DNA from: an uncultured Candidatus Saccharibacteria bacterium
Lineage (GTDB): Bacteria > Patescibacteriota > Minisyncoccia > Phycocordibacterales > UBA9973
Assembly (NCBI GenBank): GCA_964468315.1
Contig: CAYXTA010000004.1
Span: 10,976-74,975 of the forward strand
Reading direction: 5' to 3'
Length of the DNA: 64,000 nucleotides
This document shows positions 1 to 64,000 of this stretch, in pieces. The notes under the pieces were generated by a model. That model searched no databases and was not told the DNA's origin. It worked only from the letters and a program-made list of their open reading frames with translations. Position 1 is the stretch's first letter. Every line of letters begins with the position of its first letter. The position numbers and the translations under genes were made by a program.

Positions 1-2825
1 ACAACTATTTTCAAAGTATCTTCAATTAAAAACTTTGGATTATACTTTGGCCAAGGTGTAAGGTGTATGGATTTCTTTTCTCCAAATTCTCTCCAAAGTT
101 CTTCTGTGATATGTGGAGCAAAAGGAGCTAAAATTTGTAAAAATATTTTAAAGTCTTTCACAGAAATATTTTCAACTTTATCCATTTCATTTACCAACAC
201 CATCATTGAAGAAATAGCTGTATTGAAAGCAAAATTTGATATATCTTCATGAACTTTTTTAATTGTTTTGTGAAGAGTTTTTTCTAAATCTGAACCTGCA
301 TGCTTTTGCGAGCTGGTCTGGTGATTTTCCCCGAGGACCCGAGCAGAAGCATTAGGTGAAGATTTAACTTTTTGACTAATCTTCCAAACACGCTCGATAA
401 ATCTACGAGAACCAATAATACTATCAGTATTCCATGGCTGACTGGCTTCAAATGGACCCATAAACATTTCATACACACGAAGTGTATCTGCACCATATGT
501 CTTTACAATATCATCTGGATTGATGACATTTCCCCATCTCTTACTCATCTTGCGTCCATCACTCGCTAAAATCATTCCTTGATTTTTCAAAGTTTTAAAT
601 GGTTCAGCTGTCGGCACATAACCCATATCAAAAAGGAATTTATGCCAAAAACGAGAATACAACAAATGTCCTGTCGCATGTTCTGACCCACCGACATACA
701 TATCTACATCTTTCCAATACTTCAACATTTTTTTATCAGCAAAAGATTTTTTGTTTTTCGGATCCATATAACGCAAGAAATACCAAGAACTTCCCGCCCA
801 TCCTGGCATTGTGTTTGTTTCGTATCCTGCTTTTGCCCATGCTTTCACTCCAGCCAAAGGACTTTCTCCTGTACCCGTCGGTTCATATGAAGTAACATTT
901 GGTAAAACGAGTGGAAGTTTTTTATCTGCAACTTCAGAAATAGTTCCATCTACATTATGTATGAGCGGAATCGGCTCACCCCAATATCTTTGTCGTGCAA
1001 ATATTGCATCACGCATCTTATATTTTTTTACAAATTTTCCATTAACTTTTTTTGTAATTTCTTTGCGAGCTTGTTCGGAAGTTAAACCAGTAAATTTATT
1101 TGAAGAGACAAGTTCACCTTCCTCAGAATAAAATAAATTTTTATTCTGAATATATCTTTCCAAGATTTTTGCTTGGCAAATGTTTCCAACTTCTTTAAAA
1201 TTCCTTACTGCTTCTTTTACATCTATCCAAATTAATTTTGCTTCTTCTGTATTCTCTTTTATCTTTGATATATCAACAGAAACTGCGAATCCATGATTAA
1301 CCATTGTCCAAAAACCATTGTGATTACTTTTTCTTTCACAAAACCAATTAGTTCTAAATGTTCCAATTTTTGATTTTACTTTTACATCAGTAGTACCTAT
1401 TTCTTCCGACAATTCTCTCATTAAAGCTTGATATGGGTCTTCACCTTTTTCTATTCCTCCACCAATAAGTATGTATTTACCTGCAAATTTTGTATCTTCA
1501 TCATTTAATTCTTCACACAAAATTTTACCACTATTTTCAATTACTACGGAAACTCGATTTCGAGATCGAGCATCGGGTTTTTTATCTCCAGAAATTTCAG
1601 CGATTACTTCTTTTATCGGCAAATTATATTTCTTCGCGAATTCAAAATCACGCTCATCGTGTGCAGGTACTGCCATCACAGCACCAGTGCCGTATGAAGC
1701 AAGCACATAGTCAGCGACCCAGACAGGCACTTCTTCGCCATTTGCAGGATTTATAGCTTTGATACCTTTGAGTTCTACGCCTGTTTTCTCCTTCTGAATA
1801 GTCATATCTTCTTTCTTTGCTCGTTCTTTCGCTTCACGAATATACTCTGTAACTTCGGCCATATTTTGTGATTGCACAGTGAATTCTCCGATATTTGTAT
1901 GCTCTGGTGAAAGCACAACATATGTAACTCCAAACAAAGTGTCCGCACGAGTTGTGAATACTTTTATATTTCTATTGATTGAAGTTTTAAATTCAATTTC
2001 ACTTCCCTCACTCACTCCAATCCAGTTCTTTTGAATCTCTTTTATATGTGATGACCAATTCAAATCTTCTAAATCTGAAACAAGACGATCAGCATATGAA
2101 GTAATACGCATAAACCATTGGCGCATTGATTTTTTCTCTACTGGATATCCTCCGCGTTCTGAAACAGGATTACCGTCTTTGTCATCGACTATTTCATCGT
2201 TTGCGAGAACTGTACCGAGTTTTGGGCACCAATTAACTTCACTATAGCCTTCATAAGCCAAGCGATAATTCATCAAGATTTTTTCTTTTTCAACCTCTGA
2301 AAGTTTTTTCCAATCTTTATTTTCTTTGGAAAGTTTTTTAATCAATTCTGAAATAGGACGAGCTTTATTTTTTTGTTCATCGTAATATGAATTATAAATC
2401 TGAAGGAAAATCCATTGTGTCCATTTGTAATATTCTGTATCAGTAGTATTTACTTCTCGTGACCAATCATAGGAAAAACCAATCTTGTCGAGCTGACCAC
2501 GGAAAGTTTTGATATTTTTTTCTACAGCTTTGCGAGGATGTATTTTGTGCTCTATGGCGTATTGTTCTGCTGGCAGGCCAAAAGCATCATAACCCATAGG
2601 ATGAAGCACATTATAGCCCTGCATACGCTTCATACGAGCATATACATCACTTCCTATGTATCCGCGAGGGTGTCCGACGTGTAGCCCTGCACCAGAAGGA
2701 TATGGGAACATATCAAGCACATAATGCTTTTTCTTTTTAGTAGTGTTTTGTGTTTTGTAAACTTTTTTTGTTTCCCATTCCTTTTGCCACTTTTTTTCAA
2801 TTTTATTGTGATCGTACTCTTTCAT
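1..2825 (-). CDS. leuS: Leucine--tRNA ligase (LeuRS), C-terminus runs off the window start. Carries an in-frame NUDIX hydrolase domain (~1150-1580) between the CP1/editing domain and the 'FTGLTSEQA...RQRYWGEPIP' segment.
   Basis: Manual minus-strand translation is continuous with no stops from ATG at 2825 to position 1. Motifs found: PYPSGAGLHVGHPRGY (HIGH), TTRADTLFG, GTGAVMAVPAHDERDFEFA, RQRYWGEPIP, KMSKS. It is absent from the ORF track because it has no in-window stop. Confidence 0.9.
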   Translation of the reverse strand, partial: MKEYDHNKIEKKWQKEWETKKVYKTQNTTKKKKHYVLDMFPYPSGAGLHVGHPRGYIGSDVYARMKRMQGYNVLHPMGYDAFGLPAEQYAIEHKIHPRKAVEKNIKTFRGQLDKIGFSYDWSREVNTTDTEYYKWTQWIFLQIYNSYYDEQKNKARPISELIKKLSKENKDWKKLSEVEKEKILMNYRLAYEGYSEVNWCPKLGTVLANDEIVDDKDGNPVSERGGYPVEKKSMRQWFMRITSYADRLVSDLEDLNWSSHIKEIQKNWIGVSEGSEIEFKTSINRNIKVFTTRADTLFGVTYVVLSPEHTNIGEFTVQSQNMAEVTEYIREAKERAKKEDMTIQKEKTGVELKGIKAINPANGEEVPVWVADYVLASYGTGAVMAVPAHDERDFEFAKKYNLPIKEVIAEISGDKKPDARSRNRVSVVIENSGKILCEELNDEDTKFAGKYILIGGGIEKGEDPYQALMRELSEEIGTTDVKVKSKIGTFRTNWFCERKSNHNGFWTMVNHGFAVSVDISKIKENTEEAKLIWIDVKEAVRNFKEVGNICQAKILERYIQNKNLFYSEEGELVSSNKFTGLTSEQARKEITKKVNGKFVKKYKMRDAIFARQRYWGEPIPLIHNVDGTISEVADKKLPLVLPNVTSYEPTGTGESPLAGVKAWAKAGYETNTMPGWAGSSWYFLRYMDPKNKKSFADKKMLKYWKDVDMYVGGSEHATGHLLYSRFWHKFLFDMGYVPTAEPFKTLKNQGMILASDGRKMSKRWGNVINPDDIVKTYGADTLRVYEMFMGPFEASQPWNTDSIIGSRRFIERVWKISQKVKSSPNASARVLGENHQTSSQKHAGSDLEKTLHKTIKKVHEDISNFAFNTAISSMMVLVNEMDKVENISVKDFKIFLQILAPFAPHITEELWREFGEKKSIHLTPWPKYNPKFLIEDTLKIV

Positions 2826-2828
2826 ATT

Positions 2829-3377
2829 TTATTTATCAGTACTAAATTTTTTAACTGCGAGCCAGATAAGGGCACCAAGAGCAACTGCAAGAATAAGAAC
2901 TTTTACTAAATTATCTGCATCAGACCAATAACGAGCAGAAGCAATGATAAGAGATAAAACTCCACCCCAAGCAAAACCATTAGATAAAATAATATTTACA
3001 GAAAAAATTCCAAACATAAGAGCAATAACACCGAGTACTGAAAGTGCTATGAAAATATTTCTATTATAAACTTTTTGTGCATTGGTAAATTCTTGTTGTT
3101 TTGTAAAATCAGGATTACAGTAACCAGTTATTTTTTTACCATTAGCATCTATTTGAGCAGGGGTAGTTTTGTCGTAAGTATAATTATTTTCAGTCCATTG
3201 TCCGCCGACTTTCAAACATTCATCTTTTGTATTTATCGATTCGACAACTTGTGTTTGAGTAAAATATGAATTCCAATCTGGTGCTTTGTAAACTAAAGAA
3301 ATTGCATAATTAATAAATAAATTAAAAACAATTACAATACCAATAATAAGCGCCCATTTTGAAAATTTATTTTGCAT
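2829..3377 (-). CDS. Hypothetical membrane protein with an N-terminal TM helix. The ORF track extends to 3542, but an internal Met at 3377 (MQNKFSKWALIIGIV) is the more plausible start.
   Basis: Start candidate MQNKFSKWALIIGIV at 3377. Hydrophobic N- and C-terminal segments; no recognisable domain. Confidence 0.45.
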   Translation of the reverse strand: MQNKFSKWALIIGIVIVFNLFINYAISLVYKAPDWNSYFTQTQVVESINTKDECLKVGGQWTENNYTYDKTTPAQIDANGKKITGYCNPDFTKQQEFTNAQKVYNRNIFIALSVLGVIALMFGIFSVNIILSNGFAWGGVLSLIIASARYWSDADNLVKVLILAVALGALIWLAVKKFSTDK

Positions 3378-3400
3378 AATCTTTATAATAAACCTTTTTT

Positions 3401-3865
3401 GTGCTATATTCAAGTAATATGAATCGTGAAGAAAATAGAAAAGAAAAAATAGAACAAGGTGCAGACAAAGTAACAAAGTGGATCGGCTCTGCTGGTTCTT
3501 TGGTAGTACACACTCTACTCTTTTCAATGTGTTTCGTTTCAATAATACTTGGTGCAGATTTTGATAGAGTTATGCTTGTACTTACTACTGTTGTATCTCT
3601 AGAAGCTATTTATCTTTCAATATTCATACAAATGACAATAAACAGGCATACAAAAGAACTCGAAGAAGTTTCTGAAGATATTGAAGAGATTCAAGTTGAT
3701 GTCGGAGAAATTCAAAAAGATGTTGACGAGATTCAGGAAGACGTGGAAAATATTGAAAAGGATGTCGACGAAATCCAAGAGGATGTTGATGAGATTCAAA
3801 AAGATGTTGACGAGATTCAGGAAGACGTGGAAGAGATCGAAGGTGAAGTTGTAAATAAGAAATAA
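3401..3865 (+). CDS. Membrane protein with a C-terminal acidic tandem 9-aa repeat (DVDEIQEDV x ~6); DUF1003-like architecture.
   Basis: Hydrophobic segment LVVHTLLFSMCFVSIILGADF..VMLVLTTVVSL. A 27-nt periodic repeat at 3690-3850 encodes EIQ(E/K)DV(D/E). Confidence 0.55.
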   Translation: MLYSSNMNREENRKEKIEQGADKVTKWIGSAGSLVVHTLLFSMCFVSIILGADFDRVMLVLTTVVSLEAIYLSIFIQMTINRHTKELEEVSEDIEEIQVDVGEIQKDVDEIQEDVENIEKDVDEIQEDVDEIQKDVDEIQEDVEEIEGEVVNKK

Positions 3866-3867
3866 AA

Positions 3868-3897
3868 AAACACCCGGATATTCTGGGTGTTTTTTGT
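3868..3897. terminator. Rho-independent terminator, bidirectional.
   Basis: Hairpin acacccggatattctgggtgt followed by a T-run. Sits between convergent genes. Confidence 0.7.
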
Positions 3898-3910
3898 TGT
3901 TTGCTTAAAT

Positions 3911-4360
3911 TTATGCAGCTAAAGCTTCTTCTTTCATCTCAAGTGAACTTGTATTTAAATTAAGTTGCTTAAGTTTAATTCCTGTTCCCCATTTAAAAAG
4001 TTCTATTCTTGAATTCCACGGAAAACGATAAGCATTCATGGAATAAAAGGTTGAAAAATCTTTTTTGTTTCCTATTTCATGCAAAAATTCTACATGAACA
4101 ATTTTTTTCTTCATTTGTCTGACTTGCATATGGTCATTTCTTGAAATGACCAAATTAAAAACTTCATTTGTTTTTGTTTTAAAACATAACAAATTAATTT
4201 TATCAGGATCCATAGAATCAATTTGACAAAAAACCGGCATACATTTTTTGTGAACTAATTTTGCTGAATGAATTTCGGCAAGCTCAGAAATTTCAATTTC
4301 AAAAAAATTTTTAACTTTACTTTCTGTAATAAACAGGATTTTTCTTTGTTTTACTTTCAT
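3911..4360 (-). CDS. Hypothetical protein.
   Basis: 149-aa ORF. No recognisable motif. Confidence 0.4.
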   Translation of the reverse strand: MKVKQRKILFITESKVKNFFEIEISELAEIHSAKLVHKKCMPVFCQIDSMDPDKINLLCFKTKTNEVFNLVISRNDHMQVRQMKKKIVHVEFLHEIGNKKDFSTFYSMNAYRFPWNSRIELFKWGTGIKLKQLNLNTSSLEMKEEALAA

Positions 4361-4460
4361 AAATTTTAAGTTTTTAAGGTTTGTACTATAAATATTTCAG
4401 ATAAAATATAGCATATTACACAGAATTGTCAATAAAATCTTAAAATTCAATAATTAAAAG

Positions 4461-5351
4461 CTAGTTTGCAGACCAAATAGTACTGTGAGCCATAGATATT
4501 GCTCTTTTATTTGATTGCTCTATTACACAAAGCTCTCCTTGCTCTACAGAGCCATTTAAATCTTTCATTACATCTTGCAAAGCATAACCAAGATCAAGAG
4601 ATGAAGAATCAGTAGAATATGAAGTTACGATTACAAAAATAGGTTTATCTGAAAGAATATTTTTTACAGCAGTCAAAAGTCTTGGTAATGACTCCTGTAT
4701 CTTCCAAGTCTCTCCTTTTGGACCACGACCGAATTTGGGTGGATCCATAATTATTGCATCATATTTATTTCCTCTCTTTGCTTCCCTTTCAATAAACTTT
4801 ATACAATCATCTAAAATAATTCTCATTGGTTTTTCTGATAGATTTGAAAGTTCTTGATTTTCTTTTAGTTTAGTCAAAGATTCCTTCGAAGCATCTACAT
4901 GTGTCACATCTGCACCAGCAGACAAAGCAGAAAGACTAGCTACGCCAGTGTAACCAAAAAGATTCAAAAATTTTATATGCTTCCCTGCATTTTTTATTTT
5001 TTCATTTATAAAATCCCAATGATTTGCTTGTTCAGGGAAAAAACTTAAATGACGAAAAGAAGTCGGTGACGCATTAAATTTAAGATCTCCATATGACATT
5101 ACCCATTTCTTTTCTATATTTTTATTATTCATAACCCAGCCAGCTTTACTACCTTTTTTTGAAGTAACAAATTTTCCATCAGCTTTTGCCCATACATCTT
5201 TTGTTAAACTTTTTTTCCAAACAGCATCTTCAAAAGGACGAACAAAAGTATATTGGCCGAAACGTTCTAATTTTTCCCCTTCACCTGTATCTAAAAGTTC
5301 ATAATCTTTAAAACCTTCAGATGAAAATATTTTTATAGTATTATTTTTCAT
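4461..5351 (-). CDS. Class I SAM-dependent methyltransferase, RlmI/YccW-like rRNA m5C methyltransferase family.
   Basis: LNLFGYTGVASLSALSAGA..VTHVDASK (SAM-binding) and DAIIMDPPKF motifs. Confidence 0.65.
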   Translation of the reverse strand: MKNNTIKIFSSEGFKDYELLDTGEGEKLERFGQYTFVRPFEDAVWKKSLTKDVWAKADGKFVTSKKGSKAGWVMNNKNIEKKWVMSYGDLKFNASPTSFRHLSFFPEQANHWDFINEKIKNAGKHIKFLNLFGYTGVASLSALSAGADVTHVDASKESLTKLKENQELSNLSEKPMRIILDDCIKFIEREAKRGNKYDAIIMDPPKFGRGPKGETWKIQESLPRLLTAVKNILSDKPIFVIVTSYSTDSSSLDLGYALQDVMKDLNGSVEQGELCVIEQSNKRAISMAHSTIWSAN

Positions 5352-5910
5352 TATTTTTTAGTGTACCACGAAGTACTTGTATTTCGCCATTTTTATTTAT
5401 TTTAATCAGTGTCGATGGTTTTGATTTGAGTGTTCCACCAGCTACATAAAAATTCACCTTGTCTCCAAAATATTTCTTTGCTTCTTTAATGTTACTTGCT
5501 GGCATCAGTCCTTGTGGATTCGCCGATGGTGCGACGAGTGGTCCTGTTTTTTTCAAGAGTGCAATTAAAGCTTTTTTATTCGGCAAACGAAATGCGATAG
5601 CATTTTCTCCTCTATGTAAATATTTATATTTTGAACAAGGTAAAATAACACTTACCTTCCCAGGCCAAAACTTTTCTAACATCCTTACAAACTCCAGTTT
5701 GTAAGGATGTTGTATTTCGAATTTTTCTAAATCTTTAATACTAGAAATTAAAACAATAAAGGGCTTGTTCTCATCACGGCCTTTTATTTTATAGATCCGC
5801 TCCACTGCTTTTTTCGAATATGCACTGGCCACGATGCCGTACAAAGTATCGGTCGGTAATATGCCGACGCCATCATTTTGTAAGATTTTAATAATCTTTT
5901 TATCTATCAT
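5341..5910 (-). CDS. tsaC: L-threonylcarbamoyladenylate synthase (TsaC/YrdC/Sua5 family). Start trimmed to ATG at 5910, two nt from the upstream stop.
   Basis: GILPTDTLYGIVASAYSKKAVERIYKIKGRDENKPFIVLIS, a YrdC-domain signature. Confidence 0.8.
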   Translation of the reverse strand: MIDKKIIKILQNDGVGILPTDTLYGIVASAYSKKAVERIYKIKGRDENKPFIVLISSIKDLEKFEIQHPYKLEFVRMLEKFWPGKVSVILPCSKYKYLHRGENAIAFRLPNKKALIALLKKTGPLVAPSANPQGLMPASNIKEAKKYFGDKVNFYVAGGTLKSKPSTLIKINKNGEIQVLRGTLKNNEK

Positions 5911-5911
5911 A

Positions 5912-6325
5912 TTATTTATATAGATGTTTTGTAGCGCCACATTTACAGCCTTTTGGCTTAATGTATTCCTTAAAGAAAGCTCTGCCATAGTCATAGCCGA
6001 GCTCTTCACCTTTTTCTATTTTTTTAATAGCAAAAATAAAAATTCTATTTTTCTTTATTTCAACTTCACAATTTGGTTTGCAATTATGATTGATATATCT
6101 CGCTTTATTTTTTCTACTTTTACCGTCTATAGTAAGTTTATTACTAATCTCAAAAAGATACATTCCACCGACTTCATTTGCTTGATCAGCTGTTAACCTG
6201 TCTCCGACATATTCAATAATAAAATCTCCTTTCTTGATCGGTGCATCGGCAACGAGCCCAAAGCCTGCCTTTGTTTTCTTTATCTTCACTTTCGCTGGTT
6301 TCAATTTTTCTATGTCGAATTTCAT
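5912..6325 (-). CDS. SET-domain protein (putative protein-lysine methyltransferase).
   Basis: GFGLVA...DFIIEYVGD...RYINHNCKPNCEV...ELGYDYG and a C-terminal Cys cluster (post-SET). Confidence 0.8.
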   Translation of the reverse strand: MKFDIEKLKPAKVKIKKTKAGFGLVADAPIKKGDFIIEYVGDRLTADQANEVGGMYLFEISNKLTIDGKSRKNKARYINHNCKPNCEVEIKKNRIFIFAIKKIEKGEELGYDYGRAFFKEYIKPKGCKCGATKHLYK

Positions 6326-6415
6326 GCTTTGTATTATATATAAAATAAAATGTTTATCAAAGCTTATTGACTTTTATAATAAATATGATATCATTAGTAT
6401 AAACCAAAAAAATAT

Positions 6416-6814
6416 TTGAAAATGAAAAAAGACGCATCAGAAATTCTTAAAATGGTGTCAGATGCCATTACAAGAACGTACGACCCAAAAGGTGACAAAA
6501 TTTTTAGCTTTGCCTTTATAGGTCAAATGAATGGGAAGATACTTCATGAAAGTATTGCTATACTAACAGGTAAAAGTGGTGAACATAATAATACACATGT
6601 TTTATATGTTGTTAGCCCACAAGCTTTAGATGATTATTATAATCCATTAGCAGCACTTCAGCTGATACCAATGGGAAAAGCTGGAACAATGATTGAATTC
6701 TATTATCCTGAAAGAACTAATAGTGCACACGCTGTTAGAATTATTAATATTATCAAAAATGAGCTAACCAACATGAATGAAAATTGGAGCCATCAATTAA
6801 ATTGGATAAATTAA
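6416..6814 (+). CDS. Hypothetical protein.
   Basis: 132-aa ORF. Promoter-like TTGACT..TATGAT upstream. Confidence 0.45.
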   Translation: MKMKKDASEILKMVSDAITRTYDPKGDKIFSFAFIGQMNGKILHESIAILTGKSGEHNNTHVLYVVSPQALDDYYNPLAALQLIPMGKAGTMIEFYYPERTNSAHAVRIINIIKNELTNMNENWSHQLNWIN

Positions 6815-6842
6815 AAAAAAAGAAACAATCAAGTATTTAAAA

Positions 6843-6875
6843 ATCTCGCAAAAAAATTTTGCGAGATTTTTTATT
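6843..6875. terminator. Bidirectional rho-independent terminator.
   Basis: Hairpin atctcgcaaaaaaattttgcgagat followed by a T-run. Between convergent genes. Confidence 0.7.
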
Positions 6876-6878
6876 TTC

Positions 6879-7880
6879 CTAAATTCTAAATTCTATAACA
6901 TCCCCATCTTTCACAATATATTCTTTCCCTTCGATGCGAACTTTGCCTTTGGCGCGAGCTTCACCATAGCTTCCAGCATCAAGCAGGTCTTTATAATATA
7001 CAACTTCCGCACGGATGAATTTATCTTTAAAATCTGTATGTATCGCTGTTCCGGCTATAGGCGCAGTACTTCCCTTTTTTATTGTCCATGCACGCGTCTC
7101 ATCCTCACCTGTCGTGAAATACGTCTCGAGCCCGAGAAGCTCGTAACTTTTTTTAATTAAATCTTCAAACCCTTTTTCAAAAATAGCATCAATTAATACA
7201 TACGATCCAGGAATTTCTTTCGTCACTTTTTCTATCACATTTTCCGCAACCTCAGAAGAATTGAGCGCGTAGAGTATCGGCTTCATCGAGAGCAAGTGCA
7301 TGCTTTTTATTATTTCTTGCTCCTTGTCATCAAGAACAGTTTCACTTGCAAGATGAGAATCAGAAAGTGTTTTATCTACTTTTTTAAGTACAGCTTCTTC
7401 TGCAAGTGCCACTTTGTCGCCTCGTTTTACATCTTTCTGTAAATTAGAAATTCTTTTTGAAACTGTTTCCAAATCAGCCAAGATGAGCTCAAGGTTAATA
7501 ACAGAGATATCTTGTAATGGATCAACTTTATTCGCAACATGGATAATATCTTTATCTTCGAATACACGCACAACTTCAAGTATTGCATCCACTTCGCGTA
7601 TATTGGATAGAAATTTATTGCCCAAACCTTCCCCTTTTGAAGCTCCTGCGACAAGGCCTGCAATGTCTACGAATTCTATAACTGCAGGAATAGTCTTTGC
7701 TGATTTTGAAAAATTAGAAAGAAGCCCTACACGCTCGTCAGGCACAGGCACGATGCCAACAGAAGGATCTATAGTACAAAAAGGATAGTTCTCCGCAGGT
7801 ACACCCTTTTTAGTAAGCGCGTTAAAAAGTGTCGACTTGCCGACATTTGGTAAACCAACGATTCCGATTGAAAGACTCAT
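6879..7880 (-). CDS. ychF: Ribosome-binding ATPase YchF (Obg-family GTPase/ATPase).
   Basis: GIVGLPNVGKSTLFNALT (G1) and AENYPFCTIDP motifs. C-terminal TGS-like domain VRAWTIKKGSTAPIAGTAIHTDFKDKFIRAEV. Confidence 0.9.
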   Translation of the reverse strand: MSLSIGIVGLPNVGKSTLFNALTKKGVPAENYPFCTIDPSVGIVPVPDERVGLLSNFSKSAKTIPAVIEFVDIAGLVAGASKGEGLGNKFLSNIREVDAILEVVRVFEDKDIIHVANKVDPLQDISVINLELILADLETVSKRISNLQKDVKRGDKVALAEEAVLKKVDKTLSDSHLASETVLDDKEQEIIKSMHLLSMKPILYALNSSEVAENVIEKVTKEIPGSYVLIDAIFEKGFEDLIKKSYELLGLETYFTTGEDETRAWTIKKGSTAPIAGTAIHTDFKDKFIRAEVVYYKDLLDAGSYGEARAKGKVRIEGKEYIVKDGDVIEFRI

Positions 7881-7936
7881 AGTAAAAGAAATATAGCAGA
7901 AAATTTATAAAATTAAAAGAGCTTTATTTTTTAAAA

Positions 7937-9628
7937 TTATTTTCTCTGAATATCTTTCATTATACTTTCTTCTTTCTTTTGAATTTGAGAGAGAGCAATT
8001 TCGTCTTTTTTATTTAAGACTCCATCAGTTTTTATTTTCTTTAGAACTTCCAATTGTTTGTCTAATTCTTCTTTCAACTCTAATGTAGCATTGTAAACAT
8101 TATCGACGGGATGAATTGATCCATTTCTAATTTTTCTTCGAAGAGCAAAGAATTTATACCAACCAAGGTAAAAGATAATAAACAAGAATAGAAGTATAGC
8201 AATAGAGATAAGTAACCAATATTTATTTATAGCCAATTTTATAATGTCTTTATCTAATATATCTAATCTAACATCCTTAGAAAATTCACTTCGAGTTGTT
8301 TCAAACAATACATTCTGTGCTGATATTTCAAAAGTTCCTATAACATTTATTTTTTCAGTTACAAAAGAGAATGTGCCATCCACTCCTGTTGTTTGCATAA
8401 ATTTAGATATTTCATTTCCGTTTTGTTTCAAAACAATTTCTACTTGAGTATTTGGGTAGTCTGTTTTACCAGAGATTGTTACATCTTGTCCTTTGAGTAT
8501 TTCATTTGAACTTAAGTAAAGCTCAGGAACAGATATTGAGAAAGGATTTGTAAAAGTAATTTTTGATTCTGTATGATTACCAGCTTTATCATAAGCAATA
8601 ATAGCCAAAGAATGATCTCCTTTGTTTAATATAGGTAATTCGTATTCATTATTAACTAACTTATCATTTTCTATATTTAATAATTCTCCATTATCTATTG
8701 AGATTGAGTAATTCTGAATACCAGATGTATCATCACTAGCATTTAAAGTTATGAGGTTTTTATTATCAGATGATTTAACAATAGGACTGAAAGTATTTGG
8801 TGCTGTAGTATCAACCTTGAATTTATAATGAGCAACAGGACTCCAGCCACCGTCATAATAACGCAAATGGAAATAAAAAACTCTATCGGGTAAATCATTA
8901 AGTGTCTTTTGTGTGACAGAATTATCGTATGTAATTGTCGGATTTGAGTCTGGAATTTTATTATAAAGTGTTTTTATTGAAGTTGCTGTATTTGGTATTT
9001 TCCAATTAAAAGAAGCTGAACTCAATGAATACCATTTCTCTTGATCTGGATGAGTACTAGAAATAATAATAGGGTCTGGAAAATTAGATTTTGTATTTGC
9101 GACTTCTATTACTGGCACTACAACAGTTTTATCTTCTTGTTTTATTTGTATAACACTTGAATTTTTACCATTTAAAATATCTGTTCCCAAGCCATCATTT
9201 TCTCTAACTGAAGCACTAGCAAAATCAATAGAAGCTGTACCTTGTTTTTTTGCTTTAAAATTAATCGAAATAATAGATCCATTTGATCCTGTAAATCCTG
9301 GATTTTGAATACCTCCATTAAAAGTTATCGTTCCGTCAGTATTTGAAAAAGTTGGATCTTCTACCCATAAAGAAAAAATTGATGATGGTTTTGTGATTGA
9401 AACAACTTCAAGTAAATCTTTTGGAAATTTTATAACTGCTTCTCCATTATTAATAGCTTTTCCTAATGTATTTACAATAACTTTTGTTGAAAATAAATCT
9501 TTTACAGAAACACTTGAATTACTTGGAGTTATAGCTAAGGTTGCTGCTTTAAGGTTAAAAGGTGTAAAGAAAAAAAGTATAAAAGAAAATGCTATTATAA
9601 AATATTTTACAAAATTAAACTTTTGCAT
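7937..9628 (-). CDS. Secreted surface protein. Signal peptide, cohesin-like beta-sandwich plus Ig-like domains, C-terminal TM anchor with a coiled-coil tail.
   Basis: N-terminal FSFILFFFTPFNLKAATLAIT. Cohesin-like pattern (V..v.V.......G.a.I.F..LEVVSI......F.N..G.I.F.GG). C-terminal WLLISIAILLFLFIIFYLGWY followed by a K/E-rich tail. Confidence 0.5.
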   Translation of the reverse strand: MQKFNFVKYFIIAFSFILFFFTPFNLKAATLAITPSNSSVSVKDLFSTKVIVNTLGKAINNGEAVIKFPKDLLEVVSITKPSSIFSLWVEDPTFSNTDGTITFNGGIQNPGFTGSNGSIISINFKAKKQGTASIDFASASVRENDGLGTDILNGKNSSVIQIKQEDKTVVVPVIEVANTKSNFPDPIIISSTHPDQEKWYSLSSASFNWKIPNTATSIKTLYNKIPDSNPTITYDNSVTQKTLNDLPDRVFYFHLRYYDGGWSPVAHYKFKVDTTAPNTFSPIVKSSDNKNLITLNASDDTSGIQNYSISIDNGELLNIENDKLVNNEYELPILNKGDHSLAIIAYDKAGNHTESKITFTNPFSISVPELYLSSNEILKGQDVTISGKTDYPNTQVEIVLKQNGNEISKFMQTTGVDGTFSFVTEKINVIGTFEISAQNVLFETTRSEFSKDVRLDILDKDIIKLAINKYWLLISIAILLFLFIIFYLGWYKFFALRRKIRNGSIHPVDNVYNATLELKEELDKQLEVLKKIKTDGVLNKKDEIALSQIQKKEESIMKDIQRK

Positions 9629-10529
9629 TTTTTCTATTTTTACGAATTCTTTTTATAATTTTATATAAAACAGTAAGTATTATTAAGGTTATAATAATAC
9701 TTCTCCAATGAATTGGGTCTTTTCCATTCAAAGTAGCAACTTGGAAATTACCAGCTTTATCATAAGCTGTAACGATTACATCTGGTTTATTTTTTTGATC
9801 AATCAAAATATAAGTATTACCGGTACGCACAGCTTTAGCATCGCCTTCTTTTACTTCATAATAATTTATTCCTGATTCTTTGTCGGTTGTTTCAAACGAT
9901 AGAAATTTTTTACCATCAAATAAATTATCATCTTGTATAACTTTTATTTCAAAATTTTCTGGAGCTGTATTGTCATTTGATATTATTTCTTTCCATTTAT
10001 CTTGTGGGCTATTACGGGACTCACTTATTGAAATAGTTGAAACATTTTTAACAATACTACGAGAAGTAGCTAAACCATCATTCAAATAAGCTTTTAGATT
10101 TTCAGGTGAAATAGAAAAATTACCAGGCTCGTTTATCTTTACTATTATTTTAAACAATAGAAGATTGTTTCCTTTTATACCGCCTGGTAAACCACCAACA
10201 AAATAGATTTTGTTACTTTCTTGTAAAGAAGGTTTTCTTGGCCAAAGATTAAAAACAGAATTAACTAAACTCAAATCTTTTATTTCGAAATTTCCTTTAT
10301 TGTTATCAGACAAAATAACATATCCATCTAAAGAATTTATAACTTCATCTTCTGTATCAATAAAAACATTTAAAATACTGACATCTTTAGCATATACAGA
10401 ACTTTCACTAGAAACTTTTATAGTGGCTGCAAAAGTTGTATTTGGTAAACAAATTAAAATAGCAAAAATGAATATTGATAAATATTTAAGATTTTGTATT
10501 TTATTTAAAATTAATTTTTTATATTTCAT
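9615..10529 (-). CDS. Membrane-anchored secreted protein with a cohesin-like domain; paralogous architecture to 7937..9628.
   Basis: Signal peptide ..NTTFAATIKV. Cohesin-like segment. C-terminal TM IIITLIILTVLYKIIKRIRKNRK. Confidence 0.45.
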   Translation of the reverse strand: MKYKKLILNKIQNLKYLSIFIFAILICLPNTTFAATIKVSSESSVYAKDVSILNVFIDTEDEVINSLDGYVILSDNNKGNFEIKDLSLVNSVFNLWPRKPSLQESNKIYFVGGLPGGIKGNNLLLFKIIVKINEPGNFSISPENLKAYLNDGLATSRSIVKNVSTISISESRNSPQDKWKEIISNDNTAPENFEIKVIQDDNLFDGKKFLSFETTDKESGINYYEVKEGDAKAVRTGNTYILIDQKNKPDVIVTAYDKAGNFQVATLNGKDPIHWRSIIITLIILTVLYKIIKRIRKNRKNAKV

Positions 10530-12970
10530 ATAGATTTTTTACCCCACTGGAAGAGCATTATAGAGAAATCAACTGAATCGACTTTTTTATCAACATTAAT
10601 ATCTACACAAGGATTTTTAAACGGAGCAACTCTTTTCCAGAAATACAAAAGAATAGAGAAATCGACAGAATCAACTACTTTGTTTTTATTAAAATCTGCT
10701 CCATTACAAGCACCACCGGTTGTTGTGTTGTCTGTAATATTTCCTCCACCGCCTCCTCCTCCGCCTCCACCGCCTCCTCCAGAACCTGAAGACACAGTGA
10801 ATACTCTAGAGGCAGAAGAACTATCTGTACCGAAATGAACTACTAATTTAAAGTAATATGTACCAGCAGTTGTTGCTGTAGCAGAAAGAGCTGTATTCCA
10901 AGATTCACTTGGATTTATAAATTTAGCAGCTGAAGCATAGTAAACATCATCATTACCTCCACAATTATTACTCAAACTACTTACAACACACCATTCATAA
11001 TCATATTCATAACCAGAAAGACCTTCGTTTGTAATAGTTATATTAGCTAAAATTGAAGACAAACTATTTGCTGTAACAGAGTTGATTATAACTTGAGCAG
11101 GAGAACCTGAAACTTCCCAATAATCATTTGTTTGAATTGTTTTACCACTTTCTACTTCTGAAGAAACAACTGTTTCCCATAGACCTTGTACAGCACTATT
11201 TGCAACTGTATATGTGTATTCATAAACACCTGTACTTATGAGTGTCATAGAAACTCCTGAGACAACAACATTACGATTTGTATCATAAAGTGTAACTGTC
11301 GGCGCTGCAAAAGGAGCTGTAGGTGTAGCACTTGAATCTAAGATAAAAACTTTTGTTCTATAGACATAACCAGCTTGTATTCTTTCAACATTACCCATCT
11401 TTACTGTCCAGTTATTTGCACCACCAACAGCAGAGATAGGTGCATCAAGATTTGTTGCTACTTGTTCCCCTATAGATCCCACAGTAGTAAGTGTTGAAGA
11501 AAGTGTATTCCAAACATCTGCAGCGGTAATGTCATTACCATAACTAGTAAGAGTACGTCCAGCATTTGCCCAGACAGCTGCAGAAACATCATCTAAACCA
11601 GTAGAAGACAAAGTTCTTGTTGCTGATGACCATACATCAGCTGCTGTTAAATTACTTGTACCTCGGCTCGATACTTGTGTATCAAGATTATCTACAATTA
11701 ATTTACCAACACTACCGGAAGTACTTAGTGATGAAGTTGCTTTATCCCAAATTGCAGAAACTGAAGTATTAGATAAATCTACACCCGAAGTTAAGGTTCT
11801 TGTTCCGGCTGCCCATACATCAGTTGCGGAAATATTATTGAGTGCTGAAATAGCTGTAAGTACATCAGAAGTTTTTGCATCAGAATTTGTTTTTAATTGT
11901 TCCCCTATAGATCCCACAGTAGTAAGTGTTGAAGAAAGTGTATTCCAAACATCTGCAGCGGTAATGTCATTACCATAACTAGTAAGAGTACGTCCAGCAT
12001 TTGCCCAGACAGCTGCAGAAACATCATCTAAACCAGTAGAAGACAAAGTTCTTGTTGCTGATGACCATACATCAGCTGCTGTTAAATTACTTGTACCTCG
12101 GCTCGATACTTGTGTATCAAGATTATCTACAATTAATTTACCAACACTACCGGAAGTACTTAGTGATGAAGTTGCTTTATCCCAAATTGCAGAAGTTGAA
12201 GCACTATCAATAGTTACAGTTCCAGAATTTATAGAACGAGTTCCATGCGCCCAAACATCTGCAGCAGAAATGTTATTTAATGAATTTATTAATGTTGCAT
12301 TTGATTGAATTTCAGTTATTACTGTTGCTTCTGACGAATCAATATAGCTCTCTGTTGCAAGAGAACCTCCTCCTGCAATATTTTTTGTTGTAAGTTGTCT
12401 GTTTGATGCAAAAGTATCATCCCAAACATCAGCAGCTAATGCACCAAAAGCAGACAATGTACGAGTACTATTACTCCAAACATCTGTAGCTAAAGTTCCA
12501 AAAGTTGTAAGAGATCTTGTTCCATTTGACCACACAGAAGATGCAATAGAAGCATCCGTAACATTTGGAGCTTTTACAATAAATGATTTATCTAATTTTA
12601 ATAAATCTCCGCCAATAAGAGTCCCACAAGTTATAAATGTAGGGTATTTTCCTTCTGTTACAGGTATTGTGTACGCATAATAATGCCAACCAGTAGCATC
12701 ATCAGACATAGTTGCTTCATTTACTAAAGTTGCACCTGCTGGAGAATAAATAGATATAGTACAATTATCTGTTGTTGGAGTGTAATCATCGTTGTAAATA
12801 AATTCACCTATTACAATACTCTCAGTGGGAGTATAAGTCTCAGTAGCATAAGCTGGATTTACGATTAAAAACGTAAATAAAAAAATACTTACAATTTTAA
12901 CTGAAGTACGGAATATTTTATTTTTTAAATAATTTATTTGCACAAAATTTACTATGAAAAAACAAAACAC
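10526..12970 (-). CDS. Large secreted surface protein with Ser/Thr-rich 145-aa tandem repeats, a Gly15 linker and a C-terminal type-I dockerin domain.
   Basis: Signal peptide. Near-exact 435-nt direct repeat. GGGGGGGGGGGGGGG linker. Two dockerin segments DFNKNKVVDSVDFSILL and DINVDKKVDSVDFSIML (D.N.D..V..xD..L(L) calcium-loop plus helix pattern). Confidence 0.7.
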   Translation of the reverse strand: MFCFFIVNFVQINYLKNKIFRTSVKIVSIFLFTFLIVNPAYATETYTPTESIVIGEFIYNDDYTPTTDNCTISIYSPAGATLVNEATMSDDATGWHYYAYTIPVTEGKYPTFITCGTLIGGDLLKLDKSFIVKAPNVTDASIASSVWSNGTRSLTTFGTLATDVWSNSTRTLSAFGALAADVWDDTFASNRQLTTKNIAGGGSLATESYIDSSEATVITEIQSNATLINSLNNISAADVWAHGTRSINSGTVTIDSASTSAIWDKATSSLSTSGSVGKLIVDNLDTQVSSRGTSNLTAADVWSSATRTLSSTGLDDVSAAVWANAGRTLTSYGNDITAADVWNTLSSTLTTVGSIGEQLKTNSDAKTSDVLTAISALNNISATDVWAAGTRTLTSGVDLSNTSVSAIWDKATSSLSTSGSVGKLIVDNLDTQVSSRGTSNLTAADVWSSATRTLSSTGLDDVSAAVWANAGRTLTSYGNDITAADVWNTLSSTLTTVGSIGEQVATNLDAPISAVGGANNWTVKMGNVERIQAGYVYRTKVFILDSSATPTAPFAAPTVTLYDTNRNVVVSGVSMTLISTGVYEYTYTVANSAVQGLWETVVSSEVESGKTIQTNDYWEVSGSPAQVIINSVTANSLSSILANITITNEGLSGYEYDYEWCVVSSLSNNCGGNDDVYYASAAKFINPSESWNTALSATATTAGTYYFKLVVHFGTDSSSASRVFTVSSGSGGGGGGGGGGGGGNITDNTTTGGACNGADFNKNKVVDSVDFSILLYFWKRVAPFKNPCVDINVDKKVDSVDFSIMLFQWGKKSI
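11462..12205. repeat. Intragenic tandem direct repeat: ~310 nt identical, period 435 nt, two copies.
   Basis: Sequence beginning ttgttcccctatagatcccacagtagtaagtg recurs at 11462 and 11897 with identical continuation for ~310 nt. Confidence 0.8.
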
Positions 12971-12990
12971 TCAATAATATCTTTTAGATA

Positions 12991-13149
12991 TTATTTTCTT
13001 TTATCCTCGTCATTGCCTTTAAAAATACCTGTAAGGTTTTTAAAAGCATCTACTATATTTTTTGTAAGCTCTGGAATTCTTTTTGACCCAAAAAGTAAAA
13101 CGATAACCACTGCTATTATTATTATTTCTCTTGTTCCTAATCCAAACAT
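12991..13149 (-). CDS. tatA: Twin-arginine translocase subunit TatA/E (52 aa).
   Basis: MFGLGTREIIIIAVVIVLLFGSKRIPELTKNIVDAFKNL..; canonical TatA N-terminus. Below the ORF-track length cutoff. Confidence 0.8.
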   Translation of the reverse strand: MFGLGTREIIIIAVVIVLLFGSKRIPELTKNIVDAFKNLTGIFKGNDEDKRK

Positions 13150-13188
13150 ATAATTATTTTAAGTTAAATTAATAAAGAAAACTTTTAT

Positions 13189-13338
13189 TTATTTCTTATC
13201 TGAACTTTTAAATGCACCAAACAATTCTCTTACTGCATCAGCAATAGATTTTGTAAGTTCTGGAATCTTTTTTGACCCAAAAAGTAAAACTATTATTAAA
13301 ACTATTATTAAAATTTCTTTTGTTCCTAATCCAAACAT
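13189..13338 (-). CDS. tatA: Twin-arginine translocase subunit TatA/E, second tandem copy (49 aa).
   Basis: MFGLGTKEILIIVLIIVLLFGSKKIPELTKSIADAVRELF.. Confidence 0.8.
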   Translation of the reverse strand: MFGLGTKEILIIVLIIVLLFGSKKIPELTKSIADAVRELFGAFKSSDKK

Positions 13339-13352
13339 ATTTTTATATTAAA

Positions 13353-14087
13353 TTAAGTTATTAAATTACGACCAACAATATTATTTTTTCTGTTAAACAA
13401 GACAGTGAGTTCATAAATTAATACCAACGGTGCTGCCATTAGTATTAATGATAAACCATCAGTGGGTGGAAGTAAAGAGACAATTACAAATATAACAGCG
13501 ATTGCATGTCTTCTTTTTGATTTTAGAAAAGCTACACTCATAATACCTACTTTTATTAAAAAAGTTATAACTAATGGAAAAATAAAAAGTAATCCAAGCA
13601 AAGTAGAAGTTAATACTATTTGATATACATATGAACTAATATCCCAATAATTTACAACGCCTAAATTTGTATTAACAACTGAAATTAATTTAATAGCGTA
13701 ATAAAGCATTATAGAACTATAAAGAAATCCTAAAATAAATAATCCTAAACCAAGAGGTAAAGAAAGTAAAAAAAAGTTCCTTTCTTTTTTAAGTAAAGCA
13801 GGTTTTAAAAATGAATAAAGAAAATATATAAAAACAGGAACAGTGATAACTGAAGCAAGGAAAAATCCTATACTCATAGCTAAATCAACCAATTGAAATG
13901 GAGAAGTCGTAGCAATAGTCACACCATCCATAGTAAGATATTTCAATAATAATCTAACAATAGGACCTATATTAAAAAAACTAATTACGAAAACTGTCGC
14001 GAAAATTTTTACTAAAATCAAAAGTCTTCTTCGTAATTCTTCGAAATAATTACCGTATCTGGAAATATTTTCTTGTAGATTGCTCAT
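13353..14087 (-). CDS. tatC: Twin-arginine translocase subunit TatC.
   Basis: N-terminal ..FEELRRRLLILV.. and a six-TM hydrophobic profile typical of TatC. Confidence 0.8.
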   Translation of the reverse strand: MSNLQENISRYGNYFEELRRRLLILVKIFATVFVISFFNIGPIVRLLLKYLTMDGVTIATTSPFQLVDLAMSIGFFLASVITVPVFIYFLYSFLKPALLKKERNFFLLSLPLGLGLFILGFLYSSIMLYYAIKLISVVNTNLGVVNYWDISSYVYQIVLTSTLLGLLFIFPLVITFLIKVGIMSVAFLKSKRRHAIAVIFVIVSLLPPTDGLSLILMAAPLVLIYELTVLFNRKNNIVGRNLIT

Positions 14088-14099
14088 TACTGAAATTGA

Positions 14100-15056
14100 T
14101 TATGCTATTTTTCTTTTATTCTTTTTCTTTATTACACTAACAACTGTTTCTGTGCTTGTTGGTGTTGTAGTATTTAAAGAATCATCTACTGGTATTTGAA
14201 TTATTGGATCAGTTGGAGTAACAGGATTTTCTACTACTGGAGTAGTATCAACTATTGCTGGATCTACTGGTGTAGGAGTTGGGTCAGTAATTACTGGATC
14301 TGTTGGAGTAACAGGATTTTCTACTACTGGAGTAGTATCAACTATTGCTGGATCTACTGGTGTAGGAGTTGGGTCAGTAATTACTGGATCTGTTGGAGGT
14401 TCAACAGGAGTAACTGTTGATACTTTACGATGTCTAGTAAGCCATTCAGCAACAGCATTTACTCCTTCTTCCCAAGAAGGATAATTTCTTGTATCTGTTC
14501 CTGTATTACCTACATTCCCTGGATTGTTTGTACTTACTGCTATCCCCAAAGTGCCAAAACGAGAGTCAAGTTCCATAATAGCAAGCATTAATCTGATATC
14601 TACCCTATAAATTTGTCCAGCATTCCAAACCATATGACCATTTAAAGGACTATCTGGATTTGCTTTTTTAATATAAGCTTCTATTTTATCAGAAGAATCC
14701 ATAACCCCCATTTTTTCTAAAATATTTTGTATTTTTATTTCATGATATGGATCTGTAGCATAAGGAGTTATATCGTATTCAAGTAAACATTTTGTAGCAT
14801 CATTTATAATACTTGGATTAAACGAAGCCTCTATACCATTTTTTACAACTTCAGCTTCTGAAAAAGTTGTTACAGCTGCTGTTTGTTCTATAGTAGAAAC
14901 CAATTTCAATTTACTTAAAGTATTTTGAACATCTAAAATCTCTGCATCAACTGCATTTATTCTTTCTAAATCTCCAGACTGAAAAGCTTGATCTTTTGCG
15001 AGAGCAAGACCATTTAATCTATTTGTAAGTAATTGTATAAGATAATCTATATTCAT
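14100..15056 (-). CDS. Putative peptidoglycan hydrolase: N-terminal coiled coil, lysozyme-like (glucosaminidase-family-like) core, C-terminal Pro/Thr-rich tandem repeat.
   Basis: RLMLAIMELDSRFGTLGIAVSTNNPGNVG..YPSWEEGVNAVAEWL resembles the PF01832-type motif. 90-nt tandem repeat at 14205-14400. Confidence 0.4.
   Translation of the reverse strand: MNIDYLIQLLTNRLNGLALAKDQAFQSGDLERINAVDAEILDVQNTLSKLKLVSTIEQTAAVTTFSEAEVVKNGIEASFNPSIINDATKCLLEYDITPYATDPYHEIKIQNILEKMGVMDSSDKIEAYIKKANPDSPLNGHMVWNAGQIYRVDIRLMLAIMELDSRFGTLGIAVSTNNPGNVGNTGTDTRNYPSWEEGVNAVAEWLTRHRKVSTVTPVEPPTDPVITDPTPTPVDPAIVDTTPVVENPVTPTDPVITDPTPTPVDPAIVDTTPVVENPVTPTDPIIQIPVDDSLNTTTPTSTETVVSVIKKKNKRKIA
14205..14400. repeat. Intragenic 90-nt tandem repeat (2.2 copies) encoding a PT-rich linker (VTPTDPVITDPTPTPVDPAIVDTTPVVENP).
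   Basis: Exact duplicate ggatctgttggagtaacaggattttctactactggagtagtatcaactattgctggatctactggtgtaggagttgggtcagtaattact. Confidence 0.85.
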
Positions 15057-15066
15057 AAAATTTTAA

Positions 15067-17916
15067 TTAAAAATAAATCAACATTCTCCACATTTCCTGA
15101 CCAGTATGACGCATTATATAAAGATAATTTAAACCATCTGCTGTTTCTACTATTTCCATTCTATTACCAATGATTGCAGTAGAGTGTCCATAAGGAATCG
15201 TTCCAAGAGAACTAACAACATTTGTAGAAAAGTTATAAGAAAAAACTCTACCAGTGGCATCTTTATGGAAATAAATTGTATTATGACCATCATATGCATA
15301 CATAGAACCGGTAGTTAAAGTTTCTGATTGTGGTGAGAAGAAGTAACCATAAGTCCATCTAGCAGTTGTAATATCGTAAATATCTGCAGTGTTTGAAGCT
15401 CCACCTCTAGGAGAAAACATATATTTACCCTTAGTAGCTGTATCAGTATTATTCCAAATCCATAATAATTGTGTACCAGCACCTCTAGCTGGCACTCCTA
15501 AAATTGCATAAGTAGATGTAGTATCAGTAAGTGTAAGAGCAGCAGTTGTGAGGGCTGTAGCAGTATTTGAAGTTATTGTTCCCTCTTGACCTAAAGCCGT
15601 ACCTCCTGTGATACGTAATCTTTTACCAGCCCACATGTTTGTAGTCCAGTTCTTTGTAGTTGTTTCTGTAACAGGAGTAGTAGTACCACCGGCAGTTATC
15701 AAACCCCAACTATCAGCTATCTCATAATGAGTAGTAGCATCTGGAGTAAAAGATTGTGAAGCATAAGTAAGAGTTGTAGCTGTATTTGAAATTATCGAAA
15801 TAATTCCAGTAGCAAAACCTGTTCCTGATTCTATTCGAAGTTTATATCCTGCCCAACAGTTAGTAACCCAGTTCTTTGAAGAGTCTACCAAAGTAGTAGC
15901 TGATCCACCTGAAGCATGGCCCCGGTTTTGCATATTAGCCGGTTTAAATTGATTATCCGTACCAAAAACTTTAGAATCATAAATAGCATATTTTGAAGTA
16001 CCATTTACACCAGCAACTATTGTTGCAACAGTCAAAGTTGTTGCAGTATTAGCAGTAATCCACCTAATCTGTGCTGTTGGTGCTGTACCAGCAACTGACA
16101 AATGTACTAATTTACCTACATGTTCATTGGTAGTCCAAGCCTTTGATGAGTCCACAATTACTGTAGTAGATTGAGAATTACTTGCTGCCATAGATCCTGC
16201 AGCAGATGTGGCTATATCAAAAGTAGTAGTTGATCCAACACCTAAAATCGTGTGAGCTGCATTATAAGCACTATCAGAACAGCCCGAAAAAGTTACCGAG
16301 TTTCCTGTTTTAAACCAGTTTGCACTTGCTGTGGTTACCAAACATGTAGCACCAACAGAAGTTATTTCAATAGTACAACCAGATCCAGTACCACCAGTAG
16401 TAGCTTTACCTGTACCTGTCGTAAAACCAGTACCAGTACCAGATGCCACCAATTCTATCCCCGTAACTACTCCTGCAGAACCTGAAAAAGTAGTAGAAGT
16501 AACTATCACTCTAGCTGCTGTTCCACCCACTGAACATGTCAAAATATCTCCTAACAAATATCCCGTACCTCCTGCTGTTGGAGCAGGATTTACTGCTGTA
16601 ACCCCAGCGGCAATTCTAGCACCAGTAGTTACTCCAATCGGATTCCAGCCGTTCATTTTTACACCAATATTATTTACTACACCATCATCTAAACTATTCC
16701 CTTGCATCCAAAAGTCATTCTCTGGAGAATAGGCATATATAGCTGCAGCTGCACCACCAGAAATGAATGCTTTATCGTAATCCCCCCAAATTTCATAAGT
16801 TGAAGTTGCGTCTGGATTTGTATCCCAAGGTTTTACTACTGTAAACACTGTGGCTGTATTACAAACAATTCTTCTATGTTGTCCAATCCCTGTACCTCCT
16901 GTAATTAAGATACGATAGTTAGCATATCTATCTACAGTCATTGTCTGAGTAGAATCAGTAAGTGTCCGATCAGAACCCGCTGTAGCAGTAGAAGAAAGAA
17001 AAGCACTTCCTGTTTTTGCTAATCTTTCAAAAGTACAATCTGTACCCAAAGCAGCTTGAATTAAACCTTGGTTACAGGTTTTGATCTGCCATGAATCGTG
17101 AATAATATCATAATATTGTAAAGTGAAAAACGGGGCTGTAGTTGCAGAAGAAAGTAAGTATATCCCCCCTGTTGTAGTTGTAAAAAAAGAAGTATAGTCA
17201 GGAGTTACATCCCAAGTAGCTACAGTGTATGTACTTGAAATTATTTGGAAATGAGCTTGTGAACCAGCAGTGGTAACCGGTAAAGCATACGGGGCTACAG
17301 CAGCAAAGATCTGGTTGTTCCATGGATCGTGAGGTTGCAAGTTGGAATCTTGAATATAGAGAGTTGTTGCATCATTATATAAAATCTTTTTGTATTGAGT
17401 AGCATCAGTACCGAAAGTAATACCTACCATATATCCAGACCATTGATTAAATTTCCACTTTTTGGTCGAATCAGCAATATTGGCTGTAGTCGTGGAAGTA
17501 ATGACTCCCATGTCATGAATAGTTTCCCCTGTGTAGGTCAATACCCGCTCTTGACCAGAACCAGTTCCTTGTATTATTTTTATAGTTTTACCATTTAAAG
17601 TCGGTCCACGAAGTCCTGGTATAGTAATCGATGTGGAAGTAGCACTTAAAACTCTTCCATGAAAACCACGAAAACCTGTATATCTTAGTGAGAGAGTTGT
17701 GACTGGTGTCGTAATAGGAGTTGCAAGCTGTTGCCATGAGTCAGCATAAGTATCGTATCTATAAAAAGCTGCAGTAGACATGTAGTAAATAAACCTAGCG
17801 CCACCATCATCCGCTGTGGCCATACCAGAAAGAGCAACTGTTGCAGTAGGTGCAAAACGACACCATTCCCAAACCGGTAAATCTACTTGTGGTTTTAAAT
17901 TATTTGTTACAGACAT
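15067..17916 (-). CDS. Giant (949 aa) Thr/Gly/Ser-rich repeat protein with no N-terminal signal peptide. Recurring W..N.W.G..L.I..GTG.GQ modules and a C-terminal beta-propeller-like region.
   Basis: Repeated motifs TKKWKFNQWSGYMVGITFGTD, SSKAWTTNEHVGKLVHL, SSKNWVTNCWAGYKLRIESGTG, TTKNWTTNMWAGKRLRITGGTALGQ. Confidence 0.55.
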   Translation of the reverse strand: MSVTNNLKPQVDLPVWEWCRFAPTATVALSGMATADDGGARFIYYMSTAAFYRYDTYADSWQQLATPITTPVTTLSLRYTGFRGFHGRVLSATSTSITIPGLRGPTLNGKTIKIIQGTGSGQERVLTYTGETIHDMGVITSTTTANIADSTKKWKFNQWSGYMVGITFGTDATQYKKILYNDATTLYIQDSNLQPHDPWNNQIFAAVAPYALPVTTAGSQAHFQIISSTYTVATWDVTPDYTSFFTTTTGGIYLLSSATTAPFFTLQYYDIIHDSWQIKTCNQGLIQAALGTDCTFERLAKTGSAFLSSTATAGSDRTLTDSTQTMTVDRYANYRILITGGTGIGQHRRIVCNTATVFTVVKPWDTNPDATSTYEIWGDYDKAFISGGAAAAIYAYSPENDFWMQGNSLDDGVVNNIGVKMNGWNPIGVTTGARIAAGVTAVNPAPTAGGTGYLLGDILTCSVGGTAARVIVTSTTFSGSAGVVTGIELVASGTGTGFTTGTGKATTGGTGSGCTIEITSVGATCLVTTASANWFKTGNSVTFSGCSDSAYNAAHTILGVGSTTTFDIATSAAGSMAASNSQSTTVIVDSSKAWTTNEHVGKLVHLSVAGTAPTAQIRWITANTATTLTVATIVAGVNGTSKYAIYDSKVFGTDNQFKPANMQNRGHASGGSATTLVDSSKNWVTNCWAGYKLRIESGTGFATGIISIISNTATTLTYASQSFTPDATTHYEIADSWGLITAGGTTTPVTETTTKNWTTNMWAGKRLRITGGTALGQEGTITSNTATALTTAALTLTDTTSTYAILGVPARGAGTQLLWIWNNTDTATKGKYMFSPRGGASNTADIYDITTARWTYGYFFSPQSETLTTGSMYAYDGHNTIYFHKDATGRVFSYNFSTNVVSSLGTIPYGHSTAIIGNRMEIVETADGLNYLYIMRHTGQEMWRMLIYF

Positions 17917-17922
17917 AAAATT

Positions 17923-18675
17923 TTATGAAAATGCTAAATTATTTCTAATACCATTCGCCGAAGCGTTTCTTGCTGTATCTATATATAAATATCTACCGTC
18001 AACACCTCCTAATGCAACTAAGTTTGTGGCAGATGTCAGAGTACCAACAGTAGTAATAGTACCTAAAGTCAAAGATCCAGAAATAGAATCGATTGTAACT
18101 TTTTGTCTTTGAGCAGAATCAACTACAGCTAAGGAGTCAACTTGCTTAACCAATCTTCTAAGCAACATCGCACTGTCATCTGTAGCAGGATTGATTTGAG
18201 TGTTTGTAGTATCTTTTAGAGTAACGCTACTTGCTCCACCAGAAGAAGATGTAAGAAGATTATTACTACCATCAAAAGTAAGGTTTGCTGTTTTTGCTTG
18301 AATAAGAGCAAGAGTTGCTTCAGTAGCAGGATCTATACGTGCATTAGAAGAATCTTTTAAACCAACAACATTTGAAGTCGGTGTACTACCAGCCACATAA
18401 GCATCAGCTTGATTTGGAAATAATGCTGATGCTGCAATACCAAGACCAGCGACTCCAGCAAACTTTAAAAATAACCTTTTATTATCATCTACTATAACTT
18501 TATTTTTCTTTATTTCTGTTTTTACTTTTACAATACTTTCTTCTTTTTGTTTATTTAAAATAATTTGCTTCTTTTGTACAGAAATAGAATCAACCTTTGG
18601 ACGCGAAATAGTACTTTTTTTTAAAGTACTACCAGAAACAAGTTTCAAATGATTTTTGAATTCACTCATATACAA
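17923..18675 (-). CDS. Thr/Ser-rich secreted protein with an internal Tat-like motif (NKRLFLKFAGVAGLGIAASALFPNQADA) and two ~40-aa repeats (LKDSSNARIDPATEA.. / LKDTTNTQINPATDD..).
   Basis: KR-LFLK followed by a hydrophobic h-region and an A-x-A cleavage site. A long Lys-rich N-terminal extension precedes it. Confidence 0.45.
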   Translation of the reverse strand: MYMSEFKNHLKLVSGSTLKKSTISRPKVDSISVQKKQIILNKQKEESIVKVKTEIKKNKVIVDDNKRLFLKFAGVAGLGIAASALFPNQADAYVAGSTPTSNVVGLKDSSNARIDPATEATLALIQAKTANLTFDGSNNLLTSSSGGASSVTLKDTTNTQINPATDDSAMLLRRLVKQVDSLAVVDSAQRQKVTIDSISGSLTLGTITTVGTLTSATNLVALGGVDGRYLYIDTARNASANGIRNNLAFS

Positions 18676-18762
18676 TTTATATATATATTATATACAAATA
18701 AAGAAATCTATACAAATAAATTAAGCTAAAACTGTTGATAACTTTTAGATAAAAAATATTTT

Positions 18763-20292
18763 TTAAGCGAAACCAGGGAAAAAATCTATTTTTATATTAT
18801 TACTAGATACACCCATGGATTTTAAAGTATTTTCAAATGCATAAACCATACTGTGTGGACCTGATATGTAAAATATTTTATTTAAATAATCTGGAACTTC
18901 TCTTTTTATCATTTCTGCATCAATAAAACCTTTTTGCATAGACAAATCAGACAAAATTTCATTTTTTTCAGTGATATTGTAAATAGTTTTTATTCCTAAT
19001 TCATTTTTTGCTCTATCAAAAACATCTTTATAAGCAATGTCAGATATTTTTTTATTTGAATAAAAGATAGTTATGTTTCTTTTTTCTTTTTTATCCAATA
19101 AATATTGAACCATGCTACGAAAAGGGGTCACTCCAATACCTCCAGCTATAAATACTAATCCTTGTTTTTCTTTTTTAGGTAATACGAAATCTCCAGCCAA
19201 TTGAGAAACAATTATTTCTTCTCCTACTGGTAAAGCAAGTAGATGATTTTTAAAACTACTTGGTTCTGGGTAAAATTTTACCCCTAAATGTATCTCGGGT
19301 TCTGTCGGTGAAGATGCTATTGTAAAATATCTTCTATTACCTCTCGTATCTGGGTCACGATGTTTCAAAGTCCATTCCATATATTGCCCCGGTCTGAAAG
19401 AAAAGTTCGTATTTTTTGTAAAAATAAAATCATAAGTATCATTTGCTATTTTCACTTGTTCTTTTAATTTTAAGAAAAGTTTTTGTTTAGGACTCACTAA
19501 ATAAGCAAAGATATTTCCCAACAAAAGTGCTATTTCAGGAGTTAAATAAAATTGACCTATATGTACATCTGGGGCAACTAAAAAACCAACTAAAACACCG
19601 AATACTACTCGAGGCCATTTTGTAGTAGGTGCTGTTAATGGTTCTGTAAGCATTATAAAAGCAAAAAATAGAAAGGCGGAATCTTTGATAGTTCTCAATA
19701 AAACAGTCGCAACATCAGAACCTTTTAATATTGTAAAAACAGTAATTGTAATAAAAGCACTCAAAATAAAACTAAATATTAGATCCCCTTTACGAATTTT
19801 CCTTACAACTAAAATACCTCCAATAATAACAAAAGGAAGCATGTTTGTAGTACCTATCCACCAACTTGCACTCTGATTTATTGTAATAGCAGTCAATGCT
19901 ACAGCAAAAGCAGCTGGATTAAAAAGATGTTTTCTCCCAATAGCAAAAATATATTTTGAGGCCATAGCCCAAACTGATGCCCAAAAAGCAAAAGGTAAGA
20001 AATCTGTATAAACACCACCTTGTATAGGAGTTATTAAGAAAAATAAAATTAAAGCAGTTATATATACTGACTCTACGTTTGTAGGTGCTTCAAAAAATTT
20101 TGAAAAAACAATATTTGTTACCCAAGAAATAAATAAAATTATCAATAAAGAAACAATAAGGTCGACAGGTGTGTATGGAAGAAGTTTAAAAAAAGACAAA
20201 CAAAAAGCAGCAACAAAAAAGAACATCAGAATATATAATACTATTCTGTACATTGTTATTTTATTCAAAAAATTGTCTATATATTTAATCAT
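18763..20292 (-). CDS. Membrane oxidoreductase fusion: N-terminal RnfD/NqrB-like polytopic domain plus C-terminal FNR-like FAD/NAD(P)H-binding domain.
   Basis: GRKHLFNPAAFAVAL (the RnfD/NqrB HxFNPAL motif). RPGQYMEWT...RRYFTIASSP (the FAD-binding RxYS/T motif). FIAGGIGVTPF (NAD(P)-binding GGxGxxP motif). C-terminal ISGPHSMV. Confidence 0.65.
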   Translation of the reverse strand: MIKYIDNFLNKITMYRIVLYILMFFFVAAFCLSFFKLLPYTPVDLIVSLLIILFISWVTNIVFSKFFEAPTNVESVYITALILFFLITPIQGGVYTDFLPFAFWASVWAMASKYIFAIGRKHLFNPAAFAVALTAITINQSASWWIGTTNMLPFVIIGGILVVRKIRKGDLIFSFILSAFITITVFTILKGSDVATVLLRTIKDSAFLFFAFIMLTEPLTAPTTKWPRVVFGVLVGFLVAPDVHIGQFYLTPEIALLLGNIFAYLVSPKQKLFLKLKEQVKIANDTYDFIFTKNTNFSFRPGQYMEWTLKHRDPDTRGNRRYFTIASSPTEPEIHLGVKFYPEPSSFKNHLLALPVGEEIIVSQLAGDFVLPKKEKQGLVFIAGGIGVTPFRSMVQYLLDKKEKRNITIFYSNKKISDIAYKDVFDRAKNELGIKTIYNITEKNEILSDLSMQKGFIDAEMIKREVPDYLNKIFYISGPHSMVYAFENTLKSMGVSSNNIKIDFFPGFA

Positions 20293-20300
20293 TTTTATTT

Positions 20301-21050
20301 TTATATAACTGTATATTTGTTAAATCCTGTAGTCATTGTAGCTATACCATTTTTATCTATCATGTATCCTTCGAAATCATTTAAATTTTCAATAAAAAAA
20401 ATACCTTCTTTACCCATAGCATAAGTTGCAGTTGCTAAACGATCAGCTTCAAAAATATTTGGACCTATTACAGTAAAACTAACGATTTCATCTAATTTAT
20501 CAGTTTTATTTTTTGGATTATAAATATGTTGCCCACGAACATAATTACCTGAAGTCGCTATTCCATTATCATCCAAATACACTTTTTTTACAACTTCCCT
20601 CTTTTTATTAAAAGGGTTTTGAATTCCTATACACCATTTTTCATTTTTATTATTTTTACCAGAAACTTGAATATCTCCACCTGCTTCTACATAAAAATTT
20701 TTTATTCCTTTATTTTTTAAAATCTGACTAGCATTAAAAATGGACCAACCCTTAACTAAACCAGAAGGATCATAGCTTCCATTTGGTGTTAAAATATCAA
20801 AATAACCATTTGTAATTTTTTTTGTTTCTTCCGAGAGCTTAAAAACTAATTTCATATCATCACTAAAATTATTTTCTGTTATTTCTTTTTTATTAATTGC
20901 TGTTATTTCACTATCATCTTTATATGTACTAAATTTTTTATCGACATATCTAAAATAATCAAAAACTTCTTCAAAGAGTTCAGGTTTTGATTCATCGTCA
21001 TGAATTTCAACAATAATAGGAGTACCCATTATGATTTCTATTTTTTTCAT
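20301..21050 (-). CDS. apbE: FAD:protein FMN transferase (ApbE family), short form.
   Basis: IMGTPIIVEI, YDPSGLVKGW...VEAGGDIQV, IATSGNYVRGQHIYNP, EADRLATATYAMG. Confidence 0.8.
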   Translation of the reverse strand: MKKIEIIMGTPIIVEIHDDESKPELFEEVFDYFRYVDKKFSTYKDDSEITAINKKEITENNFSDDMKLVFKLSEETKKITNGYFDILTPNGSYDPSGLVKGWSIFNASQILKNKGIKNFYVEAGGDIQVSGKNNKNEKWCIGIQNPFNKKREVVKKVYLDDNGIATSGNYVRGQHIYNPKNKTDKLDEIVSFTVIGPNIFEADRLATATYAMGKEGIFFIENLNDFEGYMIDKNGIATMTTGFNKYTVI

Positions 21051-21055
21051 TTATT

Positions 21056-21595
21056 TTATGTTCTAGCTTGAGAAAGTGCTGAAGAAAGTGATTCAATAAA
21101 TGCTTGACTTGTATATGATGCGCTAGCGTAGCCATCTACATTTGAATCTTGAGCTACCAGTGCTTCACTAATAAGATAAGGCATTGCTTTTGCATTTAAA
21201 TTTCTAGAAGTTGACCTTGAATTTGGATAACTTAAAAATTGAACATCAGCTATTTTACCACCTGAAACAATAACCTTTACTTGCACATAACCATAAGAAG
21301 CATCAATAGAATCACCTGTATAGCTTCCATTTTTATATTTACCAGTATTTATAACTGGTGGAGGTACTATTACTGGTTTTGGATTTATTATAACTGGATT
21401 TGTTTGAGTAGTTGTTGTGTTTGAGGGTTTTGGTTCAGTTGTAATTAAATTATATTCAGGAAGAGAAAGTGCTACTTTTGGTTTATTTGGTTCTGGTGTT
21501 AAAACAACAGGAGCTGTCGTACCCAAAATACGTATATGTAAAATATACGCACCGAAACCAAATATTAAAAATGATGATAGTATTACTTTCTTCAT
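21056..21595 (-). CDS. Membrane-anchored FMN-binding-domain (FMN_bind) protein, the presumptive ApbE flavinylation substrate.
   Basis: N-terminal TM helix. Pro/Thr linker. C-terminal YVQVKVIVSGGKIADVQFL...VDGYASASYTSQAFIESL matches the FMN_bind pattern. Confidence 0.65.
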   Translation of the reverse strand: MKKVILSSFLIFGFGAYILHIRILGTTAPVVLTPEPNKPKVALSLPEYNLITTEPKPSNTTTTQTNPVIINPKPVIVPPPVINTGKYKNGSYTGDSIDASYGYVQVKVIVSGGKIADVQFLSYPNSRSTSRNLNAKAMPYLISEALVAQDSNVDGYASASYTSQAFIESLSSALSQART

Positions 21596-21604
21596 ATTTT
21601 ATTT

Positions 21605-22519
21605 TTAATCGTCATCTTCCTCTATTTCATTATGATATGAAGTGGATTTATGAGTACCATAATCATCTTCTTCTATATCATCAGAATCATCTTCATCATC
21701 GTCTGATTCAATATCACTCTTAATAACATTTGAAAGCATTAATAATTTAGTTGAATTTAATGTATTAATAGCTAAATTAAATTTATCAACAGAACCATTA
21801 TAATCAGAAGTATTTAATAAAATTTTACCTTCTTCTATAGATTTTTCAGTGGAAGAAAGTTTATTATCAATTTGAGTTTGTATGTTTACCGATAATTTGA
21901 TTTTGTCTTTTTGATATGACAATTTAACTGTTTTTAATAAATTTTCAGCATCTTTTTGTTTTTGAGAAGCTGTAGATGAATCTTCTATTGGTTGATTTGT
22001 ACTTACTTGTATTTTTGTATCTTGATTTACTGTTTGACTAGAATTTTGTATAACATCAACTAATTTTTTTGTTTCTTGTTTTGTTATTTCATTTGTATTT
22101 TCATTTGAAGATACATTATCAAAAACATTTTTATAAGCTTGAAGTGAAGCTTGCATTCTAATGTTTAAATCCGAAGAATTAACAGATTGATTTTTTACTA
22201 AAGCTAATTCTTTTACTTTAACATTAAAATCTTCAACTTGATTTTTTATTTTATTTTCTAATTCTAACCTAAAAGCTTCGTCTAATTTGTTTTCAGAAAT
22301 TAATTTTTTGGCTTCTTCTAAACGACGCTCTACTAATCTTTCTTTCCATTCTGTTTTTTCTTCTTTTGTAAGAGCAAAAACACCTGCTACTGGTTCATTT
22401 ACAAAAATTTTAATACCATATAACAAATTTCCAGGTACAGATTTTTCTGCAAATGCTGAAGTAGTACCTAATGATAAAATAACTATAATTACAATAATTT
22501 CTTTAATAAAATTTTTCAT
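21605..22519 (-). CDS. Secreted coiled-coil protein with a strongly acidic C-terminal tail.
   Basis: Signal peptide ..TTSAFA. C-terminus DDDEDDSDDIEEDDY..EIEEDDD. Confidence 0.45.
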   Translation of the reverse strand: MKNFIKEIIVIIVILSLGTTSAFAEKSVPGNLLYGIKIFVNEPVAGVFALTKEEKTEWKERLVERRLEEAKKLISENKLDEAFRLELENKIKNQVEDFNVKVKELALVKNQSVNSSDLNIRMQASLQAYKNVFDNVSSNENTNEITKQETKKLVDVIQNSSQTVNQDTKIQVSTNQPIEDSSTASQKQKDAENLLKTVKLSYQKDKIKLSVNIQTQIDNKLSSTEKSIEEGKILLNTSDYNGSVDKFNLAINTLNSTKLLMLSNVIKSDIESDDDEDDSDDIEEDDYGTHKSTSYHNEIEEDDD

Positions 22520-22557
22520 ATTAGCATTATACCATACCTAAATAAAACAAATGAAAA

Positions 22558-23700
22558 CTATCTTATAGATTTAGCAACAGTTTTTACTACATTTTTATCG
22601 AAAATACTTGGGATTATATTTTCCCTTGTTGGGTTTTTTACCAATTTTGCAAGAGCGACAGATGCTTTCACAAGCATTGAGTCTGTAATATCTCTAACTT
22701 TATTATCAAGAGCTCCTCGGAAAATACCAGGGAAACCAAGTGCATTATTTAATTGATTTGGAAAATCAGATCTACCAGTAGCCACAATGAATGCACCAGA
22801 AGATTTTGCAATATCGGGCATTATTTCAGGCACAGGGTTTGCAAGAGCAAAAATTATTGGTTTTGTATTCATTATTTTTATAAATTCAGGTTTTAAAGCT
22901 CCAGCTTTTGATACACCAATAAATACATCTGCATTCTTTAAAACTTCTTCAAGACCTCCTGTTATTTTTTGTTTATTTGTTTTTTCAGCTAATTTTATTT
23001 TTTCATCATTCATACTTTCTCTACCTTTATAAATTGCTCCTAAACTATCCACAACAATAATCTCTGTAAATCCATATTCAAGAAGCATTTTTGTAATGGC
23101 AAGACCAGCAGCACCAGCACCATTTATAACAATTTTTATATTTTTATTTTTTGTTCCACGAACTTTTAAAGCATTTATAATACCTGAAAGGACAACCATT
23201 GCAGTGCCATGTTGATCATCATGCATTATTGGTATATTTAATTCTTTTTTTAATCTTTCTTCAATTTCAAAACATCTAGGAGCTGAAATATCTTCTAAAT
23301 TTATTGCCCCAAAAGATGGAGCAATAGCTTTAATGGCTTGTATTATTTCTTCTGTATTTTGAGTAGATAAAACAATAGGAAAAGCATTTATACCTGCAAA
23401 ACTTTGAAATATTGCAGCTTTTCCTTCCATAACAGGCAAAGCTCCTTCTGGACCAATATTACCAAGACCCAAAACAGCTGAACCATCAGAAATAACAGCA
23501 ACCATATTACCTCTTGATGTATATAAATTAGTTTCTTTTGGATTTTGAGCAAGATAACTAGAAACTCCTCCAACACCAGGTGTGTAAAGCAAACTCAAAT
23601 CGTTTTTATTTTTAATTTTGTATTTAGAAAGGATTTCTATTTTACCTTTAAGTTTTTTGTGAAGTTTTAAAGACTCAGAAACAATATTTGTTTTTTTCAT
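22558..23700 (-). CDS. maeB: NAD(P)-dependent malic enzyme (malate dehydrogenase, oxaloacetate-decarboxylating), short form.
   Basis: LLYTPGVGGVS, NLYTSRGNMVAVISDGSAVLGLGNIGPEGALPVMEGKAAIFQSFAGI, VINGAGAAGLAI. Confidence 0.9.
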   Translation of the reverse strand: MKKTNIVSESLKLHKKLKGKIEILSKYKIKNKNDLSLLYTPGVGGVSSYLAQNPKETNLYTSRGNMVAVISDGSAVLGLGNIGPEGALPVMEGKAAIFQSFAGINAFPIVLSTQNTEEIIQAIKAIAPSFGAINLEDISAPRCFEIEERLKKELNIPIMHDDQHGTAMVVLSGIINALKVRGTKNKNIKIVINGAGAAGLAITKMLLEYGFTEIIVVDSLGAIYKGRESMNDEKIKLAEKTNKQKITGGLEEVLKNADVFIGVSKAGALKPEFIKIMNTKPIIFALANPVPEIMPDIAKSSGAFIVATGRSDFPNQLNNALGFPGIFRGALDNKVRDITDSMLVKASVALAKLVKNPTRENIIPSIFDKNVVKTVAKSIR

Positions 23701-23701
23701 A

Positions 23702-23920
23702 TTATGAATTTAATTTCTTTATCTGATCTTGATATTTTCTCATAACTTCCATAGAAGCAGACATTTGATCTTGACCACTTTTGATCTTTTCTTGAACCTC
23801 CTCAGCAATTTTTTTAAAAAGTTCTGGATCTTTCTCCATCATAGATAAAACCATATCTATTTGCTCTTCTGGTACACCTTGGCCCTTTAACATTTTCTTC
23901 AATAAAAAATTTTTAAACAT
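23702..23920 (-). CDS. Small hypothetical protein (72 aa).
   Basis: ORF tightly packed between maeB and ndh. No recognisable motif. Confidence 0.35.
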   Translation of the reverse strand: MFKNFLLKKMLKGQGVPEEQIDMVLSMMEKDPELFKKIAEEVQEKIKSGQDQMSASMEVMRKYQDQIKKLNS

Positions 23921-23964
23921 GTTTTTGATTATAAATTAATAAATAATAAATGCAATTTACAAAA

Positions 23965-25158
23965 TTATTTTTCTTTACGATATTTCCAACCTTCAAGATA
24001 CAAACTAAAGAATTTTTTCCAAGATAAAATATCAGCAAAAAACATAAAATCTATCATATGGCGAACAGCATATGCAAAAAATCCATACAAAACAAAAGAA
24101 CCACTAGATAAAACTCCCCAAGATTCACCAATAGGAATAGCTAGACCATTTTTCTTTGGAATATATTTATCTATTTTTTTGTTTTTTAATTTTTGAGTAA
24201 TTATCTTTGCAACATATTTTCCATCATAAATAGCTGTCTGAGCGAGACCAGAATATTCTGTAGCAGCAGCATCACCTATAACATAAATATCTTCAAATCC
24301 TTTTGCTTGCAAATATTCATCGACTTCTACTCTTTTGTTTTTTGCAAAAGTTAATCCTGTGATTTTAGAAAAAAGTCTATTTATTTGTGTTCCAGCTGTC
24401 CATATAACAGTTTTTGCCTGAAAAGACATATCTTTCATATATACTTGCTCCAATTCTTCTTTCATTAAAAAACGATTAAGGTAAACATTTACTCCTAATT
24501 CTCTTAAACGATTAAGGATTTTACTAGAAACTTTTTCAGGTAAAGAAGGAATAAGTCTTCCGTTTGATTCTATTAAATCAATAGTTATAAAAGATGGATC
24601 GACTTTATTTACTTTTGCCAAATGTTTTAAATGCACAGACAAATCACCAGCAACTTCTACTCCAGAAGGACCACCACCAACAATAACAACGTGAAAATGA
24701 GAAACAAATTCACTTTGTGTTGGATGTTCATGTTCTTCAAACAAATTTGCAATATGAGTTTTTAAACGAAGAGCTTCATTTATAGATTTAAAACCAAGGG
24801 AAAAATCTTCTATACCTGGAAGATTGAAATATGTAGTTTCACTACCAAGAGCCATTATCAAAATATCGTATTTATATACTGAACCAGCTTCAGATGTTGC
24901 TGTTTTATCAGTTAAATTTATATCAATGATTTTATCTATATCTACTTCTACTCTTTTAGGTAAAATTTCTTCAAGGGGTACACAAACTTCAATAGGAGAA
25001 GCTCCTGTTACTATACGATACAAAGCTGGATAATATTCAAAATAACTCTTGTTTGATACGAGTTTTATCTCTAAATTAGGATTTTTTTTAGCCAATTCTC
25101 TAGCAGATATAATACCCCCAAATCCCCCGCCAATTATTAAAACTCTTTTAGGTTGCAT
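23965..25158 (-). CDS. ndh: Type II NADH dehydrogenase (NDH-2) with a hydrophobic/amphipathic C-terminal extension.
   Basis: VLIIGGGFGGII (FAD), VVIVGGGPSGVEVAG (NADH), YVIGDAA motifs. C-terminal FVLYGFFAYAVRHMIDFMFFADILSW. Confidence 0.85.
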   Translation of the reverse strand: MQPKRVLIIGGGFGGIISARELAKKNPNLEIKLVSNKSYFEYYPALYRIVTGASPIEVCVPLEEILPKRVEVDIDKIIDINLTDKTATSEAGSVYKYDILIMALGSETTYFNLPGIEDFSLGFKSINEALRLKTHIANLFEEHEHPTQSEFVSHFHVVIVGGGPSGVEVAGDLSVHLKHLAKVNKVDPSFITIDLIESNGRLIPSLPEKVSSKILNRLRELGVNVYLNRFLMKEELEQVYMKDMSFQAKTVIWTAGTQINRLFSKITGLTFAKNKRVEVDEYLQAKGFEDIYVIGDAAATEYSGLAQTAIYDGKYVAKIITQKLKNKKIDKYIPKKNGLAIPIGESWGVLSSGSFVLYGFFAYAVRHMIDFMFFADILSWKKFFSLYLEGWKYRKEK

Positions 25159-25196
25159 AGAGCCATTATACGCCTATAAATAATTTTAGACAAAAA

Positions 25197-26642
25197 TCAT
25201 TCAGCAAGTATTTCAAAATCATTACCTTCTACGTTTTGACTAGGATTTATCTTTTTTCTTAAAAAATATACAGATAATATACCAATAATTAACAATAACA
25301 CCATAGCAAAAATAATAAATATTAAATTTTTTGAATTATTATTTATTTCTGTATTTACGACAGAAGAAGTAATATCTTCTGGATTAATCATATTGTTTAC
25401 ATTTAAATCTTTAATATTTTCTATGTTATTTGAAATATTTTTTACACCAGGATTTTTATATGCAATACTATTTGTTTTTATTTTATTAGATACACCATAA
25501 GTAAATACATTTTCAGAAGTAGATGAAATGAGTTTTAAATTATTAGAATCGTCTATTGTAAAATTAGTTATTTTAGAAGAAATTTTCATTTTGCTTTTTG
25601 ATTGTAAAATAGTATTTTTGGGAAAAACAAAAGTTTTATTGTTACTTTGTAAGCTCCATTTAGATATATCAACATCGTAACTAGAACTATTATAAAGCTC
25701 CACAAAGAAGTCCTGACTATTACCAACAGAAGAAATAACAACATCATTTGATACTATTTTTATAATCATTGAGTCTATTGCTTCTGGATTTTCTGCATAA
25801 TAATTATCATAAAATTCTAAACTTACATTATATTCACCAGGATAAAAATATGTATGAGCAAATTTTTGAGACTGATTTAAATATATTTCTTTTGAATCTC
25901 CGTCACCAAAATTCCAATAATATTTTCCATAAAGCAAAGCTTCATTTTTATGTCCTGTTGTATTTCCACTAAAAGTAATAGGTATACCAACAAAGCCATT
26001 ATTTTGTGCAGAAATATGGGTTTTTATTTTATATTCTATGGTTTTTGTTTTTTCTGATGGCGCAGAAGTCGTCCCAGTTGAACTATCTGAACTTGTATTA
26101 GTATTATCGGAAGAATTGTTTGAATTAATATTAGTTGAACTAGAATTAACTTGTCCAGGAGTTGGTGTAGCAGAAACCCATGATCCATTTATTTTTTGGA
26201 GAGAATTTCCATCACCACTTGCTCCTTGAGATGAAGTATAAGCAACAGAAGACATTGGAGAATTTTTATCACCAGTATTTATTTCAATTTTCCCTGCATC
26301 ATTTGGTAAAGAAAAACTGCTGGTAAAAATATTACCAGCAGTTCCAAATCTATCTGTATAATTTGTGATTGCACTACTTTGAACGATCACACCGTATTCA
26401 CCATTGTGCAACACCGATGCACCAGAAGAATTATTTATACTATGATTTGATGTCGAATTATCGACAAAAAGTTTTAACGACGTAAGATCCACATCCGAAC
26501 CATTATTAACTACTTCAACAAAATCAATATCTCCACCATCTAAATCATAATTTATTTCATTAATAGAAACATCAGCAAAAACAAAATTAAACTTAAGCAA
26601 AAAGACAATAATAACTAAAAACAAGGGTAATTTTTTATTCAT
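25197..26642 (-). CDS. Surface protein with two lamin-tail-domain (LTD)-like modules; signal peptide and C-terminal TM anchor.
   Basis: VSINEINYDLDGGDIDFVEVVNNGSDVDLTSLKL and VVISSVGNSQDFFVELYNSSSYDVDISKWSL (LTD-like). C-terminal LIFIIFAMVLLLIIGILSVYFL. Confidence 0.55.
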   Translation of the reverse strand: MNKKLPLFLVIIVFLLKFNFVFADVSINEINYDLDGGDIDFVEVVNNGSDVDLTSLKLFVDNSTSNHSINNSSGASVLHNGEYGVIVQSSAITNYTDRFGTAGNIFTSSFSLPNDAGKIEINTGDKNSPMSSVAYTSSQGASGDGNSLQKINGSWVSATPTPGQVNSSSTNINSNNSSDNTNTSSDSSTGTTSAPSEKTKTIEYKIKTHISAQNNGFVGIPITFSGNTTGHKNEALLYGKYYWNFGDGDSKEIYLNQSQKFAHTYFYPGEYNVSLEFYDNYYAENPEAIDSMIIKIVSNDVVISSVGNSQDFFVELYNSSSYDVDISKWSLQSNNKTFVFPKNTILQSKSKMKISSKITNFTIDDSNNLKLISSTSENVFTYGVSNKIKTNSIAYKNPGVKNISNNIENIKDLNVNNMINPEDITSSVVNTEINNNSKNLIFIIFAMVLLLIIGILSVYFLRKKINPSQNVEGNDFEILAE

Positions 26643-26665
26643 GACATTGTTTTAAATATTTTGTA

Positions 26666-27691
26666 ATGTGTTATAATTTTATCATTATGACAAATCAAGG
26701 TAAAATAAATTTTCTAGCAATTGGGGATATCGTTACTGATGCTTTTATAAAGTTAAAAGAAGCCCATATTCACAAGGGTTTAGACAGTATTGACAGTAAT
26801 GAACTTTGTTTGCGTTTTGGAGACAAAGTACCTTATGAATCAGTTGAAATCCTTAGTGCTGTTGGTAATAGTCCAAATGCATCTGTTTCTGCAAGTCGTC
26901 TTGGTTTATCTTCTGCTTTACTTACTAATATTGGAAATGATCAAAACGGCATAGATTGTTTAAATAATCTAAAAAAAGAAAATATAGATACTAGTTTTAT
27001 ACAAACAGAAAACAATAAAATAACAAATTATCATTATGTACTTTGGTATGGTGTAGAAAGAACTATTTTAATAAAACACGAAGATTTTACATATTCTTTA
27101 CCAGAATTACCTGAAGTGGATTATATTTATTTATCTTCCCTTTCTGAAAATTCACTTGAGTATCACAAACAAATAGCAGAATATTTGAAAAATCATCCAA
27201 ATACAAAGTTGGCATTTCAACCAGGAACATTCCAAATAAAATTTGGAACAGAAAAATTGCGTGATATATATACTCACACAGAAGTTTTCTTTTGTAATTT
27301 AGAAGAAGCACAAAAAATATTAAATATTGAAAATAAAGATATTAAAATTTTAATAAAAGGAATACACGATCTCGGACCTAAAATAGTAGCTATAAGTGAT
27401 GGGCCAAATGGCGCATATGCATCAGACGGGAATAATATTTATTTTATACCAATGTACCCAGACATAGCTCCTCCAGTAGAGCGCACTGGTGCAGGTGATG
27501 CTTTTTCTTCTACTTTCACTGTTGCTCTAACATTAGGAAAAACAATCGAGGAAGCACTTTCTTGGGGACCGATAAATTCTATGAATGTAGTACAACACGT
27601 AGGTGCACAAAAAGGTCTTTTGAACCTTTCAGAATTACAAGATTATTTATCAAAAGCACCTGAAAATTATAAAGTAAGTAAAATAAATTAA
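26666..27691 (+). CDS. PfkB-family carbohydrate kinase (ribokinase-like).
   Basis: N-terminal LAIGDIVTDAF and C-terminal TGAGDAFSSTFTVALTLG PfkB signatures. Confidence 0.8.
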   Translation: MCYNFIIMTNQGKINFLAIGDIVTDAFIKLKEAHIHKGLDSIDSNELCLRFGDKVPYESVEILSAVGNSPNASVSASRLGLSSALLTNIGNDQNGIDCLNNLKKENIDTSFIQTENNKITNYHYVLWYGVERTILIKHEDFTYSLPELPEVDYIYLSSLSENSLEYHKQIAEYLKNHPNTKLAFQPGTFQIKFGTEKLRDIYTHTEVFFCNLEEAQKILNIENKDIKILIKGIHDLGPKIVAISDGPNGAYASDGNNIYFIPMYPDIAPPVERTGAGDAFSSTFTVALTLGKTIEEALSWGPINSMNVVQHVGAQKGLLNLSELQDYLSKAPENYKVSKIN

Positions 27692-27694
27692 TAT

Positions 27695-28750
27695 ATGATG
27701 GAAAAAATAGAACAACTAAATAAAAAAGTTAGTAATGAAAATATTAAGGAATTAGAAAAACAAATTAAAAATATAAAAGAAAATATTTATAAATTTTATA
27801 CAGAAATGAGATTTTTGGATGAAAAAGACATCACAAGTAAAAATAAATATGAAGAAACAATAAAGAAATACGAAGAAGAATTAGTTATATTAGAAAAAAC
27901 CATAAAACAGATGGCCAAAGTTGGTGATTCAAATTATTTAATACCAGAAGAAGAAACAATAGGAACATATAAAGTAGATGGTAAACCCATAATACCGATG
28001 GAGGAAAAATTAAAATATATAGTTTCAAAAATAAACAAAGAATTAGGGTATGATTCAATTTCAAATGAAAAAGAAAAGAAAGAATTTACTGAGGATATTT
28101 TGACTAAATTGACAGAAGAAATTAATCAAGAAATGCAACATGATAAAGTTAACAACATAAATACTTCAACATTTGAAAAATTCGATTCTTTAATCAAAGA
28201 AATAGATGAAAATGAGAAAAGTTTTAAAATTCATTTTCCAGAATTAAATATAAACAATAAAAAAGAGATAAGTTTCCTTAATGAAGAATACAGAGAAACA
28301 TACAATTATTTAAAAAATAGACATGAAAAATTAAGAGGAAAATTATTTTCAATAAAAAAAGAATTAGAAAATAAAATAAGTAATAATAAAAATATAACTT
28401 CTTCTGAAATTAAACAGAAGGCAAAAGAAATTGCTTGGGAAAAAATTGTAAAGAAAGAAACTGATGAAAAAATAGAAGGTATTTTAAATAAATTTAACGA
28501 GGCAAAGAGTGAAATGTATGCTACCGAAGAAAAAATGAAAGAAGCAGTGGGAATAGAAGAATACAAAAAATACGAAAAAGAGTTAATGAAAACTAGAATT
28601 AATTTACTTAATATAGATAATGTATTACACAGAATATATAAAGAAAAAGGACGTGTCTATGAATCAGATGAAATTATAATCAAAATAAAAAGTTTAATGG
28701 AGGCACAGAAAAATGATTCTGAAGAAGATAGACTAACTAGCCAAAACTAA
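27695..28750 (+). CDS. Lys/Glu-rich coiled-coil hypothetical protein.
   Basis: Low-complexity K/E heptad-like sequence. No catalytic motif. Confidence 0.45.
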   Translation: MMEKIEQLNKKVSNENIKELEKQIKNIKENIYKFYTEMRFLDEKDITSKNKYEETIKKYEEELVILEKTIKQMAKVGDSNYLIPEEETIGTYKVDGKPIIPMEEKLKYIVSKINKELGYDSISNEKEKKEFTEDILTKLTEEINQEMQHDKVNNINTSTFEKFDSLIKEIDENEKSFKIHFPELNINNKKEISFLNEEYRETYNYLKNRHEKLRGKLFSIKKELENKISNNKNITSSEIKQKAKEIAWEKIVKKETDEKIEGILNKFNEAKSEMYATEEKMKEAVGIEEYKKYEKELMKTRINLLNIDNVLHRIYKEKGRVYESDEIIIKIKSLMEAQKNDSEEDRLTSQN

Positions 28751-29742
28751 ACCTTTCTATTTAAAACCTTTTTAACAGCATCTTTTATAGAGTCCTTATC
28801 CATTCCATAGTGTTTTATGAGTTCTTCTTGTGTACCTGACTGACCGAATTTATCACGAACTCCTACGAACTCTATAGGTACTGATAAATTTTGTGCAAGT
28901 ACTTCTGCGACAGCACTTCCCATTCCCCCAGCTATTTGATGTTCTTCTACGGTGACAATTTTTTTAGTTTCTTTTGCAAGAGCAATTATGGATTCACTAT
29001 CTATTGGTTTAATAGATGATAAATTCATTACTTTTACTTTAATTCCCTCTTTCTCAAGCTCTTTAGCTGCGACAAGTGCACGATAAAGCAAAGCACCTGT
29101 TGCAATAATTCCAACTTGAGCAAGACCTGAATCTGGTAACCAGTATATTTGTGCTTTTCCTATTTCAAAAGGAGTTTCTTCTGTTGTAATAATGGGTGTT
29201 TTTTCACGAGCAAGACGCAAATACGTCGGCTTAGTTGTTTTTGCTATAGCAAGTGTCGCGCGCTTTGCTTCAAGTGAATCACATGGAGAAATGACATCTA
29301 GGTTTGGTATAACACGAGTGATAGCTATATCTTCAATGGCTTGATGTGTGCCTCCATCAGGACCAACAGAAACACCAGCATGTGAACCGATGATTTTTAC
29401 ATTACGGTCGTTATAACAAATAGTTGTACGTATTGGCTCCCAATTTCTACCAGGAGAAAACATTGAGTAGCTAGAGATAAAAGGAATTTTTCCCATTACT
29501 GCCATACCACTTGCAACTGTAGCAAGATTTTGTTCCGCAACACCGACTTGCACAAATCTTTCAGGATATTTTTCTTTAAATAAATGCATTTGTGTACTTT
29601 CTGTAAGATCAGCACAAAGAGCTACGACATTTTTATTTTCTCCTGCTAAAACAAGACCTTCACCGAAACCTTTTCGTATTGGTACTTGCTCAACATCATC
29701 ATTGAAAATTTTTGTATTTAATTTTAATTCAGGGTTTAACAT
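28747..29742 (-). CDS. tktB: Transketolase, C-terminal (pyrimidine-binding) subunit.
   Basis: FGEGLVLAGENKNVVALCADLT..., typical of split-transketolase C-terminal subunits. Confidence 0.85.
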   Translation of the reverse strand: MLNPELKLNTKIFNDDVEQVPIRKGFGEGLVLAGENKNVVALCADLTESTQMHLFKEKYPERFVQVGVAEQNLATVASGMAVMGKIPFISSYSMFSPGRNWEPIRTTICYNDRNVKIIGSHAGVSVGPDGGTHQAIEDIAITRVIPNLDVISPCDSLEAKRATLAIAKTTKPTYLRLAREKTPIITTEETPFEIGKAQIYWLPDSGLAQVGIIATGALLYRALVAAKELEKEGIKVKVMNLSSIKPIDSESIIALAKETKKIVTVEEHQIAGGMGSAVAEVLAQNLSVPIEFVGVRDKFGQSGTQEELIKHYGMDKDSIKDAVKKVLNRKV

Positions 29743-29744
29743 AT

Positions 29745-30611
29745 TTATTGATGTTCACTTGTAATTTTTCCTCCAAGAGTACGAAGTTCTTTTAATGCCA
29801 TATCAGCTTCTTCTTTACTTGGTGGTTTGCCATGCCATTTATAATCACGCTCAAATTCATGGACACCTTTACCTGGTATAGTATGAGCTATTATAACTGT
29901 CGGTTTTTCATATATAGTTTTTGCTTCTTCTACAGCTTGGTTGATAGCTATCATGTCATGTCCTGAAACTTCTATAACATGCCAATTAAAAGCTCTCCAT
30001 TTATCAGCAAGTGGTTCAAGTGGCATAACATCTTCTGTATATCCTTCTATCTGAATATTATTTCTATCGATAATAGCAATTAAATTTCGTAATTTATTTT
30101 TTCCTGCGAGCATTACAGCTTCCCAACTAGAACCTTCATCTAGTTCCCCATCGCTCATAAAACAATAAATATATTTTTCTGTATTAATACCATTATCCAT
30201 TCTATCTGCAATAGCCATACCTACAGCTTGCCCAAGGCCTAAACCAAGCGGACCAGAAGATGTTTCTACGTACGGTAAATATTCTCTATGTGGATGACCT
30301 TGCAAACGACTTCCAAATTTTCTTAAAGTTTTCAATTCTTCTAATTCAAAATATCCTGCGTGAGCCATAGTAGCATAAAGTACAGGGCAGATATGTCCGT
30401 TGGAAAGTACTAAACGATCACGATCTATCCAAGATGGATTCTTTGGATCATGATTTAAAATATGAAAATAAAAAAGTGTAAAAATATCTGCCATACCTAG
30501 AGGACCGGCAGTATGACCAGATTTTGCTTCGAGCAATGATTCAATAATAGAGATGCGAATCTCATTCGCTTTTTTTTGTAATTCTAAATTTTTTTCTTGG
30601 GTTAGAAACAT
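29745..30611 (-). CDS. tktA: Transketolase, N-terminal (TPP-binding) subunit.
   Basis: SGHTAGPLGMADIF...LSNGHICPVLYA...GPLGLGLGQAVGMA. Confidence 0.85.
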   Translation of the reverse strand: MFLTQEKNLELQKKANEIRISIIESLLEAKSGHTAGPLGMADIFTLFYFHILNHDPKNPSWIDRDRLVLSNGHICPVLYATMAHAGYFELEELKTLRKFGSRLQGHPHREYLPYVETSSGPLGLGLGQAVGMAIADRMDNGINTEKYIYCFMSDGELDEGSSWEAVMLAGKNKLRNLIAIIDRNNIQIEGYTEDVMPLEPLADKWRAFNWHVIEVSGHDMIAINQAVEEAKTIYEKPTVIIAHTIPGKGVHEFERDYKWHGKPPSKEEADMALKELRTLGGKITSEHQ

Positions 30612-30629
30612 TAAGATAATTATACCTTA

Positions 30630-31328
30630 TTATTCTAGTGACTCAAACATATTTACTGTCTCTTTTATATCATTTGATTTAAAAATAGCACTACCAATAA
30701 CGAGACGCTCTACTCCGGCATCTATTAACTCTGGTGCAGTATCAAGATTTACAGATCCATCTACAGATATAATAATGTCTGGGTATTTTTCTTTTAAAGT
30801 TTTTATATGTTCTAAAACTTTTTCATCAAAACCTTCTCCTTGAAAACCAATATGTTCAATACCCATACATTGAACAAAATCTACATAATTCACTAATGGG
30901 AAAATATTTTCTATATTTGTTTTTGTATTTATTGCTATACCTATCTGAACTGTATCACGTATATATGTATCGAGTCCTTCAAGGAAATCTTTAAATTCTG
31001 AAATATTTCCAATAGCTTCAACATGGAAAACGATTCTCTTTGGTCCTAGTTTCATGTATATAGGGAAATTTTCTACAGCATCGATGACCATCAGATCTAG
31101 TTCAAAATCAATATCTTCCCAAAATGGCATTCCTTCTTTCTCTTCCATAATCAAGTTGAAATTTGAAGTATCATTATCTTTTTCATCATATGGCCATGTT
31201 TGATTTTTCACAAAAACACCATCACAAATATCTATTTGTACGAGCGGAACAATACCTCGCACGAGTGCGACTCTATTTTTTAAATCTTCATAATTTCTAG
31301 GCATTATAGCTGGTATAATTTCTAACAT
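30630..31328 (-). CDS. rpe: Ribulose-phosphate 3-epimerase-like (TIM barrel).
   Basis: VQIDICDGVFV and ISVDGSVN..GVERLVIGSAIF motifs, in pentose-phosphate operon context. Confidence 0.7.
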   Translation of the reverse strand: MLEIIPAIMPRNYEDLKNRVALVRGIVPLVQIDICDGVFVKNQTWPYDEKDNDTSNFNLIMEEKEGMPFWEDIDFELDLMVIDAVENFPIYMKLGPKRIVFHVEAIGNISEFKDFLEGLDTYIRDTVQIGIAINTKTNIENIFPLVNYVDFVQCMGIEHIGFQGEGFDEKVLEHIKTLKEKYPDIIISVDGSVNLDTAPELIDAGVERLVIGSAIFKSNDIKETVNMFESLE

Positions 31329-31331
31329 AAT

Positions 31332-31769
31332 TTAATCCAATTTTTCTATTCTCCTTATATGCCTCTCATCACCAGAGAATTTTGTATTAATAAAAATATC
31401 CACTGCTTTTTTAGCTTCTTCTTCTGTCACAAATCTTGCGCCTAGAGAAAGTATGTTTGCATCATTATGTTCACGACTTACTTTAACTACATCCAAATTT
31501 CCTCCATAAAATTCACACGCTCGTGCTCCTATTGTACGATTTGCATCCATAGCTTCACCTTCGCCAGAACCACCTATCACTATTCCGAAACTTCCTTCGT
31601 CTTCTACTACAGAATTTGCTACTGGTTCTACATAATCAGGATAATCATCAAATTCTTTATATTCAAAAGCTCCTTTGTCTATTACTTCATAATCAAATTC
31701 ACCTAAATATTTTTTAAGTTTTTCTTTTAATTCATATCCTGCATGATCAGAGCCAATGTAGATTTTCAT
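31332..31769 (-). CDS. rpiB: Ribose-5-phosphate isomerase B.
   Basis: MKIYIGSDHAGYELKE and GIVIGGSGEGEAMDANR motifs. Confidence 0.9.
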   Translation of the reverse strand: MKIYIGSDHAGYELKEKLKKYLGEFDYEVIDKGAFEYKEFDDYPDYVEPVANSVVEDEGSFGIVIGGSGEGEAMDANRTIGARACEFYGGNLDVVKVSREHNDANILSLGARFVTEEEAKKAVDIFINTKFSGDERHIRRIEKLD

Positions 31770-31775
31770 AAAAAA

Positions 31776-31973
31776 TTAGTTTGACTTTGCGTTCTGAAGT
31801 TTTTTAGATCTTTCAAAAATAAGTTTTCCGCGTTCATCTCTTATTTTATCTTTTTCTTCTTCAGGCTTTGCATTATGTAACTCAATTCCCAAAATTGCTA
31901 TTTTTTTATCTATCTCATTTTCACCATCAGTAAGATTAACTTTATTAAATTCTGGACCCATAAATTTTTCCAT
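31776..31973 (-). CDS. Small hypothetical protein (65 aa).
   Basis: ORF upstream of rpiB. Confidence 0.3.
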   Translation of the reverse strand: MEKFMGPEFNKVNLTDGENEIDKKIAILGIELHNAKPEEEKDKIRDERGKLIFERSKKLQNAKSN

Positions 31974-32007
31974 ATATTTATAGTACCAAGAAGGATTTTA
32001 TATAGCA

Positions 32008-32044
32008 ATAATAAAAAAAATACCCCTAGAAAAATCTAGGGGTA
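32008..32044 (-). terminator. Rho-independent terminator for the minus-strand gene ending at 32075.
   Basis: Hairpin acccctagaaaaatctaggggt with a T-run on the minus strand. Confidence 0.65.
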
Positions 32045-32074
32045 TTTTGCGTAAGCAACTAAATTACTTATCAT

Positions 32075-32386
32075 TTAAATTACTATTTGATGATGACTTT
32101 TACTGTCAGCAATGAGAAGAGCATTCAATCCTACTGCAGCTTGTCTCCATGTAGCAGGGTAACTATCGTATTGAGATTTCACTCTCGCAATGACAGCATC
32201 TTTAATTGTTTTTGCCTCCATACCAAGCAGTTCAAATTGTGACGCCAATGAGTAGTAACTCAAAACATCTTTTTCACCAACCTTATGAATTTCATTGAAG
32301 AATTTCTGCATCGTAGCTATCATTTTATAATGATCTTGGGCTTTAGTTGCTTCATCGAATTCTTTAAAATACTTTGCTATTTCCAT
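32075..32386 (-). CDS. Hypothetical protein (103 aa).
   Basis: ORF only. Confidence 0.4.
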   Translation of the reverse strand: MEIAKYFKEFDEATKAQDHYKMIATMQKFFNEIHKVGEKDVLSYYSLASQFELLGMEAKTIKDAVIARVKSQYDSYPATWRQAAVGLNALLIADSKSHHQIVI

Positions 32387-32493
32387 ATTTTTTTATTTTT
32401 AAGTTTTTTTAATTGTATCATATTATAATAAAAAAGTCAATATACAGAAAAAGCCCTAAAATTAGGACTTTTTCTCGGAATTTAAGTTTAAAT

Positions 32494-33519
32494 TTAGATA
32501 GTCTCCCCTGTCTTTATAACATGATCTACAAGTGTGTGAGTATACCCCATTTCATTGTCGTACCAGCCCATAACTTTTACAAGGTTACCTCCAACAACAC
32601 GAGTCATTTTAAGATCTGCGATAGAAGCATGAGATTCACCGAGAATATCTGAAGAAACAAGTTCTTCTTCTGTTACAGAAAAAATCTTACTCCATTTAGA
32701 ATCCATAGACGCTTTCTTTAAAATTGCATTTACTTCTTCTGCTGTAGTATTTTTCTTTGAGATAAAAGTAATATCTACAATACTTCCTGCTGGAACTGGC
32801 ACACGCATTGAAATACCATCAAAAAGTCCTGTGAGTTCTGGAAATGCTTTTGTCACAGCTATAGCTGCACCAGTAGAAGATGGAACGATATTTTGTGCAG
32901 CAGCACGACCTTCACGAAAATCTTTTTTATTTGGACCGTCTACGATACCCTGTGAAGCAGTGTATCCGTGCACAGTGTTCAAAACTGCTTTTTCTATACC
33001 AAGTGCTTCGTGTAAAATCGCAATCAAAGGACTCGCTGCGTTTGTAGTACAAGATGCATTTGAAGTGACAGCGCATGTACCAAATTTATCTTCATTTACT
33101 CCAAGTAAAATAGTTTCTCCTTGGACACTACCGTCGCCTTCTTTCGCAGGAGCGGAGATGACTACTTTCTTCGCACCAGCTGTAATGTGTGCATTTGCTT
33201 TGTCATATGTAGTAAAGAGTCCAGTAGATTCTACTACAACATCAACATTCATAGCACCCCAAGGAAGCACTGCTGGATCTTTCTCTGCTAAAACTTTTAT
33301 TCTTTTTCCATCAATTATTATTTCTTGCCCTTCTGCTTTTACTTCATGATTCCATGTTCTGTAAACTGTGTCATGCTTTAAAAGATATGCCATGTTTGCA
33401 ACATCACCCAAGTCATTGACTGCGACTATTTCTATCTCTGGTCTTTCCCAAGCGATTTTCAAAAAAGCTCTACCTATTCTTCCAAAACCATTTATTCCTA
33501 CTTTGATTGTATTTGCCAT
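32494..33519 (-). CDS. gapA: Glyceraldehyde-3-phosphate dehydrogenase.
   Basis: KVGINGFGRIGR and ASCTTNAASP motifs. Confidence 0.95.
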   Translation of the reverse strand: MANTIKVGINGFGRIGRAFLKIAWERPEIEIVAVNDLGDVANMAYLLKHDTVYRTWNHEVKAEGQEIIIDGKRIKVLAEKDPAVLPWGAMNVDVVVESTGLFTTYDKANAHITAGAKKVVISAPAKEGDGSVQGETILLGVNEDKFGTCAVTSNASCTTNAASPLIAILHEALGIEKAVLNTVHGYTASQGIVDGPNKKDFREGRAAAQNIVPSSTGAAIAVTKAFPELTGLFDGISMRVPVPAGSIVDITFISKKNTTAEEVNAILKKASMDSKWSKIFSVTEEELVSSDILGESHASIADLKMTRVVGGNLVKVMGWYDNEMGYTHTLVDHVIKTGETI

Positions 33520-33561
33520 AATATTTTTGTGTAAATTTTAATAGATTTATTATACCAAAAA

Positions 33562-33600
33562 GCAAATAAAAAATCCCAGTGCAATTTTGCAAAGGGATTT
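33562..33600 (-). terminator. Rho-independent terminator for the minus-strand gene ending at 33624.
   Basis: Hairpin aatcccagtgcaattttgcaaagggatt with a T-run on the minus strand. Confidence 0.6.
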
Positions 33601-33623
33601 TTAGAAATACCACTAATGATTGA

Positions 33624-33968
33624 TTATTTTTTTAAATAAATTGACCATTTTATCCAATCTTCTAAAGGATCAAAAATGGATGGTGAATTATCAACATTAG
33701 GCATAAATTCAAGCTTTAGCATGAAGAATAAATGAATCCAAAGTTGTTCACAATCTTCTTTTTTAAAAGATTTAGTTTCTTCACGAAAAACACTGTCTTT
33801 AGTTAAAAATTGACCTACATAAGAAATACTTTCTTGTTTATATTTCTTAATTTCATGTATTACGGTCAACTTTTTTATACTCTCACGGATTTCAAGGTCT
33901 GAAACATTGTCATTTATAATTAAACGTTCAAGGATACTTAGGTATTTTTTAGCTGAGTCGTAATGCAT
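33624..33968 (-). CDS. Hypothetical protein (114 aa).
   Basis: ORF only. Confidence 0.4.
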   Translation of the reverse strand: MHYDSAKKYLSILERLIINDNVSDLEIRESIKKLTVIHEIKKYKQESISYVGQFLTKDSVFREETKSFKKEDCEQLWIHLFFMLKLEFMPNVDNSPSIFDPLEDWIKWSIYLKK

Positions 33969-34113
33969 TTTATTAAATTTTTTAGTTAAAAGTTTAGGAA
34001 AATTATCTGATTTTTAACCGGAACAGGGCTAACAAATCTAGGTATAGTATAGCACAAAATATGACTATTTGTCAAGCATATTTAAGCCTTTATTTATATG
34101 CTAAAATATCTTT

Positions 34114-34803
34114 ATGAAAATCCATAGATTTATAGACAATTTCGATCTTTCTGGAAAGGAAATTGAAATCACTGGTGAAACAGCACATCAGATGGCAAAG
34201 GTGTTAAAACTTGAAATTGGTGAACAAGTGGAGATTTGTGATGGAAAAGGAATAAATGCACAAGGTAAAATAACAAAACTAAGTAAAAATTCTACGATAG
34301 TAGAAATAGAAAAAATAACAAAAGAATCCCCTGCACAAAAAAGCGTAACACTTTTTTGTGCAGTATTAAAAAAAGAAAATTTCGAGCTCGTCGTCCAAAA
34401 AGCCACAGAATGCGGGATACAAAAAATAATCCCAATCATCACTACGCGTACAATAAAGACAGGTCTCAATATGGAGCGTCTACAAAAAATAGCAAAAGAA
34501 GCATGTGAGCAATCAGGTAGAAATTATTTACCAGAAATATTTGAACCAATTATTTTTGAAGAATCTTTAGAAAAAGCAAAAGAAAATGAAATAAACATTA
34601 TTTTCGATGCTAGTGGAGAATTGTTAAGAAATTTAAATGACAAACCCTCAATAGGAATCTGGATAGGTCCCGAAGGAGGCTGGACACCGGAAGAAATAAA
34701 AAAAGCCACAGAAAATAATTTCTCTGTGGCCTCACTAGGAACAAACATTTTACGAGGAGAAACGGCTGCAATTATTGCGAGTTATTTAGCCCAAAATTTA
34801 TAG
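34114..34803 (+). CDS. rsmE: 16S rRNA (uracil1498-N3)-methyltransferase RsmE.
   Basis: MKIHRFI N-terminus. GIWIGPEGGWTPEEI, the RsmE SPOUT signature. Confidence 0.85.
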   Translation: MKIHRFIDNFDLSGKEIEITGETAHQMAKVLKLEIGEQVEICDGKGINAQGKITKLSKNSTIVEIEKITKESPAQKSVTLFCAVLKKENFELVVQKATECGIQKIIPIITTRTIKTGLNMERLQKIAKEACEQSGRNYLPEIFEPIIFEESLEKAKENEINIIFDASGELLRNLNDKPSIGIWIGPEGGWTPEEIKKATENNFSVASLGTNILRGETAAIIASYLAQNL

Positions 34804-35326
34804 CGACTCCTATTTTCCATCCATAATAATAAAATCCATTTGATTTTGCATTCAAGGGTTCTTTTGGATACCAAGAAGTCCCAAGCCTTCCAACCAAAAA
34901 GATTTCAATACGTCCATCGATTTCAAAAGCTGGACCAAGTACAAAAGCTACAAGCATTTTTGGTTTTTCTTCCGTTGTTTGTGATACAAGCTCATCATCA
35001 GCAACAAAAAAATTGTGCTCGTAATCATAATCAACACCAATAATTTTGAAAAATCTTGCATGATCCCATTTTTTAAAATCTGGTTTAAAACCAAAACCAG
35101 CACCAATACCTGATTTTGTGACTTCAGTACTTAAGTAAAAATTTTTAAAAGATGGACTAGCTCCTTCTATTTCACAAAAATTAAAACCGAGTCCAACACC
35201 CAAACCTTCACGTCCATAAAATCCTTCCAATGAATAAACATATTTCTTATTTAATTCAAAAGTTTGCGCAGAAGCAAAATGACCAAAAGACAGCAATCCA
35301 AGCACTAAAAGAACAATTTTTCTCAT
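34772..35326 (-). CDS. Putative outer-membrane beta-barrel protein (OmpA-like / PF13505-like).
   Basis: Signal peptide ..FASAQT. Alternating hydrophobic beta-strand pattern. C-terminal GWKIGVAINF ending in Phe (omp85-type C-terminal signature). Confidence 0.5.
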   Translation of the reverse strand: MRKIVLLVLGLLSFGHFASAQTFELNKKYVYSLEGFYGREGLGVGLGFNFCEIEGASPSFKNFYLSTEVTKSGIGAGFGFKPDFKKWDHARFFKIIGVDYDYEHNFFVADDELVSQTTEEKPKMLVAFVLGPAFEIDGRIEIFLVGRLGTSWYPKEPLNAKSNGFYYYGWKIGVAINFGLNNSQ

Positions 35327-35436
35327 AATTTACGTATTAAGTTTACAAATTTATTTCAAATTCAACTTAACTCTACATTTTTAAACAAAAAAGTCAATTC
35401 AAGCTCATTTGATTAAATATGCTAAAATAAAAACCA

Positions 35437-38400
35437 ATGGAATCAAAATTTATCCACCTTCATACACACTCGCACTATTCCCTACTCGACGGACTTTCAA
35501 AAGTCGAAGACATGGTGCGTATCGCAAAAGAACACAATATGTCTTCGATGGCTATTACTGATCACGGCAATATGTATGGAGCTATAGAGTTCTATAAAGA
35601 ATGTAAGAAAGAAAATATCAAACCTATCATTGGTTGTGAAGTATATGTTGCCGAAAGAAATATGGAAGACAAAGAACCTGGTATTGATAACAAAAGATAT
35701 CACTTAATTTTGCTTGCAAAGAATATACAAGGTTATAAAAACTTAATGAAGATAGTTTCTTCTGCAAACCTCGAAGGATATTATTACAAACCTCGTGTAG
35801 ATATGAAATTACTAAAACAATACGGCGAAGGTATCATCGCTCTTTCAGGATGTATGGGAGGAAAATTATCTCAAGCATTGCTTGCAGGAAATGATGAAAA
35901 AGCAGAAACTCTCGTAAAAGATCATCAAGATATTTTCGGTAAAGAAAATTATTTTATAGAAATACAATCTCATCCACATCTCGAACGAGACGCAGAACTC
36001 CGCGAAAAACTTATAAAACTTGCAAGAAAACTCGATGTAAAAATAGTTGCAACACAAGATTCGCACTACCCTTGCAAAGATGATCATGAAGCTCATCACA
36101 CTCTTCTTCAGATAAACACAGGAGCAGATGTAAAAGATTCTGCAAAATTTGAATTCCCAGATGATGACTTTTCTCTTATAGATGAAAAAACTGCTTTAGA
36201 ATATTTCAAAGAAACACCAGAAGCTGTAACTAATACAAAATTCATCGCTGATATGTGTGAAGATTATGATCTAGAACTTGGTAAAGCATATTTTCCAAAT
36301 TTCCCAATCGAAGAAGGGAAAACTGGTGACGGAATGCTCCGCGAACAAGCGTATGCAGGTTTTGCTTTTAGAAAACTTGAACAAATACCAGCTTATGTAG
36401 AAAGACTTGAATACGAACTTGGTATCATAAAACAAAAAGGATATCCTACATATTTTCTTGTTGTGGGAGATTTATTAAAATACGCACGTGAAAATGGAAT
36501 TCTTACAAACATCAGAGGATCAGTCGCAGGATCTTTGACGACATATCTTTTAGGTATTACGAATGTTGACCCACTTGTTTATAAACTTCCTTTCGAAAGA
36601 TTTCTAAATCCTGAGCGTCCTTCACTTCCCGATATCGATATGGACTACGCCGACAACAGACGCGATGAAATGATAGCTTATGCAAAAAAAAAATATGGAG
36701 AAGATAGAGTCGCACAAATTGGTACATTCGGTACGATGATGGCAAAAGGTTCTGTACGTGATGTTGCTCGTGCACTTGGTTATGAATACGCTGTTGGAGA
36801 TAAAATTTCAAATATGATACCCATGGGTTCACAAGGTTTCCCGATGACTATAAAGCACGCAATGGAAACAGTACCAGAACTTGAAAAAGCATATAAAACA
36901 GATAAAGATACAAAAAAAATAATTGATCTAGCAAAGAAACTCGAGGGTTGTGTACGCCATGTTTCTGTACACGCTGCTGGTATAGTTATTGCACCAAGAC
37001 CACTTGTAGACTTCACTCCAATACAATACGATCCAAAAGGTGGTGATGTCATAACTCAATACGATATGTATCAGATCGAAGATGTTGGACTTCCAAAATT
37101 CGACTTCTTGGGAATTCGTAACCTTTCTATTCTTGCTGATGCTGTTGCTCTCGTGAAAAGAATTCGCAACATTGAAGTTGATATAGAAAATATTGATGTT
37201 GCAGATAAGAAAACTTTCGAACTTCTTGCTCGAGGAGAAACTATGGGGCTTTTCCAATTAAACGGTGGCGGTATGACTGCTTATTTGAAAAAACTAAAAC
37301 CTACATCAATACACGATATCAATGCTATGGTCGCACTTTATCGTCCAGGACCAATACAATTTATTCCTCTATACATTGAACGTAAACATAATCCTCGCTT
37401 AGTGAAATACATGGATCCAGCACTCGAACCTATTTTGAAACAAACATATGGAGTGCTTGTGTATCAAGACGACTTGCTTCTCATTGCAATTCATATAGCT
37501 GGATATTCTTGGGGAGAAGCTGATAAATTCCGTAAAGCTGTCGGTAAAAAAATTCCAGAAGAAATGGCAAAACAAAAAGATCACTTCATTACTGGTTGTG
37601 TAGAACACAGTAAATGGCCATTAAAGAAAGCACAAGAGCTTTGGAATCAGATAGAGCCTTTCGCAGCTTATGGTTTCAATAAAGCTCACTCAGCGAGTTA
37701 TGGACGTGTTGCATATCAAACTGCTTATATGAAAGCCAATTTCCCTGTCGAATATATGAGTGCAATCATGACTGCCGAATCTGGTGATGTAGAAAAAATT
37801 GCTGAAATAGTACATGAATGCGAGAATATGAAAATAAAAGTTCTTCCTCCAAATATAAATGAAAGTTTCAAAGGTTTTACTTGCATTGATGACAACACTA
37901 TTCGTTTTGGACTCTATACTATAAAAAACTTCGGTTCTGATATTGGGGACGCTATTATTGATGAAAGAAAAAAGAATGGGAATTTCAAAAATATCACTGA
38001 TTTTCTAGATCGTATAAAACATAAAAATTTGAATAAAAAATCGATGGAAGCACTTATTAAAACAGGTGCTATGGATGAATTTGGAAATAGAGGCACCTTG
38101 CTTTCAAATCTTGAAAATATGCTCGAATACAACAAAGAAAATAGTAAACAATCTTCTGATCAAGTTTCCCTCTTTGGCGGACTTTCTGGCGACAGTATGC
38201 CATCTTTCAAATTAAAAGATGCCGAGGATGTATCGAAAGAAACAAAACTTATTTGGGAAAAAGAATTGCTCGGACTTTATGTTTCAGGTCACCCTCTTGA
38301 TCGTATTCGTGACAAATTAGAAAAAAGAGAAATAAATATTAAAAAAATAAAAGAAAAATTAACTAATGGTTACCCTGTACTCCTTGCTGGTGTTATAGAA

Positions 38401-38613
38401 ACAGTCAGACAAGTAACAACAAAGAAAAATCAACAAATGGCATTCATCCGTATTGCTGATCTGACAGGTTCTATAGAAGCTGTAATTTTCCCAAAACTCT
38501 ATAAAGAAAAATCTGAACTCATAGTAACAGAAAAATGTATTGCCATCTCTGGTAAAGTTTCCATCCGTAATGATGAGAAAACTATTGCGATTGAAGGATT
38601 AAAAGAAGTATAA
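35437..38613 (+). CDS. dnaE: DNA polymerase III alpha subunit.
   Basis: N-terminal PHP domain FIHLHTHSHYSLLDG. Size and layout are those of DnaE. Confidence 0.95.
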   Translation: MESKFIHLHTHSHYSLLDGLSKVEDMVRIAKEHNMSSMAITDHGNMYGAIEFYKECKKENIKPIIGCEVYVAERNMEDKEPGIDNKRYHLILLAKNIQGYKNLMKIVSSANLEGYYYKPRVDMKLLKQYGEGIIALSGCMGGKLSQALLAGNDEKAETLVKDHQDIFGKENYFIEIQSHPHLERDAELREKLIKLARKLDVKIVATQDSHYPCKDDHEAHHTLLQINTGADVKDSAKFEFPDDDFSLIDEKTALEYFKETPEAVTNTKFIADMCEDYDLELGKAYFPNFPIEEGKTGDGMLREQAYAGFAFRKLEQIPAYVERLEYELGIIKQKGYPTYFLVVGDLLKYARENGILTNIRGSVAGSLTTYLLGITNVDPLVYKLPFERFLNPERPSLPDIDMDYADNRRDEMIAYAKKKYGEDRVAQIGTFGTMMAKGSVRDVARALGYEYAVGDKISNMIPMGSQGFPMTIKHAMETVPELEKAYKTDKDTKKIIDLAKKLEGCVRHVSVHAAGIVIAPRPLVDFTPIQYDPKGGDVITQYDMYQIEDVGLPKFDFLGIRNLSILADAVALVKRIRNIEVDIENIDVADKKTFELLARGETMGLFQLNGGGMTAYLKKLKPTSIHDINAMVALYRPGPIQFIPLYIERKHNPRLVKYMDPALEPILKQTYGVLVYQDDLLLIAIHIAGYSWGEADKFRKAVGKKIPEEMAKQKDHFITGCVEHSKWPLKKAQELWNQIEPFAAYGFNKAHSASYGRVAYQTAYMKANFPVEYMSAIMTAESGDVEKIAEIVHECENMKIKVLPPNINESFKGFTCIDDNTIRFGLYTIKNFGSDIGDAIIDERKKNGNFKNITDFLDRIKHKNLNKKSMEALIKTGAMDEFGNRGTLLSNLENMLEYNKENSKQSSDQVSLFGGLSGDSMPSFKLKDAEDVSKETKLIWEKELLGLYVSGHPLDRIRDKLEKREINIKKIKEKLTNGYPVLLAGVIETVRQVTTKKNQQMAFIRIADLTGSIEAVIFPKLYKEKSELIVTEKCIAISGKVSIRNDEKTIAIEGLKEV

Positions 38614-38647
38614 AACAAAAAAACCACCTTTAAGGTGGTTTTTTTGT
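38614..38647. terminator. Bidirectional rho-independent terminator.
   Basis: Hairpin aaccacctttaaggtggtt flanked by A- and T-runs. Between convergent genes. Confidence 0.75.
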
Positions 38648-39306
38648 TAAGCTTCAGCTTGAGTAGTAGTAATTGTTGTAATATCTTCAGGACCGATGTC
38701 GGACATGATTTTCATAACTTGGTCTGCATATTTTTCAACGACAGACGGTGGGTTATATTTCTGAAGAATTTGTTTAACAGTCTTACCATCATAATGGTGA
38801 GCAGTCTTAGGGTTATTACCCCCAAGGTTTTTAGACACCACTTCGATAGCTTGTTCTTTTGAGTCAAAAGAGATCTTACATGAACCCCAACCAAGGAAAC
38901 TATTCTTTACTTTTTTACAAGCAAATTTACCTCCTGTGGATTCACGAACAGAGATAGCAGCAACAAGACGCCAATCAAGGTCATTCTTATCTGCTTCCTC
39001 GGCCATTTTAAGACCTGTTCCTTCAAGAGGCATATCATATTTCTTGAAATATGCATCTATAGCTTCACCTTGAGCCTTAAGAGTTTTAAGCTTTTCGTCT
39101 TCTTCCTGGTTAAAGGCAAACAAGACTGGAGCTTCTATATTTTGTTGTTGGAATAATGCGACTTGGGGAACTTGCGTGTTCTGAATGTTATTTCCTATTG
39201 CAGGTACAGACATTGTAGTCATAGCAGGCAAAAGGATCAGAGAGTTCACGAGTCGTATTATGTTTTTATTTTTCATATTATAGCGGTATATGCTCCGCCA
39301 ACCCAT
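38647..39306 (-). CDS. Secreted hypothetical protein, possibly a lysozyme-like/peptidoglycan-binding fold. Alternative start at 39276 (MKNKNIIRLVNSLILLPAM...).
   Basis: Signal peptide. WRLVAAISVRESTGGKF motif. Confidence 0.4.
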   Translation of the reverse strand: MGWRSIYRYNMKNKNIIRLVNSLILLPAMTTMSVPAIGNNIQNTQVPQVALFQQQNIEAPVLFAFNQEEDEKLKTLKAQGEAIDAYFKKYDMPLEGTGLKMAEEADKNDLDWRLVAAISVRESTGGKFACKKVKNSFLGWGSCKISFDSKEQAIEVVSKNLGGNNPKTAHHYDGKTVKQILQKYNPPSVVEKYADQVMKIMSDIGPEDITTITTTQAEA

Positions 39307-39574
39307 ATCTATCGTTAAAGTCTCAGAAAATTGAGCTTTAAAACAAAATCCCTATTAATTGGTTTTGACCTTTTAATAAGGATACCTCTATATACTAGCA
39401 TAACCGGATTTAAAAGTCAATAGCTATACAACATTTTTCTTGTCTGTCAAACCAAAAATACCTTGTAAAATAAGGATATTTTAAGATACTACCATTGACA
39501 AATATAGCTAAAATATGGGTAATTTTGACTTGGGGATAACAAATTTGACACTTATTTGTTTAAATTAAATAAAA

Positions 39575-39603
39575 ACTTGCAAATTTTACAAGATATGCTA
39601 TAA
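39575..39603 (+). promoter_or_regulatory. Sigma-70-like promoter TTGCAA-N17-TATAAT upstream of the NUDIX gene.
   Basis: ttgcaaattttacaagatatgctataat, ~55 nt upstream of ATG 39658. Confidence 0.5.
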
Positions 39604-39657
39604 TTTATATCGAAATAAGGGTTATTTGTAATAAATTCATTTAAAAAACTAATAAAT

Positions 39658-40134
39658 ATGGAACTATCCAAAGATGTACGTCCCGCAGGAGTAATGATAT
39701 TTACTTTATATATGGGAAAATTTTTATTGATTCTACGTGACGATAAGCCAGAAATATCTTTTCCAAACTCTTGGTCCCCTGTTACAGGAGGAATAGAAGC
39801 AGAGGAAGATGTCTTTATGGCTGCCAAAAGAGAATTAATTGAAGAAATTGGAGTTATACCTGAAAATTTAAAAATTCTAGGTATATCTGCAAAAGGTAAC
39901 GGTTTTTTCTTTGCCACTTTAAGTGAAAAAGAGAAAAATTCTATCAAATTAGGTGAAGGCCAGAAATATGACTTTTTTACTTTTAAAGAATTAAGTAAAA
40001 TAGATATTAAGGGTGCATTTCATATTTATCTTGGTCGCTACAACGACATTTTTAAAAAGATGTCAAAAAACAATTATGAACCGAAGGGTAAAGATTTCGA
40101 ACTTGCTGTTTGGAATGGAAATGGTGTTCACTAA
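39658..40134 (+). CDS. Stand-alone NUDIX hydrolase.
   Basis: Intact Nudix box GGIEAEEDVFMAAKRELIEEIGV. Confidence 0.85.
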   Translation: MELSKDVRPAGVMIFTLYMGKFLLILRDDKPEISFPNSWSPVTGGIEAEEDVFMAAKRELIEEIGVIPENLKILGISAKGNGFFFATLSEKEKNSIKLGEGQKYDFFTFKELSKIDIKGAFHIYLGRYNDIFKKMSKNNYEPKGKDFELAVWNGNGVH

Positions 40135-40139
40135 AAACA

Positions 40140-40173
40140 AAAGAGCTGTATATAATACGGCTCTTTTTTATTT
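40140..40173 (+). terminator. Rho-independent terminator.
   Basis: Hairpin agagctgtatataatacggctct followed by tttttt. Confidence 0.7.
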
Positions 40174-40205
40174 GCAATACAGAAAAGAAATGCTACTGTA
40201 TATCT

Positions 40206-40907
40206 ATGAAAGCAATAATTTTAGCTGCTGGACTTGGAACCAGAATGAAACCACTTACGAATAAATTACCAAAACCAATGGTAAAGGTTTTAGATAAAAA
40301 TTTATTAGAATATAAACTAGAATCCTTACCAGAAAGTATTACTGAAATAATACTAGTTGTAGGTTATAAAGGAAATATAATAAAAAAATATTTTGGTAAT
40401 AATTATAAAAATAAAAAAATTACCTATGTTTTTGATAAAACAATATCAGGTACTGCTCATGCTCTATGGCAAGCAAAAGGTTTTCTAAAAGGGCGTTTTA
40501 TTGTAATGATGGGCGATGATATTTATAGTAGATCATCAATTTTAAAATGTTCTAAACATGACTGGAGTATTGTTTGTAAACCAGCTAAAAAAAGTGATGG
40601 ATATAATCGTGTAGTATTCGATAAAAACAAAAAAATAATAAACTTTGTGACTCCTGAAACTTTTTATAAAACAAATAAAAAAAATGGATTAATTTTTACA
40701 GGACTTTATTCAATGACAGATGAAATATTTAAATATAAACCAGTAAAATTAAAAACAAAAAATGAATGGGGTTTACCTCAAACATTATTAAAGACAAGCA
40801 AAAATAAAGATATAAAAATCATAAAAGATTCATTTTGGATATCTATTTCATCACCAAATGATATAGAAAATGCTAAATTACAATTAAGAAATAAAAGCTT
40901 TCTTTAA
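40206..40907 (+). CDS. Sugar-phosphate nucleotidyltransferase (NTP_transferase family). Start trimmed to ATG at 40206.
   Basis: MKAIILAAGLGTRMKPLTNKLPKPMVKV. Confidence 0.75.
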   Translation: MKAIILAAGLGTRMKPLTNKLPKPMVKVLDKNLLEYKLESLPESITEIILVVGYKGNIIKKYFGNNYKNKKITYVFDKTISGTAHALWQAKGFLKGRFIVMMGDDIYSRSSILKCSKHDWSIVCKPAKKSDGYNRVVFDKNKKIINFVTPETFYKTNKKNGLIFTGLYSMTDEIFKYKPVKLKTKNEWGLPQTLLKTSKNKDIKIIKDSFWISISSPNDIENAKLQLRNKSFL

Positions 40908-42116
40908 TTCTTCTAAATCATTGAAATGGTTTTTAACACCTTTTATTTCTTGATAAGTTTCATGGCCTTTACCTGCACATAAAATAATATCTCCTTTTTT
41001 AGCTAAAGAAACAGCTCTTTGTATTGCCTTTCTCCTGTCTGTTATATTTTCTGTTTTAGAAATATCAGACATAGATAAATCAGTCTTCATTTCATTTATT
41101 ATTTTTTCAGGATCTTCATTTCTAGGATTGTCAGAAGTTAAGATAGCAATATCAGACAATTGAGTTCCTATTTTACCCATTATTCTTCTTTTTAATGGAT
41201 CGCGATCACCTCCACAACCAAAGATGCTTATAAGTCTAGAATTAGAATCTTTTATTTCTAAAATCGCCGAAATAATTTTTTGAAGTGCATCAGGTGTATG
41301 AGCATAATCTACAACACAAAGAACTCCAGTATCTGATAAAAAATGATCAAATCTACCTCTTGGCGGTTCTATATTTTTTAAAATTTCTTTTACTTTTTGC
41401 ATGTCAAAACCAAGCAATTTACAAATACTTATAACTGAAATTAAATTATAAGCATTAAATTTACCCAAAAGATGTGTTTGGAACTTTTCTCCATTTACAT
41501 CCAAATCAATACCATGAAAATCGATTTTTTCTATATTTCCATGAAAATTCTCACTACCTAAAAATCCATAAGTATTTTTCTGTGCTTTTGTATCAGCTAA
41601 AATAATACACCCATGCTCATCGTCATTATTTGTAAGTGCAAAAGATTGAGCTGGTAAAAAATCAAAAAACTTTTTCTTTGCCAAAAAATAATTTTCAATA
41701 CTTTTATGATAATCCAAATGATCGTGCGTAAGATTAGTAAAAACTCCACCGACAAAATTAACTCCGGCAATTCTATTTTGATCTATAGCATGAGAAGAAA
41801 CTTCCATAAAAACATATTCACAACCTTTTTCTACCATTTTAGATAAAAGTCTATTTAATTGTATTGGGTCAGGAGTAGTATGTGTTGCTGGTATCACTTC
41901 ATCTATTATGATATTTTCAACTGTACCGATAAGCCCAACTTTATAACCTAGATTTTTAGCAACTTTAAAAAGAAGCGTAGCTGTGGTTGTTTTACCATTT
42001 GTGCCTGTAACACCAACGATCTTTAATTTAGACGAAGGATTACCATATAAATGCATTGCAGCAAAGGTCGCAATCATTCGTCTTTTTATTCTTAAGTTTT
42101 TTATCAGATTTTTCAT
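40884..42116 (-). CDS. murE: Mur ligase, MurE-like (UDP-MurNAc-tripeptide synthetase), lacking the usual N-terminal domain.
   Basis: VTGTNGKTTTATLL, DYAHTPDAL, GCGGDRDPLKRRIMG motifs. Confidence 0.65.
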   Translation of the reverse strand: MKNLIKNLRIKRRMIATFAAMHLYGNPSSKLKIVGVTGTNGKTTTATLLFKVAKNLGYKVGLIGTVENIIIDEVIPATHTTPDPIQLNRLLSKMVEKGCEYVFMEVSSHAIDQNRIAGVNFVGGVFTNLTHDHLDYHKSIENYFLAKKKFFDFLPAQSFALTNNDDEHGCIILADTKAQKNTYGFLGSENFHGNIEKIDFHGIDLDVNGEKFQTHLLGKFNAYNLISVISICKLLGFDMQKVKEILKNIEPPRGRFDHFLSDTGVLCVVDYAHTPDALQKIISAILEIKDSNSRLISIFGCGGDRDPLKRRIMGKIGTQLSDIAILTSDNPRNEDPEKIINEMKTDLSMSDISKTENITDRRKAIQRAVSLAKKGDIILCAGKGHETYQEIKGVKNHFNDLEELKKAFIS

Positions 42117-42144
42117 ATACTAGTTTTATTCTAGCATAGAGATA

Positions 42145-43371
42145 CTAAGATTGAGAATTTCTGACTTTGTATATAAATACAAGACCAGCAGACAAAACAA
42201 CTAGAGAAGAAATAACGATAGGAACATAAGAAGCCGTTACAGCAGCTATAGCTCCTGCGAGAAGTGGAGGAAGTGATTGGCCAAGAGAATTCACTGAAGC
42301 ATTTATACCGAGCACTTCCCCACGAACTTTTTCATCAGTTCTTTTTGTAAGAAATGCTGAGAAATTTGCTTGTTGTAAACCATTTGGTATAGAAGCAAGT
42401 GGAACTATTATCAAAAGCTGCCAAGGAACACTTGGTAGAAGGTAAAGTAAAATTCCTATTGCACTTGCTATATAAGCAGGACCAAGTAAATCTATTTCTT
42501 TAAATTTATTTGCCATTTTTCTAACAACAAAAACCTGTGTGATAATTATCCAAATACCAACATAAGCAAAGAAATTACCTATTTGTGCAGAAGAAAAAGA
42601 AAAAGTATTTGTAAGGTAGACATTGAAAAATGAAGTAAAAAATGAAAAACCTGCGTTAAAGAGAAAAGATACAAGGAAAAGCATTCTTATTTGTTCAAAT
42701 TTTTTCGTCTTTGCTATGTTTTTAAGAGATGCAAAAAAATCAATATGTCTTTCATTATCTTTTTCTTTAATACTTTCGCTAAAGAAATATTGAATAGAAA
42801 GCATATTTAGAAATGCTAAAATTCCTGAAAAGATAAATGGTGTTGATGCAGAGAAAGAAGAAAATACTGATGGACTAGAAAGTACGCCACCTAAAAATGG
42901 GCCGAAAATAAAACCGAGTCCAAATGCAGCACCTATCATACCGAAAACTTTTGTTCTATTTTCTGGAGTTGTACTGTCTGCAATAGCTGCTTGAGCAACT
43001 GAAATATTGCCTCCTGTTATTCCATCTATTATTCTTGAAACAAAAAGAAGTGGAATGTTTCTTGTGACGATAGCAAAAGCAAAAACAAAATATGAAATTG
43101 ACGTACCAAAAAGAGATGCTACGAGAACTGGTTTTCTACCATATTTATCAGACATCGCTCCGAGTACTGGAGAAGCAAAAAAAGTCGCAATTGGATAACT
43201 CGCGACAAGTAAACCAAGCAATAAAAATCCAAGCTTCGCTTGCGAAGGATCGAGTAGATAATACATAGATGTAGGCTCGCCAAGCAATTGAGGAATAACT
43301 GGTATCAAAATACCAATTCCCAACATATCGATAAAAATTGTGACAAACAAAAACCAAAGTTTCTTATTCAT
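42145..43371 (-). CDS. MFS transporter.
   Basis: 12 predicted TM helices. MSDKYGRK motif in loop 2-3. Confidence 0.85.
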   Translation of the reverse strand: MNKKLWFLFVTIFIDMLGIGILIPVIPQLLGEPTSMYYLLDPSQAKLGFLLLGLLVASYPIATFFASPVLGAMSDKYGRKPVLVASLFGTSISYFVFAFAIVTRNIPLLFVSRIIDGITGGNISVAQAAIADSTTPENRTKVFGMIGAAFGLGFIFGPFLGGVLSSPSVFSSFSASTPFIFSGILAFLNMLSIQYFFSESIKEKDNERHIDFFASLKNIAKTKKFEQIRMLFLVSFLFNAGFSFFTSFFNVYLTNTFSFSSAQIGNFFAYVGIWIIITQVFVVRKMANKFKEIDLLGPAYIASAIGILLYLLPSVPWQLLIIVPLASIPNGLQQANFSAFLTKRTDEKVRGEVLGINASVNSLGQSLPPLLAGAIAAVTASYVPIVISSLVVLSAGLVFIYKVRNSQS

Positions 43372-43400
43372 AGAATAACGATTATAACATAAAGATTTGG

Positions 43401-43435
43401 AAAATAAAAAAAGCCTGAATAAATTATCAGGCTTT
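43401..43435 (-). terminator. Rho-independent terminator on the minus strand.
   Basis: Hairpin aagcctgataatttattcaggctt followed by a T-run (minus sense). Confidence 0.55.
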
Positions 43436-43800
43436 TACTTGTTATTGATATCAGTACTGACTAGTTACATAATCAATAACAAAAATTACTTTGCATTAGG
43501 GTTACGAGAATAAAATTTCTATTTTTTAGGTATTATATCTACCCTCGCGAATTCACCACTTTCGTAGTTACTCAGGATACTTTACTTGTTAAGTTATGAA
43601 TCTTAAAAGGAATTGCCAATAACTTATTCTTTTAAATGTAAAGTCCTATAACCTTGATTCTACTGAGCAGAACCAATTTGCCCTATTCCGTTATACTGCA
43701 GTATGTGCGGAATCACTATTGTTTTTGTTTTTTCGCAAAGTGCAAAACCTAAAGTTAATAATATATAAATTAAAAAATATTGTCAATAAAGATAAAGATT

Positions 43801-46257
43801 TTACTTCCCATGACACTTCTTATACTTCTTCCCGCTTCCACAAGGACAAAGATCATTGCGACCGACTTCATTTGTATCAGAAAATTCTTTTACTTCAGAA
43901 TGATTTACCACCAAAGGCTCAGTTTTTTCAATTTCTATATTTCCAGCTTGTGCTTGCTCTGTTTGATTCATATTTTGAATAAGTGAAAATACTTGTTCTT
44001 TAAGAGAGACTTCCATTTCTTTAAACATTTTCAATCCTTCTTTTTTATATTCAATTATTGGCTCTCTTTGTCCATAAGCACGCAGATTTACAGATGATCT
44101 CAAATAATCCATAGCTTCTATGTGTTCCATCCAAAGTGCATCATTAACATACAAAATAATTCTTCTTGTAGTTTCTAAGAAATTAGCTTCACCTATTTGA
44201 TTTCTCTTTTCTTCAATAATTTTCTCAGCATCTTCCCTTTCTGTTATGATTTGTTCTAAGAATTTTTCTATTTCCTCTTTATCTGCTTTAAGCATTTTTT
44301 GTCTTCTTTCATATATAGAAGTACGTTGACGATTCATAACATCATCATATTCCAAAGTATTTTTTCTTGAATCAAAATGGAATCCTTCAATTTTTGCTTG
44401 AGCACCTTCGAGTGTTCTTGAAATAAATTTATTTTCAATTGGTTGATCTTCAGGTATACCAAAACGCCCCATCATTGTTTTAATTCTCTCCGCGCCGAAA
44501 ACGCGCATCAAATCATCTTCAAGCGATACAAAAAATTGTGTTTCTCCTGGGTCACCTTGTCTACCAGAACGTCCACGAAGCTGATTGTCGATACGTCTTG
44601 CTTCATGTCTTTCAGTACCGAGGACAAAAAGCCCACCGACATTTTTCACAGCTTCATACTCTTCTTTTATTTGAGGATTACCTCCAAGTTTGATGTCGAT
44701 ACCACGACCAGCCATGTTTGTAGCGATAATTACCGCACCCTTTTTACCAGCTTGTGCAATTATCTCTCCTTCTTTTTCATGATTCTTCGCATTAAGTATT
44801 GTGTGTTGTATTCCCTCTTGTTTTAAATAAATAGAAAGTAATTCATTTTTCTCTATAGAAATAGTACCAATGAGTACTGGTTGTCCTTTTTTATTTAACT
44901 CTTTTATTTTTTTGGCTATGGCTTGGAATTTTCCTTTTTCTGTTTGAAAAATAACATCACCATGATCAAGACGACTTACCTTACGATGAGTTGGAATAAC
45001 AATAACTTCCAAACCATAAACTTTGAAAAACTCCTCAGAAGAAGTCTCTGCTGTTCCTGTCATACCTGAAAGTTTTTTATAAAATCTAAAATAATTTTGG
45101 AATGTAATAGATCCAGAAGAACGAGTTTCTCTTTGTATTTTTACTCCTTCTTTCGCTTCAATAGCTTGGTGTATACCTTCACTCCAACGACGCCCTGGTT
45201 GAAGTCTACCTGTAAATGGATCAACAATAACTATTTCTCCGTCTTTCACAACATAATCTTTATCTTTTTCAAAGATAGCAATAGCTTTCACAGCTGTCTC
45301 TAAATGATGCACGTATTTTATTCCTTTTTCAGTATAAATATTTTGTATACCCAATTCATTTTCTGCTTTTGTAATTCCTTCATCTGTCAAAGAAATAGCT
45401 TTTAATTTTTCATCTACCTTAAAATCAATATCTCTTTTCATAATCTTTGCGATTTGTGTAAATTTCGTATAAAAATCACTAGAATCTTCTGAAGGAGAAG
45501 AAATAATAAGTGGTGTACGGGCTTCGTCTATTAAAATAGAATCCACTTCATCAACAACAGCAAAGAAGTGATCTCTTTGGACCATTTCATTTACTGATGT
45601 TGCTAGATTGTCTCTTAAATAATCGAAGCCGTATTCGTTATTTGTACCATATGTAATATCTGCATAATAAGCTTCGCGACGAGAACAAGGTTTCAAAAAT
45701 TCATATTGTATTTTGAATTCTGATATTTTTTTCTCTTCTTCAGTTTCTGTATGTTTTGGATCATATAAATAAGAAATGTTTTGTGAATTCACAACTCCAA
45801 TAGAAAGACCAAGTAAATTATAAACTTGTCCCATAAGTACAGCGTCACGACGAGCAAGATAATCGTTCACTGTAACAACATGTACACCCTTACCCATTAA
45901 TGCATTTAAATAAACAGGGAGTGTAGCAACTAGAGTTTTACCTTCACCTGTTTTCATTTCAGCTATTTTTCCACTATGTAATGCTATACCTCCTATAAGC
46001 TGAACATCATAATGTCTTTCATTCAAAATTCTTTTTGAAGCTTCACGCACCAACGCGAAAGCTTCCGGTAAAATATTATCCAAACTTTCCCCTTTATTTA
46101 ATCTTTCTTTAAAATCTGCTGTTTTCTTTGGGAAATCTTCACTTTGTAAATTCAAAAAGTTCTCTTCTAGGGAGTTGATTTTTAATACTGTTTTATTTGC
46201 TTCTTTTATAAATCTGGAACTTGCGTCACCAAAAATACTCTTTAAATTAAATGCCAT
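43801..46257 (-). CDS. secA: Preprotein translocase ATPase SecA, with a C-terminal zinc-binding tail.
   Basis: Helicase-like motifs. C-terminal CPCGSGKKYKKCHG. Confidence 0.95.
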   Translation of the reverse strand: MAFNLKSIFGDASSRFIKEANKTVLKINSLEENFLNLQSEDFPKKTADFKERLNKGESLDNILPEAFALVREASKRILNERHYDVQLIGGIALHSGKIAEMKTGEGKTLVATLPVYLNALMGKGVHVVTVNDYLARRDAVLMGQVYNLLGLSIGVVNSQNISYLYDPKHTETEEEKKISEFKIQYEFLKPCSRREAYYADITYGTNNEYGFDYLRDNLATSVNEMVQRDHFFAVVDEVDSILIDEARTPLIISSPSEDSSDFYTKFTQIAKIMKRDIDFKVDEKLKAISLTDEGITKAENELGIQNIYTEKGIKYVHHLETAVKAIAIFEKDKDYVVKDGEIVIVDPFTGRLQPGRRWSEGIHQAIEAKEGVKIQRETRSSGSITFQNYFRFYKKLSGMTGTAETSSEEFFKVYGLEVIVIPTHRKVSRLDHGDVIFQTEKGKFQAIAKKIKELNKKGQPVLIGTISIEKNELLSIYLKQEGIQHTILNAKNHEKEGEIIAQAGKKGAVIIATNMAGRGIDIKLGGNPQIKEEYEAVKNVGGLFVLGTERHEARRIDNQLRGRSGRQGDPGETQFFVSLEDDLMRVFGAERIKTMMGRFGIPEDQPIENKFISRTLEGAQAKIEGFHFDSRKNTLEYDDVMNRQRTSIYERRQKMLKADKEEIEKFLEQIITEREDAEKIIEEKRNQIGEANFLETTRRIILYVNDALWMEHIEAMDYLRSSVNLRAYGQREPIIEYKKEGLKMFKEMEVSLKEQVFSLIQNMNQTEQAQAGNIEIEKTEPLVVNHSEVKEFSDTNEVGRNDLCPCGSGKKYKKCHGK

Positions 46258-46331
46258 AAAATATATATTAGCACAAAAATGACAAAATCCCTCATGTCGA
46301 AACCTAAGGGATTTTGTGTTTAAGAGACTAT

Positions 46332-46409
46332 CTCTTTTTTGACTTCTTTGCGGCTTTCTTAGCCACTTTCTTCTTTGCTACTTTCTTTGCTTTCTTTTTT
46401 GCTGCCATT
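46332..46409 (-). CDS. Possible 25-aa Lys-rich micro-protein (MAAKKKAKKVAKKKVAKKAAKKSKKR).
   Basis: ATG to TAG ORF found by manual translation. Below the ORF-track cutoff. Confidence 0.2.
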
Positions 46410-46724
46410 TTATTATTCGCTTGCGCGATGTTAAAATTTTTAAACAAGTTTTGCAATAATAGCGACCTAAGAAAAATTTTTAAAAATAAATTTCAAAAAA
46501 AATTTCTTAAAAATAATTATTGCAAAGAACTAATATAATTATCGCTCATAAAAAATATTATGACAATACTTTTTTCACAAAACTGTGGATAACTTTTTTA
46601 TTTTTTGAAAAAATATTTTTAAAATTTTTTTTATTTTATTTTTTTGTAAAAAAAATATTTGTATTATGAAAATAATTTTTTATTTTTGTAAAAAATAAAA
46701 AAGGCAAAAAAAAATTGCTTTCAT

Positions 46725-46866
46725 TTGAAGCGGGTCATGGCGAACCTCCAACATATGTGCCTATGTGAGTGCGATGACCCGCTACAGATAAAAGCAATTC
46801 GTAACGTGAGTAGATTATAGCATAAAAATTTGCAACAAAAAAATCCCGCCGAAGCGAGATTTTTTG
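46725..46866 (+). ncRNA. Candidate small structured RNA (identity unknown) ending in a bidirectional intrinsic terminator.
   Basis: 9-bp stem gcgggtcat...atgacccgc. Long-range complementarity cctatgtgagtg/cactcacgg. Terminator atcccgccgaagcgagat followed by a T-run. AT-rich promoter-like repeats upstream. Confidence 0.3.
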
Positions 46867-46932
46867 GGCACCTATGTTGTTCATGAATAATGTAAGGTAA
46901 AACCTCACACTCACGGATATAGTATAGCATAC

Positions 46933-46961
46933 TTGAAATAAAAATGCAAGTGTTTTATACT
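46933..46961 (+). promoter_or_regulatory. Promoter TTGAAA-N17-TATACT for rnpB.
   Basis: ttgaaataaaaatgcaagtgttttatact, 7 nt upstream of the predicted P1 start. Confidence 0.55.
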
Positions 46962-46967
46962 ATATAT

Positions 46968-47304
46968 AGGTGTTAGGTAGTTGAGTTCACTTTTAGTGGA
47001 TTAGGAAAGTCCGAACACATACCAGTTTAGTCTGGAAAAGTAATGGGTAATACCCATATGTAGTAATACATAGGTGCGAACAGAGACGTCTTGATTTGAA
47101 AATTTCAAGATATCCTAAAGCAATTTAGGATAAGCTTTTATAGTAATATAGAAGTTGAAACGGCTAAATCCTTACTCGTGTGCAAGATCGTGTCCTGAGC
47201 GAAAGCGAAGGAAGAATCGCTTGAGCTTTAGAGTAATTTAAAGCCTAGATAAATAACTATCATTCCGCAAGGAAAACAAAATTCGGCTTATAGACACCTA
47301 AAAC
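46968..47304 (+). ncRNA. rnpB: RNase P RNA (bacterial type A).
   Basis: CR-I GGAAAGTCCGAACAC. CR-V ACAAAATTCGGCTTATAGACACC. 5'/3' P1 complementarity (gtgttaggt / acctaaaac). Dedicated promoter and terminator. Confidence 0.8.
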
Positions 47305-47312
47305 AAAATGAG

Positions 47313-47346
47313 AGTCCCGCCCCTTAAAAGGCGGGATTTTCTTTTG
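47313..47346 (+). terminator. Rho-independent terminator after rnpB.
   Basis: Hairpin tcccgccccttaaaaggcggga followed by ttttctttt. Confidence 0.75.
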
Positions 47347-47354
47347 CAAAAAAT

Positions 47355-47393
47355 ATAAATAAAAAAACCTGCAATGAAAATTGCAGGTTTTTA
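47355..47393. terminator. Bidirectional terminator; serves the minus-strand gene ending at 47410.
   Basis: Hairpin acctgcaatgaaaattgcaggt flanked by A- and T-runs. Confidence 0.65.
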
Positions 47394-47409
47394 ATCGAAA
47401 TATTTTCGA

Positions 47410-49509
47410 TTATTGTTTTAAAAGTTTAACTATGTTGGTATGTTCTCCATCTGTAATAGATAAAAAATACGTACCAGGAATAAAACCTTCATTTTTTAAT
47501 TCAAAATCTCCATCAACTGAAAACTTTTTAATTTCACGCCCTCTTATATCAGATAGAGAAACTTTCCAATTTGCAGGTTTAAGTTTTAGAGGAAGAACAT
47601 CGTAAAATGTATTACTTGTCACAACCTTACCATTACTTGAACCAAATGATATTTCTTTAATTCCAATTGTAAAAATAATTTGGAAAGTGAAACTGCATTC
47701 ATTTGGATCATCCGGTACTATTGTGAAAAATAATCCTTCTACAAGATTCACATCGGTTGGAAGATTATCTAAAACAATTTGTGAACTACTTTGAGTAGTA
47801 GGAACATATGTATAGCTACCAATACGAACAGTGCAATGTGGAAAACCTTGTCCATTTAAAACAAATTGTCCTCCACCATTTCCACTCGTATACCAATAAT
47901 CAATACCCGCAGGTGATGGTAAAACATTTACAACAACATTATCTTGTGAACTACAAATATTTCCTGAATTTAAAACATAGGAAAGAGTTATAGGTCCGTT
48001 ACCTCCAGCTTGATCGGGATTGAAAATCGCTTCAGAATAACCAGGATAATTTACCAAAAAATTCACACCATTACCAATGAAAGTTCCTCCAGCAGGAGTA
48101 CCAGTCAAAATAACAGGGTTGTTTGAATTATGACAAATGTTGTAAATGTTTGAACTAAGCGAAACAGATCCTTGTGCACCATTAACAGTGATAGAAGTAC
48201 TAGCTGAGCTTGTACAAATTCCATTTGTAGAATATACACTATAAAATGAACTAGGATTTCCTGTCGTAGGAATAGCAGTTACCGTTGAACCAGTAGTAGA
48301 AGTTAATCCATCACCAACCCAAGTATAATTACCATTTCCCCCACTCACACTAAGAGTTATCGAACTTCCTACACAAGCTGTAGCTGGCGCAACTAAGTTT
48401 AAAACTGAGCTTTGCAATACATTAATTGTCATAGAAACGCTTGAAGAATTACAAGCAGTATTTAATGGTGTAGCGGTATAAGTTCCTGTTCCTGTTGGAG
48501 TCAATGTTATTGATGTTCCAGTTCCAAGAATAGTTCCATTACCATCTTTCCAAGTACAATTTACGCCATTTGTTTCACTCAAAGTCACAGAAGATCCGCT
48601 GCAAATGTTTTGATTACTTGCAGAGATATTAAGTGTTGTTGAATTTGTTACATATACAGTTACTGTTTTTGAACCACTTCCGCAAGAGCTTGATGGATCA
48701 GTCAAAGTATAAGTAGTAGTAACAGATGGGCTAGCAAAAGGATTTGCAATGTTAGGATTGTTAAGTCCTGTTGAAGGTGTCCATTGATATGAATTACCTC
48801 CACTTGCTTGAAATTGCACATTACCACCAGAACAAATAGAATAGCTTGCATTTGATACAGATAATGATGATGAAGAATTTACAGTAACAGTTACAGAAGC
48901 AGTATTACTCGTGCAATTACCATTTGTTTCAACAGCATCAAAAGTAGTAGTACTTGTAGGGTAAACAGTAACAGATGAACCGTATCCAACGATATTTCCG
49001 TTTCCATCTCTCCAAGTAATTGTTCCACCATTTCCATTTGCACTCAGTACCACACTACCACCAGAACAAATACTTGTCGTACTTGCAGAAGCAGTAATGT
49101 TTAATGATAAGCATGTAGTTGTTGCAAAAGTTTCATCTTCAAACCAAGAAATCCATTGTCCGTTATACCAAACATCAATATGTACGAGAATTCGTATATA
49201 ATCATTTGGATTTAAACCACCAACATGATAAATAGAATTACCATTAATTGCATTGTTCCCAAAATAAGTTAAAGTAGCTGGTGAAGTAGTTGTAACAGGA
49301 ACATTACCACTTACATAATAAGCGGAAAAAGTAACGTTTACAGAATCAGCTTGTGGAAAATTCCATATAGCTTTAGCATCTACACTATTTGAACCGATAA
49401 AAATCGGGCTAATTGTAACCCCTTGAGCATTCGCATTCTTGTTTGCAAAGAAAACCATAAAGGCAACCATGCAGATAGTCGTTGTTAATTTTGTGATTGT
49501 TTTTTTCAT
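47410..49509 (-). CDS. Secreted Ser/Thr-rich surface protein with repeated Cys-containing Ig/PKD-like modules and a C-terminal sorting-like beta-sandwich domain.
   Basis: Signal peptide ..ANKNANAQG. Recurring CSGGSV/CSGSSVTLS motifs. C-terminus KVSLSDIRGREIKKFSVDGDFELKNEGFIPGTYFLSITDGEHTNIVKLLKQ. Confidence 0.55.
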   Translation of the reverse strand: MKKTITKLTTTICMVAFMVFFANKNANAQGVTISPIFIGSNSVDAKAIWNFPQADSVNVTFSAYYVSGNVPVTTTSPATLTYFGNNAINGNSIYHVGGLNPNDYIRILVHIDVWYNGQWISWFEDETFATTTCLSLNITASASTTSICSGGSVVLSANGNGGTITWRDGNGNIVGYGSSVTVYPTSTTTFDAVETNGNCTSNTASVTVTVNSSSSLSVSNASYSICSGGNVQFQASGGNSYQWTPSTGLNNPNIANPFASPSVTTTYTLTDPSSSCGSGSKTVTVYVTNSTTLNISASNQNICSGSSVTLSETNGVNCTWKDGNGTILGTGTSITLTPTGTGTYTATPLNTACNSSSVSMTINVLQSSVLNLVAPATACVGSSITLSVSGGNGNYTWVGDGLTSTTGSTVTAIPTTGNPSSFYSVYSTNGICTSSASTSITVNGAQGSVSLSSNIYNICHNSNNPVILTGTPAGGTFIGNGVNFLVNYPGYSEAIFNPDQAGGNGPITLSYVLNSGNICSSQDNVVVNVLPSPAGIDYWYTSGNGGGQFVLNGQGFPHCTVRIGSYTYVPTTQSSSQIVLDNLPTDVNLVEGLFFTIVPDDPNECSFTFQIIFTIGIKEISFGSSNGKVVTSNTFYDVLPLKLKPANWKVSLSDIRGREIKKFSVDGDFELKNEGFIPGTYFLSITDGEHTNIVKLLKQ

Positions 49510-49730
49510 CCTGTTTTTGGTTTTAGAAATTATTTATATTTATTTATATACTTTTGTTTCTGAAGCCAGACAAATTGAAAAATCAATCGTCGGCAACAGC
49601 ATACTAAGCACCAAGATTGATGCCTAAAATGCTGTTGCCGACACTAAAAAATGAAGATTTTCAAAGAACTTAAGCTGAAATGAGTTTAGCATACAATATA
49701 TATAAAGTCAAGGTGTATTTTATATAGCTA

Positions 49731-49759
49731 TTGACTTTTAAATATGCTTATGCTAAGAT
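49731..49759 (+). promoter_or_regulatory. Promoter-like TTGACT-N17-TAAGAT.
   Basis: ttgacttttaaatatgcttatgctaagat, 68 nt upstream of ATG 49827. Confidence 0.4.
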
Positions 49760-49826
49760 ATTGATATTACAAAATAGGTCAAATTTGTTGGAAAATCATT
49801 ATAAAATAATTAATTTATAAAAATAT

Positions 49827-52037
49827 ATGAAAAATATTATAAAAAGTTTAACGGTCGGTTCGATATTATTAGCATTTTTTGCCATGAATGCTTTTTCTGC
49901 TATGGCAAACTACTCCGTCGGTGGAGTTATGGCTTCAACACTAGCAGCAACTGGAGTTACTAATACTTCAATGACTCTTCGTGGGAACTATTCTGCAACA
50001 GGCCAAGGTATAATCAATACTTGGTTTGAATATGGTACAAGTAACGATTTAGTTACAAATGGTGGTGGACAATCAATTGGTAATTCTTCACAAGGAAATA
50101 CTTCTGGTACTTTCACATACACTATAAACAATTTAAATCCAGGTACTGCATATTTCTTCAGATCAGTAACTGCACAAAACGGACAAATTGCTCGTGGAAA
50201 TGTACTTTGGACAACAACAAAAGATATAAACACAAATCCAACAAACTATGCACCTACTTTAAACTCTATTAGTACAACAAGTGGTTACCAAGGAGAGACT
50301 TACAATGTTACTCTTTATGGTACAAACTTCATAAGTGGAACAAACGTAAACTTTGGTTCAGGTATCACTGTAAATTCAGTAAACATAATCAACTCTACAC
50401 AAATATCTGCAAATATAGTTATTTCTTCATCTGCATATACAGGCTCAAGAGGTGTTACTGTAAACAATGCAAATGGTACTTCAAATGGAATAAACTTTAC
50501 TGTAAATCAATACAACAATGGTGGTGGTAATTGTAATTCAAACAATCCAACTATATACTCTATTTCTCCAGATTACGTATCAAATACAAATAGTAATATA
50601 AACGTTGTTATACGTGGTTATAACTTCACAACAAGTTCAACTGCAATGTGGAGAGGTTCATCAAGACCAACATACTTCAATTCTAGTACTCAACTTACTA
50701 TGACACTTTATGCAAGTGATTTAGTAAATAATTCAAGTGGTTCTGTTTCAGTTACAAATAACAATAATTGTAATACTTCAAACGGTATGACTCTTAGAAT
50801 AGATAATGTTGACCCTTGTTATAATTACAATAACAACAATGGTTGTGGAGTTTGTGGAGGAGGCTGTAATAATTACCAAGCCCCTACTGTAACAACTCTT
50901 TCTTCAAATGTTTATGGTTCATCTATAACATTAAACGGATCAGTAAATACAAATAATAGCCAAGCTACAGTTTGGTTCCGTTATGGAACATCTAGTTATT
51001 CTATGGGTAACGAAACAACTCACACATACCAAAGTTCTAATACTTGGGGTACAAATTTCTCTGCGACAATAAACGCAACACCAAATGCAACTTATTATTA
51101 CCAAGCTGTTGCAAACAATGCATACGGTACTGTATACGGAAATGTCATGACTACAGTAATGAATAATTACAATTACCCTACTGTTACTACAGTAGTAGCT
51201 ACAAACAAAACAACAACAAGTGCAAGATTAAATGGTGTCGCATCAGGTTTCGCTACACAAGGATACTTTGAATACGGTGAAACTGCTTCATTAGGAAATG
51301 TTACTCCTTCAAAATATATTGGTGTAGGAAATGATGTTTACAGTGTGAACTATTCAGATACTGTATATAATTTACAAGCAGGAACAACATATTATTTCAG
51401 AGCTGTTGCATCAAATGCAAATGGTACTTCAAGAGGAAATATCTTTCTATTACAAACACCAAGTATATATGTACCAGTAGATACTACTACTCCAGCTTCA
51501 ACCGTTACTACAAGTAATGACTTAATAAAGATCACTTCAAGTTCTGATGGTCTTTACCTTGGAGACAATGTTGAATACACAGTAACTTACAAAAACAATA
51601 CAAGACAAAATTTTGAAAACACTATCATAACAGTACAACTTCCAAAAGAAGTAATCTTTGATGAATCAACTTTCGGAAGAATCAATAATGACAATGCTGT
51701 TGTGTTTAGTATTGGTAATCTTGCAAAAACACAAACTGGATCAATGACAATACGTGGTCATTTAAACAAAGAAAGTACAAATTCAACTTCACTTATAACT
51801 ACCGCAATAATGACTTACAATGTCGCTGGTTCTAATGTAGAAAAAAATGAAATAGCTTTCGTAACTAATCATATATTGAATGGAAATAGTTTAGCAGCCG
51901 CATCTTTATTTGGAGCTGGATTTATGCCAACAACACTTATCGGATGGGTAGTATTATTACTTATAATACTTGCACTTATTGCTCTTATAAGACACTTATA
52001 CCTTGGTTATAACAATAACCCAAGACCACTCGTATAA
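49827..52037 (+). CDS. Large surface protein: signal peptide, three ~95-aa FN3-like 'FEYGT' repeats, Cys/Asn-rich region, DUF11-like conserved repeat domain, C-terminal TM anchor.
   Basis: Repeats TWFEYGTS..PGTAYFFRSV, VWFRYGTS..ATYYYQAV, GYFEYGET..GTTYYFRAV. DNVEYTVTYKNN (DUF11-like). C-terminal LIGWVVLLLIILALIALI. Confidence 0.55.
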   Translation: MKNIIKSLTVGSILLAFFAMNAFSAMANYSVGGVMASTLAATGVTNTSMTLRGNYSATGQGIINTWFEYGTSNDLVTNGGGQSIGNSSQGNTSGTFTYTINNLNPGTAYFFRSVTAQNGQIARGNVLWTTTKDINTNPTNYAPTLNSISTTSGYQGETYNVTLYGTNFISGTNVNFGSGITVNSVNIINSTQISANIVISSSAYTGSRGVTVNNANGTSNGINFTVNQYNNGGGNCNSNNPTIYSISPDYVSNTNSNINVVIRGYNFTTSSTAMWRGSSRPTYFNSSTQLTMTLYASDLVNNSSGSVSVTNNNNCNTSNGMTLRIDNVDPCYNYNNNNGCGVCGGGCNNYQAPTVTTLSSNVYGSSITLNGSVNTNNSQATVWFRYGTSSYSMGNETTHTYQSSNTWGTNFSATINATPNATYYYQAVANNAYGTVYGNVMTTVMNNYNYPTVTTVVATNKTTTSARLNGVASGFATQGYFEYGETASLGNVTPSKYIGVGNDVYSVNYSDTVYNLQAGTTYYFRAVASNANGTSRGNIFLLQTPSIYVPVDTTTPASTVTTSNDLIKITSSSDGLYLGDNVEYTVTYKNNTRQNFENTIITVQLPKEVIFDESTFGRINNDNAVVFSIGNLAKTQTGSMTIRGHLNKESTNSTSLITTAIMTYNVAGSNVEKNEIAFVTNHILNGNSLAAASLFGAGFMPTTLIGWVVLLLIILALIALIRHLYLGYNNNPRPLV

Positions 52038-52040
52038 TAT

Positions 52041-52080
52041 AAAAAAATAAAACCCCCTCAATTGAGGGGGTTTTATTTTG
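52041..52080. terminator. Bidirectional rho-independent terminator.
   Basis: Hairpin aaccccctcaattgagggggtt flanked by A- and T-runs. Between convergent genes. Confidence 0.8.
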
Positions 52081-52081
52081 T

Positions 52082-52525
52082 CTAAAATTTAATTTTATCT
52101 CCTATTTTCAAATTATTCTTATCAGAAAATCCTGAATTCACTTCTAGTACATATTGCGCATCTACCTGTCCACCAAAAGTTGCTGGATATGAGTTAGTTT
52201 GAGCATTTTTTTCTATGTAAACAATCTTATAATCTTCTGATATCCAAATAATATCTATAGGGAAAAGCATGTCTTTCATCCAAAAAGGATATTTACCTGT
52301 TTTATAAAAAACAAAAAGCATTCCTTGGTTATCTTTTAAAGGTGTATGACCAGAAAGTCCTAATTCCCTTTTTGCATTCGTATCTGCTATCTCTATATTA
52401 ATTATTTTACCTCCTATCTCTACCTTAGGTTGATTGTATTTTGGTTCTAAAACATGAGGTTTAATTGTAAGCCAAGCAAAAATTACCAAAACAACTATAA
52501 CAATAATGAAGTAAGATTTTTTCAT
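52082..52525 (-). CDS. DUF192-domain protein (COG1430-like) with an N-terminal TM anchor.
   Basis: GLSGHTPLKDNQGMLFVF...PFWMKDMLFPIDIIWI pattern. Confidence 0.6.
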   Translation of the reverse strand: MKKSYFIIVIVVLVIFAWLTIKPHVLEPKYNQPKVEIGGKIINIEIADTNAKRELGLSGHTPLKDNQGMLFVFYKTGKYPFWMKDMLFPIDIIWISEDYKIVYIEKNAQTNSYPATFGGQVDAQYVLEVNSGFSDKNNLKIGDKIKF

Positions 52526-52540
52526 ACCTTAATTATATCA

Positions 52541-52579
52541 AAAATACAAAATAAAAAGAGCGGATTTATCCGCTCTTTA
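52541..52579 (-). terminator. Rho-independent terminator for the minus-strand gene ending at 52599.
   Basis: Hairpin aaagagcggatttatccgctcttt with a T-run on the minus strand. Confidence 0.65.
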
Positions 52580-52598
52580 ATGAAAACTACTAATCTTA

Positions 52599-53213
52599 CT
52601 ATTTAGCCAAAAAAACTTTAGAATTTCTTGTGTCACCATTTAAAAGAGGAAAACTTAAATGGTCAACACCTAAAGTTTCAAAACAAGTATCTTGTGGAAG
52701 ATGAATAGTACTCCCTAAAAAACGATCAATTTTTAAAGAAGAACCTCTGTTGTTCATGCTCTGCAACCACAATATTGGACAAGTGATACGCCTAAAAGTT
52801 ATGTCTTTAATTTCTCCATCAAATATGATTACAGGGTTTGCAAAAAAAGAATCAATAAAACTTACAATTACTCCTTTAAATGAACTAAGACGAATTGAAA
52901 ATAATCTTTCAGGTCTTATTCTAAAATCAGGTTCAATAAATTGGCAATTTTTAAAGGTAATACCACTGAAATTACAACTTCCTAAAAACAGGGATCCAAT
53001 AATAATGCATTGATTAAAACACAAGACTGTACCTTTAATACTTCGTAAACTTTTTTCTTTTTTTTCGTCATTTATTTCAGAAAAATCAAAAATCTTGTTA
53101 AAGATTTCAATATGTCCCGGCTCGTCAATTTCAACATTTTGAAGGTGTGTCTTTTTAGGATCAGATAAAAAATCAATAAAATCTGACACGGTAATCATTG
53201 TTAATGTTTCCAT
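52599..53213 (-). CDS. Hypothetical protein (204 aa).
   Basis: ORF only; Cys/Phe-rich central region. Confidence 0.4.
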   Translation of the reverse strand: METLTMITVSDFIDFLSDPKKTHLQNVEIDEPGHIEIFNKIFDFSEINDEKKEKSLRSIKGTVLCFNQCIIIGSLFLGSCNFSGITFKNCQFIEPDFRIRPERLFSIRLSSFKGVIVSFIDSFFANPVIIFDGEIKDITFRRITCPILWLQSMNNRGSSLKIDRFLGSTIHLPQDTCFETLGVDHLSFPLLNGDTRNSKVFLAK

Positions 53214-53297
53214 AATATTTAGGTTTTAGTTAAAGAATAGTTTTCTTTAACTTACCATTTATTTATACTTTTTGTCAATCTTAAAAAGTTTTACTGA

Positions 53298-53335
53298 GAA
53301 ATCAAAAAACACCCATTTATGGATGTTTTTTGTGT
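53298..53335. terminator. Intrinsic terminator ~230 nt downstream of the 16S 3' end (minus sense).
   Basis: Hairpin aacacccatttatggatgtt with flanking T/A runs. Confidence 0.55.
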
Positions 53336-53559
53336 GTGCTGTTCTTTGTTTTGTTTCGTTCTACTAATTTTATTATTTTATTTGTCTTTCCAAACTGTCA
53401 TCTTGTTTTATAGATACAAGTAAACTCCATCTTTTTTAGCTTGTGATGTTCAAGCATTGTGTGCTCAATTGAGGCACACAACACCGACTCAATAAGTCCG
53501 GTCGGAACGGGTCCGACGCTCATCTTCTGATAAATCAGAAGATGGGACGTTTTTCAAAT

Positions 53560-55088
53560 TGAATTATTCCACGACCAGCTTCCGCTAGCCGTGCCTTGTT
53601 ACGACTTAGTCCCTGTCACCGAGCTTACCTTAGGCCATCCTTATGGACAGACTTTGGGTACTCCCGGCTCCCTTGACTTGACGGGCGGTGAGTACAAGAC
53701 TTGAGAACGTATTCACCGCAGTATAGCTGACCTGCGATTACTAGCAATTCCGGCTTCATGGGGTCGAGTTGCAGCCCCCAATCCGAACTGGCGCCTTCTT
53801 TATTACGATTAGCTCAGGGTTACCCCGTCGCGACGCGTTGTAAAGGCGATTGTATTATGTGTGTGGCCCCGGATATCAGAGGGTCATGCTGACCTGGCGT
53901 TATCCTCGCCTTCCTCCCCCCATTATTCTCACGAAATCGGCACGGAAATTTCCGCACTTTTTTCACGAAGATAATGGGGGGCAGTCTCGCCTGACACTTG
54001 TAACAGACAACGAGGGTTGCGTTCGTTACCCCACTTAAGGGAACAATTCAAACCACGAACTGACGACGGCCATGCAACACCTGCCTAACTGCCCGTGAAG
54101 GCTACTAAGGTTTCCCAAAGTATTCAGCTAGGTTTCAAACCCGGGTAAGGTTTTTCGTTTACCATCGAATTGAACCACATAATCCACTGCTTGTGCAAGT
54201 CCCCGTCTATTCCTTTGAGTTTTAACCTTGCGGTCGTACTACCCAGGCGCTTCTCTTAACGCGTTAGCTTCGCCTCTCAGAGGGTCGATACTCCGAAAAG
54301 CTAGTGAAGATCGTTTAGGGCGTGGACTACTGGGGTATCTAATCCCATTCGCTACCCACGCTTTCGTGTTTGAGTGTCAGGAATACGCTAGTGCACTGCC
54401 TTCGCTTTTGGTGTTCCTCATGATATCAACGGATTTCACCCCTACTCCATGAGTTCCATGCACCCCTCGTATCCTCAAGTTTAGCCGTTTCCTCCGCATG
54501 CCCCCGGTTAAGCCGAAGAATTTAACAGAAGACTAACTAAACCACCTACACACCCTTTACGCCCAGTAATTCCGGATAACGCTTGAGGCCTCTGTATTAC
54601 CGCTACTGCTGGCACAGAGTTTGTAGCCTCTTATTCGTGGGGTACTATCAATAAACTTTCTCCCCCATAAAAGAATTTTACGTGCCGAAGCACTTCATCA
54701 TTCACGCGGCGTCGCTCGATCAGACTTTCGTCCATTGTCGAATATTCTCGGCTGCAGCCACCCGTAGGTGTATGGACCGTGTCTCAGTTCCATCGGTGGG
54801 GGTCAGGCTCTCACCTCCCCTAGACGTCATTGCCTTGGTAGGCTTTTACCCTACCAACTAGCTGATATCCCGCAGACCATTCCCCAAGCAATAAATTTTT
54901 ACCGTTCACCTATTTATCAGTGAGGGACCATCGGGTGTTAGCTCCGCTTTCGCGGAATTATTCCCGACTTGGGGGTATGTTATCTACGTGTTACTACCTC
55001 GTTCGCCATGGGTCTAAACCCATTCGACTTGCATGCCTTATCCACGCCGCCAGCGTTCATCCTGAGCTAGGATCAAACTCTAAAATAA
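53560..55088 (-). rRNA. rrs: 16S rRNA gene, stand-alone; no 23S, 5S or tRNA downstream. The 3' tail lacks CCUCC, helix h40 is expanded, and the 530 loop is divergent.
   Basis: 5' AGAGTTTGATCCTAGCTCAGGATGAACGCTGGCGGCGTG (rc of 55030-55082). 3' AAGTCGTAACAAGG plus helix 45 with a GGAA loop (rc of 53570-53600). Internal conserved blocks throughout. Confidence 0.9.
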
Positions 55089-55741
55089 AATCCTTGCTAA
55101 TAACTTTCGTTATTAATTTAGACTGAACGGAACAAAACAAAAGGCAGAACGGAATGTTCGAACTTTTATTTTGCACGTTGCTTATTTTTCTGTTTGTCCT
55201 GCTCGCACTCACAAAATTATTACAATTATTTCGTGAGTGGAAATTACTTAATTTAGAATATTTGGAAACTTGCTTGCATCATCGCAGCAACTTGAAAAGA
55301 AGCCGCGATGTGCAATCTCATATTTCACTTGAATTTTCAAAGTACCGCTCTGTTTTTTAATCAGAGTGTTACCCAGTATATAGATATATAAAAAGGAGTC
55401 AAGCTATGGCTATACAGGGCCATTTTTAGTGCTGCGTGGCTCTCAGGTGCCTATTTTGACCTTATTTTAAGCCATATTTTAACCTTTCTTAATAACTCCT
55501 TGGGGACTGGCTTGGCACACTGTGCGCAGACAGTAATAAACGGACAACAGATTTGTTCCCCTTCATTGCTGTATGCGTTCTTTTTTTGTTCCTCGTGCTG
55601 GTTTTACAAAAGGAGGTGCCGGGGTTTTATAGGGATTTTGTGATGGAAATTTTGTCGTTTTTTGTTTTCTCGTTTTTGTTGTTTTCTAATCGTTTCGAAA
55701 AATGAAAACATGTACCAAATCGAAAAGAAAAGGAGTTTCAC

Positions 55742-56281
55742 ATGTCTCGAGTAATTTCTCGGTCAACAGTTCTCGCATCAGTCGTCGGGTGCCTCGCTCT
55801 CGCCGCCACCACAGCCACAGCCTTCGTTGCCGTTGGATGGCATGGCCTGTCGCAAAGTGAACGCGACAGTAGAATCTTGTCCCGTGCCAGAAGTTATTCT
55901 TCCGGCACGTACACAGGGATGTCATGCAAAGAATGGGTTCGAAGAGTTGTAAGGGATGCATCTGGAAATGTTGTTACAATTCCCGCAACAAGTTCCAACG
56001 ACTACCAGTGGGAAAGCAGCGCTGATGTATATGGATACGCAGCAACGCAGTGTCCGCCACGCGGAATCGATTCTGGCCGAATCATTCAAATGATTTGGAC
56101 AAACCAAAGCAACGGGCGCACAAACCCACACACTGCAATCATTACAAGCATCACCAGCACTGGGATGAATTGGATTGATTGCAACTGGAACGGTGACCAG
56201 CGAGTTCAGCGGCACTTCGTAAGTTTCTCTGACTTCAATACTCGCGTTCGAAACAACTACACTGTTTATAAAATTCGATAG
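55742..56281 (+). CDS. Secreted CHAP/NlpC-like putative peptidoglycan amidase/peptidase. Canonical AAGGAG SD 7 nt upstream.
   Basis: Signal peptide. Cys (GMSCKEWV) and downstream His (NPHTAII) arranged as in a CHAP domain. ~50% GC. Confidence 0.45.
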   Translation: MSRVISRSTVLASVVGCLALAATTATAFVAVGWHGLSQSERDSRILSRARSYSSGTYTGMSCKEWVRRVVRDASGNVVTIPATSSNDYQWESSADVYGYAATQCPPRGIDSGRIIQMIWTNQSNGRTNPHTAIITSITSTGMNWIDCNWNGDQRVQRHFVSFSDFNTRVRNNYTVYKIR

Positions 56282-56360
56282 CACTTTTCTTGAAGGGATT
56301 CCACTCCGTGGAGTCCCTTTAGTATTTACTTATTACGTGTTTACATAGTCTTATAAAATA

Positions 56361-56882
56361 ATGAACCCGAAAAAAATTTCAATCATCGTTGTTATCTTTG
56401 CAATATTCCTCATCCTTCCATTTTTCCTGCACGACAAAAAAGAAGACAATAAAGAAAACAGTCAGAAACCAAATATTGAGACTGAAAAAATTAAAACCAC
56501 CATCAACAATAACTGGAAAGAATTTTCTGATCAGACGAAACATATATCCTTTTTGGTGCCGGATTATTTATTTCCTTTTTTCGAGGATGACCGGGTGAAT
56601 TTCCGAGAATACAAGGAGGGTCCGGGTTTTATTGATATCCACTTACAAGCATCGCAAGACCCTGATGTAGAAAAGGCAGTCGAAAAGTTAAATTACGTAC
56701 TTGGGGAAATTACCGATAGAAGAATGATTGATGGAGCCCAGTCTCTTATTGTTCCTCTAGCAGGCGAGGGTTCCGCTGGTCAAAAAACCTTGTATACAGT
56801 TAGTGAGGGTATCCTCTACACCATAAACACTCGTTTTATTGACGAAGAAAAATTCTGGAACAGTATTAAATTTTTAAACTAG
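56361..56882 (+). CDS. Hypothetical membrane-anchored protein.
   Basis: N-terminal TM ISIIVVIFAIFLILPFFL. Confidence 0.4.
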   Translation: MNPKKISIIVVIFAIFLILPFFLHDKKEDNKENSQKPNIETEKIKTTINNNWKEFSDQTKHISFLVPDYLFPFFEDDRVNFREYKEGPGFIDIHLQASQDPDVEKAVEKLNYVLGEITDRRMIDGAQSLIVPLAGEGSAGQKTLYTVSEGILYTINTRFIDEEKFWNSIKFLN

Positions 56883-56887
56883 AGCCC

Positions 56888-57793
56888 CTACCCCCTCTTA
56901 AATTTTTCAAACACAACGAGCAGTGGTGATGCGATAAAGATAGAAGAATACGTTCCAACGATGACACCGATGGTCAAAAGTAGCGCAAAATGTTCTGTTG
57001 ATTTTCCGCCAAGGAAGTAGAGCGCAACGAGCACGATCACGAGTGTAAGTGAGGTGTTGATTGAGCGACCCATTGTTTGGGTAAGGCTTCGGCCAACAAC
57101 TTGGTCGAACGGTTCTTTTCGGTTGTTTGTTTCGTGGTTGATCTGAAGATTTTCACGAACACGATCGAACACCACGATGGTGTCATGCACGGAGTACCCA
57201 AGAATCGCCAAAAGTGCGGTCATAAAAAGTAAGTCGAGTTCTGCCCCGATGTATGTGGTGAGAAAAATAAACACACCAGCAGAAATGAGCACGTCATGAA
57301 CGAGTGCGATGATTGTTGCCAAACCATATTTCCAAGACTGAACAGGACGCGAAACTTTTCGGAACGCAAACGTGACGAAAAGCACGATTCCCAAAATAGT
57401 GACAGCGATCGCCACGTAGGCTTTGTTGCGAAGTTCACTTCCAACTGTCGGACCGATTGTGTTGAAGCGATCTTCGTTGAGTTTTAACTGGCCGTTTCCC
57501 GAAAGCGCAGAAACGACTTTATTTTTAACATCGTTGTCAATTTCTTTTGTTCGAAGGGTGTAGCTTTTATCACCTGATGGGCGCAGAGAATATGCACCGA
57601 GTGAAAGTGTGTCGAGTTTTACTTTTGTCGCTTCAAAATCTGGACGAGCGGTTTCGTATGTAACTTCCAAAATCGAACCGCCAGTAAAGTCGATGCCGAA
57701 GTTAAAACCTCGAACAACCATCGAGCCAATCGAGAAGATCACCAAGATCGCGGTGAGAATGAAAAATATTTTTCTGTGTCGGACGATAAACAT
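56888..57793 (-). CDS. secF: Protein translocase subunit SecF.
   Basis: Six-TM SecF architecture, adjacent to secD. Confidence 0.9.
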   Translation of the reverse strand: MFIVRHRKIFFILTAILVIFSIGSMVVRGFNFGIDFTGGSILEVTYETARPDFEATKVKLDTLSLGAYSLRPSGDKSYTLRTKEIDNDVKNKVVSALSGNGQLKLNEDRFNTIGPTVGSELRNKAYVAIAVTILGIVLFVTFAFRKVSRPVQSWKYGLATIIALVHDVLISAGVFIFLTTYIGAELDLLFMTALLAILGYSVHDTIVVFDRVRENLQINHETNNRKEPFDQVVGRSLTQTMGRSINTSLTLVIVLVALYFLGGKSTEHFALLLTIGVIVGTYSSIFIASPLLVVFEKFKRG

Positions 57794-57797
57794 GGTT

Positions 57798-59135
57798 TTA
57801 TTTTTGATTAGGGTCAGACTGACGGGTGTTTCTAATACCTGAACCGAACAAGAAGTGACTCAGTTTTGACTCGCGTTTCAAGCCGATCGCATACAAAAAT
57901 GTTCGAGACACGGTGATTGCGGTAAACATACTGACAAGCACTCCGATACCGAGCGTAAAGGCAAAGCCCTTAACTGCAGACGTACCGATCCAGTACAACA
58001 CAACAGCAGTGATAAGAGTCGAAATGTTTGAGTCGCGAATTGAAAGCCATGCGCGATGGAAACCTTCGTGCATTGCATCGTCGAGCTTTCGGCCACGTGC
58101 GAGCTCTTCTTTTGTTCGTTCGAAAATCAAAATGTTTGCGTCCACAGCCATACCGATCGACAAAATGAAGCCGGCAATACCTGCCGCTGTGAGCGTCACT
58201 GGAATCAGTTTAAAAATAGCGAGTGAAATAATGACATAGATAACCAACGCGACCGAAGCCACAACGCCCGGCAAGCGGTACCAAAGGATGAGGAACAAAA
58301 CGACCGCGAGGAAACCCCAGATACCAGCGACCACACCCGCATTAAGCGCAGACACACCGAGGTACGCACCAACAACCTGTGTTCCCACGAGTTCGATCGG
58401 CACTGGAAGTGCACCGTAATTTAAATTATCAACAAGGGCTTTTGCCTCCTGAGGTGTGAAGTTGCCGCTGATCTGTGCCTTTCCGCCGGTGATTTCTTCG
58501 CGTACAACCGGAGCGGAAATGACTTCTCCGTCAAGGAAAATTGCCACCGGCTGACCGATATTTTCGCGGGTAATTTTTGCGAAAAGCTTGCTGCCCTCTT
58601 CGTTAAAAGTCAGCGCGACTGACGCTTCACTTGTATTTGGATTAAATTCAACAACGCTGTGTTCGAGCAAACGGCCGGTCAAACCTGTTGCTGTAAAGGC
58701 AACAGTTGAAGACGCAGTCGGAGTCGCCTTTACTTCCGAAACCAATTTGAATTCAAGGACCGGAGTTTTTCCGATAAGTTCGATTGCTTTGTCGATGTCG
58801 GTGACACCAGGAAGCTCAACAATGAGACGGTGGTCAGCTCGGCCCGCAAGCGCATTGGCTTTTTCAACCTGGATGATCGGCTCAGAAACACCGTAAATGT
58901 TTACACGACGTTCAATAACGTTTTGGAGCACCTCCATTGAATTGTCGATTTCTGACGCGTCGAGCTCAGAAACGTCTGCCTTGTAGACAAGCTCGGTGCC
59001 GCCGTTTAAGTCGAGACCCAACACAAACGGAAAACGGCCAAACCATGAGTCGGGTTTTGCCTGTGAAAGATAGAGACCGTATCCGAGCAGTGCGAAGACA
59101 ATAATCAGAACGAGGGTAAAAATCCGGTTTTTCAT
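57798..59135 (-). CDS. secD: Protein translocase subunit SecD.
   Basis: N-terminal TM, periplasmic domain, C-terminal 5-TM SecD/F core (LGLDLNGGTELVY). Confidence 0.9.
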   Translation of the reverse strand: MKNRIFTLVLIIVFALLGYGLYLSQAKPDSWFGRFPFVLGLDLNGGTELVYKADVSELDASEIDNSMEVLQNVIERRVNIYGVSEPIIQVEKANALAGRADHRLIVELPGVTDIDKAIELIGKTPVLEFKLVSEVKATPTASSTVAFTATGLTGRLLEHSVVEFNPNTSEASVALTFNEEGSKLFAKITRENIGQPVAIFLDGEVISAPVVREEITGGKAQISGNFTPQEAKALVDNLNYGALPVPIELVGTQVVGAYLGVSALNAGVVAGIWGFLAVVLFLILWYRLPGVVASVALVIYVIISLAIFKLIPVTLTAAGIAGFILSIGMAVDANILIFERTKEELARGRKLDDAMHEGFHRAWLSIRDSNISTLITAVVLYWIGTSAVKGFAFTLGIGVLVSMFTAITVSRTFLYAIGLKRESKLSHFLFGSGIRNTRQSDPNQK

Positions 59136-59173
59136 TTGAAGCCAAATTATAGGCGTTTGATAAGAAAAAGCAA

Positions 59174-60079
59174 CTATCTTTTTTCGAGTGAAACAAGCTC
59201 GGCAATTCCCTCTTCGAGCGTTACTTTTGGCTCCCAGCCGAGGATTTTTCGAGCTTTTGAGTTATCTGCAAGGGTATGTTTTGGTTCGAGGCGTTCTGGA
59301 ATATGCTCAACCGCGCCACCAATCAGCTCCGCTACTTTTTTAATGGTGTAATTATTTCCCGCGCCAATATTAAACACTTCGCCATTCGTGACGCCAGCCG
59401 CTTCAGCCGCCAACATATTTGCTCGGACAACATCGTGCACACTCGTAAAGTCGCGAGTTTGTTCCCCGTCCCCCGTTATGGTCAGTGCGCCACCTTCTCT
59501 TTTTTGTTTTAAAAATTTAGCAATCACAAGCGCATATGCACCCTTTTCGCTCTGACCTGGACCGTACACGTTGAAGTACCGAAGTGAAACGGTGGGCAAA
59601 CCATACACCTCGCTCCAGACTCGGCACATGAGCTCGCCCACATGTTTCTGCAAACCGTACGGACTTTTTGGGTTTGCAGGTAGGTCTTCGCGAAGTGGCA
59701 TGGTTTTCTGGTCGCCGTACGCAGAACTTGAAGCGGAATACACAACTCGTTTAACCTTAGCCTTTTCAGAAGCAATAAGGACATTTAAGGTTCCCGTCAC
59801 GTTTACGCTGTGTGTTTCTTCTGGAAATTCGATCGAAAACTGCACGCGAGGCAATGCCGCCAAGTGAAACACGTATTGTGCACCAGCAAAAACCGGAATG
59901 ATGGATTCGAGGTTTCGAATATCGAGTTCGTGTAACGTCGCACCAGCGTCAACTACTTCCCGACTTCCACCTGCAAGGTTGTCGATTACGTGCACATCGA
60001 AATCTTTTTTCACGAGTTCACGCACAAGGTTCGAACCAATAAATCCCGCTCCACCTGTCACCACAACTTTTGTTTTCAT
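59174..60079 (-). CDS. NAD-dependent epimerase/dehydratase (UDP-sugar 4-epimerase, GalE/WbpP-like).
   Basis: VVVTGGAGFIGSNL Rossmann motif and YxxxK (YSASSSAYG). Confidence 0.85.
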   Translation of the reverse strand: MKTKVVVTGGAGFIGSNLVRELVKKDFDVHVIDNLAGGSREVVDAGATLHELDIRNLESIIPVFAGAQYVFHLAALPRVQFSIEFPEETHSVNVTGTLNVLIASEKAKVKRVVYSASSSAYGDQKTMPLREDLPANPKSPYGLQKHVGELMCRVWSEVYGLPTVSLRYFNVYGPGQSEKGAYALVIAKFLKQKREGGALTITGDGEQTRDFTSVHDVVRANMLAAEAAGVTNGEVFNIGAGNNYTIKKVAELIGGAVEHIPERLEPKHTLADNSKARKILGWEPKVTLEEGIAELVSLEKR

Positions 60080-60103
60080 GTGTTTGTTTTAATACTTTAA
60101 ACC

Positions 60104-61459
60104 CTAAATTCCATTGCTCGATAATAATGTTTTAATCGTCTTGAGTGCGATTTTCAGATCAAGCATCAGCGAACTGTTTTTCAAATAATAGAGGTCGTAA
60201 GAAAGTTTCAGCTTTGTTTTGTCGACGTCCATCATCGCTTTTGGCGGTTGGCGCTGGTACAACTGCGCCCAGCCAGAAAGGCCCGGTTTCATCAAATGTC
60301 GAATGTTGTAATACGGAATTTCTTTTTCATATTCTGCCGCAAGAGCTGGGAGCTCGGCGCGCGGACCAATCAGCGAAAGGTCTCCACGGAAGACATTCCA
60401 CAATTGAGGCAGTTCGTCGAGACGTAACTTTCGCAAATACGCACCGACTTTTGTAATTTTATTTTGCTTTGCAATTTCGCGAGAATATTCACCTTGGTCG
60501 TTGGTTGTCATGCTGCGGAATTTATATACACGGACCAATTTATTATTTTTTCCAATACGATCCTGAACGATAAAAATCGGGCCACCGTCTTCCATTTTTA
60601 TTGCCGCAATCACAAACGGATAAAAAACCAGCGATGCAATGCCGACACAAAACGAAACCACGATATCCATGAGTCGTTTCAGGAAGTCATACGTGTTATT
60701 CGAAGAAACTGAAATATTTTCGATGAACCAATTGTGATTCACGAGCGACATGGGAACACGGTCAAACGTCTCTTCGTAAATCGTGTTCATGTCGACAAAT
60801 CGAACTTTTGAAAAAATGAGGTTATACAAATGCGGCAACAATGGCTGAACCTTTTTATCTTTAAAATCTGCAGCAACAATGTGAACATGGTTACTTACAA
60901 TTCTCCGCGCAATGTCCTCGCAAAAACTCGCATCTTCAATATTATCCGTGTCGACAGACGTCACAAAATACAGACCATACCGAGGATTATTATTTACTTC
61001 GTCCATAAGCTCCTGCGCCTCTTCATCATTACCAATCAAAATAGCTTTTTCCGACTCGTGTGAAGACAACAAAGAAACGCCACGAATGCGCCAGAGCAAA
61101 ATAAGTCCAAACGAAATCACAACGTACACAAAAAGATTCGTTTTCGGTGTAATGCCAAAAAACGGAATGAGGTAGAAAAAGATAACGGCAATTGCGCTAT
61201 TGACCAGCTGCGCATTTAAAATAATCGTTGGAATGCGACTTTTTAAAAGAAGTGTGTGTTTTTCATACAAACCAGCGATAAAAAATACAATGAACCACAG
61301 GACAAAAATAATGGAAAAAGACCAGACGTGACTCAAAAAAATATCTGTGTCCGGTATACCTCGAAAACGCACCAAAAGCATGAGCCACAAGGAGAAAAAG
61401 AAAACGATAACGTCCCCTACAAATAACATCAGGGCTTCGTTTTTATTCATAACTGCCAT
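60104..61459 (-). CDS. Polyprenyl-phosphate sugar phosphotransferase (WbaP/WcaJ-like bacterial sugar transferase).
   Basis: N-terminal TM helices. C-terminal sugar-transferase domain ..PGLSGWAQL. Confidence 0.85.
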   Translation of the reverse strand: MAVMNKNEALMLFVGDVIVFFFSLWLMLLVRFRGIPDTDIFLSHVWSFSIIFVLWFIVFFIAGLYEKHTLLLKSRIPTIILNAQLVNSAIAVIFFYLIPFFGITPKTNLFVYVVISFGLILLWRIRGVSLLSSHESEKAILIGNDEEAQELMDEVNNNPRYGLYFVTSVDTDNIEDASFCEDIARRIVSNHVHIVAADFKDKKVQPLLPHLYNLIFSKVRFVDMNTIYEETFDRVPMSLVNHNWFIENISVSSNNTYDFLKRLMDIVVSFCVGIASLVFYPFVIAAIKMEDGGPIFIVQDRIGKNNKLVRVYKFRSMTTNDQGEYSREIAKQNKITKVGAYLRKLRLDELPQLWNVFRGDLSLIGPRAELPALAAEYEKEIPYYNIRHLMKPGLSGWAQLYQRQPPKAMMDVDKTKLKLSYDLYYLKNSSLMLDLKIALKTIKTLLSSNGI

Positions 61460-61554
61460 AGAAGTAAGACTATATTATACATAACAACCACCTGTAGCAA
61501 GTCGCCGCGATACAACGCACGACACACTACCAAACACCGCCGACGTGTTACTAT

Positions 61555-62706
61555 ATGAACAATTCAACAGCTATGGATAATACCGTTTCGAAGAAAAAGA
61601 TCCTTTTTGCGATTACAAAAGGAAGCTGGGGTGGAGCACAAAAGTATGTCTTTGATCTTGCAACAAACCTTCCAAAAGACCGGTTCGACGTTGTCGTACT
61701 CTGTGGTGAAGGTGAACAACTCGAAGCAAAATTAGCTGAAAAAAATATCCGGGTCATTCGACTTGGTTCGCTCCAAAGAAACATGAGCCTGGGTAAGGAC
61801 CTCGATTCTTTTTTTTCAGTCTGGAAAATAGTAGCCGACGAAAAGCCAGACATCCTGCATTTAAATAGCTCAAAAATCGGGGGTATCGGCGCACTTGCTG
61901 GTCGCCTCGCCGGTGTACCCCAGATTATTTTCACAGGTCACGGCTGGGCATGGAACGAAAACCGCAGTCCGATTTCTAAATCCCTCATCACCCTCGCCCA
62001 CTGGGCAACTATTTTGCTCGCTCACACCACGATCGCCGTTTCTGAAAAAATCAAACAACAAATTCGAAATCTGCCTTTTATTTCTACGTCAAAAGTTGCC
62101 GTGATCCACAACGGCATCGACCACATTGAATTTCTCGAGCGCTTCACTGCCCGCTCCGGGGTCAACGGAACCATCAGCGAAAAATTTTGGGTTGGAACTA
62201 TCGGCGAACTTCACACAAACAAAGGCCTCGACACCCTTATCACTGCTTTTGCTGAAGTGTCGAAATCTCATGTCGACACAGCACTTCTCATTATCGGCGA
62301 GGGCGAAGAACGCGCGCACCTCACAGCCCTGATTCAGAAAATGGGCATGCAGAAAAAAATCCACCTGTTGGGATTTAAAGAAAATGCGGCCAGTCTTTTA
62401 AAAGCGTTCGATGTTTTTGTACTTCCTTCACGCACCGAGGCGTTTCCATATGTCCTCTTGGAAGCCGGCTTGGCACAGTTGCCCGTAGTTGCGACCCGTG
62501 TTGGTGGTATTCCGGAAGTGGTTGTTGAAGGAAAAAATGGACTTTTGGTCAGCCCGAATGAATCATTTGCCCTTTCCCGTGCCATAGACCAGATCCTCGA
62601 AGACAGCACAAAAGCTGCCATGTTTGGGCACAATCTACGTAAAACTGTCGAGGAACGATTCTCGATTGAACACATGGTTGAAAAAACAATTGCCATATAT
62701 AATTAA
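61555..62706 (+). CDS. Glycosyltransferase family 4.
   Basis: EAFPYVLLEAGLAQLPVVATRVGGIPEVV (the EX7E motif region). Confidence 0.85.
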   Translation: MNNSTAMDNTVSKKKILFAITKGSWGGAQKYVFDLATNLPKDRFDVVVLCGEGEQLEAKLAEKNIRVIRLGSLQRNMSLGKDLDSFFSVWKIVADEKPDILHLNSSKIGGIGALAGRLAGVPQIIFTGHGWAWNENRSPISKSLITLAHWATILLAHTTIAVSEKIKQQIRNLPFISTSKVAVIHNGIDHIEFLERFTARSGVNGTISEKFWVGTIGELHTNKGLDTLITAFAEVSKSHVDTALLIIGEGEERAHLTALIQKMGMQKKIHLLGFKENAASLLKAFDVFVLPSRTEAFPYVLLEAGLAQLPVVATRVGGIPEVVVEGKNGLLVSPNESFALSRAIDQILEDSTKAAMFGHNLRKTVEERFSIEHMVEKTIAIYN

Positions 62707-62710
62707 ACAT

Positions 62711-63571
62711 ATGAATAAATTTAAACATGGTTTCACATTGATCGAACTCCTCGTGATCATTTCTATTCTTGGCCTCATTTCAAGCGTTGCACTCGCAAAC
62801 CTCCAAGACGCAAAAGAAAAAGCAAAAGTCGCTGCCGGTGAACAATTCCATGCGACCATCTACCACAGCCAGGGCGACCACACTGTCGGCATCTGGGAGT
62901 TTGACGAAGGAAACGGCTCGGTCGCTTCAGACAGTTCAGGTAATGGACTCGAAGGGGTTATTAACGGCGCAACGTTTGTATCAGGATTGAATGGCACTGC
63001 CCTCTCTTTTGACGGAAACGACTACATAGCACCACCCGAGGGCGGAGAAATTTTTCCAAACCCAGGTAACAACGGCCAAATGACCGTCATCACCTGGATC
63101 AAGCCGGCGAATGCCGCAACACCCAACACCCTCTTCACTGTTGCCGGTCCAAACTGTACCGCTATAAAAGTAGGAATCTCCGGCGGATCAATGCATGTCC
63201 AACAAGCAGGTGATGTTGAAGTCGGCGCGGTGTCAGAAGACGAACCCACAAACCCAGGCCCTGGAGTGGACGAGCAAATTTCAGAAGATCACGTCTTGGA
63301 AAACAACGCGTGGCAGAATGTCGCATACGTTTTCAATAACGGCACAGTACAGAGTTTCGTAAACGGCACGCTGTTCGGTTCGACCGATGGGGTTGGAACA
63401 ACTGACTGTGAAGAAGCCACATGGATCATTGGCGCTGATGCAACGTTTGGTTCTGGATACCAAGGTCTAATGGACAGTCTACGTGTCTACGGAACGACAC
63501 TCACCGCTTCTGAGATCCAGAATATTTATGCTGAAGGACGAACCGAACGATCCACACTTGTCAGCCGCTAA
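62711..63571 (+). CDS. Type IV pilin-like protein: prepilin N-terminal cleavage/methylation motif plus LamG/concanavalin-like domain. Start trimmed to ATG at 62711.
   Basis: MNKFKHGFTLIELLVIISILGL (G|FTLIE class III signal). Laminin-G-like region WIKPANAATPNTLFTVAG... Confidence 0.7.
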   Translation: MNKFKHGFTLIELLVIISILGLISSVALANLQDAKEKAKVAAGEQFHATIYHSQGDHTVGIWEFDEGNGSVASDSSGNGLEGVINGATFVSGLNGTALSFDGNDYIAPPEGGEIFPNPGNNGQMTVITWIKPANAATPNTLFTVAGPNCTAIKVGISGGSMHVQQAGDVEVGAVSEDEPTNPGPGVDEQISEDHVLENNAWQNVAYVFNNGTVQSFVNGTLFGSTDGVGTTDCEEATWIIGADATFGSGYQGLMDSLRVYGTTLTASEIQNIYAEGRTERSTLVSR

Positions 63572-63604
63572 ACTAATTGCTAATAATTAATAAAACCAAA
63601 CACA

Positions 63605-63805
63605 ATGAGTGACGAAGTAAAATTTGAAGAAGAGGAAATACTAGTTGACCGTGCATCGCAGATTTCTCGTGGGTCAGCACTCACCAACCTCCTTTTGCGC
63701 TCAGGCATCGCAAAAAACGAATCGCAGGCAACCTATATTTTGATCGCTATTATGGTTGCGGCCCTCCTTGCAACTCTCTACGTTGTTTCTCAGTATTTGC
63801 TTTAG
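63605..63805 (+). CDS. Small membrane protein (66 aa).
   Basis: C-terminal TM YILIAIMVAALLATLYVV. Confidence 0.3.
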   Translation: MSDEVKFEEEEILVDRASQISRGSALTNLLLRSGIAKNESQATYILIAIMVAALLATLYVVSQYLL

Positions 63806-63825
63806 GCTGGACCTCAAAATATCTA

Positions 63826-64000
63826 TCAGGCGCCGTGGATTCCAACGATTTCGTTTTGGGCCATGTCTTTGTGCGCGGGTCGGCCGTATCGTGCCATACC
63901 TGAAATCACACCGATCGTCGCAAACTCCACGAGCAAATGACTGCCACCGTAGCTCATAAACGGCACGGTAATTCCTGTTACGGGCAACAAGCCGACATTC
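63826..64000 (-). CDS. SEDS-family cell-cycle protein (FtsW/RodA), C-terminal fragment; N-terminus lies beyond the window end.
   Basis: Manual minus-strand translation gives ..[39 protein letters not shown].. and a TGA stop. Confidence 0.65.

Follow-up and report, generated by a model that had tools for sequence, protein, structure and literature searches.

The locus studied here raises the question of what a bacterium from a lineage with genomes of roughly 0.8–1 Mb (complete relatives: CP064977.1 at 811 kb, CP066698.1 at 977 kb) does with a dockerin protein encoded next to two membrane proteins that carry cohesin-like domains. The window (i.e., the whole 64-kb stretch of DNA that was analysed) contains three ORFs on the minus strand, to which all coordinates below refer, that are arranged back-to-back and translationally coupled: gene A (10526..12970) for a secreted dockerin-bearing surface protein, and genes B (9615..10529; 304 aa) and C (7937..9628; 563 aa) for type I membrane proteins, based on ORF and topology scans. 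The stop of A and the start of B share 4 nt (ATGA), and the stop of B and the start of C share 14 nt. The three ORFs, their overlapping stops and starts, and the description of B and C as signal-peptide proteins with C-terminal transmembrane (TM) anchors had been put forward in an earlier note on this DNA, and all were reproduced here. Gene A is 814 aa long when read from the GTG at 12970, a numbering that we keep; however, it probably starts at 12943 (805 aa), because this is indicated by the JGI gene call on an identical contig and by the N-terminus of the orthologue P0208 ('MQINYLKNK...').

Protein A ends in a dockerin (aa 755–812; 10535..10708) that was recognised by Dockerin_1, a PDB profile, and AF2, and that consists of two Ca-loop/helix repeats with 76% identity to each other at the DNA level. 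The loops D759–D770 (D,N,N,D,D) and D790–D801 (D,N,D,D,D) hold these residues at positions 1, 3, 5, 9, and 12, the helices span residues 768–776 and 799–807 (AF2 pLDDT 84–87), and Cys755 and Cys788 form a conserved pair. Two dockerin peptides pointed out earlier were located at aa 759–775 (nt 10646–10696) and aa 790–806 (nt 10553–10603). When the six frames of the 64-kb window were searched for the pattern D-x-[DN]-x-[DN]-x3-[DN]-x2-D, present twice within 15–30 residues, this was the single occurrence. Using Pfam Dockerin_1 (PF00404), the isolated 64-aa segment of A exceeded the gathering cut-off (23.3 bits, E 7.2e-5; cut-off 22.9), whereas the full 814-aa protein did not (18.7 bits), and A's own sequence therefore passes narrowly. 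The proposal of a duplicated type I dockerin at this position is secure at the family level, given that 32/32 orthologous segments matched Dockerin_1 (best E 4.5e-17) and that the family profile aligned across both repeats to solved type I dockerins, including 1daq (CelS; E 1.6e-7), 2mte, and 2vn5_B (Cel5A).

Proteins B and C are paralogs that share a signal peptide, an N-terminal beta-sandwich, one or more Ig-like domains, and a C-terminal TM helix. In B, the signal peptide (aa 1–34) is followed by a cohesin-like domain (aa ~35–170, nt 10020–10427), an Ig-like domain (aa ~185–270, nt 9720–9977), and a TM helix (aa 277–295, nt 9645–9701) with a short basic tail; an OmpL47-type domain in B scored below threshold. 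C contains a signal peptide (aa 1–28), a cohesin domain (aa 29–165, nt 9134–9544), a conserved domain of unassigned type (aa 186–270, nt 8819–9073), a Big_13/DUF7743-like Ig domain (aa 273–360, nt 8549–8812), a second Ig-like domain (aa 365–460, nt 8249–8536), a TM helix (aa 465–496, nt 8141–8236), and a conserved helical cytoplasmic tail (aa 497–563, nt 7940–8140). The Ig repeats of C match the Lap adhesin 6xi3. In both proteins an A-x-A-type site lies directly before the beta-sandwich, and the combination of a cohesin at the mature N-terminus, a C-terminal TM helix, and a basic cytoplasmic tail is that of a surface-anchoring scaffoldin.

The AF2 model of C (aa 28–175; pLDDT 95.1, pTM 0.86) is all-beta and, together with Foldseek, identifies a cohesin-type, nine-stranded flattened beta-sandwich (jelly-roll) of ~140 residues. 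In the Foldseek comparison with the PDB, ranks 1–41 and 43–45 were cohesins (TM 0.63–0.78; best match 4dh2_A, E 1.3e-9, TM 0.78), including cohesins of the anchoring scaffoldins OlpC and OlpA as well as non-cellulosomal ones of A. fulgidus and C. perfringens, although sequence identity to these known cohesins is 8–18%. The B domain probably has the same fold, as suggested by its homology to C (BLASTP of the N-domains: 29% identity, E 3e-10; hhalign of the two families: probability 100%, E 4.7e-39). At the sequence level, Pfam Cohesin (PF00963) gave no match to the window's own B and C, but was matched by 9/43 C orthologues (best 5.4e-9) and 1/34 B orthologues (2.5e-7), and is annotated on the B orthologue of locus L086. 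Because family profiles of the cohesin-like domain recovered no solved cohesin by sequence, the cohesin call rests on the predicted fold and on this minority of orthologues. The cohesin-like patterns suggested earlier for B and C were thus recovered through family and fold but not through a Pfam match of the two sequences themselves, and cohesin similarity downstream of A was seen by profile HMM in a minority of orthologues and by predicted structure in C. The outcome named in the earlier note as refuting its proposal, a lack of any such similarity, hence did not occur, and its interpretation is supported.

The missing Pfam matches of B and C, and the family profiles that recovered no solved cohesin, are in line with a reading in which the A dockerin and the cohesin-like domains are not binding partners. 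In that case, B and C would be independent membrane-anchored Ig-like proteins, the first domain of which has merely a cohesin-type jelly-roll, and the A dockerin would find its partner in a cohesin encoded elsewhere or in a host-cell component, or would be an EF-hand-like, stabilising module with Ca2+ as its sole ligand. The latter is consistent with matches of EF-hand models to 13/32 dockerin segments, and the weak co-variation of dockerin and cohesins (mirror-tree partial r 0.25 for the C cohesin and 0.10 for the B cohesin) also fits unpaired modules. Nevertheless, we regard this reading as unlikely, based on three observations. The fold matches are specifically cohesins rather than generic Ig domains, with the first non-cohesin at rank 42. 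Within their respective proteins, the dockerin and the C cohesin evolve most slowly (mean p-distance: 0.36 and 0.44, respectively, compared to 0.68 for the rest of C), and the body of A, unlike its dockerin, diverges between orthologues. Lastly, a single dockerin gene is near-universally adjacent and translationally coupled to two cohesin genes: the order dockerin gene, B, C was present in 67/82 loci examined, whereas the other 15 comprised nine contig-end truncations, four loci with the dockerin ORF still upstream, and two true exceptions (L026 and L082).

No ~20-kb locus had more than one dockerin ORF, and the 64-kb window has a single one. A reverse check that started from four divergent dockerin proteins found B- and C-like genes after each (4/4). 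This conserved dockerin-B-C order across many Patescibacteria species is, of the indirect evidence, the strongest indication that the modules may function jointly. Given its recurrence in many related species, the trio appears to be a real non-cellulosomal surface-display module, and we consider it likely that A, B, and C of this ultra-small, Paceibacteria-type member of the Patescibacteria form an operon for cohesin-dockerin display on the cell surface. Building on the domain identities, topology, operon structure, and co-occurrence in many species described above, we infer that the A dockerin binds the cohesin of B and/or C in a Ca2+-dependent manner, as well as the role proposed for A below. 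Such docking would involve the 8-3-6-5 sheet face of the cohesin.

The remainder of A, the presumed cargo, consists of several parts. Its signal peptide (aa 1–42, ...NPAYA|TE; 12845..12970) is Sec-type without a twin-arginine motif, and its hydrophobic segment (residues 19–37) is the single, N-terminal one detected in A by the topology scan; an RR motif was present in 1/104 A-family members. An N-terminal beta-sandwich (aa 45–135; 12566..12838) with conserved Cys70 and Cys115 was modelled as all-beta (AF2 pLDDT 75–92), and contains invariant alignment columns. A central region (11480..12544) with 13 copies of an ~18-aa 'A(A/T)DVWxxxxRTL(T/S)' motif was identified by motif scan. It has AF2 pLDDT below 50 (the central 380 residues of A were modelled at low confidence), includes a 300-nt direct duplication (11427–11726 and 11862–12161, 96% identical), and differs in length between orthologues, the total size of which ranges from 340 to over 3100 aa. 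Before the dockerin lies a conserved 'core' of tandem MG2/Ig-like beta-sandwiches (aa 520–727; 10790..11413; pLDDT 82–94), for which Pfam MG2 scored slightly under its cut-off (31.3 vs 32.8 bits) and Foldseek retrieved RbmA, MG domains of TEP1/alpha2-macroglobulin, and Lap/InvE adhesins. PF01835 is precomputed in most A orthologues, and the majority of the 340 matches of the A family carry precomputed PF00404 and/or PF01835. The core and the dockerin are joined by a flexible linker (aa 728–754; 10709..10789; pLDDT 31–34) with a run of 13 consecutive Gly (aa 731–743) inside 'GSG13', and not the Gly15 given in the earlier note.

Searches of Pfam, NCBIfam, PHROGs, and folds revealed beta-sandwich domains only, and no catalytic or carbohydrate-binding (CBM) domain in A. 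Cohesin and dockerin are the defining modules of cellulosomes, and cohesin/dockerin matches in a metaproteome of CPR bacteria were read that way (10.1101/2021.08.21.457207), so that a minimal cellulosome, with polysaccharide-degrading enzymes assembled on the cell surface, has to be considered. Since A lacks a catalytic domain, the trio is not a cellulosome: neither the window nor any of the loci examined encodes a dockerin protein besides A or its orthologue, B and C carry a single cohesin apiece without a CBM, and no glycoside hydrolase genes were found beside the cluster. With neither a dockerin on CAZymes nor a multi-cohesin, CBM-bearing scaffoldin, a cellulosome at this locus is effectively refuted, and we judge this reading extremely improbable. 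Cohesin/dockerin proteins as such are not new to the group. The same metaproteome study reported them (10.1101/2021.08.21.457207) and NCBI/PGAP already applies the names 'cohesin domain-containing' and 'dockerin type I domain-containing' to orthologues, hence the view that such an assembly is unexpected for a reduced-genome bacterium was overstated. Our literature search found no paper describing the A-B-C operon.

As a display operon, the trio most likely presents a hypervariable surface fibre. All three proteins would be exported by Sec, and B and C would be held in the membrane by their single C-terminal TM helix, each presenting a single cohesin at the distal N-terminus, with Ig-like or unassigned domains as spacers (one in B, three in C). 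After release from its signal peptide, A would stay cell-bound by docking: the Ca2+-binding dockerin at its C-terminus, on its poly-Gly tether, would insert into the C and/or B cohesin. The body of A (the N-terminal beta-sandwich, the DVW/RTLT repeats, and the two MG/Ig sandwiches) would form a non-enzymatic fibre of greatly varying length and sequence, most plausibly with a role at the surface, in adhesion, or in host contact. To call A an 'adhesin' is a guess, as it shows just Ig/MG-like sandwiches and low-confidence repeats.

The genes upstream of A add a further aspect. TatC (13353..14087; Pfam TatC E 7.7e-36) and two TatA genes (13189..13338 and 12991..13149) precede A in the window with gaps of 14–40 nt between TatC, TatA, TatA, and A. 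TatC/TatA are usually upstream of the trio (TatC in 27 loci), the Tat-A-B-C order is the same in L004 and L085–L087, and in L088 it is inverted yet still adjacent. The wider cluster, a 710–950-aa protein, a glucosaminidase-like protein, TatC, and TatA followed by A, B, and C, is kept in Campbellbacteria, Doudnabacteria, Gribaldobacteria, and other MAGs. This conserved TatAC and glucosaminidase-like linkage points to a possible wider function in the envelope, which the display explanation leaves aside. A-B-C could accordingly be one arm of a larger cluster that builds or remodels the envelope (S-layer, wall, or division apparatus) rather than serving adhesion, in which case cohesin-dockerin docking may still happen with a structural cargo. 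The conservation of the whole block in several Patescibacteria groups, the short intergenic gaps, and the glucosaminidase-like match near its cut-off (29.6 vs 30.2 bits) are consistent with such a role. However, A, B, and C are not obvious Tat substrates, because their signal peptides are Sec-type without twin arginines; no recognisable domain is present in the 949-aa neighbour; and synteny alone does not give function. Moreover, the extreme variability of A in length and sequence is more in keeping with an exposed interaction surface than with a housekeeping scaffold. We therefore hold a role in envelope biogenesis to be quite doubtful. An equally tentative extension of surface display, to which we assign little probability, is a lineage-specific host-contact device, in which the dockerin of A, with its internal symmetry, would clamp the hypervariable fibre to B and C, simultaneously or alternately, the helical cytoplasmic tail of C would couple fibre events to the cell interior, and the adjacent TatAC/glucosaminidase-like block would be functionally tied to the trio. 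If true, this would represent a previously undescribed adhesion/signalling apparatus of Paceibacteria-type episymbionts.

Compared to known systems, the proposed module resembles OlpA/OlpC of C. thermocellum and ScaE of R. flavefaciens, in which a single surface-anchored cohesin likewise captures a dockerin partner; the cohesins of OlpC (4dh2) and OlpA (3ul4) are among the best fold matches of the C domain, and that of ScaE (2zf9) is a further match. In cellulosomal bacteria, such anchoring scaffoldins use SLH repeats or a sortase signal, whereas B and C are anchored by a C-terminal TM helix, the cargo would be a single non-enzymatic fibre instead of enzymes or a primary scaffoldin, and two paralogous receptors share the operon with their putative cargo. 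Cohesin-dockerin pairs outside cellulosomes are known, and a survey by Peer and colleagues in 2009 reportedly covered such modules. Those of A. fulgidus (2xdh) and of C. perfringens GH-toxins (2vo8/2jh2/2w1n), within the top 30 fold matches of the C domain, likewise act outside plant-cell-wall degradation and without a cellulosome, but they are located on enzymes or toxins or are orphans, in contrast to the dedicated syntenic operon of cargo and receptors found here across a bacterial lineage. The A dockerin has the same duplicated 12-residue Ca loop and helix as those of CelS (1daq, C. thermocellum) and Cel5A (2vn5_B, C. cellulolyticum), and its repeats are nearly symmetric, as in dockerins with a dual binding mode. 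It differs from these type I dockerins in an unusually hydrophobic, invariant helix face ('DFSILLxFW' in both repeats), in a cysteine pair conserved in this family in two arrangements (C(-4)...NPC or C(-5)...FNC), and in the poly-Gly that precedes it in place of a Pro/Thr linker. Finally, structures of RbmA (V. cholerae), Lap-type adhesins of Marinomonas and Pseudomonas, and InvE (Yersinia) match the tandem beta-sandwiches of A and the Ig-like repeats of C. Proteins of this type stay on the cell by means of T1SS plugs, LapG systems, or outer-membrane anchors, whereas retention in the bacterium studied here would be achieved by cohesin-dockerin docking on a monoderm-type envelope.

Three open reading frames on the minus strand (7937..12970 in the window) encode a protein with a C-terminal dockerin (A: 10526..12970, 814 aa) and two membrane-anchored cohesin paralogs (B: 9615..10529, 304 aa; C: 7937..9628, 563 aa). 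As the earlier note had observed, the stops and starts downstream of the dockerin gene overlap, by 4 nt (ATGA) between A and B and by 14 nt between B and C, and these overlaps point to translational coupling. A promoter and terminator scan gave a signal no better than that from shuffled sequences. The start of A more likely lies at 12943, giving 805 aa, because this is the start in the JGI gene call for L001, a metagenome contig of identical sequence, and the N-terminus of an 84% identical orthologue (P0208) is 'MQINYLKNK'. With this change of start, and with the glycine run ahead of the dockerin corrected from 15 to 13 residues, the observation of a dockerin gene followed by two anchored cohesin-like genes was confirmed as a whole.

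The duplicated type I dockerin proposed for the end of A was borne out by several searches. It comprises two Ca-loop repeats (10535..10708, minus strand; A aa 755–812), and this double pattern occurs only once across the six frames of the 64-kb window. The two peptides previously read as Ca-binding loops plus helices were located at aa 759–775 and 790–806, and the reading holds, with D/N at loop positions 1, 3, 5, 9, and 12 in both repeats. Pfam Dockerin_1 recognized the isolated 64-aa segment (23.3 bits, E 7.2e-5; cut-off 22.9), but scored whole A below the cut-off (18.7 bits); it also matched all orthologous C-terminal segments from syntenic loci (32/32; best E 4.5e-17). A profile of dockerin segments reached the solved type I dockerins of CelS (1daq and 2mte, E 1.6e-7) and Cel5A (2vn5_B, 2.2e-6), the latter also ranking first in the single-sequence search with the dockerin. 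In the full-length AF2 model of A, the dockerin has a pLDDT of 84–87 with helices at 768–776 and 799–807. The helix sequences are nearly the same ('VDSVDFSILL' in repeat 1, 'VDSVDFSIML' in repeat 2) and the two repeats share 76% DNA identity; this internal symmetry may be similar to that of dual-binding-mode dockerins. The A dockerin has a conserved Cys pair (C755 and C788; C(-4) with 'NPC' ahead of loop 2), and other lineages in alignment A3 have an alternative pair, C(-5) with a Cys at loop-1 position 4. The pairing suggests disulfide formation, the two arrangements having the look of alternative disulfide staples; such alternative conserved pairs are not typical of clostridial dockerins. 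An exhaustive phmmer search (1.84 billion representatives) found 110 proteins of 45–2177 aa matching the dockerin at E ≤ 1e-10, almost all of them at the extreme C-terminus.

The cohesin-like N-terminal beta-sandwiches proposed for B and C are supported by fold and homology, even though neither of the window's own proteins matched Pfam Cohesin. Cohesin-domain searches of PDB chains with single sequences and with two cohesin-domain profiles (A1 and A2) did not reach solved cohesins and returned only Ig-like adhesin repeats and noise. The C family contains >440 proteins of ~570 aa each, some with a precomputed PF00963 match and the NCBI name 'cohesin domain-containing protein', and rescanning 43 members individually identified Cohesin in nine (best E 5.4e-9) and Big_13 in 37. 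The AF2 model of C aa 28–175, built from a 29-row alignment, is all-beta (pLDDT 95.1, pTM 0.86). When this model was compared to the PDB using Foldseek, ranks 1–41 and 43–45 were cohesin modules (types I, II, III, and non-cellulosomal), with E-values to 1.3e-9, TM-scores of 0.63–0.78, and sequence identities of 8–18%. The N-terminal domains of B and C share 29% identity (BLASTP, E 3e-10), and the two families align with a probability of 100% (hhalign, E 4.7e-39) in an alignment that runs through the common Ig-like domain. One B orthologue matched Pfam Cohesin and a second, from a Doudnabacteria MAG, has a precomputed Cohesin match. By homology to C, the N-terminal domain of B would thus have a cohesin fold.

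A begins with a Sec-type signal peptide ending AYA-TE, followed by a confidently modeled (AF2) beta-sandwich (aa 45–135) and a middle part of ~380 residues in which a motif scan found 13 'A(A/T)DVWxxxxRTL(T/S)' repeats (AF2 pLDDT <50). A direct duplication in the gene (11427..11726 and 11862..12161, minus strand; 300 nt, 96% identical, spacing 435 nt), which TRF did not report, copies a block of 'DVWxxxxRTLT' repeats. Orthologue lengths of 340 to >3100 aa suggest that these repeats expand and contract. Two confident MG2/Ig-like sandwiches (aa 520–727 in the AF2 model; Pfam MG2 31.3 bits vs a cut-off of 32.8) are followed by the glycine linker and then the dockerin; their fold matches include RbmA, the MG domains of TEP1/alpha2-macroglobulin, and the Lap and InvE adhesins. 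A PDB search with whole A was dominated by scFv antibodies matching the glycine linker. No catalytic or carbohydrate-binding domain was found in A by Pfam, NCBIfam, PHROGs, or fold search, and the idea that A and the adjoining genes came from a phage was dismissed, given that no PHROG match was meaningful.

Both downstream proteins carry a signal peptide and a C-terminal membrane anchor, as claimed. The cohesin directly follows the cleavage site ('A-AT') in B and C, and each protein ends with one TM helix and then basic residues. From these features, both are predicted to be N-out and C-in, with the cohesin as the module farthest from the membrane. Beyond its cohesin, C has a conserved domain at aa 186–270 and two Ig-like domains, one matching Big_13/DUF7743 and the other resembling Lap adhesin repeats. 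Its cytoplasmic tail (7940..8140, minus strand; aa 497–563) is 67 residues long, conserved, and predicted to be helical, and the C family has invariant or near-invariant columns at 489–538 (G489, W490, K519, E521, L522, Q525, L529, E530, and L538). Conservation of this tail hints at an intracellular partner.

When each GTDB species was represented by one genome in a pattern scan, 211 species were found to encode a C-type cohesin domain. We ran HMMs (dockerin, A core, B family, C family, and cohesin domain) on six-frame ORFs of 82 loci, comprising 80 fetched from this set, L004, and the window. The order dockerin ORF, B, C on one strand was present in 67 of the 82. In nine, the contig stops before the dockerin gene is reached. 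Another four, among them one locus with a duplicated C and one with a fused B-C ORF, are scoring or assembly quirks in which a dockerin ORF is still present upstream. Contig-end cases aside, the dockerin ORF is absent only from L026 and L082. There is at most one dockerin ORF per locus, including the window, and the encoded protein ranges from ~340 to >3100 aa, with six ORFs continuing past the end of the 10-kb flank. In the reverse test, four divergent dockerin proteins (from Gribaldobacteria, Doudnabacteria, and two MAGs) all had B- and C-like genes directly downstream. Individual loci vary: C occurs as a tandem duplicate in L053 (6511..9943), L049 has an additional C-like gene upstream of TatC (3..1586), and B and C form a single 867-aa ORF in L063 (6784..9384), either through genuine fusion or through an error in assembly.

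In 45 clean triplets, the p-distance was on average smallest for the dockerin (0.36) and the cohesin of C (0.44), followed by the A core (0.46), the cohesin of B (0.59), the rest of B (0.60), and the rest of C (0.68). The putative interacting modules, dockerin and C cohesin, are therefore the slowest-evolving parts. Mirror-tree partial correlations with the dockerin in these triplets (C: 0.25 vs B: 0.10) give a weak, slight preference for C rather than B as its partner.

Upstream of the trio, a minus-strand block (12991..18675) encodes a 250-aa protein, a 949-aa protein with no recognizable domain, a glucosaminidase-like protein (318 aa, Pro/Thr-rich C-terminal repeats; 29.6 bits vs a cut-off of 30.2), TatC, TatA, and TatA. 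The Tat genes lie directly upstream of A with gaps of 14–40 nt. The block also stands ahead of the trio in distant Patescibacteria lineages, including Campbellbacteria, Doudnabacteria, and Gribaldobacteria; it recurs in L004 and L085–L088, and in one MAG (L088) it is inverted with adjacency kept. Export of A, B, or C through the Tat pathway was considered and rejected: the twin-arginine motif is present in 1/104, 0/82, and 0/118 members of the A, B, and C families, respectively, so these proteins are not obvious Tat substrates.

The assumption of a reduced-genome bacterium was right, because all homologues bearing an organism name are Patescibacteria (Paceibacterota, Nomurabacteria, Campbellbacteria, Yonathbacteria, and others) and complete relatives have genomes of 0.81 Mb (CP064977.1) and 0.98 Mb (CP066698.1). 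Many TPA MAG records with this Paceibacteria-type operon (e.g., L007, L034, and L049) bear the title 'uncultured Candidatus Saccharibacteria' or 'Gammaproteobacteria'; these taxonomic names are probably placeholders or mistaken. The AT-rich window (GC ~31%) contains a 16S rRNA gene (53557..55088, minus strand) and an RNase P RNA (46965..47306, plus strand); no tRNA genes were found across the 64 kb and no 23S match adjoining the 16S. GC climbs from ~0.31 to 0.42–0.49 from 54 kb on (54000..64000), partly across protein-coding ORFs.

The analysis shows the domain identities, the export signals, the membrane anchors, the structure of the operon, and its co-inheritance. The best-supported reading of the trio is a cell-surface display system, and the sequence, fold, and synteny evidence backs this interpretation within its reach. 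A would be secreted and then kept at the cell surface through its dockerin, which would dock in a Ca2+-dependent manner with the cohesin of C, of B, or of both, and we infer that it acts as an adhesion or host-contact fiber. To our knowledge, surface building and host attachment in ultra-small Patescibacteria other than Saccharibacteria are largely unknown. This locus provides a concrete, widely conserved candidate, in which a hypervariable surface fiber is putatively docked non-covalently on two conserved membrane receptors, and the small size of the putative interacting modules (64 aa and ~140 aa) offers a direct handle on Patescibacteria surface biology. In Saccharibacteria, type IV pili are the characterized attachment device (PMC12206443, PMC9894109).

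Cohesins and dockerins are well-known modules, and part of the annotation exists: in a related MAG, the PGAP names of orthologues are 'dockerin type I domain-containing protein' (MES3031705.1) and 'cohesin domain-containing protein' (MES3031707.1), and among the names looked up for the window's B and C, sources that name them use 'hypothetical protein'. We found no description of the operon in the searchable literature on cohesin/dockerin in Patescibacteria, CPR, or Parcubacteria; what the locus adds is a conserved cargo and two-receptor operon in a poorly understood lineage. The one relevant match was a CPR Shapirobacterales metaproteome, in which expressed cohesin- and dockerin-domain proteins were interpreted as a cellulosome (10.1101/2021.08.21.457207). 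That reading does not fit the locus studied here, which has no dockerin-bearing enzymes, multi-cohesin scaffoldin, or CBM, and the locus cautions against taking cohesin or dockerin matches in CPR genomes as a sign of cellulosomes. The trio belongs alongside the non-cellulosomal modules of archaea and C. perfringens, whose structures are in the top 30 fold matches; such modules were reportedly surveyed by Peer and colleagues in 2009. In its proposed way of working, it most resembles single-cohesin anchoring scaffoldins such as OlpA, OlpC, and ScaE, and the cohesins of these proteins rank with the best fold matches. The trio differs from these in its TM-helix anchor and non-enzymatic cargo, and thereby widens the cohesin-dockerin system by a new anchoring mode and a new genomic organization, the cargo-plus-receptors operon.

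Follow-up and report, generated by a model that had tools for sequence, protein, structure and literature searches.

Can three adjacent genes of an uncultured Candidatus Saccharibacteria bacterium carry electrons from NAD(P)H to the outside of the cell, and if so, by way of which flavins? The question was raised by a sequence-only reading of a 64,000-nucleotide stretch of DNA (the window), which placed the genes next to each other on the minus strand and proposed that they form a two-protein conduit served by a flavin transferase. The open reading frames (ORFs) that we found coincide exactly with those of that reading:

21056..21595, minus strand: FMN_bind subunit gene (NqrC/RnfG-like), 179 aa; ORF and PF04205
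20301..21050, minus strand: ApbE-family FAD:protein FMN transferase gene, 249 aa, short and signal-less; ORF and PF02424
18763..20292, minus strand: RnfD/NqrB-like::FNR-like fusion gene, 509 aa; ORF, PF03116, and PF00175

The peptides quoted in the reading, VDGYASASYTSQAF, GRKHLFNPAAFAVAL, RRYFTIASSP, and GGIGVTPF, were all present in the translations, and its identification of the three components was correct: HMMER searches with PF03116, PF00175, PF02424, and PF04205 each gave matches above the gathering thresholds, and structural models supported both halves of the fusion. The FMN_bind and ApbE genes are separated by 5 nt, and the ApbE and fusion genes by 8 nt.

Conservation of the three-gene arrangement

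Comparative genomics, which the reading had recommended, showed that the gene trio recurred in most of 80 species loci, which cover many CPR classes, Chloroflexota, and Actinomycetota. Of the 80 loci, 72 had an FMN_bind homologue upstream of the fusion gene and 69 had ApbE; the order FMN_bind, ApbE, fusion was kept nearly always, and the gap between FMN_bind and ApbE ranged from −4 to +33 nt, mostly 1–5 nt. Recurrence of this arrangement is far above chance. With the fusion protein as query we obtained 7,863 homologues at E ≤ 1e-5, of which the best 120 were CPR proteins of 495–538 aa. No conserved acceptor gene adjoining the module was found in the neighbourhoods.

The fusion had been called unusual for a reduced genome; instead, it is widespread in CPR lineages and has been reported from CPR in the literature. 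An NQR/RNF-like system, found mainly in Actinobacteria and CPR, was described by Méheust et al. (2021, eLife; PMC8238504) and modelled by Huang et al. (2024, mSystems; PMC11334425), and the same architecture and model appear in three publications (PMC8238504, PMC10979944, PMC11334425). The architecture is already known, since both papers, of 2021 and 2024, describe it on bioinformatic grounds. The published number is 127 clusters, from a pipeline that demanded a SignalP or lipobox match in the cluster; the family is far larger than published, as a single scan found relatives in at least 465 species genomes. The definition of Méheust et al. (2021) combined PF03116 at the N-terminal and PF00175 at the C-terminal end of one protein, encoded within five genes of an ApbE or FMN_bind gene; the window's fusion protein has both domains in this order, with the ApbE gene adjacent and the FMN_bind gene next. 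We conclude that the locus probably represents the published NQR/RNF-like system for flavin-based electron transfer across the membrane, accompanied by a dedicated ApbE.

Relatives of the fusion are annotated in databases as 'RnfABCDGE type electron transport complex subunit D', and this annotation, with the Pfam and structural homology to RnfD/NqrB, would fit a remnant or sub-module of canonical Rnf or Na+-NQR that partners RnfA/B/C/E or NqrA/D/E/F encoded elsewhere. We give this origin almost no credence. In phmmer searches with E. coli RsxA, RsxB, RsxC, and RsxE, neither the ORFs of the 64-kb window nor the 80 species loci, covered to a distance of 6 kb, gave a match, and the neighbouring genes yielded no other Nqr-type Pfam match. 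Moreover, the three-gene unit is kept as a self-contained block across phyla, and with an NAD(P)H module built into the same chain as the membrane domain there would be no need for RnfC or NqrF. To our knowledge, CPR genomes generally lack Rnf and Nqr.

The FNR-like domain

Three features were assigned in the C-terminal part of the fusion protein:

18766..19485, minus strand: cytoplasmic FNR-like domain, aa 270–509, predicted from sequence and structure matches to bind FAD and NAD(P)H
19309..19335, minus strand: RRYFTIASS motif, R-x-[YF]-[ST] FAD-binding signature of the FNR family
19123..19143, minus strand: GGIGVTP motif, G-x-G-x-x-P nicotinamide-nucleotide-binding signature, inside the PF00175 match

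Both sequence and structure comparisons identified this domain as an NAD(P)H/FAD oxidoreductase fold; failure of this assignment would have counted against the earlier reading. The PF00175 (NAD_binding_1) match scored 54 bits against a cut-off of 22 and spanned aa 381–485; the best PDB sequence matches were flavohemoglobin (E 9e-10) and NqrF (E 1e-8). When the AlphaFold2 model of the C-terminal half was searched with Foldseek, it matched complete two-domain FNR modules, among them those of Fre, FPR, the NqrF FAD domain, and flavohemoglobin, with target-normalised TM-scores of 0.7–0.84. RRYFTIASS, which we take to be the FAD-binding signature of the FNR family, has R320, R321, T324, A326, S327, and S328 invariant in 24 homologues; G384, G385, I386, G387, T389, and P390 of GGIGVTP are invariant in the family alignment. 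The linker preceding the domain is strongly basic (mean 4.8 Lys/Arg), and we therefore place the domain in the cytoplasm, where NAD(P)H is the likely electron donor, as had been proposed.

The membrane domain and its missing flavinylation loop

The N-terminal part of the fusion protein contains the following features:

19489..20292, minus strand: RnfD/NqrB-like membrane domain with 10 helices, aa 1–268; PF03116, profile match, and AlphaFold2
19858..19872, minus strand: outer-loop motif S-A-S-W-W, aa 141–145, in place of the long flavinylated loop of RnfD/NqrB and predicted to face outward
19639..19647, minus strand: intramembrane T-E-P motif, aa 216–218, aligned with T-D-P of RnfD, NqrB, and RsxD

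Assignment to the RnfD/NqrB fold rests on a PF03116 (NQR2_RnfD_RnfE) match of 44 bits against a 27.7 cut-off (aa 146–266), on a profile match to RnfD (8ahx_D, E 8e-5), and on the AlphaFold2 model of the N-terminal 272 aa, whose sole significant PDB matches were RnfD and NqrB chains (query-normalised TM-score 0.57–0.71), the next matches having E > 0.1. Lys and Arg residues cluster in the predicted cytoplasmic loops, a distribution that puts the FNR domain on the inner side of the membrane and the SASWW loop on the outer side.

The sequence-only reading had electrons pass from NAD(P)H to FAD, to a covalent FMN in the RnfD-like domain, and on to the exported FMN protein, so that ApbE would install both membrane-side flavins, as in Rnf/Nqr. 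A conserved S-A-[ST]-W-W does lie in the predicted outer loop, roughly where the RnfD/NqrB loop begins, and S-A-S is common to this loop and to the flavinylation motif of the window's FMN_bind subunit. However, from the NPA motif to the next helix there are 33 residues here and 108 in E. coli RsxD, so that the outer loop is 75 residues shorter, and the deleted segment includes the flavinylated Thr187 of RsxD; likewise, NqrB residues 176–274, including Thr236, align with query residues 93–148. The canonical D-x-x-[ST]-G-A-[ST] is absent from the membrane-domain loop, leaving a short NQSASWW that has neither the conserved Asp at −6 nor [ST]-G. Although WW occurs in all 80 loci, the residue before it, mostly S or T and the candidate acceptor, is Asn in 5 of the 80. 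The window's fusion thus lacks the flavinylated Thr of NqrB/RnfD, a site that Huang et al. (2024) independently reported not to be conserved (PMC11334425). That FMN is covalently bound within the membrane domain is on this evidence very improbable, and with the covalent-FMN loop lost, the membrane domain would have to use a non-covalent flavin or flavin pocket.

T-E-P is invariant in the family alignment and contributes an intramembrane acidic residue, E217, at the position of the NqrB T-D-P. In Nqr/Rnf, roles in ion translocation have been ascribed to NqrB and RnfD (PMC10643135), and in structural searches the fold was weakly similar to urea and ammonium channels. These properties would suit a minimal two-subunit redox pump that exports Na+ or H+ without a respiratory chain, along the same electron path as the preferred NQR/RNF-like model. 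Coupling in Nqr/Rnf, however, involves NqrD/E or RnfA/E and large multi-subunit movements, which the two-protein module lacks. Nor is there an equivalent of the acidic C-terminal residue of NqrB, presumably D397, whose place is taken by S-P-K. We consider ion pumping unlikely.

The FMN_bind subunit

The FMN_bind subunit is composed of an anchor, a stalk, and a flavin-binding domain:

21533..21586, minus strand: N-terminal hydrophobic membrane anchor, aa 4–21, after MKK; sequence and homologue pattern
21311..21523, minus strand: low-complexity Pro/Thr/Ser/Asn-rich stalk, aa 25–95; composition
21074..21292, minus strand: FMN_bind domain, aa 102–174; PF04205, aligned with homologues and E. coli RsxG
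21116..21136, minus strand: flavinylation motif D-G-Y-A-S-A-S, aa 154–160, with Ser160 as predicted FMN acceptor; alignment

PF04205 matched aa 102–174 with 26.2 bits against a cut-off of 22. D-G-Y-A-S-A-S corresponds column for column to the D-x-x-[ST]-G-A-[ST] of the homologues and to DQFTGAT of RsxG; it keeps the Asp, the Ala, and the acceptor Ser and deviates at −3 (Ala) and −2 (Ser), where A-S replaces [ST]-G. The exact protein was found on 4 contigs, and a 96%-identical relative (L082) carries the canonical DAVSGAS. In a model protein a Gly-to-Ala change in the motif approximately halves flavinylation (reviewed in PMC12052999). Ser160 would be flavinylated by the adjacent ApbE.

Placement of the domain depends on the anchor. 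The N-terminus consists of MKK followed by an 18-residue hydrophobic stretch, a sequence that might pass for either a signal peptide or a signal-anchor, and it fits the pattern of the 72 FMN_bind homologues, [KR]K and then a hydrophobic run of about 19 residues. By the positive-inside rule and by homology to RnfG/NqrC, we infer that the anchor is N-in, C-out. In the stalk, P, T, S, and N together make up 49% of the sequence; among homologues it is likewise of low complexity, with variable length, and such a composition appears typical of extracellular linkers. The opposite arrangement would be an inward-facing module in which the FMN_bind subunit is cytoplasmic (with an N-out anchor, or peripheral) and receives its flavin in that compartment from the signal-less ApbE, giving a membrane-associated cytoplasmic oxidoreductase and no conduit. 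Consistent with this, the Lys/Arg bias at the anchor is modest (about +2 on the N side versus +1 on the C side), an ApbE export signal is absent from all 63 full-length homologues, and ApbE specificity is reported to be set by localisation (PMC12052999). Against it stand the N-terminal [KR]K plus hydrophobic segment, which is a classic N-in signal-anchor, the linker-like stalk, and the periplasmic location of the homologous RnfG and NqrC; in addition, the fused FNR domain already fills the cytoplasmic face of the RnfD-like domain, and the published AlphaFold-multimer model docks the subunit at the extracytosolic flavin pocket, with the NqrC-like subunit touching the NqrB-like subunit directly, unlike in Nqr (PMC10979944/PMC11334425). 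We regard the inward-facing arrangement as quite improbable and conclude that the FMN_bind domain most probably lies on the outer side of the cell membrane, where the sequence-only reading had put it.

The ApbE transferase and the compartment problem

Identity of the transferase was clear, with a PF02424 match of 137 bits and PDB ApbE matches down to E 8.5e-18. One segment was located by alignment:

20514..20534, minus strand: GQHIYNP, whose His aligns with the catalytic His257 of V. cholerae ApbE

In the alignment to 6nxi, the query 'vrgqHIynP' lies opposite 'VRYSHIIDP', and an ADxLAT segment is conserved in the cluster ApbE; a catalytic role of His257 in the V. cholerae enzyme has been described (PMC12052999). 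Judged from the aligned residues, the catalytic residues are intact. The protein has nothing ahead of the mature-domain motif MKKIEIIMGTP, and its ORF cannot be extended in this frame, as it opens at the first start codon after the upstream stop. Neither the window's ApbE nor any of the 63 full-length cluster homologues has an N-terminal hydrophobic segment, signal peptide, or lipobox. All 63 are of the short form, about 250 aa, and among more than 3,300 database relatives the best 120 are mostly 240–260 aa; relative to V. cholerae ApbE about 50 internal residues are missing.

The lack of a signal peptide complicates the flavinylation outside the cell that had been assumed. In K. pneumoniae, ApbE is reported to act only in its own compartment (Bertsova 2014, as cited in PMC12052999), a rule that is hard to reconcile with flavinylation of an exported subunit by a signal-less ApbE. 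The short, signal-less form seems not to be discussed in the published descriptions of the NQR/RNF-like system. Export of a pre-flavinylated subunit by the Tat route was tested by looking for a twin-arginine motif (S/T-R-R-x-F-L-K) before the hydrophobic segment; it is absent from the window copy, which has K-K there, and RR occurred in 2 of 72 homologues, the others having KK, RK, KR, NK, or QK even in GC-rich Chloroflexota. We tentatively offer, as one possible solution, that the transferase is cytoplasmic throughout the family, so that FMN is attached to the near-C-terminal motif of the FMN_bind subunit before or during translocation, or else that ApbE is exported by an unrecognised route. 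In this view, the about 250-aa, signal-less enzyme with its internal gap of about 50 residues would be translationally coupled to the FMN_bind gene. Either case, if true, would break the rule that ApbE modifies only targets in the same compartment, and cytoplasmic flavinylation would spare cofactor-scavenging cells the export of FAD.

Proposed mechanism

We propose that NAD(P)H is oxidised by the FNR-like C-terminal domain of the 509-aa protein, with a non-covalent FAD taking up the electrons, and that these would then traverse the membrane through the fused 10-helix RnfD/NqrB-like domain, where the carrier may be a non-covalently bound flavin or a flavin pocket. At the outer face they would pass to an FMN phosphoester-bound to Ser160, within the D-x-x-x-x-A-S motif of the FMN_bind subunit, which the N-terminal anchor and Pro/Thr-rich stalk would hold in place, and would leave that FMN for an extracytosolic acceptor. 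In effect, the module would be an RnfC-RnfD-RnfG (or NqrF-NqrB-NqrC) branch cut to two polypeptides and run in one direction. The two-protein, one-way conduit of the sequence-only reading agrees with the published NQR/RNF-like model (PMC8238504, PMC11334425); together with the component identities, the donor, and the outside FMN_bind domain it stands, whereas the covalent membrane FMN and the supposed rarity of the fusion do not. Candidate roles include iron reduction, the feeding of an outer reductase, and NAD(P)+ regeneration; regeneration of NAD+ on an external acceptor is plausible. We found no experimental characterisation of any member of the NQR/RNF-like system in the searchable literature.

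Comparison with known systems

With Rnf (7ZC6, 8AHX, 9ERI) the module shares the RnfD fold, an RnfG-like partner with a C-terminal flavinylation motif, and a cytoplasmic-side NAD(H)-binding module. The last is here an FNR-type NAD(P)H module fused in cis, whereas in Rnf it is RnfC, a flavoprotein carrying Fe-S clusters; the flavinylated loop of RnfD is missing here, as is a ferredoxin site, and electron flow is presumably one-way, outward. Relative to Na+-NQR (7XK3, 8A1T), similarity extends to the FAD/NADH domain of NqrF for the FNR domain, to NqrB for the membrane domain, and to NqrC for the partner, but NqrA, NqrD, NqrE, the 2Fe-2S domain of NqrF, and an equivalent of Thr236 are lacking, and no quinone site is evident. 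The FNR domain follows directly after the last transmembrane helix, and the alignment to NqrF is confined to its FAD/NAD part (chain residues 242–408).

Listeria EET (Ndh2, EetA/EetB, PplA, FmnB) likewise has an extracytosolic FMN_bind protein, ApbE-family flavinylation, and NADH as ultimate donor. The transmembrane step is carried by Ndh2, quinone, and EetA/B in Listeria and by the RnfD-like::FNR fusion here, and FmnB is a secreted lipoprotein, whereas the window's ApbE has no export signal. Pfam scans of the neighbouring genes gave no match to EetA/B-like or quinone-synthesis families. Four genes upstream, the window also encodes an NDH-2 homologue whose C-terminal tail is hydrophobic; such a neighbour was found within 6 kb in none of the 80 species loci and recurs only in the 96%-identical relative L082.

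NOX/MsrQ-like ferric-reductase::FNR fusions (SpNOX, 8QQ1/8QTA) also combine a polytopic membrane domain with a cytoplasmic FNR that moves electrons outward, and the FNR-like domain structurally matches the SpNOX dehydrogenase domain. An analogous CPR fusion is the transmembrane-rubredoxin-FNR protein of Vampirococcus/Absconditabacteria, proposed to serve NAD(P)+ regeneration or proton-motive force (PMC8080830). In contrast to both, the present module spans the membrane with a flavin-binding RnfD/NqrB fold and not with a di-haem ferric-reductase domain, and it has no haem-ligating histidine pairs and no rubredoxin domain.

The closest counterpart is the NQR/RNF-like system itself, with which the locus shares the PF03116::PF00175 fusion, the NqrC/RnfG-like FMN_bind partner, the adjacent ApbE, the taxa (CPR, Actinobacteria, and Chloroflexota such as Ktedonobacter), the loss of the flavinylation site, and the proposed one-way electron transfer, with NAD(P)H as donor and an acceptor beyond the cytosol. 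There is no essential difference between the two, although the FMN_bind motif of the window has the deviant form D-G-Y-A-S-A-S.

Identity and fold of the encoded proteins

The sequence-only reading had proposed three adjacent minus-strand genes, and open reading frames were found exactly where it had placed them, separated by gaps of 5 and 8 nt; all of the peptide motifs it had quoted were present in the translations.

Genes of the trio
21056-21595, minus strand: FMN_bind gene, 179 aa (PF04205, 26.2 bits)
20301-21050, minus strand: ApbE gene, 249 aa (PF02424, 137 bits)
18763-20292, minus strand: fusion gene, 509 aa (PF03116 and PF00175)

Pfam divided the fusion protein into NQR2_RnfD_RnfE (PF03116, 44 bits, aa 146-266) and NAD_binding_1 (PF00175, 54 bits, aa 381-485). 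All four matches of the trio, to FMN_bind, ApbE, NQR2_RnfD_RnfE and NAD_binding_1, were above the gathering score, as expected from the component identities proposed earlier. NCBIfam gave only sub-threshold matches for the fusion, to many FNR-family reductases and to RnfD/NqrB, and the protein therefore falls in no named equivalog.

When the fusion was searched by sequence against the PDB, residues 270-507 matched the FNR family (flavohemoglobin, E 9e-10; NqrF FAD domain, E 1e-8), and the N-terminal half matched RnfD with E 3e-4 alone and E 8e-5 with a family profile. The whole protein, modelled with AlphaFold2 (mean pLDDT 83, pTM 0.75), gave target-normalised TM-scores of up to 0.84 against the complete two-domain FNR modules of Fre, FPR, the NqrF FAD domain and the SpNOX dehydrogenase domain. 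Sequence and model matches thus agreed on an FNR domain, that is, on the NAD(P)H/FAD oxidoreductase fold claimed for the C-terminal domain and not on a different one. Modelled separately (pLDDT 77, pTM 0.78), residues 1-272 had as their only significant PDB matches RnfD (Acetobacterium, Azotobacter, Clostridium) and NqrB (Vibrio cholerae), with query-normalised TM-scores of 0.57-0.71; the next PDB matches had E > 0.1.

Topology of the membrane proteins

Using loop boundaries taken from the helices of the model, we found that the GRKH loop has on average 2.1 Lys/Arg per sequence, the RK loop 1.8 and the linker preceding the FNR domain 4.8; the intervening loops had means of 0.04-0.5, with the long loop at aa 191-206, which contains a helix, as the exception (1.2). 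These values fit a 10-helix protein with both termini in the cytoplasm, and under this pattern the FNR domain is predicted to lie in the cytoplasm and the short NQSASWW loop on the outer face. At the N-terminus of the FMN_bind protein, MKK and an 18-residue hydrophobic segment are followed by a 70-residue stalk that is 49% Pro/Thr/Ser/Asn and then by the FMN_bind domain, in which the motif D-G-Y-A-S-A-S lies about 20 residues from the C-terminus. This layout of anchor, stalk, domain and motif was common to 72 homologues and, together with homology to the periplasmic RnfG/NqrC, supports the extracytoplasmic position that the sequence-only reading had given to the FMN_bind domain.

Predicted flavin sites

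The motif of the window's FMN_bind protein differs from that of its 96%-identical relative at locus L082, which has the canonical form; most homologues have D-x-x-[ST]-G-A-[ST].

Flavinylation motif
21116-21136, minus strand: DGYASAS in the window's FMN_bind protein, compared with DAVSGAS in L082 (5033-5237)

Nucleotide substitutions, without frameshifts, separate the two genes; they cluster in two patches of the region coding for the C-terminal domain, outside which the genes are nearly identical. The exact window protein was present on four contigs. Asp, Ala and the predicted acceptor Ser are all kept in DGYASAS, and a Gly-to-Ala change approximately halves flavinylation in a model protein (review PMC12052999). 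The window's FMN_bind protein is probably still a flavinylation substrate.

A second covalent FMN had been proposed for the membrane domain itself. In E. coli RsxD, the RnfD subunit used as reference, NPA (residue 122) and the GG of the next helix (residue 230) are 108 residues apart, and the interval contains D-G-I-S-Q-A-T187, in which T187 is the flavinylated threonine. In the fusion the same anchors, NPA125 and GG158, are only 33 residues apart. HMMER alignment to V. cholerae NqrB gave the same contraction, with NqrB residues 176-274, which include Thr236, corresponding to query residues 93-148. The loop comparison combined motif anchors with HMMER alignments; with hhalign, the family profile could be aligned to RsxD, as a single sequence, over the C-terminal half only. 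The loop remnant reads S-A-[ST]-W-W and has neither the Asp nor the [ST]-G that belong to the ApbE motif. WW was present in every one of 80 loci surrounding relatives of the fusion gene (one per species), and the S/T before it was Asn in 5 of the 80. As the ancestral loop is deleted, the motif residues are missing and the S/T can be Asn, a covalent FMN step in the membrane domain is not supported. We considered SASWW as a vestigial flavinylation site, as it is conserved and predicted to be outside, but did not adopt it for the same three reasons. A conduit with two covalent flavins, one in each protein, would need such a site, and we regard it as very improbable. Huang et al. 2024 (PMC10979944, PMC11334425) likewise reported no conservation of the flavinylation site of NqrB/RnfD, and suggested that the membrane subunit has a non-covalent flavin pocket, which the flavin of the NqrC/RnfG-like subunit would sample. 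The WW pair may line that pocket.

Distribution and neighbourhood of the trio

The fusion protein had 7,863 database relatives at E <= 1e-5, of which the best 120 were proteins of the candidate phyla radiation (CPR), 495-538 aa long and annotated 'RnfABCDGE ... subunit D' or 'ferredoxin-NADP reductase'. A query with only the N-terminal domain gave 352 clusters at 50% identity (E <= 1e-30), most with proteins of about 490-515 aa. A scan of one genome per species placed relatives in at least 465 species from many CPR classes, Chloroflexota (including Dictyobacter) and Actinomycetota, so that the fusion is not the oddity in a reduced genome that it had been taken for. Among the matches listed, the closest relatives were labelled Nomurabacteria or Paceibacterota, and the host is a low-GC CPR bacterium.

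An FMN_bind gene accompanied the fusion gene in 72 of the 80 loci and an ApbE gene in 69, almost always in the order FMN_bind, ApbE, fusion on one strand. Homologues of E. coli RsxA, RsxB, RsxC and RsxE were found neither in the window nor in any of the 80 loci. When the neighbours in these loci were clustered, no gene emerged as a conserved acceptor or partner, and the families obtained were only loosely associated: 20 loci had a MacB-like ABC ATPase, 15 a histidine kinase and 12 a protein that we read from its sequence as sigma-factor-like. From the conserved order, the absence of Rsx homologues and the absence of any other conserved neighbour, we concluded that the trio is a self-contained, widely conserved unit. 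Its membrane domain does resemble RnfD and NqrB, but we give almost no credence to the trio being a remnant of an Rnf or Nqr complex.

Genes upstream of the trio in the window
21605-22519, minus strand: secreted DUF5667-like protein with acidic tail, directly upstream and co-directional
22558-23700, minus strand: malic enzyme, NADP-type by best match
23702-23920, minus strand: 72-aa protein between the malic enzyme and NDH-2 genes
23965-25158, minus strand: NDH-2 homologue with hydrophobic C-terminal tail (PDB NDH-2 matches to E 3e-39)

This arrangement (21605-25158) recurs in L082, and malic enzyme and NDH-2 were found only there; none of the 80 loci had homologues of either, and 4 had a DUF5667-like neighbour. 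Three of the 80 (L001, L002, L004) share close to the same trio, with fusion proteins 70-73% identical. The region's best sigma-70-like promoter match was at 25193-25165, just upstream of the NDH-2 gene; the scan gave fewer promoter-like sites than in shuffled sequences, and no terminators.

An ApbE without export signal

The ApbE protein starts with MKKIEIIMGTP, which is the beginning of the mature ApbE domain, and its reading frame cannot be longer because this is the first start codon after the upstream stop. All 63 full-length ApbE homologues from the clusters begin likewise, with no hydrophobic N-terminal segment, and the best 120 of more than 3,300 database relatives were mostly 240-260 aa. 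In alignment with V. cholerae ApbE (6nxi), about 50 internal residues are absent (query 86-93 corresponds to chain 97-151), and the His aligned with the catalytic His257 (PMC12052999) is retained. The cluster ApbE is thus a distinct short subfamily, with no signal peptide or lipobox and with the internal deletion, across the CPR, Chloroflexota and Actinomycetota copies.

ApbE proteins are usually periplasmic lipoproteins (review PMC12052999). The pairing of a signal-less transferase with a substrate that appears to be exported leaves the accepted model inconsistent, and conflicts with the assumption that flavinylation occurs outside the cell; we found no discussion of this mismatch in the papers cited here on the NQR/RNF-like system described below. 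The same review, in citing Bertsova 2014, describes a signal-less K. pneumoniae ApbE that serves a cytoplasmic target ('localization-controlled specificity'), and also reports that 7-residue tags can be modified by ApbE, best at a protein terminus.

Several explanations were considered and rejected. Tat export of a pre-flavinylated, folded subunit does not serve as a general route, as the FMN_bind N-termini carry KK, RK or NK, and RR in only 2 of 72. A natural FMN_bind-ApbE fusion would put both domains on one side of the membrane; the sole candidate, a 444-aa reading frame at locus L029, was an assembly frameshift artefact. Upstream of ApbE at this locus (3951-6017, from a Chloroflexia MAG) lie two FMN_bind paralogues in tandem, and an apparent frameshift that splits the second produced the spurious frame. 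Programmed frameshifting or readthrough from FMN_bind into ApbE was also rejected: the distance from stop to start ranged from -4 to +33 nt (mostly 1-5 nt), in all frames and with no common slippery site, as expected for ordinary translational coupling.

The window itself carries a compact Tat system within 12991-14087 (minus strand), 5 kb from the trio. TatC was not near the trio at the other loci, and no RR-type (twin-arginine) substrates were seen in the window.

Tat genes
12991-13149 and 13189-13338, minus strand: two TatA-like genes, each product starting MFGLG...LLFGSKK/RIPEL
13353-14087, minus strand: tatC (PF00902, E 8e-36)

The options remaining are that flavinylation occurs in the cytoplasm before translocation, that there is an unrecognised export route, that a second ApbE is encoded elsewhere in the genome, or that the FMN_bind domain is cytoplasmic. 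A module facing inward would accommodate the signal-less ApbE; against the anchored layout and RnfG/NqrC homology of the FMN_bind subunit, we consider it quite unlikely. With an outer FMN_bind domain, the locus raises the question of how a signal-less transferase flavinylates an exported subunit.

Other features of the window

The trio is flanked by large putative surface proteins (14100-18675 and 25197-26642, both minus strand). The window also contains genes of glycolysis and the pentose-phosphate pathway, SecA, SecDF, DnaE and RNase P RNA, the last of which scored just above threshold, suggesting that it is divergent.

Flanking and RNA genes
14100-15056, minus strand: glucosaminidase-like protein with Pro/Thr repeats
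15067-17916, minus strand: 949-aa Thr/Gly-rich protein, no Pfam match
17923-18675, minus strand: 250-aa protein with TM segment about 85 residues from the N-terminus
25197-26642, minus strand: LTD/PKD-domain protein with C-terminal anchor
46965-47306, plus strand: RNase P RNA, bacterial class A (105.9 bits; gathering score 100)
53557-55088, minus strand: complete 16S rRNA gene, at which the GC content steps

Exactly at the 16S gene, GC content rises from about 0.30 (0.28-0.35) to about 0.45 (0.40-0.50) and stays high across 53557-64000, where SecD/SecF, epimerase, sugar-transferase, GT4 and pilin-like genes are found; no 23S rRNA or tRNA genes were detected anywhere in the window. A chimeric contig, with its join at the conserved 16S, may explain the step, as may a real heterogeneity in composition; the finding on the trio, 32 kb away, is unaffected.

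Proposed electron path and comparison with known systems

In the path that we propose, the FAD of the FNR domain on the cytoplasmic side would accept electrons from NAD(P)H, a non-covalent flavin or flavin pocket would carry them through the RnfD/NqrB-like domain, and covalent FMN at Ser160 of the outer, anchored FMN_bind subunit would receive them and pass them to a putative acceptor. Taken jointly, these steps are somewhat favoured. The same path coupled to ion pumping would share each of them, and we hold that version unlikely.

CPR/Patescibacteria are generally regarded as lacking respiratory chains. For such cells, a self-contained conduit of two proteins leading from NAD(P)H out of the cell could be among the few means of shedding reducing equivalents, reducing iron or supplying redox enzymes on the outer surface. 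As the module is conserved in hundreds of species, it deserves biochemical characterisation.

Méheust et al. 2021 (PMC8238504) applied the name 'NQR/RNF-like systems' to flavinylation-associated clusters in which one protein carries an NqrB/RnfD-like membrane domain (PF03116) at its N-terminus and an NqrF-like NAD-binding domain (PF00175) at its C-terminus, and Huang et al. 2024 (PMC10979944, PMC11334425) modelled the Ktedonobacter racemifer complex with AlphaFold-multimer. Our literature search found no experimental characterisation of such a system. The locus very probably belongs to this class, and class and mechanism together are, in our judgement, a probable account of it. The published count of 127 clusters (Méheust et al. 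2021, PMC8238504) is low because clusters lacking a SignalP or lipobox prediction were discarded by the pipeline. Architecture, clade and proposed function had all been published, and the sequence-only reading was a correct rediscovery with one wrong step. The case for characterisation had likewise been made in 2021 and 2024; to it the locus adds a clean, compact example, and evidence that the family is far wider than the original signal-peptide-filtered survey suggested. Relative to the published system, the additions are a family much larger than reported, a quantified size for the loop deletion, and a dedicated transferase that is universally short and signal-less.

Follow-up and report, generated by a model that had tools for sequence, protein, structure and literature searches.

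The interval 53214–55741 of the window, by which we mean the whole 64-kb stretch of DNA analyzed here, raises the question of whether a 16S rRNA gene standing alone at a sharp change in base composition lies on one real chromosome or marks a join between two genomes. The interval corresponds exactly to the gap between the start of a 204-aa ORF (53213) and the start of a CHAP-domain ORF (55742). It contains a full-length bacterial SSU rRNA match on the minus strand at 53557–55088 (RF00177, 1356 bits, model positions 1–1533; Rfam), and neither 23S, 5S, nor tRNA was found across the whole window (Rfam; tRNA search with ARAGORN). The earlier note, which had described a stand-alone 16S followed on the minus strand by a protein gene, was right on both points, the latter being the 204-aa ORF at 52599–53213 (minus strand, no Pfam match). 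We conclude that the window is very probably an assembly chimera of two Paceibacteria genomes, joined through the 3′ tail of their 16S genes. They are hereafter termed parent A, on the left, and parent B, on the right.

The composition changes abruptly at the 16S. The GC content is 31.9% in 1–53213 and 45.6% in 55742–64000, and the GC3 values of the 40 left ORFs (0.075–0.309) and the 8 right ORFs (0.397–0.500) do not overlap (Mann–Whitney p = 5e-9). GC-normalized tetranucleotide usage places the two right-hand 4-kb windows 4.2–4.3 sd outside the left-hand distribution. From left to right, CTC rises from 0.06 to 0.30 and GGC from 0.07 to 0.31, while ATA falls from 0.42 to 0.06. All three measures recommended for checking thus switch at the 16S, and the break is as sharp, and the codon shift of the kind, previously described; the right side, however, has about 45% GC and not the roughly 50% proposed. 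One could read these values as native heterogeneity within a single genome, for instance a GC-richer, highly expressed block beside the rRNA, and the GC content of the 16S gene is 50%, a level common to all AT-rich genomes. Against this, the GC3 shift is seen in all 8 right ORFs, hypotheticals and glycosyltransferases included, and tetranucleotide usage differs even after GC normalization. We reject this reading, whose chance of being correct is close to nil, on the basis of an identity discontinuity (78% versus 100%) described below, which it leaves unexplained. The composition break is almost certainly a property of no real chromosome, as judged from the sequence comparisons that follow.

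The gene content on the two sides is in line with this composition, and the assignment of SecA to the left and SecD/SecF to the right was borne out by Pfam. The putative parent A segment (1–53551, GC3 0.17) is AT-rich and Nomurabacteria-like, and its genes include SecA, DnaE, a split transketolase, GAPDH, TatC, and RNase P RNA (proteins: Pfam). A putative hairpin sRNA of ~110 nt in this segment (46706–46818, minus strand) gave only noise in an Rfam search at E≤1 and neither tRNA nor tmRNA with ARAGORN; SRP RNA was rejected by inspection, with no GNRA tetraloop and no AGCA motif. The putative parent B segment (55742–64000, GC3 0.46) would derive from a second Paceibacteria lineage and encodes, in order, a CHAP-like protein, a 173-aa protein, SecF, SecD, an epimerase, a sugar transferase, a GT4 enzyme, and a pilin-like protein (Pfam). 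This block runs at least 1.9 kb beyond the window end, with FtsW located just past that end.

The left flank was compared with two independent contigs, L001 (ENA ERZ27298654) and L002 (ENA ERZ926032), which belong to separate ENA analysis accessions, are 99.5% identical to each other, and are short-read, MEGAHIT-style contigs with k119 and k127 names. The window matches them at 99.7% over 52552–53626 and at 97.4% over about 49920–53626, but at just 78.2% over the 16S body (53627–55046). Position 53627 is the last to differ from L001/L002; below it, in a stretch that takes in the spacer and the final ~70 nt of the 16S, the identity is 99.7–100%. An identical copy of the 204-aa protein adjoins the 16S in both contigs, making it the first parent A gene downstream of the 16S, and identical DNA is found in two further contigs (L003 and L004). 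In the other direction, the similarity ends at 55083, at the 16S 5′ end; there is none further upstream and it never resumes. The L001/L002 flanks are AT-rich (29–37% GC) on either side of their 16S, and their upstream genes encode an EngB-like GTPase, an S24 peptidase, MsrA, MsrB, and a P-type ATPase, not CHAP/SecDF. Within one lineage, divergence in a 16S cannot greatly exceed that in the non-coding spacer beside it; a 78% identical body next to a near-identical spacer argues that the two do not belong together.

The 16S body and the right flank find their counterparts elsewhere. L010, a 131.8-kb contig, and L133 represent relatives of parent B rather than the same strain, with 16S identities of 92–97%. 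Both are collinear with the window through its 16S body, leader, and right flank, including the order of the SecDF genes. In L010, SecD has 77% aa identity and the 16S 91.6%; in L133, the leader plus 16S are 92.9–96.8% identical. The leader and promoter region of parent B (55089–55741, minus strand) carries a sigma-70-like site, TTGACT-16-TATACT, at 55402–55375 (promoter scan); L010 can be aligned to the leader blocks and to both hexamers of the promoter, and so can L133 from 55403 on. On the other side of the gene, the identity to L010/L133 collapses below ~53550. The DNA 3′ of the 16S in both relatives is 45–54% GC and carries tRNA-Ile, MurD, and MurC, and the left flank of the window shows no similarity to it. 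Judging from these relatives, the native 3′ flank of parent B would be such a GC-rich tRNA-Ile/MurD/MurC region. Five other contigs (L005–L009) are 99.7–100% identical to the parent B segment, and end at 55054 or within the block. Searches for the window 16S body through the spurious ORFs at 54920–55126 and 54228–54452 found neither product on record, and a 40-mer taken from the tip of h44, where the sequence is specific to the window, had no matches among JGI metagenome contigs. Parent B proteins have records solely under NCBI and Logan. An exact look-up of SecA returned L135 (Logan ERR4405439), which starts 355 nt upstream of SecA and does not reach the 16S.

These comparisons place the junction within 53552–53626 (minus strand), the ~75 nt of the 16S 3′ terminus comprising the end of h44, h45, and the tail, and not at the edges of 53214–55741, where it had been sought. 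Here the sequence would switch from parent B to parent A, so that the annotated gene at 53557–55088 appears to be a hybrid, with a body (53627–55088) from parent B and a last ~70 nt identical to parent A. Parent A's copy of 53552–53626 is directly visible in L001/L002. L010 and L133 differ there at several positions, and wherever the tail varies in this way below 53626 the window has the L001/L002 bases. We infer that parent B's own tail is identical to parent A's over all 75 nt. Logan contigs from sibling runs, which are 100% or 99.97% identical to the window flanks, break at the edges of such shared stretches: L003 (ERR4405439) ends at 53581 and a contig of ERR4405440 ends at 55054, each 30 nt inside a stretch common to both 16S types. 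The Logan assembly graph uses k=31, and ends 30 nt inside shared stretches are what is expected from such a graph when it holds two 16S variants. The end at 53581 fits a shared stretch reaching 53552.

The lineage placement of the two sides, examined in GTDB species-representative loci, is discordant, with each side resembling a different locus set. SecA lies 3′ of the 16S in 31 Paceibacteria loci, and the 16S is nearer to the L001 type in all nine of those with long 16S alignments. SecD/SecF lie 5′ of the 16S in 10 loci, and the 16S of these is closest to the L010 type. Both arrangements together occur in none of the loci, which are 8-kb chunks that rarely make both 16S flanks visible together. 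The left SecA is 73–82% identical (aa) to Nomurabacteria-type loci with a 16S of the L001 type, while the right SecD/F are 47–66% identical to the other set, with a 16S of the L010 type. On this sequence evidence, both parents are Paceibacteria (Parcubacteria, Patescibacteria).

The reverse possibility, that the window is correct and L001/L002 are themselves chimeric, draws on the fact that these short-read, MEGAHIT-style contigs cross a 16S as well. However, they show the same join under separate ENA accessions at 99.5% identity, with both flanks AT-rich, and their 16S type adjoins SecA in those nine GTDB relatives. Furthermore, the window 16S type has SecDF upstream and GC-rich MurD downstream in both L010 and L133. 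We consider a chimeric origin of L001/L002 highly improbable.

Taken with the independent public assemblies, in which each flank has a different partner at this gene, the data support the suggestion of the earlier note that the contig is chimeric at the rRNA gene. In the mechanism we propose, two Paceibacteria, each with a stand-alone 16S, would co-occur in the same sample set. Parent A, AT-rich and Nomurabacteria-like, would give 1 to ~53.55 kb, up to and including the spacer with its terminator hairpin and the very end of the 16S 3′ tail. From parent B, with ~45% GC, would come the body of the 16S, the promoter-bearing 650-nt leader, and the CHAP–SecF–SecD–pilin-like block. Their 16S genes would be ~78% identical overall but share the exact ~75-nt stretch at the 3′ terminus, through which the assembler would pass from one genome to the other. 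The join would thus have been made in the assembler, not in the cell. A misjoin over only 75 nt would be less likely if the contig were a long-read assembly.

A join made in the cell would mean that a Nomurabacteria-like strain had exchanged its 16S and the DNA upstream for at least 10.8 kb from a different Paceibacteria lineage, covering the 16S, leader, CHAP, SecF, and SecD and reaching to FtsW, with homologous recombination taking place in the conserved tail at the 16S 3′ end. The crossover stretch, being identical between both 16S types, would serve equally well as a recombination substrate. Strain-level recombination does occur in the population, since the 97.4% identical flank is a mosaic of 100% and 87–94% blocks relative to L001/L002. 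Such an event would nevertheless have exchanged the only visible 16S for a 78%-identical one, together with the core genes for SecDF and FtsW. The right block shows no amelioration of codon usage, and its boundary is not marked by an integrase, a transposase, a tRNA, or direct repeats; the closest relatives retain the AT-rich upstream context, and rRNA genes are a classic misjoin point in metagenome assemblies. We therefore regard a real junction as very unlikely. Were the join biological, with its crossover in a tail without an anti-Shine–Dalgarno sequence, a ribosome would be functioning on a deeply foreign 16S, a prospect that we hold to be very unlikely.

The alternative offered in the earlier note, a foreign block containing core genes, is improbable and finds no support. 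A genomic island was rejected, since boundary marks are absent and what the block carries are core genes (SecD, SecF, and FtsW). As for island boundary marks, the window contains no tRNA, and no integrase or transposase domains were detected among the scanned ORFs (Pfam). An empty site with resumed synteny was not found in L001/L002, whose similarity to the window stops at the 5′ end of the 16S and does not return. The block has its far boundary outside the window.

The preferred reading, an assembler join between two genomes, resembles the rRNA-gene chimeric contigs of short-read metagenomes and MAGs in that the junction would lie in a conserved rRNA stretch common to two organisms occurring together, there is an abrupt switch in composition and codon usage, the flanks fall in different lineages, and sibling assemblies break there. 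The mechanism would be nothing unusual; the particular feature is the short (~75 nt) stretch at the extreme 3′ tail. Because the join would lie there, almost the whole 16S would come from the minor contributor, which supplies ~9 kb of the window and no less than 10.8 kb in total. Accordingly, it would mislabel the AT-rich genome, the source of at least 53.5 kb of the contig. The 16S of one lineage likewise comes to lie beside the flanking DNA of another when 16S genes are mosaic or horizontally transferred. Reported cases of such transfer involve closely related donors or multi-copy operons. Here, in contrast, the donor 16S would be 78% identical and accompanied by at least 10.8 kb of core genes, and relatives show the native contexts of both halves.

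Exact matches of the window's SecA, 204-aa, SecF, and SecD proteins all have NCBI records, and the longest contig in each measures 78,313 nt; this appears to be a single deposited contig, probably from a MAG. If the contig is chimeric, 16S-based taxonomy, primer or probe design, and 16S–genome links drawn from it would be wrong, and SecD and SecF would be assigned to the wrong organism. Such a chimera can be diagnosed without reads, by asking whether a 16S and the spacer next to it match independent assemblies to a similar degree. The biological weight of the locus is small, as the break very probably belongs to no actual chromosome and both the stand-alone 16S and the missing anti-Shine–Dalgarno sequence are already known in Patescibacteria/Parcubacteria; the practical value concerns data quality.

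The stand-alone 16S is genuine and native to both parental lineages. Brewer et al. (bioRxiv 10.1101/705046) count Patescibacteria among the clades whose rRNA genes are exclusively unlinked. As in that description, the 16S of the window, L001, L002, L010, and L133 lacks an ITS tRNA and stands several kb or more from any 23S, the limit for linkage being set at 1.5 kb. The earlier statement that the rrn operon is unlinked therefore holds in independent contigs of both lineages: the 16S of L001, L002, and L010 has no linked 23S, 5S, or ITS tRNA, and the downstream DNA of L133 is without rRNA by BLAST against L010. L010 adds the position of the remaining genes and is the only case in which an unlinked 16S was seen with the 23S–5S elsewhere in the same genome. 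Its 23S, which contains a LAGLIDADG ORF, ends at 1814, and its 5S lies at 3142–3250, ~11 kb upstream of the 16S (14032–15524) on the same strand with ten protein genes between, while tRNA-Ile(GAU) lies 2.3 kb downstream.

The stretch that would join the two genomes also has a trait of its own. The CCUCC anti-Shine–Dalgarno motif is absent from the 16S 3′ end, where the tail reads GGAAUAAUUC and not GGAUCACCUCCUU. At least 120 species representatives of Paceibacteria in GTDB share this tail (GGAATANTTC), and just 1 of the 48 window ORFs has an SD-like motif upstream. Tsurumaki et al. (2022, PMC9297842) describe this trait for a Parcubacteria subgroup and report that just 48% of Parcubacteria have the anti-Shine–Dalgarno motif.

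The spacer downstream of the 16S contains two hairpins. A terminator-like hairpin with an A-tract, stem, and U-tract had been placed at 53307–53326 (minus strand), and direct folding confirmed it (−14.8 kcal/mol, z = −4.5 versus shuffles), although a simple terminator scan, whose counts were not enriched over shuffles, did not list it. The previous interpretation as the terminator of this 16S needs revision: the hairpin is 99–100% identical in L001/L002, and together with the spacer 53214–53551 would belong to the AT-rich genome and not to the donor of the 16S body. The second, a 12-bp hairpin at 53519–53546 (minus strand), begins 11 nt past the 16S 3′ end in the parent A spacer, is identical in L001/L002, and is possibly a processing stem.

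The window carries a complete bacterial 16S rRNA gene on the minus strand (53557–55088; Rfam, 1356 bits, model positions 1–1533). The only other Rfam match in the window is a class A RNase P RNA on the plus strand (46965–47306), and ARAGORN found no tRNA in the 64 kb. Because neither scan gave such a match, no ITS tRNA, 23S or 5S follows the 16S, which is thus stand-alone, as the earlier note had read it. The RNase P RNA scores 105.9 bits, barely over the Rfam gathering threshold of 100, which would fit a CPR RNase P RNA that is reduced or divergent. Toward lower coordinates, the 16S is followed by an AT-rich spacer of 343 nt, with a 12-bp hairpin directly beyond the 16S 3′ end, and then by a 204-aa ORF (52599–53213). 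The terminator-like hairpin previously proposed at 53307–53326 is present as an A-tract/hairpin/U-tract (−14.8 kcal/mol, z = −4.5). Upstream, a 653-nt leader (55089–55741) with a promoter-like site, TTGACT-16-TATACT (55402–55375), separates the 16S from a divergently oriented CHAP-like ORF starting at 55742.

The composition break described in that note is real and was otherwise accurately portrayed, although the "~50%" GC given for the right side is somewhat high. GC amounts to 31.9% in 1–53213, 50.1% in the 16S, 36.6% in the leader and 45.6% in 55742–64000. GC3 averages 0.174 in 40 left ORFs (range 0.075–0.309) and 0.462 in all 8 right ORFs (0.397–0.500; Mann-Whitney, p = 5e-9). The shift across the 16S goes beyond GC alone: in base-composition-normalised tetranucleotide usage, the two right 4-kb windows are alike, and both lie 4.2–4.3 sd beyond the left-window spread. 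That one genome is natively this heterogeneous in composition is a reading we consider scarcely credible.

The suspected chimera was tested, without reads, on independent public contigs retrieved for each flank by exact-protein look-up. Two contigs matching the left flank, L001 (ENA ERZ27298654, 10.8 kb) and L002 (ENA ERZ926032, 7.5 kb), both span a 16S adjoining the identical 204-aa gene. Their identity to the window is 99.7% over 52552–53626 (the spacer, both hairpins and the final ~70 nt of the 16S) and 97.4% over 49952–53626, but 78.2% over the 16S body (53627–55046); no similarity extends past 55083, three bases inside the 5′ end of the 16S. Vertical descent cannot account for a 16S whose divergence exceeds that of its own non-coding spacer by 20 percentage points. 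Upstream of their 16S, these contigs are AT-rich (29–37% GC) and encode an EngB-like GTPase, S24 peptidase, MsrA, MsrB and P-type ATPase, all absent from the window. On these alignments, the 16S body of the window is evidently not that of the AT-rich genome. Within 49952–53626, identity to L001 and L002 forms a mosaic, with 99–100% at 49952–51551 and 52552–53626 and 87–94% at 51552–52551, where a DUF192 gene and the 3′-terminal part of a 736-aa gene lie. Recombination between strains, or a hypervariable region encoding surface proteins, may explain this pattern in the AT-rich genome.

For the right flank, a SecD search led to L010 (NCBI GCA_001458635.1; 131.8 kb), which carries a SecD homologue of 77% identity and has the gene order seen on the right side of the window: FtsW, pilin-like, GT4, sugar transferase, epimerase, SecD, SecF, two small ORFs and 16S. 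The 16S bodies share 91.6% identity, and leader blocks align, including the TTGACT-16-TATACT site. Below ~53550, identity to L010 drops to ~50%, precisely where the window matches L001 at 100%. Genes at 45–54% GC follow the L010 16S on its 3′ side: tRNA-Ile, MurD, a NUDIX protein and MurC. The lineage is also represented by L133 (ENA ERZ27247828), a contig reached through a MurD homologue, which is 92.9–96.8% identical to the leader and 16S of the window and continues 3′ into DNA at 45–50% GC with the same tRNA-Ile, then MurD and MurC. The native 16S context of the ~45% GC parent is read from relatives, not from the exact strain. At the variable tail positions below 53626, L010 agrees with L133, whereas the window agrees with L001 and L002. 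That L001 and L002 are themselves the chimeric contigs is highly improbable.

The final difference between the window and L001/L002 is at 53627, with AT-rich parent sequence from 53626 down, which places the junction within 53552–53626, from the final part of h44 through h45 and the tail of the 16S. Logan contigs of sibling runs match each flank at 100% or 99.97% identity, one (ERR4405439) terminating at 53581 and another (ERR4405440) at 55054. The latter end lies 30 nt inside a 37-nt stretch at the 5′ end (55083–55047) common to both 16S types; by the same logic, the end at 53581 would imply a tail shared by both parents down to ~53552. Such ends are the expected output of a k=31 graph holding two coexisting 16S variants, k=31 being the value used for Logan assemblies. 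The break in the contig very probably represents an assembler misjoin, in which two co-occurring Paceibacteria with a presumably identical ~75-nt 16S tail would have been joined through that tail. The chimera suspected in the earlier note is supported by this discontinuity of flank and 16S identity against L001/L002 and L010/L133, together with composition.

In a scan of GTDB species representatives, the 16S tail CGTAACAAGGCACGGNTAGCGGAAGCTGNTCGTGGAATANTTC matched at least 120 genomes. Nearly all group-named titles are Paceibacteria/Parcubacteria (Nomura-, Zambryski-, Taylor-, Adlerbacteria, Paceibacterota); some matches are titled "uncultured Candidatus Saccharibacteria" (several automated assemblies) or merely "bacterium". 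SecA lies 3′ of the 16S in 31 loci, the 16S being nearer the L001 type in 9/9 with long alignments, and SecD/SecF lie 5′ in 10 loci, with a 16S closest to the L010 type. Both arrangements together occur in 0 loci, these being 8-kb chunks in which both flanks are seldom visible at once. No gene is duplicated between the two sides of the window. The left genes (split transketolase, Rpe, RpiB, GAPDH, YchF, Sua5, TatC, DnaE, Mur ligase and SecA) are a typical Parcubacteria repertoire. That the 16S of one lineage was really replaced by that of another, along with 10.8 kb or more of core genes, is, in our judgement, very unlikely. The exact SecA, 204-aa, SecF and SecD proteins all have NCBI entries, the longest contig being 78,313 nt in every case, which we take as a sign that the chimera lies in a deposited contig, probably part of a MAG. 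Its 16S, coming from the minor contributor, mislabels the main genome. The original observation was correct and correctly interpreted, yet it concerns an artefact of low biological interest.

Both parental lineages genuinely have an unlinked 16S (L001, L002, L010 and L133), as already documented in Patescibacteria (bioRxiv 10.1101/705046). In L010, 23S and 5S lie ~11 kb upstream of the 16S, in the one-strand order 23S, two tRNA-like matches, 5S, ten protein genes and 16S (L010 1–3250, 14032–17859), and the 23S contains a LAGLIDADG homing-endonuclease ORF. In L133 (region 1–3000), the 16S has a LAGLIDADG-encoding insertion at the equivalent of window 53687/53688; another insertion corresponds in position to window 53939–53962. 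The tRNA-Ile(GAU) located 2.3 kb downstream of the 16S in this lineage may be a displaced ITS tRNA.

In place of the CCUCC anti-Shine-Dalgarno, the 16S 3′ tail of the window (53557–53600) reads GGAAUAAUUC, a tail shared by at least 120 Paceibacteria species representatives in GTDB; anti-SD loss in a Parcubacteria subgroup has been published (PMC9297842). This fits the absence of an SD-like motif upstream of 47/48 window ORFs (present in one). Many ORFs have a TATAAT-like box 6–12 nt ahead of ATG (e.g., 22519, 25158, 30611, 43371, 52525, 59135 and 61459), which suggests that leaderless mRNAs may be widespread. Large ORFs of 563, 814, 949, 699 and 736 aa in 7937–17916 and 47410–52037 have absent or marginal Pfam matches (DUF7743, MG2, DUF11), the last four with unusually high second-codon-position GC (0.47–0.55). 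In the AT-rich parent, these are likely to be secreted or surface proteins specific to its lineage.

A candidate small RNA, an ~87-nt hairpin on the minus strand (46714–46800; transcript probably ~46818–46706), has no Rfam match. The hairpin is 85–92% identical in 27 GTDB Paceibacteria loci, all with SecA adjoining the 16S, whereas the adjoining SecA is only ~70% identical (DNA). A −10-like box, most commonly TGnTATAAT, precedes nearly all 25 aligned copies; some are followed by a U-run and a few others by a GC hairpin and U-run. Sequence is nearly constant across the apical ~45 nt, and the basal stem shows covariation over 35 pairs, with 98.3% of cells paired and double changes in 8 pairs, a level reached by 0/500 shuffles; G·U pairs are compatible with the minus strand only. 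SRP RNA was rejected on inspection because both a GNRA tetraloop and an AGCA motif are lacking; ARAGORN called neither tRNA nor tmRNA. Between this hairpin and SecA lies an unannotated lysine/alanine-rich small ORF (46328–46456, minus strand), whose C-terminal part contains MAAKKKAKKVAKKKVAKKAAKKSKKR.

Follow-up and report, generated by a model that had tools for sequence, protein, structure and literature searches.

Features of the locus

The window, by which is meant the whole 64,000-nucleotide stretch of DNA that was analysed, carries a 16S rRNA gene on its minus strand (Table 1). The Rfam match extends over the model from end to end, so the 3' terminus of the gene is complete and the gene is not truncated. 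A truncated copy or pseudogene was considered and rejected, as no model ends are missing and no conserved helices are disrupted in a way that would set the gene apart from its relatives. The gene contains an insertion of approximately 54-58 nt at a helix tip near Rfam model position 1160 (the h40 region), which is self-complementary (CCAUUAUCUUCGUGAAA...UUUCGUGAGAAUAAUGG); the 16S genes of the CPR are known for insertions of this kind.

The trailer of 250 nt behind the gene (53302-53556) is strongly structured (z = -6.4 for the folding of 53295-53600), and a scan of the trailer against Rfam at a permissive threshold gave chance-level matches only. No tRNA or 23S rRNA gene was found in the window, nor does one follow the 16S gene, and this, together with the presence of a terminator of its own, indicates that the 16S gene is a separate transcription unit and that the rRNA genes are unlinked. 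Elsewhere in the window there is an RNase P RNA of class A, which scores 105.9 bits against an Rfam threshold of 100 and in which several helices are shortened.

Table 1. Coordinates of features in the window. A and B denote the two organisms from which the contig probably derives (see below); L121 and L122 are ENA assemblies and L123 is a Logan contig.
Feature	Position	Strand	Details
16S rRNA gene, full length	53557-55088	minus	Rfam SSU_rRNA_bacteria, 1356 bits, model positions 1-1533
Helix 45 (CACGGCUAGC-GGAA-GCUGGUCGUG), intact	53570-53593	minus	3' alignment to Rfam model
3' tail GAAUAAUUCAAUU replacing GAUCACCUCCUUU, core CCUCC absent	53557-53569	minus	3' alignment
Tail hairpin UUCA-AUU-UGAA	53553-53563	minus	UUCA 53563-53560, loop AUU, UGAA 53556-53553
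Structured 3' trailer	53439-53546	minus	hairpins 53519-53546, 53484-53517, 53457-53481, 53439-53455
Predicted pre-16S leader-trailer stem, 3' strand (UAGAACGAAACAAAACAAAGAACAGCA)	53337-53363	minus	27 contiguous pairs with L121/L122 leader
Leader segment related to stem 5' strand, mismatched to trailer	55123-55147	minus	organism B
Intrinsic-terminator-like hairpin and U run, end of 16S transcription unit	53302-53331	minus	
Probable chimeric junction zone	53581-53626		last position differing from L121/L122 is 53627; L123 starts at 53581
16S insertion	53920-53977	minus	
Promoter-like TTGACT-16-TATACT	55375-55402	minus	
RNase P RNA, class A	46965-47306	plus	
Gene preceded by AAAGGAG	55742-56281	plus	
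Leaderless-type promoter, example TGnTATAAT	22526-22531	minus	ends 6 nt before ATG at 22519
Further leaderless-type -10 boxes	25165-25170, 30619-30624, 34102-34107, 35423-35428, 43381-43386		
Further leaderless-type -10 boxes	52532-52537, 7890-7895, 42128-42133, 59146-59151, 61469-61474		

The 3' end of the 16S rRNA

In the 3' alignment the sequence upstream of helix 45 reads AAGUCGUAACAAGG and helix 45 is perfectly paired; in the covariance-model alignment of relatives (see below) this helix was 99.9% paired and four of its pairs showed changes on both sides. The 13 nt that follow, GAAUAAUUCAAUU, align without gaps to the consensus GAUcACCUCCUUu, and at the CCUCC positions every C except C1538 is represented by A or U. 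The tail bases that have been retained are G1530, A1531, A1534, U1537, C1538 and U1541 (E. coli numbering). It had been predicted from the sequence that the anti-Shine-Dalgarno (anti-SD) was absent and that helix 45 with its GGAA loop was intact, and both statements are borne out, the pairing of the helix being entirely normal. A CCUCC tail lying further downstream, an observation that would have told against the prediction, was looked for on the minus strand between 52500 and 53700, but neither CCTCC, CACCTCC nor GATCACC occurs there and there is thus no displaced tail behind a spacer or an intron. Helix 45, the tail and the trailer are identical in three independent assemblies (L121, L122 and L123).

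Distribution of the trait and affiliation of the organism

Species-representative genomes were scanned with the pattern AAGTCGTAACAAGGCAC-N7-GGAA-N7-GTG, which fixes the outer pairs of helix 45 and leaves the tail free. At least 120 loci were matched and, among the matches listed, nearly all were in MAGs labelled as Parcubacteria, Paceibacterota or Patescibacteria, with Nomura-, Kaiser-, Taylor-, Zambryski-, Adler-, Ryan-, Jorgensen- and Staskawicz-bacteria represented. Tails without CCTCC made up 113 of the 120 matches listed, all of which share the helix 45 signature, and the seven listed with the canonical GATCACCTCCTTTCT mostly have a different helix 45 (CACCGG or CACCCG), as in Candidatus Uhrbacteria (L034). 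Both helix 45 and tail of Candidatus Nomurabacteria GW2011_GWA1_36_15 (L049) are identical to those of the window. The best full-length 16S identities among the listed genomes were only 81-82% (to a member of Candidatus Taylorbacteria, L010), with partial matches at 84-86%, so the organism is a distinct member of the group; its affiliation with the Parcubacteria/Paceibacteria is based on the helix 45 signature and 16S identities.

Loss of the anti-SD is described as rare in bacteria by Tsurumaki et al. (2022, RNA 28:1041; PMC9297842). In the same paper no more than 48% of Parcubacteria were found to have the CCTCCT motif, and the lineages in which it is missing overlap with the group lacking uL1. 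According to a 2025 study (MBE; PMC12641178), rplA and der are absent from Paceibacteria, as is era in most cases. The Parcubacteria subgroup described in 2022 and the window are of the same lineage and have the same trait, in that CCUCCU is missing from the 16S 3' end; the 16S of the window is complete, with h44 and h45 intact, and is a further member of that published subgroup. The original prediction held that such a loss is very rare among bacteria; for this lineage that does not hold, given the proportion of listed relatives without CCUCC and the report of 2022, and since the loss is both published and common in Parcubacteria the 16S of the window is not a rarity in its own lineage.

A contig of probably two origins

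The base composition of the window changes abruptly at the 16S gene (1-53626 compared with 53627-64000). The GC content is about 0.32 up to 53 kb as against about 0.45 beyond 55 kb, and third-position GC is 0.14-0.19 (about 0.17) in the genes on the left as against 0.40-0.50 (about 0.47) in the seven genes on the right. Two ENA assemblies, L121 and L122, match the window at 99.5-100% identity over the gene at 52599-53213, the trailer and the tail, whereas the body of their 16S differs from that of the window by about 9% over 53627-54897, with only five mismatches below 53627, and their upstream flank is different, of low GC, and carries Peptidase_S24 and GTPase genes. Logan contigs end at the edges of the 16S gene, one (L123) corresponding to 53581-52050 and another (L127) to 55054-60281. 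It is therefore very likely that the contig combines sequence from two related Parcubacteria: positions 1 to about 53626, tail and trailer included, would come from a low-GC organism, A, and the body of the 16S (about 53627-55088) together with the right flank from its relative, B. The contig is probably misassembled, with the join inside the 16S gene. This join is a practical warning for users of the contig or of the genome bin.

An ungapped complementarity search revealed pairing between the leader and the trailer that is uninterrupted for 27 pairs in L121/L122, as against 13 contiguous pairs between the trailer and the window's own leader, in which the segment has diverged. The pairing in L121/L122 would correspond to the classic pre-16S processing stem of the RNase III type. 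The promoter-like sequence upstream of the window's 16S gene (10 of 12 matches, about 290 nt from the 16S 5' end) is plausibly the rRNA promoter of organism B, to judge from its sequence. Metagenome contigs were searched for organism B's own tail and trailer with two B-specific probes from the h44 tip, 40 and 24 nt long, and no match was found.

A chimera at precisely this point raises the question of whether the loss is itself an artefact or the mark of a pseudogene, arising from an assembly error, a truncated copy or a borrowed tail, in which case CCUCC would be present on the real 16S. The probable join does lie exactly in the tail region, and metagenomic 16S assemblies are prone to such joins. 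Against this, L121, L122 and L123 all show the tail running on into the unique low-GC trailer and the gene beyond it; in L121 and L122 both flanks are of low GC, and leader and trailer form an uninterrupted stem of 27 bp; tails of this type are found in the 113 related species representatives among the matches listed; and the Rfam match is full length. An artefact is thus largely refuted and hardly credible, and because L121/L122 carry the same tail on organism A's own 16S, the finding on the anti-SD survives the chimera. The prediction that the tail matches a genome almost devoid of SD motifs has to be taken with this in mind, as the contig on which it was made probably represents two organisms and not one.

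A hairpin at the former anti-SD positions

The replacement sequence noted in the original prediction is more than an eroded tail: it is one strand of a hairpin, conserved and covarying among relatives, that reaches 4 nt past position 53557. The 5' strand of this hairpin occupies the former anti-SD positions (about 1536-1539 in E. coli), its 3' strand lies past the canonical 3' end, and it is present in the minimum-energy fold of the trailer. Relatives have UCC-AAUU-GGA, UCCA-AUU-UGGA, CUCA-AAU-UGAG, GUC-AAUU-GAC, UUCA-AGG-UGAA or UUCCA-AAU-UGGAA at the same position in the tail.

A covariance model was built from 18 tails of equal length and 100 loci were aligned to it. All four pairs of the tail helix were changed on both sides, 95.8% of cells were paired, and the covariation score of the helix was reached by none of 500 shuffles. 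Such an alignment is biased towards the structure used to build the model, and a separate test therefore used only two anchors, the UC that is invariant at tail positions 8-9 and the first GA downstream of it. When position 10 was compared with the base before GA, A-U was found in 32 distinct tails, C-G in 14 and no pair in four, so that 46 of 50 were paired against 27 expected under independence, the tails being counted here as distinct sequences and not as independent compensatory changes. For the outer pair the signal is less marked (49 of 64 paired, 43 expected), its C-G (four) and G-C (two) variants being compensated. The hairpin is short and AU-rich, and stems of 4 bp are also frequent in shuffled tails, the comparison being 86 observed with a mean of 53. 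Approximately one third of the tails without an anti-SD, those of the GAUCA(A/U)UU type, do not have the UC...GA hairpin.

Six of the seven listed relatives that keep the anti-SD have a hairpin in the same position, CUCCUU-UCU-AAGGAG or a version with AGGGAG, formed between the anti-SD and an SD-like sequence with which the spacer begins. Our reading, drawn from these sequences, is that the tail hairpin is ancestral and that both of its strands may have gone to A/U, with pairing kept, once SD pairing was given up. A rather different proposal is that the hairpin is retained on the mature 16S rRNA, either as a 3' cap or as a permanent stand-in in cis, on the platform of the 30S subunit, for the helix of SD and anti-SD, and that a large CPR clade without SD pairing has ribosomes specialised for leaderless mRNAs on which the former anti-SD forms a 3'-terminal hairpin. 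The 5' strand does sit exactly at the anti-SD positions, the 3' strand folds back in the manner of an SD, and the two covary. However, where relatives have kept the anti-SD, it is paired in a homologous hairpin with the AAGGAG of the spacer, and there the hairpin must be opened or removed for the anti-SD to work; in Bacillus-type rRNA operons the mature 16S end lies before AAGGA; and about one third of the tails without an anti-SD have no such hairpin. We consider retention on the mature rRNA unlikely, as a stand-in or a cap and as a feature of the clade alike. By analogy, the 3' strand of the hairpin is probably trimmed off, and the most likely role of the hairpin would be in the 3'-end maturation or the protection of pre-16S rRNA.

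Two of the listed loci may be intermediates. In L064 (at about 1760-1816) the canonical GATCACCTCCTTTCT is followed directly by ATTCAATTGAA, giving an anti-SD and a UUCA/UGAA hairpin in succession, but this contig is 2 kb long and could be a chimera as well. In L104, which has GATCATCTCCTTTCTAGGGAG, a single C of the anti-SD has changed and the AGGGAG hairpin is still present. There is also a second class of tail without an anti-SD (L007, L044, L062, L066, L067, L069, L094, L110 and others), in which GAUCA is kept and followed by (A/U)UUA..., for example GAUCAUUUAUUU, resembling the 18S end GAUCAUUA.

Shine-Dalgarno motifs near start codons

Genes were taken as the 51 non-overlapping ORFs called in the window, each with the first ATG of the longest ORF as its start codon, a rule that will have placed some starts wrongly, and their upstream regions were listed. 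An SD-like motif, defined as GGAG, GAGG or AGGA ending 4-12 nt before the ATG, was found in one of the 51 genes, compared with 32 of 51 when the same script was applied to a 49-kb region of E. coli K-12 (L128). For CPR genomes with a retained anti-SD the figure was 15% over 26 genes, a set too small to serve as a control. The near absence of SD motifs that had been noted from a limited number of start codons therefore extends to all the genes called, and the lone exception that had been named, the gene at 55742 preceded by AAAGGAG, proved to be the only one among the 51. This gene lies in the part of the contig assigned to organism B, whose genes have an SD-like motif in one of eight cases and a -10 box at leaderless distance in three of eight. 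It has no Pfam match, has the highest GC of the genes in the window (0.50) and is divergent from the 16S promoter region.

With the canonical pairing gone, the new tail might conceivably act as an alternative anti-SD, with GAAUAAUUCAAUU pairing with a lineage-specific motif upstream of starts, and the tail is indeed conserved in relatives and not random. However, 5-mers complementary to it were found in 13 of 49 genes at -20..-1, compared with 19 at -40..-21 and 14 at -60..-41, and this lack of enrichment argues against an alternative anti-SD. The words that are enriched near starts are -10 boxes and not complements of the tail, and variation in the tail is compensated inside the rRNA precursor hairpin, as would be expected of internal structure. 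Pairing of the new tail with mRNA is thus highly improbable.

Predicted promoters at the start codon

The sole signal enriched just before the starts is a -10 box, (TGn)TATAAT or TATACT, ending 6-9 nt upstream of the ATG. A -10-like hexamer was defined as TAnnnT with at least five of six matches to TATAAT, and its distance to the ATG was measured. In 363 genes of relatives without an anti-SD the distances were 6 nt (29 genes), 7 nt (18), 8 nt (15) and 9 nt (14) on a background of about three per position, a peak of five to ten times background. Only about 30% of genes have a -10 box at the leaderless distance of 6-9 nt. Within the window a -10 box lies 5-11 nt from the ATG in 15 of 51 genes, as against none of 51 in E. 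coli, and seven of the ten matches to the extended -10 are 6-11 nt from the ATG. TATACT occurred 38 times in -20..-1 where 3.9 were expected, the top enriched words in -20..-1 relative to -60..-21 were TATACT, GGTATA and TGCTA, and no purine-rich words were enriched in the same comparison. The base at -1 is T before 49-67% of start codons.

The usual distance between a -10 box and the start of transcription is six intervening bases. With -10 boxes some 6 nt before the ATG, transcription is expected to begin with the A of the ATG or no more than 3 nt away, and from the position of the promoters it is inferred that promoter-proximal genes give rise to leaderless mRNAs; a -10 element about 6-9 nt upstream of starts and the lack of an SD are the organisation expected of leaderless genes. 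Genes internal to operons have spacings of -25 to +38 nt, mostly below 12 nt, and A-rich contexts, and they would likely start by termination-reinitiation. The original prediction had offered leaderless or S1/A-rich-dependent initiation, and it is the leaderless part that gains support, from the sharp peak of -10 boxes 6-9 nt before the starts.

It might be argued instead that initiation is in the main of the Bacteroidetes kind, relying on A-rich unstructured leaders and bS1, with the -10 words arising merely from AT richness. In the window the stretch at -12..-5 does consist of A to 45-65%, so that upstream regions are A-rich, approximately 70% of genes have no -10 box at leaderless distance, and operon-internal genes cannot be leaderless. 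Yet the -10 words are bound to position, as the distribution over the 363 genes demonstrates, the TGn extension is frequent among them and T at -1 goes along with them, and Bacteroidetes retain an anti-SD, whereas the lineage of the window has none. As the main mechanism this is improbable, but initiation of the A-rich/bS1 type probably does still apply to the operon-internal genes.

Searches of the literature for leaderless genes or for the anti-SD in CPR/Patescibacteria gave Tsurumaki et al. (2022) and otherwise unrelated mentions; leaderless genes in this group were not described in the literature searched, which is not proof that none have been published. In the available portion of the paper on anti-SD loss (PMC9297842) the word "leaderless" occurs 0 times and no replacement hairpin is described; what that portion reports is the loss and its overlap with the lack of uL1. 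The leaderless promoter geometry and the compensated tail hairpin across the Paceibacteria, both read from sequence statistics, are possibly not yet described.

Interpretation

The explanation that we regard as likely is that the window carries the genuine 16S 3' end of a low-GC member of the Parcubacteria/Paceibacteria, together with leaderless initiation, a constrained hairpin and a misassembled contig. Promoter-proximal genes would be transcribed from the A of the AUG or from within 3 nt of it and translated as leaderless mRNAs, and for operon-internal genes initiation would be by termination-reinitiation, in contexts that are unstructured and rich in A. Once pairing to mRNA was no longer selected, the old anti-SD would have drifted to A/U. 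Structure would nevertheless have continued to constrain this segment, which forms a short hairpin, as its 5' strand, with the first nucleotides of the trailer, and the hairpin of the window may descend from the CUCCUU-UCU-AAGGAG hairpin of relatives that keep the anti-SD.

As the loss of the anti-SD has already been published, the window adds only one more example of it. What may deserve attention is the placing of promoters on start codons and the compensated hairpin at the site of the old anti-SD, across approximately 100 related genomes. How bacterial ribosomes find start codons without SD pairing is a question to which a free-standing bacterial lineage that has lost its anti-SD is relevant. 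Should metatranscriptomes agree, the Paceibacteria would be a natural model of translation relying on leaderless initiation, and would illustrate how a segment of rRNA once constrained by pairing with mRNA came to be constrained by pairing inside its own precursor.

Comparison with known systems

In eukaryotic 18S and mitochondrial small-subunit rRNAs the 3' end also keeps helix 45 with its GGAA loop and is without CCUCC. The second group of relatives ends GAUCAUUU... and so resembles the 18S end GAUCAUUA. The tail of the window is of the hairpin type and not of the GAUCAUUA type, and its origin is independent of that of 18S.

The Bacteroidetes/Flavobacteria, for which initiation independent of the SD with a sequestered anti-SD has been reported (Jha et al. 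2021, NAR 49:547), are like the window in having genes without SD motifs and A-rich upstream regions. They keep the CCUCC tail, which is hidden within the ribosome. A sequestered anti-SD of this type was rejected for the window, whose 16S does not contain the anti-SD sequence. Thus in one case CCUCC is kept but hidden, and in the other the sequence is gone and the promoter lies directly on the start codon.

The known bacteria and archaea that are rich in leaderless genes, namely Mycobacterium, Deinococcus and the haloarchaea (PMC3898074, PMC3160421; GeneMarkS-2, PMC6028130), resemble the window in having a -10 box about 6-7 nt before the start and no SD. The leaderless-rich bacteria have kept a functional anti-SD and use the SD on their leadered genes, whereas in the lineage of the window the anti-SD has been lost altogether.
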